Both the position numbers and the translations under genes were made by a program. Under the pieces are notes generated by a model. It saw nothing but the letters and a program-made list of their open reading frames with translations, searched no databases and was not told the origin of the DNA. From an uncultured virus (IMG/VR IMGVR_UViG_3300020180_000001) (Duplodnaviria > Heunggongvirae > Uroviricota > Caudoviricetes): 33,396 bases of DNA. The DNA lies in IMG/VR virus record IMGVR_UViG_3300020180_000001. One strand, 5' to 3'. This document shows positions 1 to 33,396 of the stretch, piece by piece. Position 1 is the stretch's first letter. Each line of letters opens with the position of its first letter.

Positions 1-1
1 A

Positions 2-937
2 ATGTTATTGGCAAAGAACTTCGTTCCCTTGGGAGAACGGCAATTAATGGAATACTTCGGAGGACCAGTAATCTTCGGAGTTAATATAGCAAACCCATGT
101 AGGAAAGATAGTTCAGACACCTCATCTTCTTTCCTGCAAACTAATACCGGAGGAGTAGTTATTATGGACTACGCACGTGCTACTTTACATAACTGGAGAG
201 ATGTAGCAAGAATGAAATTAGGGACTGATAATCTTGGAGTAAGGAAACACGTACAAAAGCACTATGACGAGATTAGTCAGTACTCTAATGCAATGGTCGT
301 GTCTTCTCGAAAGGAATTTGATTTTGTACTCAAGCCTTTTAGTAAAGAAGAATTGGATTGGTGGAAAGCCCAAGGTATAGAACAAGATACACTTCAAAAG
401 TTTAATGTACGCAGTGTAAAAACTGTCTACATAGATTGCCAAGTGGCTTACAAGAGTACTTCTATAAACCCCATATACTTATACAAGTATAGTTCAGGAA
501 GTATAAAATTGTACAGGCCTTTTGCTCCGAAGAAAAATAAATGGGTGTCTACTACTTCTGTACAGGATGTAGCGGGGCTACCCCAGTTACAACCAGGTAG
601 ATTACTAATCATTACAAAATCCCATAAAGATGTAATGTTTCTTAGTAGTCTTGGACTCAATGCTATCTCTTTTCAGGGTGAGAGTGTAGGTGTAGGCAAG
701 AACGAGGAGCCATATATAAAGACTTTAATATCATACTTAAAAACTAAATACAAGTATATAGTGTGGCTATATGATAATGACGAGACCGGTTTGAAAGCAG
801 CGATTAAACTGTCTTCTTTATACGGAGGAAATTATCTGTTGTTGCCTGAAAAAGATGCTACCGATACTTACAAAAAATACAAAAAAAAGACATGGAAAAT
901 CTTAAAAAGGCGTTTAGCACAATGCTTACGCCATTGA
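2..937 (+). CDS. Phage DNA primase, TOPRIM/DnaG-like, crAss type; the true start may lie left of the window
   Basis: TOPRIM-like strand LLIITKSHKDVM, DxD motif YDNDETGLKAA, C-terminal KDATD, plus N-terminal NPCRKD and KLYRPF, all resembling crAss-like primases. Confidence 0.85.
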   Translation: MLLAKNFVPLGERQLMEYFGGPVIFGVNIANPCRKDSSDTSSSFLQTNTGGVVIMDYARATLHNWRDVARMKLGTDNLGVRKHVQKHYDEISQYSNAMVVSSRKEFDFVLKPFSKEELDWWKAQGIEQDTLQKFNVRSVKTVYIDCQVAYKSTSINPIYLYKYSSGSIKLYRPFAPKKNKWVSTTSVQDVAGLPQLQPGRLLIITKSHKDVMFLSSLGLNAISFQGESVGVGKNEEPYIKTLISYLKTKYKYIVWLYDNDETGLKAAIKLSSLYGGNYLLLPEKDATDTYKKYKKKTWKILKRRLAQCLRH

Positions 938-1179
938 TATTGGTATTATGGTTGCTAACACTGTTTATTATAATTGATTATAGGTTAACTCGCCCTATAC
1001 CTCAATCCTGTGGATACTATCTAATCTACAATAAAGGCTCCAAAGGATTTATGGATAGTCAGGCAGAGTTTTACCCTTCTATGCCTATAATAGATGCCAG
1101 GTTAAAAATGCTTCAGGAGGCCGTAGATTATCCGGATGATAGCATTAAGTACGATATAATCCCATCCTGTGATAAATAG
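892..1179 (+). CDS. Small membrane-anchored hypothetical protein
   Basis: Hydrophobic segment LILVLWLLTLFIII; overlaps both neighbours. The start may be the second Met (MLTPL). Confidence 0.6.
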   Translation: MENLKKAFSTMLTPLILVLWLLTLFIIIDYRLTRPIPQSCGYYLIYNKGSKGFMDSQAEFYPSMPIIDARLKMLQEAVDYPDDSIKYDIIPSCDK

Positions 1180-1738
1180 GACATCAGTACTATATGCCGA
1201 GTATCAGAAAAATGCAGATAGTTCATATATGGCTTACCTGCGTAACAGCGGTATTACTGAGGATTACCTGGTATTACTATATAAAGAGTTTGAAATATTA
1301 AGGACCTTAGCAATTACTAAAGGAATCCCTGTTGATCCCTTACGGGCATTTAAGACTACAGATGTAACTGAGATTAAACGGGTTATTGTGGGCTTGAGGC
1401 CTTCTATAGGATGCAACGGCATAGCGTTTTCTAATATGCCTTACAACAGGTTCCTATATAAAGGAGTGATATCAAAGAGTGACTATAATGAGTTCAAAGA
1501 TTTACTATGGGTGAGAGACACTCTTTATCTTAACCTGTCTTTATCCTATCGTGTAAAGACTAATGATAACGAAACTATATGGTGGGAGTTCACAATCCCC
1601 GTACTGCAACGTCTACACACACTTGGGTGCCCAATAATAACTCTTCATAGTGAGAGTACCAGCATCTTAACAAAACACAATATCCCATGTATTAAGATGC
1701 ATTGGGAGGATGTACATAAAATATGCCTTACTCAATAA
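1169..1738 (+). CDS. Uracil-DNA glycosylase (family 1) homologue, probably catalytically degenerate
   Basis: PLRAFKTTDVTEIKRVIVGLRPS..NGIAFS aligns by eye with UNG FRAF..T..VKVVILGQDPY..GLAFS. LYLNLSLS resembles LLLNTxLT and IWWEFT resembles GWExFT. GQDP is replaced by GLRP and no HPS motif is visible. Confidence 0.7.
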   Translation: MINRTSVLYAEYQKNADSSYMAYLRNSGITEDYLVLLYKEFEILRTLAITKGIPVDPLRAFKTTDVTEIKRVIVGLRPSIGCNGIAFSNMPYNRFLYKGVISKSDYNEFKDLLWVRDTLYLNLSLSYRVKTNDNETIWWEFTIPVLQRLHTLGCPIITLHSESTSILTKHNIPCIKMHWEDVHKICLTQ

Positions 1739-2388
1739 AATTAGCAAACCCAGGAGCAAAACAACTATCCTTGGGCGAATACAAGCAAAATATTGCAGTT
1801 CTTTTTCATTCAACTAACGATGAACCGAAAGGTATCCCCTTCAACTCCAACTCAGGACTTAGAACTATTGAAAACAAACCAAAACTATTTCGTCTGTTGG
1901 ATGACCTAAAGATTGAAACAGTACCCTACAGTACGGTAATAAACGCAGAGGCGGATGGGACTGCATTCTCCTTCTTAGAAGGAGAGTTTCTGTCTAATGA
2001 CGGTATGGTATATCCCTATGATAATAACGACCGACTACTGGCGGAGATTTATAAGCACTTTGTCGATAAGATTGATGGTGTGTACACAAAGAGTTCAGGA
2101 CAAACTTTTTCCCTCGAAGCAGCACCCCTAATCCAAGGTAGTTCTTCCCTCTTTGAAAACCCCACTCATATACCTCAGCATGTTATAGATTCCTGCATGA
2201 GTGATATTTATACTCTTTTCTCTTTTTTAGGCATCCACGTAGGGAAAGTGACATACCAATATGAGGGAGGTCACTTTGCTTATATCAAGAATGTCAGTGT
2301 ATCATGTAACCCCAAGTTAAAAGAGATGTATAAGGAAGTCTTACGTCTACTTGACAGCGGAAAGAGATACCCCACGCCATCAATTTAA
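1723..2388 (+). CDS. Hypothetical protein, possibly a degenerate ATP-grasp fold
   Basis: IENKPKLFRLLDDLKIETVP resembles the DKxxxxxxLxxxGIPxP entry motif. GIHVGKVTY..YIKNVSVSCNP resembles G.D...YILEVNxxP but lacks the acidic residues. Confidence 0.45.
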   Translation: MPYSIKLANPGAKQLSLGEYKQNIAVLFHSTNDEPKGIPFNSNSGLRTIENKPKLFRLLDDLKIETVPYSTVINAEADGTAFSFLEGEFLSNDGMVYPYDNNDRLLAEIYKHFVDKIDGVYTKSSGQTFSLEAAPLIQGSSSLFENPTHIPQHVIDSCMSDIYTLFSFLGIHVGKVTYQYEGGHFAYIKNVSVSCNPKLKEMYKEVLRLLDSGKRYPTPSI

Positions 2389-2396
2389 TAAACAAC

Positions 2397-2429
2397 ATTC
2401 GTAGAGACTTGTAATAGGTCTCTACGAAT
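2397..2429 (+). promoter_or_regulatory. Intergenic stem-loop with TAATAG
   Basis: Perfect 12-bp inverted repeat ATTCGTAGAGAC/GTCTCTACGAAT around TTGTAATAG, between a stop (2388) and an ATG (2444); no strong U tract follows. Confidence 0.7.
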
Positions 2430-2443
2430 CAATTTTAATAACA

Positions 2444-2614
2444 ATGAGAAAGATAGCAAACATTTTCTTAATGCTGATTTTCACCTTCTCTACCATAGAT
2501 ATCTGCTATGCTACTTGGAAGGGCCGTGAAATAGAAACCGGCTGGTTCGCAAGAACTTTGGTAACTCTGGATATCGTAAAATGGATCATATTATTACGTA
2601 TACTATGCGGCTAA
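2444..2614 (+). CDS. 56-aa putative membrane protein, absent from the ORF track
   Basis: My translation is MRKIANIFLMLIFTFSTIDICYATWKGREIETGWFARTLVTLDIVKWIILLRILCG*. It fills the gap, has an A-rich leader and overlaps the ATG at 2605. Confidence 0.6.
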   Translation: MRKIANIFLMLIFTFSTIDICYATWKGREIETGWFARTLVTLDIVKWIILLRILCG

Positions 2615-3081
2615 AAAAGCCTATAAAACCGGGTTTAAAAAACCCTAAAGAAAAAGACCTCAAAACCAAGTTTAACACTAAGAAGGGCCAGTATCGATCT
2701 AAGTTAGAAGAGTACGCAGCCAACCTTCTTAAGGAAAGCGGAATAGAATTTAAGTACGAGAGTCCTTGTATACAATTACTTCCCCCAATTAAACCCCTTT
2801 CTATATTCTTAGAAGGTACGAAGAAAGGTATGCAGCATAAAGATGGAAGGGCAATGACCTATACTCCTGATTTTACAGGAAAAAATTGGCTAATAGAAAC
2901 CAAGGGTCATCGTACTCCCGATTTTAACATAAAATGGAAAGTTTTAAAAAATACTTTAGGTCTTCCTTATGACTTCTACTGCATGCCAAGAAATAAAGCC
3001 CAAGTAAATCAATGCGTAGAATATCTTATGAGCAATATTATCAAAGTACGAGAATATCCAATTCGACCCTCTCCCGATTAA
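2605..3081 (+). CDS. PD-(D/E)xK endonuclease, T7 endonuclease I / Holliday junction resolvase-like (ORF track start 2581)
   Basis: YRSKLE...FKYE...YTPDF....LIETKG motif series. Confidence 0.85.
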   Translation: MRLKKPIKPGLKNPKEKDLKTKFNTKKGQYRSKLEEYAANLLKESGIEFKYESPCIQLLPPIKPLSIFLEGTKKGMQHKDGRAMTYTPDFTGKNWLIETKGHRTPDFNIKWKVLKNTLGLPYDFYCMPRNKAQVNQCVEYLMSNIIKVREYPIRPSPD

Positions 3082-3959
3082 TTAATCCGGCAGTAGTTTC
3101 TAATGGGAACTCTGCAAAAGAATTTATTAAAACAGGCTCATTAGTAGATTATCTTCTTACCGATAAAAGCCGAATAAAAACAGATTTTTATATCACCTCT
3201 GAACTTATACCGACAGGAATGATGAAGGTGTTTATTGATAACATGCCTTCAGAAGTTAATGCTGCCACTGACCTGTACGCTGCTTACAAAGCCTCAGGTT
3301 ACACGATAAGTTATACGGTGGCAGTAAATAAGTTCTTCAGAGAAGAGCCTTTACAGAGGTATTACGCACTCCTGAGAAAGAGTGCTGGTAAGACTATTGT
3401 CAGCCGGTCAGAGTACATAAAAGCAAAAATCATTGCAGACAATGTAATCGAATTTGCAGGGCAATATTTTACCGACAAGACAGAGCATCAAGTTGCCGTA
3501 TTCTTTGAATACTTAGGAGAAGACTGCAAAGCCTTACTGGACGGGGTTATTATCAATCATGAAGAAAAAACTATTCTTCCTTTTGATTTAAAGACTACGT
3601 ACTCAGTGAACAAGTTTCTTGATTCCATTTTAAAATATGGCTACTACAGACAAGCAGCCTTTTACTTATCGGCTCTTTTCTCAGAAGAGTCTCCTTACTA
3701 TACACTAATAAAAGAAGGGTATAAAATACTACCTTTCAGATTTGTAGCAGTGCAGAGCGAGTATCCTTATGACGTAAGGATTTTCGAGATGTCCGAAAAC
3801 GATATAGTTTGCGGACTGGAAGGAGGATATGTAGGTAAGACCCGATATTATGGTATTAATGAATTGATGGCTGTGTATGAGTATAGAAATAATCCTTTTA
3901 TACAGCCATATACTCCTCCTTACATAGGAGATTACACAGTAACGAAACTTTTTTTATGA
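3012..3959 (+). CDS. PD-(D/E)xK exonuclease, RecB/RecE(ExoVIII)/Cas4-like, as found in crAss-like phages
   Basis: ISNSTLS, GSLVDYLLT, CKALLDGVII, FDLKT and YGYYRQAAFY motifs. Confidence 0.85.
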   Translation: MRRISYEQYYQSTRISNSTLSRLINPAVVSNGNSAKEFIKTGSLVDYLLTDKSRIKTDFYITSELIPTGMMKVFIDNMPSEVNAATDLYAAYKASGYTISYTVAVNKFFREEPLQRYYALLRKSAGKTIVSRSEYIKAKIIADNVIEFAGQYFTDKTEHQVAVFFEYLGEDCKALLDGVIINHEEKTILPFDLKTTYSVNKFLDSILKYGYYRQAAFYLSALFSEESPYYTLIKEGYKILPFRFVAVQSEYPYDVRIFEMSENDIVCGLEGGYVGKTRYYGINELMAVYEYRNNPFIQPYTPPYIGDYTVTKLFL

Positions 3960-4438
3960 TCCTACGAACTTACAATCAAAGTACGTATTTCTTATTACCA
4001 GCTGCTGATATAGTGTTGCCTAAGGCTCATAAAGAGTACTTACTCAATACTTATATTACGACTGATAGTCAACATCTTGTTGTGTCAACACGGCAAGGTT
4101 ACTTAGAAATAGACGCTACGCTTCGTAACATTCCTTCTTTTGTACAGTCTAATCAAGACAAAGAAAGTATACAGTATTTCTACAAAATAAAAGAGGAACT
4201 TAAACCTACCGTAGTGCAGCCGTTTCTAAACGGGAAATACTCTGAAATTGATAAAGAGTATATTAAGGATTCGTTCGCTGAAAATTCTGCAGTGCAACGA
4301 ATAGTATCTAAAGACAGTGCATATAGAACACATTGGGAATCTCTAATAGGACAACCTCTTCCGGATAACGCCGAAGTTTGGCCTATCGCGGATTTAAAAC
4401 AAGAATTATGGGACAAATTGATAAGAAGTCAGCACTAG
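3956..4438 (+). CDS. Phage hypothetical protein
   Basis: 160-aa ORF with an ATGA overlap to the exonuclease stop; contains FLNGKYSEI. Confidence 0.7.
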   Translation: MILRTYNQSTYFLLPAADIVLPKAHKEYLLNTYITTDSQHLVVSTRQGYLEIDATLRNIPSFVQSNQDKESIQYFYKIKEELKPTVVQPFLNGKYSEIDKEYIKDSFAENSAVQRIVSKDSAYRTHWESLIGQPLPDNAEVWPIADLKQELWDKLIRSQH

Positions 4439-4671
4439 AATTCTTAGGTCTTAATGAAGTGGAACTACTCATTATCCGTGAGATACAACAAGATGGTCCG
4501 ACTATGTGGGCGACTAAATATATCCAGAAGGAAATTCCCAAATTAGATTTAAAGAAACCCCCGTTTTACGTATCAGAAATATACAGACTATTAAAACTCC
4601 AAATGAGTTTGAAAGTGGTTACGGACATTTCTGTAAAAGTTGACGCTTTAAAACAGTGCTTCACTACCTAA
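4408..4671 (+). CDS. Hypothetical protein (ORF track start 4378)
   Basis: In-operon ORF; ATG at 4408 gives the shorter overlap with the upstream gene. Confidence 0.6.
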   Translation: MGQIDKKSALEFLGLNEVELLIIREIQQDGPTMWATKYIQKEIPKLDLKKPPFYVSEIYRLLKLQMSLKVVTDISVKVDALKQCFTT

Positions 4672-4673
4672 AC

Positions 4674-4703
4674 AAGTTGGTTGTTAGTAATAGCAACCAA
4701 CTT
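4674..4703 (+). promoter_or_regulatory. Intergenic stem-loop with TAATAG and a GTAA tetraloop; possible terminator or processing site
   Basis: AAGTTGGTTGTTA-GTAA-TAGCAACCAACTT, 13 bp with one G-U pair, followed by TAATTTTATT and an ATG. Confidence 0.7.
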
Positions 4704-4713
4704 TAATTTTATT

Positions 4714-4929
4714 ATGGATATCATCAAGGCAAAAAGAACAAAATCTGGTAATTACCGCGTCTACGGCCAGTTCGGTGTATACGGGCAAGTAGGCACTCCC
4801 GCAAGAGTATGGATAGGAACTCCTGTGAACGAAGGGCCTTTATATGCAGATTCAATTATCAAACTCCGCGATGCACGCGGTTACACTATCGAAGTGTTTG
4901 CTGGAGAAGCAGGACTTCAATTTGATTAA
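4714..4929 (+). CDS. Small hypothetical protein (ORF track start TTG 4681)
   Basis: ATG at 4714 lies just after the hairpin in an AT-rich leader; MDIIKAKRTKSGNYRVYG... Confidence 0.65.
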   Translation: MDIIKAKRTKSGNYRVYGQFGVYGQVGTPARVWIGTPVNEGPLYADSIIKLRDARGYTIEVFAGEAGLQFD

Positions 4930-4946
4930 TCACAACAATAAAAAAA

Positions 4947-5150
4947 ATGTTTAATATATTCAAACTACCACGTCCACTGGCAGTGAACGTCCCTAATCCT
5001 GACGATGAATACTCCGTCACAGGTAAACGTAAAGAACGGACTCTCGCTGTATTGCTTGAGGGCAATGATAAGGCAAAAACTTCCTCTGGAAAATTAGTAG
5101 CGTTAGTTGATAAAGAAGGTAATGTGTTAGATAGCATTAAATTCTTTTAA
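4947..5150 (+). CDS. Small hypothetical protein
   Basis: 67-aa ORF with a poly-A leader, followed by a terminator. Confidence 0.65.
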   Translation: MFNIFKLPRPLAVNVPNPDDEYSVTGKRKERTLAVLLEGNDKAKTSSGKLVALVDKEGNVLDSIKFF

Positions 5151-5154
5151 TATT

Positions 5155-5193
5155 AAAAGGGGTGTTAGATCTTAGGATTTAGCACCCCTTTTT
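5155..5193 (+). terminator. Intrinsic terminator
   Basis: AAAAGGGGTGTTAGATC-TTAG-GATTTAGCACCCCTTTTT, a GC-rich stem with G-U pairs and a T run just after a stop codon. Confidence 0.8.
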
Positions 5194-5197
5194 GCGT

Positions 5198-5590
5198 ATG
5201 GTTAAGTACATACCACATTATACACGTCACGCAGTAGCGTTCGATAAAAACACTACTTATCTATTTAATGACAATAAAGCAGATGCAGATACTAACTATT
5301 CTCCGAGAACAACCCAAGCGGTAATCAGAGGATTACCTAATGCCATAGGGATTTGTACGAAGAATAACAGGTTTACAAGGTCGACTTCTTATCTTTCTAA
5401 TGCGGACTTCGAGTGGTTTAAACACCACGTTGATTCAGTTTTAGAAAAGTTAAACCAACACGAGAAGGTTTGTTTGCCTACTCTGTATTTAGGTACTGGT
5501 AATGCTGAATTAGATACGAGGGCTCCTGTATTGTTTGCTTACTTAAAGGAATCAATCGACAATTTTGTCAACAACATTAAAATAAAATAA
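5198..5590 (+). CDS. Macro-like alpha/beta domain protein, putative ADP-ribose related (ORF track start TTG 5192)
   Basis: YLFNDN...TQAVIRGLPNAIGICTK...LP...LGTGNAEL..RAP matches from memory a phage family with pattern VFGDN..QA.IRG.PNA.GI.TK..P..G+GTG.A. Confidence 0.55.
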   Translation: MVKYIPHYTRHAVAFDKNTTYLFNDNKADADTNYSPRTTQAVIRGLPNAIGICTKNNRFTRSTSYLSNADFEWFKHHVDSVLEKLNQHEKVCLPTLYLGTGNAELDTRAPVLFAYLKESIDNFVNNIKIK

Positions 5591-5593
5591 ATT

Positions 5594-5845
5594 ATGATTT
5601 GGTTTTCAATAACAGTGGTGATCATGATCTTACTGAGTATGATCCCATTTAAGTGTTCGATAACTTACTATACTCTAAAAGGTGATGAAAGAAGTGTAAT
5701 AGGTTTTAGTAAAGTTCGGGTTACGGTCTGGACTGTCCCCAAAACAGAGGGTTTCGTATGGATTGAAGAGATCAAGTACGTTATCATTTCCGTCAAAGCA
5801 CCGTCTGTTGGAAAAATTGAATGTATATGTCTAGAGGTAGTATGA
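5594..5845 (+). CDS. Small protein with an N-terminal transmembrane/signal segment
   Basis: MIWFSITVVIMILLSMIPF; ATGA overlap with the next gene. Confidence 0.6.
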   Translation: MIWFSITVVIMILLSMIPFKCSITYYTLKGDERSVIGFSKVRVTVWTVPKTEGFVWIEEIKYVIISVKAPSVGKIECICLEVV

Positions 5846-6099
5846 AGTTTGCTGTAATACTTTTAGCTTGGATTATCGTGATTCAATGTTCTCTGTACTG
5901 GTTAAAGAGTTACATTAAGGACTATAGTTTTGCACCTCAAAAGGAGTACTTTTGGTACTGTACTATTGCGGTACCTAAGGGCAGGGACTATGGGTATAAA
6001 ACTACGACTTTGAATTCTAAAGAAAAGGCAATACAAGATTCTACCTACTATCGAATTAGATACGAAACTGCTAACATAAAAATTTACAAAAGTGAGTGA
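5842..6099 (+). CDS. Small protein with an N-terminal transmembrane segment (ORF track start 5821)
   Basis: MKFAVILLAWIIVIQCSLYWL; ATG at 5842 overlaps the previous TGA. Confidence 0.6.
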   Translation: MKFAVILLAWIIVIQCSLYWLKSYIKDYSFAPQKEYFWYCTIAVPKGRDYGYKTTTLNSKEKAIQDSTYYRIRYETANIKIYKSE

Positions 6100-6343
6100 A
6101 GGATATCGTATAGTCATCTTTGCGCTAATACTAATAGTATTATATGTATTACTTAAACACCTGTTTTTACTGGTGTTTGCCTATCGACTTGTAGATACTA
6201 ATGGCAATTGTATGGGGATTGCCCACTACTTCAGAACGCTACGCGTAGGAAGTCGTATAGAGATTGATAACGAAACTTATATGGTGGTCTCGATCTCATA
6301 TCGGGATATCTTTGCCACGCATCTAACGATAAAAAAAATATAG
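6092..6343 (+). CDS. Small protein with an N-terminal transmembrane segment
   Basis: GTG start overlapping the previous gene; IVIFALILIVLYVLLKHLFLLVFAY. Confidence 0.6.
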   Translation: MSEGYRIVIFALILIVLYVLLKHLFLLVFAYRLVDTNGNCMGIAHYFRTLRVGSRIEIDNETYMVVSISYRDIFATHLTIKKI

Positions 6344-6370
6344 CATGACTATCTTAATAGTAGTTCTGCT
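6342..6370 (+). promoter_or_regulatory. Imperfect intergenic stem-loop with TAATAG
   Basis: AGCATGACTA-TCTTAATAG-TAGTTCTGCT, 10 positions with one mismatch and one G-U pair, followed by TTTAATAACAAC. Confidence 0.45.
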
Positions 6371-6397
6371 TTTAATAACAACAAATTCTAATACAGT

Positions 6398-6904
6398 ATG
6401 AAAGTTTTTGGAAATACATTGAAGTACCTGGCTGGAGTAGTCTTATGTGGTTTTGTGGTTTTGGGGGCGACCTTCCTCTACGAAAATTACAAGGAATCAC
6501 TTCCGAGTGAATGTGAATACCTTTATAATATCTACACGATTGACTCGACTGATAATCCGACCATTCTTACGTCCAGTATGAACTTCGTTTTTGGTATGTA
6601 CCCGACTGAAGAAGGTGCCAAACAATCGGCATCTACTTACGCGGGTCAACTTTATAAGGATGGTTTTAAGAGGCTTAGGATAGTCATAATAAATCGTAAA
6701 GAATTTGATAATGCTACGAAGTCACACGCTTACTTTTACATACTTAGTAACGATCATGGTATCTGGTTTAACAGTATATATCGACGAAGAGTCTACCCTA
6801 CTAAACAAGAGGCTACTGACGCTGGTTGGGCGCATGCTATAATCCAGGGAACCGTTACAGGAACGATGAGCGACCTTGTAATCGGAGACTTGTATAAACC
6901 GTAG
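6398..6904 (+). CDS. Membrane-anchored hypothetical protein with an internal duplication
   Basis: N-terminal TM LAGVVLCGFVVLGATFLY; repeated MYPTEEGAKQSA / VYPTKQEATDAG. Confidence 0.7.
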   Translation: MKVFGNTLKYLAGVVLCGFVVLGATFLYENYKESLPSECEYLYNIYTIDSTDNPTILTSSMNFVFGMYPTEEGAKQSASTYAGQLYKDGFKRLRIVIINRKEFDNATKSHAYFYILSNDHGIWFNSIYRRRVYPTKQEATDAGWAHAIIQGTVTGTMSDLVIGDLYKP

Positions 6905-6933
6905 GAGGTGATTTACGATCAACATATAATTAC

Positions 6934-6975
6934 AAAAGGGGGACCCTGTCATACGACGGAGTCCCCCTTTTTTTT
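6934..6975. terminator. Probable bidirectional intrinsic terminator between the convergent gene blocks
   Basis: AAAAGGGGGACCCTGTC-ATAC-GACGGAGTCCCCCTTTTTTTT between the stop at 6904 (+) and the stop at 6985 (-). Confidence 0.85.
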
Positions 6976-6984
6976 GTATACTGC

Positions 6985-9900
6985 CTAACGAGAGGTAGTA
7001 GACGATGGTATTAAACCGAAGATTAGTCCATCTTCGGATGTTTTTTTACTATCAAATAAATCTAATATAGCATTTGGATTGCCAAGTATAGGAACTGAAG
7101 ATAAAAGTGTTTTGGAACCTTTATAAGTACCCTCTGAGGTTTTCTTTAGGGAAGCAAATTCAAAGAATGCTTTTCCTATTTTGGATACTCTGTCTGCAGC
7201 GACAATAGGCTTCTCTATGGTAGATAGTACGTCTTTAGGTAACAACCCGAGTGAAGAGTCTTCTACTAACCTTCTGAATCGAAAGGCTGCGTAAGTATCA
7301 TCATCATCGTCATCAAAAGCAGCAGAGTAGATTAAAAGTAACATTGCAAACCACATTGCTGTGTTAGCAAGTTCTACAAGTCGTGATACTCTGTTTGTTT
7401 GCTCTAATGTTCTATTACCTCTTGTACCGTAATATTCTTTACCACGTAAACCAAGTAATACTTTATCTATCCCCTGAGCAGCAAGAAAGCCGGAGGTAAG
7501 TACGGACAAGCGTCCTTGCATAACCTCCTCTTCCCATTTAAATACCGGAACTCCGTCAGGTCTGTTTATGTTTTTATTTAAGACATACCTTCCTACTGTC
7601 GTGTCCTTATAAGGAGACGCGTACAAGGTTTTCATGTACGTATAAAAGAACTTCTTAAATTGAATTAAGAACTCTCCTAATACGGTAACTTCGAGAGCAG
7701 TTTTTTCTTCCTGACGATAGGAACCATGTAGTTTTTCGTAAGCACGTTTAAGATTCTTAATTTCAAAAGTATCTAATTCATTTAAGGTTTTAAATTCCCC
7801 GGGGGCAACCTCTACCTTACCACGATCTCCTCCTGTCCAGTTGCCTTCTCTGTCATATAAGTCCCAAAGTTTCTTTTTGCCATCAGCAGTATCCACTTTA
7901 ATGGAGTTCATCATTATACCTAAGTGTGTTAAAGCACCGTAAGATTCTACGTAATTATGAAACATGAAAGCAAAGGAAGATAATCCTTTTTGAGTAGTAT
8001 CATATAACAGATCCTCTTTATTGTCTCCATAACCATAATTATCAGGCATCCAGTCAAACTTTTTAGCAATATTCCATATCTTGGATTTCTCAGGAGTTCC
8101 GAGCATACTGTTCTTTAGATAGTCAGCATAGGCTGCAAAGCCAAATGTAACTGCTCCTTTAGAAACTTTAACATCTTCAGGGTCAACTCCTGCTATGGCA
8201 GCCCATACGTACTTGGTAGAGTTCATAGCATTGGTTATAGTAATAAGTCCGGCATTAAATGCTGCACCCACTACCTTAAAGCCCATTACTGAGTACGATA
8301 CTCCTGACTTCAATACTCTAAGTAGTTTATCCTGATTTATCTCAATAGGAGAATCATTACCAAAGAATTTATTTGGAGGAAGGATGATAGGAGATTTTTT
8401 AAATCTTATTTCCTTAGGCCGTTTTAATATTTGGTTATGAATAGTGTCATCGACAAACCTGGCAAGATTATCTTTATTCTTACGGCCTGCTTCATCAGTA
8501 GATAATTCATAGATATTTTTTAAGCCTTCTGCTAAAGTGTACATGTCATCCATGTACTTCTTAGTAATCATATTACCGGTAAACTTTCTAAATGCGTCGT
8601 GAACGTTGTAAGAGTGATTTGCTGATTGAACATTCTGAGATCCGTAGTGAGCGTAGTATTTAACCGGAATACCACCTTTATCTTCAGAGTAGTAATTACC
8701 TTCTATGAAGTTTGATAACGTTCTCTTAGTCCAGTTTTTAACTCGAGTTCTTATTCCGAAAAGATTAGCGGTATAAGACTCTTCTAATCTGATCTCATCG
8801 ACCTGCTTAGGAATCCGAGGTAAGAAATCAGAAGGTAATTCGGTGGGAAGCCCTGATGCCTCAGCCTTGCTTATTTGCTTTCTACCAGAGGCACTTAGAT
8901 GAGAGGGTGCTCGCATGGTCGAAGAGTATACCTCTGCCAGGGAGGCTTTAATGAAGTCTCTGTATGCTCTCTGAGCAGCACTCAAAGTCTTCATACCGGA
9001 ATTAGACAAGTAGACATCGCTATTGTTCAGATAGTCACCATCTTCCTTCTTAGTCCACATAAAGTCAAATACGTCTTTCGGAGACTTCTTAAAGTTACGA
9101 GTAATAATCGAACTGACTATTGCAGTACCGGCAGCAAAGAAAATGTTACCTGCGATTGCTGCTCCTCCTATAAGGACAGTCTTTATAATATTCCCCATAG
9201 TAACTCCCCTGCCATCATTAGCCCCTACTTCTTTTAAGACTTCAGCAAGTAACTTGGCTTCTTTCTCAGCATACTCATCGTATTCTTTTTTAGCCTCAGA
9301 CTTTGCTTCTAATAACTGCTGATGAAAAACTTGAAACTTAGAGTCACTAATATCAGACATATTTTTAATGGAGCCTAAGAATCGATCTATATCTCCGGTA
9401 TCTCCCTGTAAAGAAGTCCCTGGCATTTTAGATAGTTCTAATCTAAGTTCTGCTAATGCTGCTCTTTGTTTTTTAATTACATCAGATTCAGCATCAATAG
9501 TCTCCTTAGATTTCCCTAAGGTTAATTCATTAATCTTATTCTCTACCCATTGTAATCTTTGTGGGTAAGGTAATTTCCCTAATACCGCCTGGTATTTAAC
9601 TATCTGAGAGTTAAGACCAATGTACTCTTCTTCTGAAAAGAGATTTTTCTCGACCAACTTCTTGTAAGCAGCAGGATGCTCTTTCATATAATAGTTCTCG
9701 GCTAATTTAAGAAATGGTCCTAAATCTAAATCAAATGCTTTATGATTCGCACTCTCTGAATTATCTATCTTGATGATTTTAATTGCTCTAAACTTAGCGT
9801 TAGGTAGTTTTTCTTTAATAAGTATTGCTCTTAATGCTAATTCAAGATACGCTTTATTAAGTTTAGAGTCTGTTATATTTAAATCCTTTGAGTAAGCCAT

Positions 9901-11412
9901 CAAAGTATTTACATCTATATCAGATACTATATTACCAGTTTTATAGTCTACTAATGTTAACTCTCCGTTAGGATGGCGTATAAGCCCATCCGCAGTAGTA
10001 ACTAAGGGTAAGCCTTCGGGAGTAAGCAATAACTCGCTCGCAAGGGTAAGTTCGGGAAAGAAAGTGTCAGGAATAACATTCGGACCAGAAATTTCCTGAG
10101 GAGTAATTCCGGCTAATTTAAGAATTGACAGGTAATCATTCTTGATTATCGTTAATTGCTTTACCTCATCAATAGTCGATGCTCCTAACTGCTTAGCATA
10201 TAACAAGGCTTCCTGCAGCAAGATATTCTTACGGGCAGGATCCGTTTCTGTAAGATGCGCTAAGTAAGCATGCTGTGCTTTACCTATTATTCTATTCTCT
10301 GAACGAGATGTAGATATGTATTCAGTATACTCATCTAAGGTTAAACTTAACTTACCATTGTCAACTACTATATTAGCATCCTCTCGTAACCCTGCCTGAG
10401 CAAATTTACGCAAGGCAATTTCCCTATCAGATAATAATTGCTTTCCTTTATATCTGACAGAGAATACACCAGATTCTCTATCTCCTACAAAATAAGTCAT
10501 CCTCATACCCACCTTGTTCCCATTCTCATCTAAATAATAATTGGACTCGTCCGAAGTAGTCAGTTTGGTAGCCTGCTCCTGCAGTAGTTTTATACTATCT
10601 ACGTCTACTCGTTCTCCTGCTCTGTTTTTAAATTTGCCATCTATCCCTGTTAAAATTTGATTAACGAGTTGATTAGCAGTAGTAAGTGTATTGTCAGTAA
10701 TCTCTACCTTCCCTGCTAAGATATCAAGGATAACTTTCATCTTTGTGTAAGGAGAAAGATCCGATAAGTTTACCTTATAGTTTTTAAGAAAAAATGATTT
10801 GACAAAGTCAATAAATTTATTTAGGTAAGAAGAGGGCTTTCTACGTACTGCTGCTTCTCCTAAGAACTGAGTAAGGGCTTCCTCCGCATCCTCAATGTTA
10901 TTAGTGTTCTGAGCATAGACAGCAAGATTTGCAAATAGGTTAGGATTCTCTACTTTTAGTGCTCTGACGAATGGATGAAAGTATTCATGAAAAGGAGTAT
11001 CATTTGTGGCATGAGCAGTATTTACATAAACTCTGCGAGATCCATTTTCATTAGCGTAATAGCCTCTCCTTGCATCATTAATATCGGAGTACACTTCATA
11101 AGGTATTCCGAATCTACTTGCCAGGTCTTCTAAGACAGAACCAAATTTAGGTGTCTCTGCAGAGCGAGGAGGTACTTTATTTAAAATCGCAACTGCGATC
11201 TGGGTAGCAGGTAAATCTCCATACCTGTCTTGGTAAGCAGATAGATTTTGGCCGACTTCCATCTCTATGCTACGAAAATTGGCTAACCCCCCCTCAATGG
11301 GGGAGGAAGCCGTCAAGTTACTTTCGTTTACATAAAGATGATGTGCAGTTACTTCTCCGTATTTAGATTTGTAGTCTAAGTATTCTTTTGAATTTTTAAG
11401 CGCACAAGTCAT
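6985..11412 (-). CDS. Large putative virion cargo protein: zincin-like metallopeptidase, PD-(D/E)xK nuclease domain and transmembrane helices
   Basis: VYVN...DTPFHEYFH...EEAL (HEXXH at 10975-10989); GKAQH...E...TADGLI...VDYKTG; hydrophobic segments VLIGGAAIAGNIFFAAGTAIVSSII and AMWFAMLLLIYSAAF followed by DDDDDD. Confidence 0.8.
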   Translation of the reverse strand: MTCALKNSKEYLDYKSKYGEVTAHHLYVNESNLTASSPIEGGLANFRSIEMEVGQNLSAYQDRYGDLPATQIAVAILNKVPPRSAETPKFGSVLEDLASRFGIPYEVYSDINDARRGYYANENGSRRVYVNTAHATNDTPFHEYFHPFVRALKVENPNLFANLAVYAQNTNNIEDAEEALTQFLGEAAVRRKPSSYLNKFIDFVKSFFLKNYKVNLSDLSPYTKMKVILDILAGKVEITDNTLTTANQLVNQILTGIDGKFKNRAGERVDVDSIKLLQEQATKLTTSDESNYYLDENGNKVGMRMTYFVGDRESGVFSVRYKGKQLLSDREIALRKFAQAGLREDANIVVDNGKLSLTLDEYTEYISTSRSENRIIGKAQHAYLAHLTETDPARKNILLQEALLYAKQLGASTIDEVKQLTIIKNDYLSILKLAGITPQEISGPNVIPDTFFPELTLASELLLTPEGLPLVTTADGLIRHPNGELTLVDYKTGNIVSDIDVNTLMAYSKDLNITDSKLNKAYLELALRAILIKEKLPNAKFRAIKIIKIDNSESANHKAFDLDLGPFLKLAENYYMKEHPAAYKKLVEKNLFSEEEYIGLNSQIVKYQAVLGKLPYPQRLQWVENKINELTLGKSKETIDAESDVIKKQRAALAELRLELSKMPGTSLQGDTGDIDRFLGSIKNMSDISDSKFQVFHQQLLEAKSEAKKEYDEYAEKEAKLLAEVLKEVGANDGRGVTMGNIIKTVLIGGAAIAGNIFFAAGTAIVSSIITRNFKKSPKDVFDFMWTKKEDGDYLNNSDVYLSNSGMKTLSAAQRAYRDFIKASLAEVYSSTMRAPSHLSASGRKQISKAEASGLPTELPSDFLPRIPKQVDEIRLEESYTANLFGIRTRVKNWTKRTLSNFIEGNYYSEDKGGIPVKYYAHYGSQNVQSANHSYNVHDAFRKFTGNMITKKYMDDMYTLAEGLKNIYELSTDEAGRKNKDNLARFVDDTIHNQILKRPKEIRFKKSPIILPPNKFFGNDSPIEINQDKLLRVLKSGVSYSVMGFKVVGAAFNAGLITITNAMNSTKYVWAAIAGVDPEDVKVSKGAVTFGFAAYADYLKNSMLGTPEKSKIWNIAKKFDWMPDNYGYGDNKEDLLYDTTQKGLSSFAFMFHNYVESYGALTHLGIMMNSIKVDTADGKKKLWDLYDREGNWTGGDRGKVEVAPGEFKTLNELDTFEIKNLKRAYEKLHGSYRQEEKTALEVTVLGEFLIQFKKFFYTYMKTLYASPYKDTTVGRYVLNKNINRPDGVPVFKWEEEVMQGRLSVLTSGFLAAQGIDKVLLGLRGKEYYGTRGNRTLEQTNRVSRLVELANTAMWFAMLLLIYSAAFDDDDDDTYAAFRFRRLVEDSSLGLLPKDVLSTIEKPIVAADRVSKIGKAFFEFASLKKTSEGTYKGSKTLLSSVPILGNPNAILDLFDSKKTSEDGLIFGLIPSSTTSR

Positions 11413-14400
11413 TAGCAGGTTTGGTTATATAGGTCATCAAAATTATCGTCGGTTAATTTATTAAATATGTTAGTACCAAAGACTTTAATATAATTTTTAT
11501 CTAATATTATAGCAGTTATTTTTCCAAATACATACGCTCCTTTAGAGTTCTTACCTAATTGAAGTATGTCCCCCATAGAAAAATTACCTTTTACATAGGG
11601 GCCTTTTTTGTCGAGTTGGTAAGAAGATAATTCTCCTCTTACGTCTTTCCTGTATTTCACTACGTCTAAAGGGCTTTCAGCATCCAGAATATAATCTCTA
11701 TAACCTGTTTTGTCATAGAGTGCCTGAGCAATAATTATAGCGCTCTCAGGAGCCGTTTGGTACAACTCTGTGAATATGTCCTCGCTTACAACTATTTTCT
11801 GTAAAGCCTCTATCTGGGCAAGCGCTGAGGAGGTTGTAGTGAGATCTAATCTGATTAAGTTTTTGTGTTGAACATTGCTGGAATGTAATCCTAAAAGATT
11901 ATTCTCGCTAACGTATTCAATAAGAGAGGCTACATCAGAAGCACTTTTAATTTGTATTGGAGCACTTGCCGCAGTAGGAGTGTTAAAATTAATAACTTCC
12001 TCCTTTTCAATTGTGTAAAAGATTTTACTTTTTAGTGTTCGTACGGAACTAATCTTACTCTTGGTCATATGTAAAGGAGCACCATTCTTATTATCAAGAA
12101 GATATACTATATCATTTACATCATATACTGCTACACCCGTCTCCTGAACAAATTCTGTTTCCGAACGATTAGTGTATTTGTAATCCTGGATAACCGCTAA
12201 CTCAGGCTGCATGGCTTGAGAAGCATCGTAAATAGAAAATAAATCTTCAGATCTAAAATCATAATATTTAGATTTTTTCCCTGTCGTAAATAATCTGTAG
12301 TAGACAAAATCTGTATCACTACCAATCTTTTTGTAAGTATTTTCTCCGTAAGTTTTTATAATAGTAGGGTACGTAGAACTAACATTGGGGTACGCCAAGT
12401 CGTAGTGGAAGCCGTTTTTATTATCGGCATAAGTCTTAACCACAGTACCTTGAGAATTTAAGTAATAACTCGTTTGTTTGGGCTTGGGATAGGCTCCGTC
12501 CTTATCTTTGGAAACAAATTTAAGTTTGGCATTATTGTTTCTGATAAACTGAGGGATAAATCTATTCACTATTGATGTAGTACTCCCTAACGCATTTAAA
12601 GAGGCTAAGCGCTCGTCTAACTTCTGGGTAAGCCCTGCTATAAAAGCAGGTGGAAATACGCCTGAAATAGAAGTACGTCCGTACAGTAACCCTCTGTTAA
12701 CTACCTCGTATTTAAGAAAGCCTAAGGCAAGTTCTTTTGTTTCGGGGGAGTTATAGAGGCTTGCAAAATCTCTAATTAAAATTAGATCTATCTCTTCTTC
12801 ATTTGTTTTGTTAGCAGTCAAAGCCAGAGTCTTCGTAGAGTCACTCATCGTTCTTACTTCTAATGAATTTAAAAATACGTTAGATGGGTTTAATGCTGCT
12901 GCCTTAATTACTTTTAATACGAATTGTTGTCCAAACGCATCGCTGCCATACACTATTTCACCATTGGGTAATGTAAATGATAAGTTGGCATCTACATTTA
13001 AGTCAATAACATCAGATCCTAAATTTAAAATTAAATCTGCGGATAACATTTTAAGTACTTCCATAGATATTAAATGTGCATTTTCATTCTCATCTTTTGA
13101 GAAACTAATGGAAACTTTACGTCCTACTGCTTTAGCAAGATTTACTATTTTGGGTTTATAGATATCTATTACTTCTTCTAAAGAAGCATATACTGCTTTG
13201 GAAGTTTCCACTGCTGCTTTTATATTAGGGATTTTATCAAGTTTTACGTTAGTAAATGTTTCATCGACTAAAGACTCTTCATACTTTTCTAATGCACTTC
13301 TGAGTTTCCAGCCCTCATTTGAGATGCCTTTAAGTAAATTGATTGGTCGCGAATTTCTGAATAAAGCGTTTCCTATACTGGATAATTTCTTTATCTCCTT
13401 CAGAAGAATAATCTTATTTAACACCCGTGCCTTTTCAGACCCGTTTCTAAGAACCTGGGTAGACACAGAACCTTTGATCAGTAAAAGGCTTACTAATTTG
13501 GAAGTTATAGTCTTATCTTTAGAAGTACCTGCTTTATCCATGATCTCGCTGGTAATTGAGCCTGAGTAATCTAACTCTCCTATTACATCCAGATAGTCCC
13601 CGGTTACAAGTTGATCCAAACGGCTCATCTCCAGATCAATGTCTTCCTCTTGGAATGATAAACCTTCCAGTTCTCTGAACATTAACATTACGTCAGTAAA
13701 GGGTATTCCTATGGCAATAGCAGCAAGATACAGGCTGGCGTTTTCATTTGTTATTGCCAGGAAAGGTAACTTCTGCTCTTTCGTATTATCTATTGCAAGG
13801 TTGAGAGCAGTATCTAAAGTTTCAAACGTATTAACCTTACGATACCCTTCATAAACCGGTCCGGACTTAGTTAATTCTTCCCGGGAAAGGGTACTATATA
13901 CGTGCTTATCAATCTTCACCCTTGTATTTTCATTTAACGTAGGTAATTCTCGCTGGAGTACCTCCACATTAAAGTCAAAATCAACGAGGGCTTCCAACGA
14001 AGAAACTCCATAGAGAGCGAGTAACTGTACCGTTTCTAAAGTACCTTTATCGTAGGTTATCTTATTAAGTTTGATCTTAGTTATCGGAGTACCACTATAC
14101 ATATACCCCAGTACCTTAGTAGTTGCTGCTGTGATCTCGGTAAGTTTAATGCCGGAATAAGTATTTTGATGAATCTTAGATTGCACTAAGTAGTCAGTTA
14201 AATTTCCTTTTGGGTATAACTCTTTTTCTACTTCTGCTAAAGTCCAGTATCCTTCTTTATTCGGGTTGGATAAAGATGCCAGTGTTTCCATTATAGATAA
14301 AGGAGAAGAAACGTAATCATACCTCGCTCTAATTCTTCTACCATTCTCAGTAATTTCGCTTACTATGCCAAAACCATTCTCTTCTACCTCTTTGATAAAA

Positions 14401-17400
14401 GATGCAGAAGTTAAAAATTCCTCCTCAACACCGGCTGCTTTTAAGTACGGAATTAAGGATTTAAACTTAGATATTAAGGCATTTTTAGTATCTCCCTTTG
14501 TCTTCTTAACTCGATCTAAAGTAATCGGAGTATTTAAATCATATCTATTTTTCCGATCTAATAAGGTTTTGGAAATAGTATGTACAATAGCATTGTTAGT
14601 TGCTTCTTTAGAGTACTCTAAGAGTAGGCTAATTATTGCACTTTTCTCTCCTACCAGTAAAGCGTTCTTTCCTTTTGACTGGAAAGTAAGAACGTTAATG
14701 TCAGCCAATAATTCCTTAACCCTATTGTTGATTACTTCTGACAATGTATAGTTACCTATTGTAATAATTTTGTCATCAACTCCAAGTGAAGTCCCTTTTT
14801 TAGCGATATGCTTAATACCGTAAGGATGTAAATTAACATCTTCCTTAAGTACTGCTTTCCTAATTAGGAACAGAGTATCTACGTCGAAGTCGTTACCTGT
14901 AATATATACCATCGCTGCGGGAGCGATTATTATATTGCCTAAGGATCCTTCAGGAACTTTATAAAAACCTTTTACTATTAATGACTGTGCTGAGTGCAGA
15001 TTAGAAGTCGGGATTCTAAATCCTACAATAGAATTTTTTACACCGACTACATCTCCTTCTGAAAATAAAGACCTGTAAGATTCTGGTAACAACACTTCTG
15101 TGTATCCGTCTTTATCTTTAAATTGTAATCTGGATGTCTTAGCCGAGTAAGTACCTACTTCCGTTTGTAGTACTAATTTAGATCCTGGTATACGAAACCC
15201 TACGGTCATTGACGAAGCAAGGGAAGTCAATAAAGATACAATCTTCTGATGTACCAAAGGAGCATTCAAAGAGACTCTTTGTCCGGTAGGAGATTTGAAT
15301 CTGAGTAAACTATTTACATGGGTTGTAGAAGGAGATGATTCTGCTTTTTGTACAATCAAATTTCTGACCTTCTTTTTAGTATTTTGAGTAGGTAGATTGT
15401 CTTGCAATCCTGCTTTAATATTGTATTCTAATAATCCTGTCCGAATCTGGATAGCATTTAACTTGTGTAGTATAGTTGTCTCAGTTTCGTTTTTACCGTT
15501 CGTGTTTAACATAGCAGTTACCTGCGAAGGGTTAGATACGTCTACGTCCACCTCTTTAGCAGGGTTTAATTGAAACCTAAAAAAAGAAGGATCAATACTG
15601 ACTATGTTTTCTGGTAGTAAACCGTTACCTCCATTAATCAAATCATTGCTAACAACTGCAGGTTTGGACGTAGAACCTAACTTAAAGGCTGATGAAAAAA
15701 CAGCAAGGCCAACATTAGTTTGCTCTAAGTCAGATCTTAAATTGCTAAACAATTTAATTCTTTCTTCTCCATCTTTAAGATTTCTAAGCCCCTCTAAAAA
15801 TTCATCTGATATAACTGTGATAGAAAATTTAATAAGTTTTGGTTCACCCTTTTCGCTCTGGTAGTAAATAAGAGGTTTGAGTACTACGTCAGCACTTGCT
15901 TCCGCACCTAAAGCATTGGAAAATGCTTCATACATAGCAGGAGTAGCCAATCCCTGAGCATCTGATTCTTCAAACTCATCTTGGAAAGATGCCGGTCTGT
16001 AATCCTTTAAGTAGTCAGGTAAGGTACCTACCACATCTTCTATTACAAGAACTTGTGAATGAAGAGGATTATCTCTTGACAGTCCAAACTGACTATCAGC
16101 TAAAGCAATATCCCCGGAACCGGTAGCAGATTGTATTCTCTTTGTCTCATCCTCCTTATTTTTAAAGAAGACTTCATCCCCGTAAATTAACTGGGAAAGA
16201 GAATATTGATTTACAATATGATTCTCATAAAAATGGTAATACAGTTTCCTTACTACTGCTTTCAAACCCTTCTCCTGGATGTCTTTCGCGTCGCGTAGTT
16301 CAAATTCGGAGTCCGTATTATTAGGATCCTTACGTCTTCTGAGTTCTTTTAACTTAGCAGTAAATTTAGAATCAGAAAGATAGTCTTTCTCAACTATTTC
16401 AAAGAGTTTAACGGCTGTATCAATTGTGGTGGCATCGTATTTAATCCCCATACGTTCCGCTTCTTCAAAGGCTGCTAAAGACATAGCCTCAATATGCGCA
16501 TATACTTTGTCTACAACATCTTTGACATGAAGACCCGAAACGTCACCACTTAAACCAGGAAAAGTAAACTTGTTTCTATTCTTAGCATAGTTCTTATTTA
16601 ATGGGTACTCTGTAGCCGGAGGTCTGTCCATCTGTGCTTTTATTATAGTTGTAATCTCTTCTCTGAGATCATAAGAAACAGCGACTTCTAAACCCGATAT
16701 AGTAGTACGACTGGAAGGGATAGGCAAGAACTGATAGTAAGATTTTTTACCGGAACTTTTTAATCGACTTAAAAATCCGTATTTAAAAGTACGTTCAAAG
16801 TAATGCCTTGGCTTTTCAGCAGTAAGTCCGACTGCATAAGACACAGTACCTGCACTTTTAATACCGTCATGCTGAATGTGACTAAATATGGGTTGCCAAA
16901 GAAACTTATTAGTCTCCAGTAGTTTACTCGTGGTAGTAAATCCCTTTTTCTTAGGAGTAAGATGGGGAAAGAATCCTTCTTTATTTAGTAAGTACGTTAT
17001 CAGAGAAGTTTGATAAGAAGAGTCTTTATAGAGATATGCTTTCCTGCCATCGGCTCTGATGAAGTTATTAACTTCTACTGCGGAAGAGGAAGAAGCCATA
17101 AGATCCACTATTAAGGATATTGTAGAACCTTCATCATTAATACTATTAAACAGAGTCTCGTAATTAGCGTTCTCGTTATAAGAGATTTGAATGTTTTGAA
17201 GACGTGGCATCAGAAAGGATAACTGCCGGAACAAGTTATCCACAGCAGAAGGACCTAAATCTGATATAAAAGAAGCAGGCAATTTAATATTCGTCAAAGC
17301 CAACTTTATTATAGCCGCCTTAACAGATCTGTTTGGAGTAGCATCTTTTTCACCGGCAGTGAATGACACCCTGTTATTAGCGGTAAATATAGGTACCTTA

Positions 17401-20400
17401 GTTATCAACCTGTCTAATAAAGAAGAGATTATTTTATTCTCTAAGATAGCCTCTTTTCCTGCAACGTTGTTCGGAGAGTATGTAGTTCTATATTTAAAGT
17501 TTTTATATTGCTGCACCGCTACAAAAGGATTTCCTCTGGTAAGTGATCCTATAGCACTAACAATCGATTTAATAAAAGTTAGATCTTCAAAACTTTTAAA
17601 TGAGTAATCGTAAGACTTCTTATAGTTGGGAAAAGTTTTAACCCATTCTGAAATACGTTGATTTTCAGGCTTAACAAATATCTGAAACAAAGGATTATCC
17701 CTTGCTAAACTATACGTTATACCTCTCGTACTCTCGGTAGAAGAGTATACCGCATACATAGTAGGGAAATTAACATCCTTATAAAAGGTTACTGCATCAC
17801 TGGAGTTTTTAATATTCAACTCGCTGGAATCAATAGTATTGAGTATAAACTCCGCTGCTGCTTTACGAACGTTATTAGGAATAATACCGGGAAAAGGAGA
17901 GCCTATCTTCTCCATAGTCCGTTTCTTTATTATAGTAAAAATCTCTGGTAAAGAACTGTTAGGAATGTCACTTAGTATAGGAAGTAGCGCATTAAATATC
18001 CCGAAAAAGTCTCCTTGTACTACTGCCCCTTTAGAAGTGTATTTAGTCAGTACCAATCTCTGCTTGATTCGTCCCGTAATCTTATCCAAAGGATTAAACA
18101 AGTCAGATTCAAAAGTCTCTTCCGCAATAGATGCGTTCACACTTTCGATTGCTGAATCTAAATCAGTATCAACTTCATTTGTTCTGGATTCTACCAATTC
18201 TTGTAACTGGTCTTCTAAGGCAGCGATTTTAACAGCCTTGGAATCCTTATTATTTACAGTCTTAAAATACTTTGCAATAAAGTCTTTTGAGGTATTGGAT
18301 TTACGATCTAATATGGGAGCGATGGCTGTTTTGTATAATTCAAATTCATCTCTTCCAAATTCAATTCTTCTGGTAATAAACATATTATTTAGAAGATCGA
18401 AAGTATCTTCTAAAGCCTCGTCAAAGGAAAGTATTTCTTGTGACCCATTATATACATTGTCAAAGGTCTCTAAGAATAGTGTCTTGGCTCTTGTATACAA
18501 TTCTACGGTGGGCCATTTTTCAGCCAAATTTCTTTCTAAACTAAAACTGTTGTTTTCCTTACCACTTACCATCCCGGAAGACAGTTCATCGAAGAACGCA
18601 TCAATACTCTCTATGTTATTATAAACAAAACCGAAGAAATTAAGAATCTTCCTAAACATCTCATATAACTTACCCGAGAAACTTTTAGGTTTTGCGACAT
18701 AATTCATGAACCCGTTAGCAAGGTCTTCTTCTAATTCTATAGTACTCTTATTACCGTGCTTCGCTCTTGCTAAGTCTAATAAAGTAAGTCTTTCTATTGC
18801 AGTTAAGTAATTCCAGAAAACTTTATGGAATGCTTCGTGCTTAACTACTTTAGATTTAACACCATCTTTATCTTCTATTACATAAACTATACCATTCTTA
18901 AACAACCCCCAGTTGTTCTTACCCAGAGAGTGTTGCATCTCCAGAGTACTTATGATGCGGAAATAAGGTTTAGACTTCCTTTTAAAAGCGCTTTTCAAAC
19001 GATCTAAGAGAGTAGGGGATACTATTCTGTTGTAAAGAGCCTTTGCTTCAGCAGGAGTCAAATTATCCCCTAATTCAGTTGCAGAACTTCTTTTTAAGTC
19101 TCTGCTTATCGGATTGAAAAGAAGTTCTTCTAACCGGTGTATAAAGAACGGAAGACTGTCCTCATCCTCTAAAGTAGCAGTATAATACCCAGACAGTTCT
19201 TGATCAGCAATCCTGTCTACTAATTCTTTTACCGCGATTTTAGTATACCACTCGGTATCCATCTGATTAATATTCTCACCCTGGTTTTTAAATACCATTA
19301 GTTGCTCAGCAAGACTTTTCCCCTCTGTACTTTTAATGATCTCTTGTTTGGAGAGTTTTCTAAGAACTTCTACAATTGCTTCTACTCGTTCTAATTTAGT
19401 CTTTGCTTTTTTCAAAGTTAGATTGTTCTCCTCAGCAATACCCATGATAGTTCCTTCAAGTCCTACTAATCTAAGTTCTCCGTCAGGAGTAAACATGTTC
19501 TCAAAAGATAGTATAAGAACTTCGTCTAATACCAATTTAGCATCAGTCTTAGTTGCTTTAGAAATCCAATACTTCTGTGCTTGCTTTACCAGTTCGTCAG
19601 CGGTAAGACTGTCAAAGAGCATAGACAATACTACTGCTCGTAAGTAGTCTCTTGGGGCAGGCTCTGTTACACCTTTAACCTTAGTATACGATATTGCATC
19701 GTTTGACATTTCGATTGCATTGTATAACTGTTCCTTCAGAGTAGGTAGTTTTAAGTTTTTACGAACCAATGCTGCAATGAGAATACTACGTGTGGCATAG
19801 TATAGATCTTGTTGACGAGCAGATACTATCTTAGGGATATCAACTTCTACCCCATATTTAGATGCTATCGATTTGACTAAATCAGCGTTTATTTCTTTCA
19901 GACTATTAATCTCGTTATAAAACTTAATCATAGGAGTTTTAACTGCCGTAGGGACATCTACGGTGGTCTCTCCTGCTACGGGGTTGGCAGTTAAACTAAT
20001 CCGGGTAGGGATAACTCTTTTAAACTGAGTCTCTACGAATCCCATTAATACCTGATCGGCAATAGGGGATTTAGGCTCGTCGGTAACTTTGTCTACATTC
20101 TTGAATGCCAGGAAAGAAAGAGGCATTCTTAATCCAAATCCGTTACCAACTCCGGATAACTTATTATCCTTGTCCTGAGAATCGATAAATAAAGATTTAA
20201 GTATTGCTAAAGACAAAGGCTTTAAGTGAGCATCATATTTAGACTCCACTGCATCAATTATAGATTTTAATTGAAGGCCCATAGAACTCTCTTGTTTATT
20301 ATTAGCCTCTAATCGAGCATACTTTGCTTTTAGTTGACTTTTAGCGGCTTGGGTAAGAGGTGGATTAAGTGAACTCCCTAATTCAGTTTCAAAGTTGGGT

Positions 20401-23400
20401 CTTCCACCTAAAGGCATACCTACGCCAACTGCTTTATCACCCTCTTGAGAATAGCCGGGGTAATCACGTAAAATCACCAACTGTCCTGTAGGCAGGGTAG
20501 TGAGATAGTTTGTAGCCGCTATTCTATTGAACGCTTTTTGGGCCTTACCCTTGTACTTACGAATCCTGCCTCCATTAGCCTTTCTTACGGGAATATTTTC
20601 CTCGTTGAGACTCTCACCATGCAGTAGAGAGTCTATTTCATTGGCACTCTCAGCAAGTCTCTGTACGTCTAAATACTTTAGATCATGTAATACAGCAGCA
20701 GGATACTTAGCCCTCAGCATTGTATTTAACTCTTTAGAAGCAACCTGAATAACCGGGTTTGCCTCTCCATTTAGATAACGTAAGTGAGCATCACTCAAAG
20801 CAGCAATAAACGCGGCATAAGGGTAGTACTTATTTCTTTGATCCTGAGGATCAACTAATTTCATGTCTATGGTTGTATCCATAGTCATTCCGGCATAGAT
20901 AGTATTTTTTAATTCCTGGTGCTGAAAACTCATCTTCTCAAACGCCTCTGTGAGTTCTATGAACTCATATATGTTCTGCAGCCCTATCTTTTCAGCAGCG
21001 TAAGAACCTTGCTGAATAATTGCGGGTCTGTGAATAATATGAAGAGGTTTAATTTCTCCGGAAACAGTACGTAATCCTTGTATCCTTAGATAAGGTACAG
21101 ACGGCCTGATCAAAGGATCATTCATCTTTTTAATCTCTGCTTCGGAATATAAAACTAAACTAACGTAAGGTCTTTGATTTGAATCAACTCCGCTTAAATT
21201 TGATAATACCTCATCTTTGTTTACGATGTAATTATTATCTAATTCGCTTAACTGGTTTATATATATCTCAACCAATTCTCCATAACCATTTTCAGTATAG
21301 TCCCATGTAAAGTTAGGATCATAAATATGTTGTAACCTTTGAGAAGGCCCTATATAAGTAGTAGCAAATTCGAGTGCGGGAGGGATGATGTAATAATGTA
21401 CATCTCCGTCAGTAATCTTCTGTAAAGCCGCTGAGGGTAACGTAGTAATTTTTTGTAGGAAATCCGGTAAAGATTTAACTTCTTCATCTGATAACACTGC
21501 TACTTCAATATGTTTATCACCGTATAACTTAGTAACAATATAACGAGTTCCTTTTGCAGATACATCCTTATATATTCTTACTTCATCCCCTACATTTAAT
21601 ATTGCTGTTCGGAAAACAAAATTATTAGGATGCTTTAGAAGAAGATCCTTATCATTAATAGTAATGTCATCCACAATATCTTCATACTCTTCGAGCGAGT
21701 CAACTTGTTCGACAAACTCATCTTCCAAGTCGGAATCCTCGTCATCGGCTTGTTCTGTTGCTATACGTATGGCTACAACGTCATCAAGAACCTCTTTCAC
21801 TCGAATATCTACCGACGCAGTATCACGTACCTTATTCTTAGAGAGGTCTCTTAAAGTACGTAATTGTTTTACCAGGTCTAACACTATAACTTCGGTTTGT
21901 TGGAGCAGTTTCAGGGCTGCTGCATCTTGAGCAGGTGTAATCTCAACGTTATTGTCTGCGGGGTGCGAATCAAGTTCGTCAAATGCGTACTCTATCTTTT
22001 GAAGTAAACTTTCTAACTGTTCCGGAACAACTTCTTCTAATTCTGCTGACAGTTCGTCAATTTCTATTAGTGTTTTTTTAATTGAATCTCCTGTCTCAAC
22101 CAGTTTAGTCTTTACGTCTATATCCTCTAATGCTTTATCCTCTGATGCTTTATCCTCTAATGCTTTACCCTCGAGTATAGATTTCAGGTTAACGAGTTCT
22201 TGGTCAATCGCCTGATCTTCTTTCTCCACCATACCCTCGAGTATAGATTTCAGGTTATTGAGTTCCTGGTCAATACCCTGATCTTTTTTCGCTTCTTCCT
22301 CAACTGCAGTGATTTCAGGAGGTGTATTATCGGCGGGTGGTGTATTATCTTTTGGAACTTTAGTATTAGCATCAGCAGGAGGTGTATTATCTTTTGGAAC
22401 TTTAGTAGTGTCTGCCGCACGGGCAGTACCGGAATGATAAAACCGATCATAATCAGCAATCTGTTCCTTCTTAGTTGTTATATGAGTATCAAACTCTAAG
22501 GCAAAGACTTTTGAAGCCAATAGAGTTTTAATAGGGATATTAACATCGACATCATTTATTCCGGCAGTAGAGGTAGAATAGATAAATAACCTTGCTCTCG
22601 AGTAAGCAGTGTACATATCCTGATTATACTTAAATGCGTTGGCTTGTTTTGGTAAGTCTATATAAACTTCATCAAAAGATTTACCAGCCACCTCCTGAGG
22701 AGTAGCAATAGTGACATCGGGAAAAGAAGCCGCATAACTAACTTTATTTTCGTTAGTCGTTATAATCACTCTTGTTCTTCCGGGGTTTAGTTTTTGCGAT
22801 AGTCTCACCTTTTCTGAGATGGAAGTAACTGCGGAATTAGGAGATAATTTAGAAGTGAATACTCCTTCTATATCCTTTAAATCATCTATTGATTTAGATG
22901 TAGCAGACTTAACAAGAGTTACCTCAGAAGAAGATAAGAACTGGTTCATAGATGCCCCTATTTCGGCTACATTTGACCTGTAAGACACTGAAATCGGAGA
23001 GACTGATGTTAGGTTATGTATCAATGGAAGAACTCCTGTGGGGCCGGGTAACAAGCCTTTTTGATAAGTAAGTATAATCTTGATATCTGCGGGAGTACCA
23101 ATACCTTTCTTTACTTTATCTAACGCAGCAACATAAATAGTATCTTTTATAGGAGTGAAGGCATCCTGATCTAAAGTAGAAGAGCCATAGGTAGTATTGC
23201 CAGATTGATTAGGATCATACACTAACCATAGTTTATAATTCTTATCCTGGTTCTTAGTTTGTAAATCAGCAAATGCTCCTAAGATGTTGTATAGTAGTTT
23301 GGTATTAACTGCTGCTGCTTCATCAAGAATAAATAAAGTTACATCGTCAGGAACACCTTTTTGAAGAGTCTCTAACAGATTCTCCGCAGTATGTACGGGG

Positions 23401-26400
23401 TAAGGAGACCCCGTTGCTTCTTTAATAGTCTCTGCTGCAAGAACCTTATTGCCTGCTGCTAAGATATTCTTAGGCTGTAATCCCAGTATTGCTAAAGCAG
23501 TGGGTACAATCACTGTGGATTTGCCTGCTCCTGCGGGGGATCTGATTCCAATTACATTTTGAAATATATCAGGATCTTTAAATGAATTGGTAGACGTTAA
23601 ACTAACTAACTCCTGTACTAATCTTTGCTGTGATATAGTAGGAGGAAAGGGAGGTGTTTTGCCTGCGAGTTTATCTGCTTTTGATTGTTGTAGTAGTTCT
23701 AATCCACGAGTCAGTCCCAACCTCGCAGTTAAAGGAGAATTTTTATGGGCAACATATAAAGAAGCAGCGGCTACGTTTGCGTACATCTCAGCAATCTCTT
23801 TATTAGTAAACTCTTTAAAACTATCCGGAGCCTCTAACAGAGTAGAGACAGACAGAGTTTTAGCAAAATCATCAACTGCCTGGGGATTGGTTCTCGTCGT
23901 ACGCTTATAACTATTAAGGAACTCATTTAAAATATATGGGAAGAACTTAACCGGGTTAGTACCTAAGAACTCGAAGTCTGCTCTTGTAAGAACGTTCTTA
24001 GTAATATTAGGGTACTTTCCAATCATCTTGGAGTACATAGCATATACTACATCTATATGCTTAGTTAACAGATCATCCTGTTCATTAGGCAGGTCTAATA
24101 AGACTGCTATCGCCGTAATAGGGTCTAAAGTAGACAGGGCAGTTGTTTGTACGTCAGTAAGAGGTAAAACTCTTTGTAAAGCCATTGCTATCTGATCCGT
24201 ATCTTTCACATCTCGTAATTCTTTATTAGTAAGATTGTCATATACTATTTCACGAAAGGCATTCAAATCTGCTAACATAGACTTCCCGTCAAACTTATCA
24301 TCTAACCTGTCAAGTTGAGTTATATTATTAATCTCAAAATCAATCGAAGTGATGTCATTAAAATTATCTAAGTTCTCATTTGAATTAAATGTATCGACAA
24401 GTTTTTGAGCGCCTACAGTGAGATGATCAATTACGCTGAAATCATCGACTGCAGGTAGTTCTGCCTTAAGAGCATCCCATCTAAGATTTCCTTCGAGTAA
24501 CTTTGAAGACTCTGCTTTAAGTTGCTTATAATACTCAACCTGTTTAAGTAAATCACCCAATTGTTTAAGTTCTGCATCTCCATAGTCATCATAGTCAATA
24601 GTAGTTTCGTAGTTGTCAACTGTAATATCAAGATTACTGGTTTTAAATTTTTTAAACTCCTCGTTGATATACGCGGCAGTCTCATTTAGCGTAATCTCAA
24701 CCTGGTAAATGTAAGTTTTAAGTAAATTTACTGTATCAGCAGTAAGTTTCAAACTATTTGAAAGTACCCTTTCAAGAAACTGAGTTAACTGAACTACAGT
24801 GGAGAGTATATCAAGCCCTCCCTTAGATATGAGTTCATTGATAAGATCTGAGGTTACACTTGCAAGTGCATTTTTTCTACGTGCAATTTGACCTAAATTT
24901 CTGGTAAGGAGTTCGCGATATGCTTTATAAACTTCCTTAGAAGTATCCGGGGTAAGAATCATTCTCGAAGGAATAAGGCTTCTGTCAACTGCTTTGGGGT
25001 CTCTGGCTTTCCATTCTTTCCTCTCAAGAATAGATGTAACCTCATCTGCTAACTTGGCACGCGAATCTATTAGAAAATCAAGGTCTAATTGGGCATTAGC
25101 ATAAGGACGAAATTTATTATTCTTAACCTGATCATCCAGATCTTTAAAACTAAGTTCCCGATTAAGGTCTGCTTTAATATCTGCAATAACCTCATCACTA
25201 AGATTAGGGGCAGATAGTTCATTGAACAACGCCGAGATTCTACGCTCTCTTTGATATGGGGCTAAGGGAGTGTCTAAAGCATCTTTAATAGTAGTTCTAA
25301 TATCATTAACCTCTTCAGATTTACGCTGTATCAAATCGTCAGCAGTGAGAAGTTGATTAACTTTACTATAATAGGCTGTTCTACGTGCCTGGTTATCTTT
25401 AACGGCTTCGGCTGAGTTAGAAGATGGTACAAAATAGTTTTCACCTGTTTGATAGGCTGCTTCTAATCTTTTTACGAAGGAGTTCATGTACTCTATTTCT
25501 TTTGTCGCCTCTTCTCCACCTGCAAACGCTTCAGGAGTAGAAGTAAGTCTGCCTAACTGCTCAAAAAGAATATCAGTAGTGCCGGATTCAAAGGCGGTTA
25601 CAGCCAATTTAGCAAGGAGACTATTGCGGTATAGAGTCAATTTAAGTTTGTCGGGATTCTCTTTAGATTGCTCCTGTTTAATAAGATCGGATAATTCTGA
25701 CTGCATAGAAGCATCAATACCCAATTTAGAAAGTGCTATGGGGTCTATCATCAAATTCCCATCAGGATCGTATTTATAATCTCCTCCCTCTGTGTAATTT
25801 CCTCCAGTCTCGGGAAGATTGTGTTTATCAGTTAGTGCCTTAAAATCTAATTGGCTAATCTCATCTTTGGTTGCTCCCTCTTTAAAAAACTTAGGGCTTT
25901 CGGGAGGACCTTCTACTGATAACTTAGTAGTTACTACAGGATTCTTCGCGGCTATACCATTATCTACTAAGTCAGTATACCGTTTATTATAAGTTTCAAT
26001 TGCTTTTGACTGCTTGCTACGATACTCTCTTGCCTGCCCGACTGCTCCCATAACTCCTTCTTTAGAAGGGATAAGATTAGCAGCGGCTGAAGCAATACCT
26101 CCAATTAAAGCACCTAATCCAAAAGCCTTACCTCTCTCTTTATCCATAAGATTATAGATCTCCAGAGTAGTAATATCTTCTAATACTTTAGCACCGGAGT
26201 CTAAGAAGCCTCTGTGCTTTTCATCTATATAAGCCGCTTTCTGAATAGAGTACTGAATAGTCTCTTCTGTACCTTCTGCTAACACCTGCTCAAGTATAGA
26301 TGTAGTTACTCTTCCTGCAGTGTTACCTTTATCGAAGAAGAAGTCTTCTATACCGGATAATGCTTTCTTCTGAATAGTGTTATCCGTAGCAAGTTGCAAT

Positions 26401-27323
26401 GAGAACTGATTAGCACGAGTAGCCAATGGGGCTTTAAGCATAGGAGACAGTAATTTCATAAACACTCCGTTAGTAACAGATCCTGTAATCATGTTTAACC
26501 AGAACGTGTTATTAAAACCTGTCTTTGCCCTGTCTTCAATTTCCTGGTCAGACAGACTTATTAGTCCGGCATTTCTTTTTTCCTTTAGGGAAGATATAAT
26601 AGTCTCCTTAGAATCTTTTGCTTCTAAGGCTGCTTCATTAGTAGTAAGTAATCCTAAGGAAGTATAGAAATCAATAGTGGCTGCTTTCGCAACATTATTC
26701 GCTTGAGACACCTCAGTTAAAGATCCGTAGATAGGACGTGCTTTAGCAAGACGTGCAGCCAGTTTGGTACCTATTCCTAATTGATTAACCAAACCTGCAC
26801 CAACAAAGGATTGGGCTAAGAAGGCTAAAGAATCTATATTCTGAGATATTAACTCGCCGGGGCGGGCAAGTTGTTGTACGAAATTTAAATCATTAAAATC
26901 AGATCCTTGAAATCTGGGTGTCAGTTTATCGACAGCATGATCTATATATTCCGCAACTTGATTAATAGGGTTCTTTTCAAAAGCATCAGACATTGAGCCT
27001 CCTCCAAGAACAACAAAAGGAGAAGCGGCTAAAGATGTCAGGGACCCCACCAAAGAAGGTATCCCGACTGCAAAAGTTTTGGCTCCTAACGCTGCTGCGT
27101 TGTTTCCTACATAGGCTATCCAATTTTGATTTTCGTATCTTTGGTCATTTTGATTTCGATATGGGTTAAGGGATTTGTCATAGTAACTTCCTGTAAGTCT
27201 GTTAAGGATAGTATCCTTTGATCCGAGAGTATCTATACCAACATCTGAGAAGTTATAATCAGGAGTAGTATTTGGGAACGCTGAATGGATAGACTTGAAC
27301 TTTGATGGGTCGACTTGTGGCAT
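11412..27323 (-). CDS. Giant 5303-aa protein containing a crAss-type two-barrel virion RNA polymerase, an SF1 helicase, a zincin and N-terminal membrane helices
   Basis: Catalytic GNDFDVD (DFDVD at 14877-14891) preceded by GFRIPT; beta-like motifs YGD..FK...KR, SDAQG, LKP, SAFKLG; downstream AIDNTKE; HEAFH at 18825-18839; Walker A SPAGAGKST at 23514-23540. Confidence 0.9.
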   Translation of the reverse strand: MPQVDPSKFKSIHSAFPNTTPDYNFSDVGIDTLGSKDTILNRLTGSYYDKSLNPYRNQNDQRYENQNWIAYVGNNAAALGAKTFAVGIPSLVGSLTSLAASPFVVLGGGSMSDAFEKNPINQVAEYIDHAVDKLTPRFQGSDFNDLNFVQQLARPGELISQNIDSLAFLAQSFVGAGLVNQLGIGTKLAARLAKARPIYGSLTEVSQANNVAKAATIDFYTSLGLLTTNEAALEAKDSKETIISSLKEKRNAGLISLSDQEIEDRAKTGFNNTFWLNMITGSVTNGVFMKLLSPMLKAPLATRANQFSLQLATDNTIQKKALSGIEDFFFDKGNTAGRVTTSILEQVLAEGTEETIQYSIQKAAYIDEKHRGFLDSGAKVLEDITTLEIYNLMDKERGKAFGLGALIGGIASAAANLIPSKEGVMGAVGQAREYRSKQSKAIETYNKRYTDLVDNGIAAKNPVVTTKLSVEGPPESPKFFKEGATKDEISQLDFKALTDKHNLPETGGNYTEGGDYKYDPDGNLMIDPIALSKLGIDASMQSELSDLIKQEQSKENPDKLKLTLYRNSLLAKLAVTAFESGTTDILFEQLGRLTSTPEAFAGGEEATKEIEYMNSFVKRLEAAYQTGENYFVPSSNSAEAVKDNQARRTAYYSKVNQLLTADDLIQRKSEEVNDIRTTIKDALDTPLAPYQRERRISALFNELSAPNLSDEVIADIKADLNRELSFKDLDDQVKNNKFRPYANAQLDLDFLIDSRAKLADEVTSILERKEWKARDPKAVDRSLIPSRMILTPDTSKEVYKAYRELLTRNLGQIARRKNALASVTSDLINELISKGGLDILSTVVQLTQFLERVLSNSLKLTADTVNLLKTYIYQVEITLNETAAYINEEFKKFKTSNLDITVDNYETTIDYDDYGDAELKQLGDLLKQVEYYKQLKAESSKLLEGNLRWDALKAELPAVDDFSVIDHLTVGAQKLVDTFNSNENLDNFNDITSIDFEINNITQLDRLDDKFDGKSMLADLNAFREIVYDNLTNKELRDVKDTDQIAMALQRVLPLTDVQTTALSTLDPITAIAVLLDLPNEQDDLLTKHIDVVYAMYSKMIGKYPNITKNVLTRADFEFLGTNPVKFFPYILNEFLNSYKRTTRTNPQAVDDFAKTLSVSTLLEAPDSFKEFTNKEIAEMYANVAAASLYVAHKNSPLTARLGLTRGLELLQQSKADKLAGKTPPFPPTISQQRLVQELVSLTSTNSFKDPDIFQNVIGIRSPAGAGKSTVIVPTALAILGLQPKNILAAGNKVLAAETIKEATGSPYPVHTAENLLETLQKGVPDDVTLFILDEAAAVNTKLLYNILGAFADLQTKNQDKNYKLWLVYDPNQSGNTTYGSSTLDQDAFTPIKDTIYVAALDKVKKGIGTPADIKIILTYQKGLLPGPTGVLPLIHNLTSVSPISVSYRSNVAEIGASMNQFLSSSEVTLVKSATSKSIDDLKDIEGVFTSKLSPNSAVTSISEKVRLSQKLNPGRTRVIITTNENKVSYAASFPDVTIATPQEVAGKSFDEVYIDLPKQANAFKYNQDMYTAYSRARLFIYSTSTAGINDVDVNIPIKTLLASKVFALEFDTHITTKKEQIADYDRFYHSGTARAADTTKVPKDNTPPADANTKVPKDNTPPADNTPPEITAVEEEAKKDQGIDQELNNLKSILEGMVEKEDQAIDQELVNLKSILEGKALEDKASEDKALEDIDVKTKLVETGDSIKKTLIEIDELSAELEEVVPEQLESLLQKIEYAFDELDSHPADNNVEITPAQDAAALKLLQQTEVIVLDLVKQLRTLRDLSKNKVRDTASVDIRVKEVLDDVVAIRIATEQADDEDSDLEDEFVEQVDSLEEYEDIVDDITINDKDLLLKHPNNFVFRTAILNVGDEVRIYKDVSAKGTRYIVTKLYGDKHIEVAVLSDEEVKSLPDFLQKITTLPSAALQKITDGDVHYYIIPPALEFATTYIGPSQRLQHIYDPNFTWDYTENGYGELVEIYINQLSELDNNYIVNKDEVLSNLSGVDSNQRPYVSLVLYSEAEIKKMNDPLIRPSVPYLRIQGLRTVSGEIKPLHIIHRPAIIQQGSYAAEKIGLQNIYEFIELTEAFEKMSFQHQELKNTIYAGMTMDTTIDMKLVDPQDQRNKYYPYAAFIAALSDAHLRYLNGEANPVIQVASKELNTMLRAKYPAAVLHDLKYLDVQRLAESANEIDSLLHGESLNEENIPVRKANGGRIRKYKGKAQKAFNRIAATNYLTTLPTGQLVILRDYPGYSQEGDKAVGVGMPLGGRPNFETELGSSLNPPLTQAAKSQLKAKYARLEANNKQESSMGLQLKSIIDAVESKYDAHLKPLSLAILKSLFIDSQDKDNKLSGVGNGFGLRMPLSFLAFKNVDKVTDEPKSPIADQVLMGFVETQFKRVIPTRISLTANPVAGETTVDVPTAVKTPMIKFYNEINSLKEINADLVKSIASKYGVEVDIPKIVSARQQDLYYATRSILIAALVRKNLKLPTLKEQLYNAIEMSNDAISYTKVKGVTEPAPRDYLRAVVLSMLFDSLTADELVKQAQKYWISKATKTDAKLVLDEVLILSFENMFTPDGELRLVGLEGTIMGIAEENNLTLKKAKTKLERVEAIVEVLRKLSKQEIIKSTEGKSLAEQLMVFKNQGENINQMDTEWYTKIAVKELVDRIADQELSGYYTATLEDEDSLPFFIHRLEELLFNPISRDLKRSSATELGDNLTPAEAKALYNRIVSPTLLDRLKSAFKRKSKPYFRIISTLEMQHSLGKNNWGLFKNGIVYVIEDKDGVKSKVVKHEAFHKVFWNYLTAIERLTLLDLARAKHGNKSTIELEEDLANGFMNYVAKPKSFSGKLYEMFRKILNFFGFVYNNIESIDAFFDELSSGMVSGKENNSFSLERNLAEKWPTVELYTRAKTLFLETFDNVYNGSQEILSFDEALEDTFDLLNNMFITRRIEFGRDEFELYKTAIAPILDRKSNTSKDFIAKYFKTVNNKDSKAVKIAALEDQLQELVESRTNEVDTDLDSAIESVNASIAEETFESDLFNPLDKITGRIKQRLVLTKYTSKGAVVQGDFFGIFNALLPILSDIPNSSLPEIFTIIKKRTMEKIGSPFPGIIPNNVRKAAAEFILNTIDSSELNIKNSSDAVTFYKDVNFPTMYAVYSSTESTRGITYSLARDNPLFQIFVKPENQRISEWVKTFPNYKKSYDYSFKSFEDLTFIKSIVSAIGSLTRGNPFVAVQQYKNFKYRTTYSPNNVAGKEAILENKIISSLLDRLITKVPIFTANNRVSFTAGEKDATPNRSVKAAIIKLALTNIKLPASFISDLGPSAVDNLFRQLSFLMPRLQNIQISYNENANYETLFNSINDEGSTISLIVDLMASSSSAVEVNNFIRADGRKAYLYKDSSYQTSLITYLLNKEGFFPHLTPKKKGFTTTSKLLETNKFLWQPIFSHIQHDGIKSAGTVSYAVGLTAEKPRHYFERTFKYGFLSRLKSSGKKSYYQFLPIPSSRTTISGLEVAVSYDLREEITTIIKAQMDRPPATEYPLNKNYAKNRNKFTFPGLSGDVSGLHVKDVVDKVYAHIEAMSLAAFEEAERMGIKYDATTIDTAVKLFEIVEKDYLSDSKFTAKLKELRRRKDPNNTDSEFELRDAKDIQEKGLKAVVRKLYYHFYENHIVNQYSLSQLIYGDEVFFKNKEDETKRIQSATGSGDIALADSQFGLSRDNPLHSQVLVIEDVVGTLPDYLKDYRPASFQDEFEESDAQGLATPAMYEAFSNALGAEASADVVLKPLIYYQSEKGEPKLIKFSITVISDEFLEGLRNLKDGEERIKLFSNLRSDLEQTNVGLAVFSSAFKLGSTSKPAVVSNDLINGGNGLLPENIVSIDPSFFRFQLNPAKEVDVDVSNPSQVTAMLNTNGKNETETTILHKLNAIQIRTGLLEYNIKAGLQDNLPTQNTKKKVRNLIVQKAESSPSTTHVNSLLRFKSPTGQRVSLNAPLVHQKIVSLLTSLASSMTVGFRIPGSKLVLQTEVGTYSAKTSRLQFKDKDGYTEVLLPESYRSLFSEGDVVGVKNSIVGFRIPTSNLHSAQSLIVKGFYKVPEGSLGNIIIAPAAMVYITGNDFDVDTLFLIRKAVLKEDVNLHPYGIKHIAKKGTSLGVDDKIITIGNYTLSEVINNRVKELLADINVLTFQSKGKNALLVGEKSAIISLLLEYSKEATNNAIVHTISKTLLDRKNRYDLNTPITLDRVKKTKGDTKNALISKFKSLIPYLKAAGVEEEFLTSASFIKEVEENGFGIVSEITENGRRIRARYDYVSSPLSIMETLASLSNPNKEGYWTLAEVEKELYPKGNLTDYLVQSKIHQNTYSGIKLTEITAATTKVLGYMYSGTPITKIKLNKITYDKGTLETVQLLALYGVSSLEALVDFDFNVEVLQRELPTLNENTRVKIDKHVYSTLSREELTKSGPVYEGYRKVNTFETLDTALNLAIDNTKEQKLPFLAITNENASLYLAAIAIGIPFTDVMLMFRELEGLSFQEEDIDLEMSRLDQLVTGDYLDVIGELDYSGSITSEIMDKAGTSKDKTITSKLVSLLLIKGSVSTQVLRNGSEKARVLNKIILLKEIKKLSSIGNALFRNSRPINLLKGISNEGWKLRSALEKYEESLVDETFTNVKLDKIPNIKAAVETSKAVYASLEEVIDIYKPKIVNLAKAVGRKVSISFSKDENENAHLISMEVLKMLSADLILNLGSDVIDLNVDANLSFTLPNGEIVYGSDAFGQQFVLKVIKAAALNPSNVFLNSLEVRTMSDSTKTLALTANKTNEEEIDLILIRDFASLYNSPETKELALGFLKYEVVNRGLLYGRTSISGVFPPAFIAGLTQKLDERLASLNALGSTTSIVNRFIPQFIRNNNAKLKFVSKDKDGAYPKPKQTSYYLNSQGTVVKTYADNKNGFHYDLAYPNVSSTYPTIIKTYGENTYKKIGSDTDFVYYRLFTTGKKSKYYDFRSEDLFSIYDASQAMQPELAVIQDYKYTNRSETEFVQETGVAVYDVNDIVYLLDNKNGAPLHMTKSKISSVRTLKSKIFYTIEKEEVINFNTPTAASAPIQIKSASDVASLIEYVSENNLLGLHSSNVQHKNLIRLDLTTTSSALAQIEALQKIVVSEDIFTELYQTAPESAIIIAQALYDKTGYRDYILDAESPLDVVKYRKDVRGELSSYQLDKKGPYVKGNFSMGDILQLGKNSKGAYVFGKITAIILDKNYIKVFGTNIFNKLTDDNFDDLYNQTC
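22121..22290. repeat. Intragenic tandem repeats: two 66-bp units and three 15-bp units
   Basis: TACCCTCGAGTATAGATTTCAGGTT at 22166 and 22232 (DQxIDQELxNLKSILEG twice); 15-bp period encoding KALED/KASED/KALED. Confidence 0.9.
22321..22407. repeat. Intragenic direct repeat with a 42-bp period
   Basis: GGTGTATTATCTTTTGGAACTTTAGTA is identical at 22339-22365 and 22381-22407, with a partial third copy at 22321; encodes TKVPKDNTPPAD. Confidence 0.9.
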
Positions 27324-29416
27324 TATTCTATAGGTGTGTTTTCTTCTTTATCTCCTGATCTTTTATTTACAGGAACGTTCATTCGTGGACGAATTAAAGG
27401 CTCTATGTTAGCAGGACTCCATTCGTAGGGTTCACCAAACTCATTTAGAGATGTAAAGTAATCGATGTTATCTGTATCAATTGTTGTGGTGGTTAGATCT
27501 TTTCCTAAAGGATCTAAGTAAGGAGATCTTGGGGTAGTAGTTGTAGTTGTACCACCAAAAGGGCTTTTCATCGCTACCTTTGGGGTTCCGTCACTATTCT
27601 TGCCTCTGTATGGAGCATATCTAACCTTAGGTGTTAAGTTTCCTGTTTCAGGATTGATAATGTAATCTTTAATACCTATTACCTGTATTCTTGAATTCCC
27701 GTCAAATACTTCAAACGGTTCTGAATATTTCTCATCAGCGGCTATAAAACCAAACGCTTTCTTACGAGTACTGTTATTGTACTGGTTCATACGTTCATTA
27801 TTATCTCCCATAATATAATAACCATTCTCACCTGGAATGGACATTACAGAACCTACTATAGTACTTCCTGTTTGAGAAGATGATTTTCCTAAAACTGATA
27901 CGTTTGCTTTACGGGTTTTAGCATCATAATGAAGAGAGTACAACTCTCGTTGCTTTGCAGCAGATACATCACTAACCTGACCTGTGTTAGAATCTACAAA
28001 CTGTACAGAGAGTTGTCCTGTGGCCATCTTAGGGAAGTTTACATCAGCATCCCTTTTCATTGCTTCAGGGGTCTCATAAGCATGATAATATATCCCTACT
28101 CCGTAATCATCTTTTTGAAGTCCGGTATTATACAGTTCCCATTTCTGAGAAGCAGTTTTGTCAGGGTAATTCTTTACTACTGCCTGAAGCAGGGTAGTAT
28201 TAACTTTTCCTTTATACTTAGCAGGGGAACTAAGAATATCAGCAATATCTACTTTTTTGATACCACTTACGTTACGTTGCATCAATGTAATATTCGCAGG
28301 TGCCCACGGCGAGTAGTCAAAGGTCTTACCAACGGGGAATTCGATCTCCTGACGAGTAGGGTCTACTAAAGGGTATTGACCAGTAGCATTTTGTCCTAAA
28401 GTAAGAAGACTTAGATTATCTGAATCTGTACCAGCGTCTTGGTTCTCTTTCTGTTTACCTCTTAACATTGCTTTGTGATCTTCCAATGCCATTCTTCCTT
28501 TCTGTTTCATAAGTTCCATTGAAACATCATTCTGAAATCCCTTATTAAAGGCATACATAGGATCCATCAACAATTTAATTTCATTAGTATCATTGAAGTT
28601 TCCAGAATAAGAAGGTACTAAGGCATCCACTTCTTTTTGTAAAGTAGTAGTAATGTAATCTAATCTATCCGCACCTTGCAGTCCCATTAATTCAGCATTC
28701 TGATTTAACAATGATAAATACTTAGGGTCTGAAACAAGCCTTGATGTAGCCGACTGGCGTAACTCAGCAGGGTCTACAATTTCAGTTTCTTTAGTAGTGT
28801 ATATTAATCCTCCTTTACCATCAGAAGTAGGGATAATAGATTTGGTCTTTCTTCTCGGCATTCCCTGCGCAAGTTTTGTAAGTTCTATAGAAGGATCTAC
28901 AAAGGATGCCAGATCAGGAACATTAATTAAATCATATTCACCTGTGTCGGAATCTGCAGCCCCTACTCCTTTGTAGTTAGTATTCACAAACTGATTCAAC
29001 AAGCGCAATTGATTTTGAGTAATATCTCCTTTTGCTAATCTTTCCTTATTAACTTTAGCAGCCTCCCGATAGATATTATAATTCTGCCTGATAGCGTATC
29101 CTTTACCACCAGGGGAGAGTTCTTTCTTCATCTTTTGCGTAAGATCTAAAACACCTCTCGTGATAGTAGAGTAATCAGTACCACTGTTTGAAACGAGAGA
29201 ATCTATTTCTGATTCCCATTGATTCTGAAGTTTATTTGCTTGTGCTCTGTCTTGTGGTAACGCATCTATATATTGGTTGCGAAGATTATTTACCATCAAG
29301 TGGTTTTCGTCAGAGTTTTGTTGGGCATTTGCTAACGAACGTTCAAAAGCCTGGAGGGGTGGCATTGAAAATTGAAATGTAGCCGGGGCTTGATTTCTGT
29401 AATATCTATTAACCAT
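27323..29416 (-). CDS. Putative virion cargo/ejection protein (697 aa)
   Basis: Lies between the tail and RNAP genes with coupled overlaps; N/Q-rich helical N-terminus MVNRYY...; no cysteine. Confidence 0.65.
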   Translation of the reverse strand: MVNRYYRNQAPATFQFSMPPLQAFERSLANAQQNSDENHLMVNNLRNQYIDALPQDRAQANKLQNQWESEIDSLVSNSGTDYSTITRGVLDLTQKMKKELSPGGKGYAIRQNYNIYREAAKVNKERLAKGDITQNQLRLLNQFVNTNYKGVGAADSDTGEYDLINVPDLASFVDPSIELTKLAQGMPRRKTKSIIPTSDGKGGLIYTTKETEIVDPAELRQSATSRLVSDPKYLSLLNQNAELMGLQGADRLDYITTTLQKEVDALVPSYSGNFNDTNEIKLLMDPMYAFNKGFQNDVSMELMKQKGRMALEDHKAMLRGKQKENQDAGTDSDNLSLLTLGQNATGQYPLVDPTRQEIEFPVGKTFDYSPWAPANITLMQRNVSGIKKVDIADILSSPAKYKGKVNTTLLQAVVKNYPDKTASQKWELYNTGLQKDDYGVGIYYHAYETPEAMKRDADVNFPKMATGQLSVQFVDSNTGQVSDVSAAKQRELYSLHYDAKTRKANVSVLGKSSSQTGSTIVGSVMSIPGENGYYIMGDNNERMNQYNNSTRKKAFGFIAADEKYSEPFEVFDGNSRIQVIGIKDYIINPETGNLTPKVRYAPYRGKNSDGTPKVAMKSPFGGTTTTTTPRSPYLDPLGKDLTTTTIDTDNIDYFTSLNEFGEPYEWSPANIEPLIRPRMNVPVNKRSGDKEENTPIE

Positions 29417-30851
29417 TCATAAGGGTTTTTAATACTCTGTTATAAACATCTTCATACTGCACCTGATACAACCGCATCATCTCAGCAGACTGTTGTTTTT
29501 GATTTAATCCTTTACCTACATTAGAAACGGAACTAAGAGTGTTCTGGAGTCTTGCATCTAAAGCCCCCCTATTCGCAGCATTAATGTTATCTGTGGATAC
29601 CCGTTGTTGATTATTATACCTGGCCTGATCAGTTACTCTGCGTTCAAAACTAGTTTTGCTTTGATTATTCAAGCCTTGGTACTGAGTCATCACCTGATTG
29701 TCTTGTGCAAGTTTAGTAGCAAGCATACTATTAGATGCAGCACGGACTGCAGAGGCAGGACCACTTAAAGAATTACGAGCAGTACTTAGATTTCTGGCAT
29801 TCGCTGTAAGAAGGGAAGAGGAATCAAAAGTTTCTCTACTAATATTAGTAGTGTCATATCGTGGAGTATCTACTTCAGCGCCTCCTCGAAGGGATGCAAT
29901 TCCTCCTATTATAGGTGCCATCTGTAGGTAATCCCCCATACTAAATTTAGAATCAAAAGAATCCAAACCTGATGGGGGCGTACTTCCCATAGTACTTCCC
30001 ATAGTACTTCCCATAGTACCAACACTGGCAGGCACATCTCGAGGAAGTGCGTTATACGTGGCAAAAGGATTACCGGACCCATCCATATTAGTTATGGCGT
30101 CTACGTCTTGTAATTCAGACAGATCATCGGGGGCACCTTCGGCATCCCTCAAAAAATCCATTGAATCCTTCAAAGTTCCCACAGATTTCCTGCCTATCGA
30201 AGAAGCAAAAGCAGCCTTTGTCAAAGGCCCGTAAACATTGTCTTCTTCCAGTAGGGGAGTAGTTAACTGATTCTCATAGATATAATCATTGTACCTTTTT
30301 TGAAAATCATATATAGGGCCGCCGTTCGCATACGCCCCGACAGAGGGAGCAATGCCCACAGCCTTCTTAACTCCTTCCTGCATAGCCGCTAAATTAGCCA
30401 GAGAGGCATCCACTAAGGATACACTCTGCTGTGCAATTTTATCATTTACTTTTTTACTTAGTAATGTTTTGGTACGAGTTAATTTAGAGGCTTCTTTTGC
30501 AAAACTCTTGCCGGTAAGAGGATTCATTATATCATCAGAATATACGAAGTCCTTCTCGGTATCTACTACTTCGGAATCATCGAGACGTATGTTAGTGCCT
30601 TTATAGTTAACGTTATGAGCATCCGTAGAATTAGTATTATTGGGCATCTCGAAAGACGAATCATGATTAGTAACATTCTTAATCTTACCACCCATCTTAT
30701 ACTTCGGAGTCGAAGATAACGGGTTTGGGTTCTTAGTTACATCATCAGGGATAAAGTTAGAGAGTAATCCTATTCCGGTAGAGATCATAGCACCTCCCGG
30801 AACAAAAGAAGCACCCGCTTGTATTAGTTTTAATAAGTCCTTGTTTATCAT
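29409..30851 (-). CDS. Putative virion cargo/ejection protein (480 aa) with GG motifs and a peptidoglycan-binding-like segment
   Basis: Gly/Ala hydrophobic N-terminus; YKMGGKI and YANGGPI; SEVV..FVYSD..KSFAKEA; LEEDNVYGPLTKAA; Q/N/A-rich coiled-coil C-terminus. Confidence 0.65.
   Translation of the reverse strand: MINKDLLKLIQAGASFVPGGAMISTGIGLLSNFIPDDVTKNPNPLSSTPKYKMGGKIKNVTNHDSSFEMPNNTNSTDAHNVNYKGTNIRLDDSEVVDTEKDFVYSDDIMNPLTGKSFAKEASKLTRTKTLLSKKVNDKIAQQSVSLVDASLANLAAMQEGVKKAVGIAPSVGAYANGGPIYDFQKRYNDYIYENQLTTPLLEEDNVYGPLTKAAFASSIGRKSVGTLKDSMDFLRDAEGAPDDLSELQDVDAITNMDGSGNPFATYNALPRDVPASVGTMGSTMGSTMGSTPPSGLDSFDSKFSMGDYLQMAPIIGGIASLRGGAEVDTPRYDTTNISRETFDSSSLLTANARNLSTARNSLSGPASAVRAASNSMLATKLAQDNQVMTQYQGLNNQSKTSFERRVTDQARYNNQQRVSTDNINAANRGALDARLQNTLSSVSNVGKGLNQKQQSAEMMRLYQVQYEDVYNRVLKTLMNG
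29980..30019. repeat. 12-bp tandem repeat, 3.3 copies
   Basis: GTACTTCCCATA x3 plus GTAC, encoding GTMGSTMGSTMGST. Confidence 0.9.
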
Positions 30852-33394
30852 CTTATTTTACTTGAAGTGTTTAGTGATATCATATCAGTCACTAATTGAA
30901 TATTATTTATTGGGTTGTAATAGAGCCGTACTCCGGTATACAGATCTGAAAGTCTTTCTAACTCAAAAAGAGATTTAGTCAGATTAATTCTAAGTGGATT
31001 TAGAACCTTGTCCACAGAAGGTTCGGTACTGTTAATCCAGATAGGAGTAATGTAGTCTTTGGAGTAATCTCTTATATTTGATATTCGATATAGATTATCT
31101 ACCTTAACTACTTCTACATTAGTATAGGAAGAGTCCCAATCTAACGGAGTTTTTGGACCTAAAGAAGCCAGAGGAGTTACCTGATGAGAGTTATATATAA
31201 TCCATCGATCAAACGTAGAGTCTACTTCCAACTTGTTTTCATAGGCTTTACCACTTAGCATCAGGTAATTCATTTTCTCATTAGAAGTATTCGGAGATAC
31301 TATATCCAATATATGGTCATACTTCTTATTAAAAAAGAATTGGTATTTCCCTCGGGATGATAAGAATACTGCTGAGTTAAAAGCCATAAAATGATCCTGC
31401 CTCGAAGAGTATTGATAAAGAGGGATATAAGAATGAAATGAGATCCAGGCGTTTGTTAGAAAAGAGTATGAAATAGTAAAAGACTTATCTTGGAAATAAA
31501 GAGGATTATATGGAGATACTATTACTCCGTTTACTAAGAAGTTAGTACCATTGTAAGTAACCGCATTAGAATCGCGAGGGATAAAGTCCCGTTTAGTGAG
31601 GATTAATCTTTTGTATCTTGGATCGTAAGAAGTCATAAACCCTGCACCATTAGCCCCTACAAACTGGACAGACTTGTAAGTTGGGAAATACTTTAGACAT
31701 TCTAACTTACCGTTATTTTGAAAGAAATTACGAAGATGGCTTTTAGAAAGGTCATTTAAAGCATTGGATATTAGGAATAAACGACTACTTACATCATCCA
31801 TATAAACAGTGCCAAATTCAGTTTCACATAAAGAAGTGGGAGAAGTAGCACCTGAGAAAGATATAGAAGTAGGATTATACCTATAAGGCTGTCCTATAAC
31901 ATTTGCCCGTCCTAAGTATATTATTGAATCTGTAGACAAAAGGGTCTCCTGACGAGTAGGTAATTTCCATAAGGAGTTAGGAGTGAGAGCATGAAGATCA
32001 TTAGCGTTAACAAACAAGCGTGTTACATATTCATCAAGAGATACATAATTATTAGGTCTTATAACAAATAAACTATTGACAGAGTCTTCCCGGTTATTAA
32101 GTTCGGAGTAGTATACCCTGAATGCTTTGGTAGGATCACAGGTATCACAGTAATCAAAGTTATATGCTAATGGATAGAGAAACCCTAATCGGTTGATGAA
32201 AGAGTAACTCTTGTTATAGTCATAATACTCTGTGTACATAGAGTAATCTGTGCTGTTTAAAGCATACATTTTGTTTTGTAAATAGGAGGTAAAACTACTA
32301 AGATCATACGAGTAGTTATTGTTAAACACGCTATACTTTGGCTCAGCGCCTTTACTCCGTAGTGGATACCTGTTTATCATGTCAGGAATTTTGTACGATA
32401 TAGTATACCCATTTATCTTAAAAGGTGACGAACTGAAATCAAATGAGTAATCAGTAATATTTACTAAGGAGATAAACACATCCCCACCATAGTAATTAAA
32501 TAAGTCTGAGGCAGACGAACTTCTATCCACACAAGTATTAAGATTATAATAAGACAGGTTAGACAGATTAGAATACACTACACGGTCTAATTTCTTAGAG
32601 ACTATAGGAAAGGTATCCAGAGTAGTATCCACGGTAAAGTCGCTTAGTATTGAACTTAACCGTAAAAGATTGTAAGTAGTATTAACAGATTTGTTTTCAA
32701 ATGTAGACCCATTTAAAGTGACGGTTGATACATTCTGACTACCCAAATTAGATTTAGGGAGTATCAAACTTGTTACAATATTATAATTAGTAGTTCCTAC
32801 ATTAAGTAAAGATGTTTTTTGATCCATCTTCAACATTCTAAGTTGGTAATCTACAGTAATACCTGCGTTTGTGCGTGAAGGGTTTGAAGCAGCGGGTGCT
32901 AAGTCTTTTACAAAGTAATCTAAATGGATATAGTCACCATCGATATATTTATCCTCGAGTAACATAGCCGAAGATAAGAATAAGAAATTAGGCTGTGAAA
33001 ACGCGACAGGATACCCCCGTGGAGTAATATTAATCGCTGTAATCTCAGTGAGAGAAGGAATTAATAATCCGCGATCTACTATGGTTCTATTACCATCTGA
33101 GTCCGCAATACATATATGATGTCCTACTACATCAGGAGGGTAAGTTATATTAGTAGCAGATATGCCTAACGGATTTAAATTAACCAATTGTAAATCAGGT
33201 AATCTATGATGCCTTATGGGGGTATTTTGAAGGAGAGTATTATCGATGTCTCTGCCCCAAAAACCATCAGGATTTCCTAAGCAGTCCGGAATAACAGGAT
33301 AGGTCGTATTCGTTTCATAATACCCCATTACACCAGTATCAGTAGCCGTAGAGATCTGTCTCCACCTCTCGCTACCCCCTGAGAATAACCGTCC
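30848..33394 (-). CDS. Tail stabilisation/muzzle-type protein of crAss-like phages (P22 gp10-like), 5'-truncated by the window
   Basis: The frame stays open to the window edge (...ERWRQISTATDTGVMGYYE). Motifs YP...FWG...PIRHHRLPD, YGGDVFIS, YDPRYKRLILTKRD and SFTISYSFLTNAWISFHSYIP. Confidence 0.8.
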   Translation of the reverse strand, partial: GRLFSGGSERWRQISTATDTGVMGYYETNTTYPVIPDCLGNPDGFWGRDIDNTLLQNTPIRHHRLPDLQLVNLNPLGISATNITYPPDVVGHHICIADSDGNRTIVDRGLLIPSLTEITAINITPRGYPVAFSQPNFLFLSSAMLLEDKYIDGDYIHLDYFVKDLAPAASNPSRTNAGITVDYQLRMLKMDQKTSLLNVGTTNYNIVTSLILPKSNLGSQNVSTVTLNGSTFENKSVNTTYNLLRLSSILSDFTVDTTLDTFPIVSKKLDRVVYSNLSNLSYYNLNTCVDRSSSASDLFNYYGGDVFISLVNITDYSFDFSSSPFKINGYTISYKIPDMINRYPLRSKGAEPKYSVFNNNYSYDLSSFTSYLQNKMYALNSTDYSMYTEYYDYNKSYSFINRLGFLYPLAYNFDYCDTCDPTKAFRVYYSELNNREDSVNSLFVIRPNNYVSLDEYVTRLFVNANDLHALTPNSLWKLPTRQETLLSTDSIIYLGRANVIGQPYRYNPTSISFSGATSPTSLCETEFGTVYMDDVSSRLFLISNALNDLSKSHLRNFFQNNGKLECLKYFPTYKSVQFVGANGAGFMTSYDPRYKRLILTKRDFIPRDSNAVTYNGTNFLVNGVIVSPYNPLYFQDKSFTISYSFLTNAWISFHSYIPLYQYSSRQDHFMAFNSAVFLSSRGKYQFFFNKKYDHILDIVSPNTSNEKMNYLMLSGKAYENKLEVDSTFDRWIIYNSHQVTPLASLGPKTPLDWDSSYTNVEVVKVDNLYRISNIRDYSKDYITPIWINSTEPSVDKVLNPLRINLTKSLFELERLSDLYTGVRLYYNPINNIQLVTDMISLNTSSKIR

Positions 33395-33396
33395 TA

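Follow-up and report, generated by a model that had tools for sequence, protein, structure and literature searches.

Why should two giant virion proteins that are otherwise devoid of cysteine each hold a single one, and hold it at the very ends that adjoin at a gene junction? This question is raised by the window, the whole stretch of 33,396 nucleotides analysed here, in which four consecutive virion genes on the minus strand encode proteins of 480 aa (29409..30851, no cysteine), 697 aa (27323..29416, no cysteine), 5303 aa (11412..27323, one cysteine) and 1475 aa (6985..11412, one cysteine). A sequence-only reading of this DNA had reported only two cysteines in about 8000 aa of cargo, and a recount agreed, with 2 cysteines in 7955 residues. 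Cysteine frequency, 0.025% in these four genes against 1.0% (25 in 2488 aa) in the nine other ORFs of the window, places them among the cysteine-suppressed phage ejection proteins, while the 826-aa virion structural protein encoded at 30848..33328 on the same strand (PHROG 15100, 5e-20), with its 7 cysteines, lies outside the purged set. The depletion is selective, since TGY codons occur in-frame 1, 1, 0 and 0 times in the four genes, while the other two frames are rich in them (81/260, 24/76, 14/35 and 8/39, respectively).

Judging from its sequence relationships, the 5303-aa protein combines in one fused chain two proteins resembling phi14:2 gp67 and gp66, the latter being the virion RNA polymerase, and blastp aligns it collinearly with phi14:2 gp67, crAss001 gp47 and crAss001 gp50. 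Its earlier label as an RNA polymerase protein holds, given the catalytic motif DFDVD (14877..14891, minus strand; residues 4145-4149) and the homology to crAss001 gp50, whose residues 1344-1492 match residues 4017-4154 with an E value of 8.5e-10; Carjivirus gp44, cr50_1 and cr118_1 match as well. The same DFDxD-type motif is found in phi14:2 gp66 (position 1361), crAss001 gp50 (1483) and Carjivirus gp44 (1433), and D-x-D-x-D is invariant in alignments A5 and A6; by sequence, the polymerase region gave no match to solved structures. Further upstream in the same protein, an SF1 helicase-like P-loop domain occupies residues 1257-1578 (22590..23555, minus strand; Pfam AAA_30 4.6e-7, Viral_helicase1 7.9e-5). 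The 1475-aa protein is assigned as gp65-like from its HEYFH motif (10975..10989, minus strand; residues 142-146), a zincin-type motif in which H142, E143 and H146 are invariant in alignment A1, and from a blastp match to phi14:2 gp65 (E 4e-4). Its predicted model reaches pLDDT 81-93 over residues 141-220, yet Foldseek returned nothing at E <= 0.001, the best relevant row being a putative zinc metallopeptidase (4l7a, E 0.21), and the zincin region matched neither Pfam nor PHROGs. It had previously been called a nuclease/membrane protein; it is gp65-like, with the zincin-type motif and two hydrophobic segments (residues 742-771 and 1348-1366), and is not demonstrated to be a nuclease. Homology and synteny suggest that this cargo would be packaged in the virion and injected into the host.

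Across the junction of the two genes the sequence reads TGC TAA TG ACT TGT. Re-translation of the codons places Cys5303 (TGC, 11415..11417, minus strand) as the final residue and sole cysteine of the 5303-aa protein, and Cys3 of the M-T-C start (TGT, 11404..11406, minus strand) as the sole cysteine of the 1475-aa protein, with the stop of the first gene overlapping the ATG of the second as TAATG (11410..11414, minus strand), all of which agrees with what had been read from the letters. It had also been judged that chance is an unlikely cause of such placement, and this is confirmed, because relatives keep both cysteines down to about 15-30% identity. In alignment A3, which covers the last 250 aa in 11 sequences of 14-28% identity, the only invariant columns are G198 and C250, and the C-terminal cysteine is likewise invariant in A2 and nearly so in A6. 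On the other side of the junction, alignment A4 has M1 and C3 as invariant columns, with Y64 as the next one, and an M-x-C start is found in 6 of 7 homologues of the 1475-aa protein and, after in-frame TGA readthrough, in the seventh. Residues flanking the cysteine columns vary in A2, A3 and A4. Structure prediction gives residues 1-3 of the 1475-aa protein low confidence, its N-terminal tip being probably flexible, and puts Cys5303 immediately after the final helix of a small, confidently modelled domain.

The cysteine pairing is, on comparative grounds, far more general than the window alone. Among 73 representatives homologous to the C-terminal 1000 aa of the 5303-aa protein, a cysteine lies within the last 6 residues in 53 (as the final residue in 40) and within the first 6 in 20, so that these end windows hold 73 of all 97 cysteines. 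Additional internal cysteines, which would have spoken against the sequence-only reading, are absent from the window pair and amount to just 24 in 125,080 interior residues (0.019%) among the representatives. Middle pieces of 1000-1700 aa carry a cysteine at both ends in 17 of 25 cases. The ends of the whole chain, on the other hand, lack it, both at the N-termini of the giants (MP...) and at the C-termini of the gp65-like proteins (...R), including that of the 1475-aa protein (..SSTTSR), the last link of the chain in the window. Leaving aside P0060, which is fused, a C-terminal cysteine is missing from four representatives that reach 800 aa or more (P0046, P0053, P0070 and P0080); these are known from proteins alone and may be truncated gene calls.

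In a survey of 80 loci collected via RNA polymerase motifs, with start codons picked blind to cysteine, 88 distinct junctions were obtained. Both cysteines were present at 48 of them and neither at 39, with one C-terminal-only case, borderline (L144, whose partner has its cysteine at position 9), and no N-terminal-only case (Fisher p = 2.7e-24, with related sequences treated as independent). The junction between the 697-aa protein, upstream of the chain, and the 5303-aa gene has no terminal cysteine and belongs to the "neither" type. Pairing recurs in 20 named genomes, the partial exception being cr273_1, where the 5794-aa protein has its nearest cysteine 49 residues before the C-terminus, yet its partner starts MFC; the IAS virus junction was unreadable. 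Cysteine pairs occupy at least 4 different split positions. Where relatives have the polymerase cut about 145 aa past DFDxD, the pairs ..KYC*/MKVC, ..IKC*/MLNC and ..ICQ*/MPVTC are found, and in phi14:2 gp67 ends ..NTIC*, gp66 runs MAC...QECK* with 2 cysteines in 2180 aa, and gp65 starts MSC; in three-protein chains such as this, the order of genes and splits suggests which C-terminus would go with which N-terminus. Fused junctions inside the window's own cargo proteins contain no cysteine, terminal cysteines are absent in 6/6 complete fused giants (6104-6557 aa), and L012 (2810 aa, no cysteine) and P0060 (6148 aa), which cover the junction collinearly as fusions, have neither junction cysteine. 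Both the proposed co-occurrence in homologues and the predicted loss upon fusion were thus found. Because the two cysteines co-occur and vanish together on fusion, the comparative data support the view that the two termini are functionally paired.

As for what this pairing does, we consider it rather likely that the terminal cysteines link one cargo chain to the next head-to-tail, most likely through a disulfide. The cargo would be a virion-packaged, host-injected virion RNA polymerase module of a crAss-like phage, purged of cysteine like other injected phage proteins, in which Cys5303 and Cys3 tether two chains through a disulfide forming in the assembled or released virion, so that separately translated pieces act as a single linear polypeptide. 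Such a link could fix the stoichiometry of the pieces, let them pass the narrow tail as a single, partly unfolded chain, and hold them together during refolding in the host, whose cytoplasm can reduce it. Mutual contact of the cysteines, the disulfide nature of the link, the timing of its formation and breakage, and a role in ejection are all parts of this reading that we infer. In its general form, to which we give slightly better than even chances, the module is a post-translational polyprotein: each cut of a cargo or RNA polymerase gene, by fission, inversion or insertion, in crassviruses and their Flavobacterium-phage relatives would gain a cysteine at both new termini and be rejoined by a disulfide in the virion, and an enzyme of about 0.7 MDa would thread the tail as one linear chain, to be freed, or to refold in one piece, once in the reducing cytoplasm. 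A disulfide presupposes some route of oxidation, since phages assemble in a cytoplasm that is itself reducing and gut anaerobes are common among the hosts; the tail disulfides reported for crAss001 were observed in purified virions. Literature data on crAss001 are compatible with the scheme: in the available parts of PMC10172136, the cargo proteins are reported in virions, their partial unfolding is needed for a channel under 50 Å, and all that is said of the order of extrusion is that it depends on packing and mutual interactions. Translocation of gp66 into the host was also reported (10.1101/2020.03.07.982082).

Alternatively, each terminal cysteine could bind a third partner, such as a protein of the capsid, portal or tail, another copy of its own protein or a small thiol. 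Unpaired near-C-terminal cysteines in small Intestiviridae cargo proteins (Carjivirus gp47, crAss002 gp30 and the Rudgehvirus 757-aa protein) would suit this explanation, as would the fact that crAss001 structural proteins do use disulfides, according to the accessible portions of the structural report. However, a third partner does not require the observed balance, in which C- and N-terminal cysteines come and go together at splits and the outer chain ends have none, and we regard it as unlikely. A somewhat smaller chance is left to a metal ion shared by the two cysteines, which would still be an end-to-end tether; the comparative evidence for it is identical, and no oxidant would be needed in a reducing cell. 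Against it stands the single cysteine per terminus, with no other conserved Cys, His or Asp near either end, and the metal site with the HH of TAHHLY that had been suggested earlier is unsupported, since the relatives have AYHL, AYAV, AFAI or ALVK at this place. A zinc hook or clasp with two or more metal ligands on each chain (e.g., CxxC) was rejected on the same count of ligands. Comparably improbable is a non-tethering role in redox sensing, in regulation of a self-inhibited polymerase or as a processing signal. Recombinant gp66 is indeed described as self-inhibited and activated after translocation, but purification in DTT leaves gp66 active on single-stranded DNA, and since the fused forms manage without either cysteine, the role of the cysteines is linked to the break in the chain rather than to the chemistry of the enzyme.

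The pattern could also reflect a nucleotide or translational signal, such as coupling of stop and start or a ribosome hopping between the two cysteine codons, given that the two codons flank TAATG in the window and that the upstream codon directly precedes the stop at 16 of 31 paired junctions in the window's relatives. At these 31 junctions, however, the stop-to-start distance ranges from -10 to +28 nt (elsewhere up to about 130 nt), so what is conserved is not the TAATG overlap as such; an ATG stands 1-5 codons ahead of the downstream cysteine at every one of them, and both TGT and TGC are used. Furthermore, in crAss001 gp47 (sole cysteine 2339 of 2341) is encoded on the opposite strand from gp50 (cysteines 5 and 2404 of 2412) and gp49 (sole cysteine 5), with the partner genes about 11 kb apart, and opposite-strand partners also occur in cr128_1, DAC15 and IAS virus. 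Such a cause is thereby ruled out for non-adjacent pairs and has almost no probability overall. Bypass of the T4 gene 60 type, where matched codons flank a stop at a gene discontinuity much as at the window junction, was rejected as well, the crassvirus pairs differing in that they need no adjacency and never lack a start codon. A split intein was another rejected candidate: the Pfam scan of the entire 5303-aa protein, in three pieces, and of the 1475-aa protein found no intein family, and the cysteines lie on the wrong sides of the break. Finally, chance or relaxed selection against cysteine at disordered termini, which often tolerate substitutions, is refuted by the conserved cysteine columns amid variable neighbours and can safely be dismissed, as the 53 proteins with a C-terminal cysteine compare with about 0.08 expected at the interior frequency or about 4.3 at 1% cysteine, and other ORFs of 150-1299 aa from 14 named loci have one in the first 6 residues in 1/122 and in the last 6 in 5/122.

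The tether reading bears on how a multi-subunit RNA polymerase is delivered through a channel narrower than 50 Å. In the human gut crassviruses are the most abundant phages, and cysteine pairs at chain breaks can be checked experimentally in three cultured systems, phi14:2, crAss001 and DAC15. The pattern adds a precise exception to the known rule of no cysteine in injected proteins, and the same solution arises at several independent split sites. Terminal cysteines also give annotators of cargo genes a practical rule, which here flagged a probably mis-called start in crAss002 gp33, a gene call cut short where TGA is recoded (P0004) and an exon that a homing-endonuclease insertion had concealed (L035, L046).

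In regard to known systems, no earlier description of terminal cysteine pairs was found in the literature searched, and the word "cysteine" does not occur in PMC10172136, 10.1101/2020.03.07.982082, PMC7886860 and PMC10136315. Among the closest known systems is the Crassvirales virion RNA polymerase module (phi14:2 gp67-gp66-gp65; crAss001 gp47-gp50-gp49), which shares with the window the DFDxD polymerase, the HExxH gp65-like protein, giant cysteine-poor proteins and the gene order after tail and cargo genes. Virion presence and translocation were shown in the model phages. Unlike in phi14:2, the gp67-like and gp66-like parts of the window are fused into a single 5303-aa protein. Near-absence of cysteine is also known from Schitoviridae, in the giant virion RNA polymerase and ejection proteins that these phages inject (N4 gp50, DEV gp71-73), and the consulted sections of PMC11445570 propose as its reason the passage through a disulfide-catalysing periplasm; there, rare cysteines are taken for annotation errors and terminal pairs are not mentioned, whereas crassvirus cargo keeps one cysteine on each side of chain breaks, with exceptions. 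Covalent disulfides between separately translated proteins have a precedent in crAss001, where inter-subunit bonds in the tail and portal vertex (tail hub, ring proteins, gp57 dimer) are reported in the available text of PMC10172136; these staple a static lattice, while the proposed links would connect the ends of mobile proteins that are injected. Lastly, fully fused polyproteins, single ORFs of the giant class already mentioned, carry the same domains in the same order (HExxH, DxDxD, HExxH), and their cleavage was proposed (10.1101/2020.03.07.982082). Their continuity is provided by the peptide backbone, with no cysteine at termini or junctions, and the split forms would regain the same continuity after translation.

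Five genes run consecutively on the minus strand of the window, encoding proteins of 826 aa (30848-33328), 480 aa (29409-30851), 697 aa (27323-29416), 5303 aa (11412-27323) and 1475 aa (6985-11412). Translation and counting gave seven cysteines in the 826-aa protein and none in the 480- and 697-aa proteins; the 5303-aa protein (hereafter the giant) has its sole cysteine as the final residue (...DDLYNQTC*), and the 1475-aa protein has its sole cysteine at residue 3 (MTCALKNS...). At the junction of the last two genes, the minus strand reads ACC TGC TAA TG ACT TGT. The sequence-only reading had claimed that the cargo proteins, presumed to be packaged in the virion and injected into the host, hold only two cysteines, located at these adjoining termini, and the count bears this out: the 480-, 697-, 5303- and 1475-aa proteins together contain 2 cysteines in 7955 residues, at the sites it had named. 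The remaining nine ORFs of the window have 25 cysteines in 2488 aa. In-frame TGY codons number 1, 1, 0 and 0 in the four cargo genes, versus 81/260, 24/76, 14/35 and 8/39 in the two other frames, so the purge of cysteine from these genes is selective.

In regard to the identity of the module, the blastp matches of the giant to named phage proteins are collinear, with residues 33-475 aligning with phi14:2 gp67 (E 7e-11), residues 2805-2876 with residues 2136-2204 of crAss001 gp47, and residues 4017-4154 and 4850-4930 with crAss001 gp50. The giant also contains an SF1 helicase-like domain (residues 1257-1578) and a DFDVD motif (residue 4145), and HEYFH occurs at residue 142 of the 1475-aa protein, whose blastp match to phi14:2 gp65 is weak (E 4e-4). 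Such matches identify the window as a crassvirus cargo/RNA-polymerase module in which the gp67-like and gp66-like proteins are joined in one gene. A second, nearly invariant HExxH (RHExFHKVF) is found inside the giant at approximately 18836-18850 (about residue 2829), in the stretch matching crAss001 gp47 residues 2136-2204, and the module therefore has two zincin-type motifs. On the plus strand, genes at 2-4438 match DNA primase, endonuclease/Holliday-junction resolvase and exonuclease VIII families, a neighbourhood also present in Suoliviridae records. Megablast and tblastn searches of the phage collection, with the junction and the 1475-aa protein as queries, gave no match, and the 1475-, 697- and 480-aa proteins retrieved nothing from PHROGs and Pfam except a sub-threshold DUF603. 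Sequence searches against solved structures gave no match, and Foldseek with the N-terminal model gave no significant one. The metagenome scan yielded 4 loci only, and when the giant's C-terminal region was used as query in a word-indexed search, the window's own protein alone came back.

An exhaustive HMMER search with the giant's final 1000 aa produced 73 representative homologues, comprising 125,956 residues and 97 cysteines. A cysteine is located within the final six residues in 53 of the 73 (as the final residue itself in 40) and within the initial six in 20, and the interior holds 24 in 125,080 residues (0.019%). When only representatives of at least 800 aa are considered, 48 of 53 have the C-terminal cysteine, the others being P0046, P0053, P0070 and P0080, seen as proteins only, and P0060, a fused form. 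When 11 sequences sharing 14-28% identity are aligned over their final 250 aa, one glycine and the terminal cysteine are the only invariant columns. At the other side of the junction, six of seven homologues of the 1475-aa protein (33-100% identity) start with M-x-C and have no further cysteine; P0004 was rejected as an exception to this start, as its DNA (locus L057) reads ...KSNKC* MVCPIKSSKE-TGA-KDLV..., with the gene call cut by an in-frame TGA. As a control, 122 further ORFs (150-1299 aa) from 14 named crassvirus loci were scored: one has a cysteine among the first six residues and five have one among the last six. These comparisons demonstrate, at the level of sequence, that selection strongly maintains both single cysteines in proteins from which cysteine is otherwise purged. 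The free ends of the chain are also conserved: most gp65-like proteins seen (at 6985-6990 in the window, and in homologues P0001-P0007) end with Arg or Lys (..TSR, ..NNR, ..PKR, ..AQR, ..FFK), and giants begin with M-P (MPQVDP, MPLIDP, MPELNP).

The same arrangement is found in cultured and named phages. In phi14:2, gp67 (1797 aa) has its sole cysteine as the final residue, gp66 (2180 aa) has only Cys3 and Cys2179, and gp65 (1421 aa) only Cys3, and in crAss001 the sole cysteine of gp47 (2341 aa) is at 2339, gp50 (2412 aa) has cysteines at 5, 1334 and 2404, and gp49 has its sole one at 5. Terminal cysteines are the rule, with exceptions, in the 20 named genomes covered, which come from Steigviridae, Intestiviridae, Suoliviridae and Flavobacterium phage Fpv1, with Crevaviridae and the epsilon and zeta groups outside this sample. 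The phage cr273_1 is a partial exception, in which the nearest cysteine lies 49 residues before the C-terminus and the partner starts with MFC, and crAss002 gp33 (L052:12151-12260) obeys the rule only if its start is shifted to M-S-C at codons 33-35. The annotated start of the latter (MVLDYSINI) lies 32 codons upstream of this M-S-C, which matches the orthologue N-termini (MSC in Carjivirus gp44 and cr3_1), and is probably mis-called. The gp55/gp56 junction of IAS virus (NC_049978, L054) was dismissed as a counter-example, since it coincides with a cluster of N (120 in the stretch fetched) and is unreadable. In Intestiviridae, small cargo proteins have a lone cysteine near the C-terminus, at a distance of 1, 7 or 10 residues (Carjivirus gp47, L051:1551-4124; crAss002 gp30, L052:1456-3129; L068:1490-3763), and no cargo protein offers a partner N-terminal cysteine for it. 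In several crassviruses, thioredoxin-like genes are annotated within a few kb of the cargo module (L051:26941-28208, L060:9094-9339, L066:26659-26928, L068:26780-27055).

Related to this, the positions at which the module is divided into separate proteins differ among relatives. In some, the polymerase is cut about 145 aa past DFDxD, so that the upstream piece ends with a cysteine and a middle piece of 1100-1350 aa starts with M-x(1-3)-C (..LKYC*/MKVC, ..IQIKC*/MLNC, ..ICQ*/MPVTC, ..ICQ*/MSINC). In 17 middle pieces (~27% identity) the C-terminal cysteine is invariant and Cys4 nearly so. Among 25 representatives of 1000-1700 aa, 17 have cysteines at both ends, seven at the C-terminus only and one at neither, and 12 of the 13 giants that reach 3400 aa or more have the C-terminal one only. 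Junctions were counted in 80 viral loci, fetched by polymerase motifs only out of 410 relatives detected, by taking every pair of consecutive plus-strand ORFs that are each 400 aa or longer. The downstream start was taken as the first ATG from 40 nt before the upstream stop onward, a rule blind to cysteine, and cysteines were scored in the last 10 upstream and first six downstream residues. Among 88 distinct junctions, 48 have both cysteines, 39 neither, one the upstream only (its partner cysteine is at position 9) and none the downstream only, a co-occurrence with a Fisher p of 2.7e-24, in which kinship is ignored and independence overstated. Junctions with neither precede the start of the chain, at the tail, the small cargo proteins and the N-terminus of the giant; the 480/697 and 697/5303 junctions of the window are of this type.

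Fusion has the opposite outcome. No cysteine is present at the fused gp67/gp66 junction of the window or at its fused mid-polymerase site, nor anywhere in L012, a 2810-aa ORF whose alignment covers residues 4133-4911 of the giant and continues into residues 93-1475 of the 1475-aa protein. P0060 (6148 aa) is collinear with the 5303- and 1475-aa proteins and its sole cysteine is internal; the terminal cysteine is absent from all six complete giants of 6104-6557 aa (with HExxH, DxDxD and a second HExxH), with none at the junction position. Across the loci compared, terminal cysteines appear in pairs wherever a chain break creates two new ends, and both are gone where the pieces are fused. The earlier predictions of co-occurrence in relatives and loss on fusion hold, and the two-cysteine observation is confirmed and, judged from 20 named genomes and 88 junctions, extends to a rule recurring across the order.

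Several apparent deviations were set aside. Junction A of L004/L045 is affected by an in-frame stop, and the C-terminal cysteine that seemed absent from L035 and L046 sits in an exon behind a LAGLIDADG insertion. This intron-like insertion carries a homing-endonuclease gene (L035:1155-2500, L046:1041-2404; Pfam 3.5e-22) and divides the polymerase gene precisely between the G-S-D and the Y-D-V-D of its catalytic motif, and the second exon terminates with the expected cysteine; PMC7886860 mentions introns in the polymerase genes of crassviruses. Giant genes also contain in-frame TGA (L003, L004/L045, L040-L042, L046, L057, L099, L117) or TAG (L063, L065, L069, L071, L072, L110, L112, L119, L129, L134), so these phages recode a stop; standard gene calls, such as P0004, are truncated. 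TAA is the stop at 30 of 31 paired junctions tabulated among the window's relatives.

In regard to the function of the pairs, we favour, with moderate confidence, the proposal of the sequence-only reading that the two terminal cysteines meet and join the chains in a covalent tether, for which a disulfide is the simplest form. Cutting a chain would leave its two new ends as initial neighbours in the fold, and therefore a cysteine on each could restore covalent continuity. A link from C-terminus to N-terminus would give a linear product, compatible with threading through the tail, and passage through constrictions of <50 A requires partial unfolding of the cargo proteins, according to PMC10172136, where inter-subunit disulfides of crAss001 virions are described for the tail and portal vertex. 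In the models, Cys5303 comes directly after the final helix of a small domain predicted with confidence (pLDDT 74-88 across the final 55 residues), and Cys3 of the 1475-aa protein lies in a low-confidence tip preceding a small helical bundle. Co-folding of the terminal regions A3 (last 250 aa of the giant) and A4 (first 250 aa of the 1475-aa protein) scored 0.04 against a mark of 0.32, in a run without controls.

Alternatively, each terminal cysteine could be attached to a third partner, which we consider improbable, as the strict balance between N- and C-terminal cysteines would be left unexplained. A metal shared by the two cysteines is less probable still, given that neither terminus has a second conserved ligand nearby, and the particular site suggested earlier, involving the HH of TAHHLY, was rejected because this HH is not conserved. 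Translational coupling or a gene-60-like hop was excluded as the cause because partners can be on opposite strands, spacing varies, both cysteine codons are used and an ATG is always present. The gp47-like gene is opposite in strand to its presumed partner in crAss001 (about 11 kb apart), cr128_1, DAC15 and IAS virus, with the terminal cysteine kept in both; stop-to-start distances of adjacent pairs span -10 to +28 nt among relatives of the window and reach about 130 nt in Intestiviridae-like loci; TGT/TGC counts are 19/12 upstream and 27/4 downstream; and the ATG lies 1-5 codons before the downstream cysteine. N-terminal lipidation was dismissed by eye, with no signal peptide or lipobox ahead of the cysteine, and an intein because no Hint domain was found.

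A literature search that omitted most subscription journals returned no description of terminal cysteine pairs in crassvirus cargo. Term look-ups did not find the word "cysteine" in PMC10172136, the gp66 preprint, PMC7886860, PMC10136315 and PMC13434306, and crassvirus papers on disulfides, judged in part by title, gave no cargo links, the disulfides in PMC10172136 being those of the tail and portal vertex only. Suppression of cysteine in the injected proteins of N4-like phages has already been described, with the periplasm as the proposed reason (PMC11445570). The terminal cysteine pairs can be likened both to virion disulfides and to such cysteine-purged ejection proteins, and would represent a variant of both.
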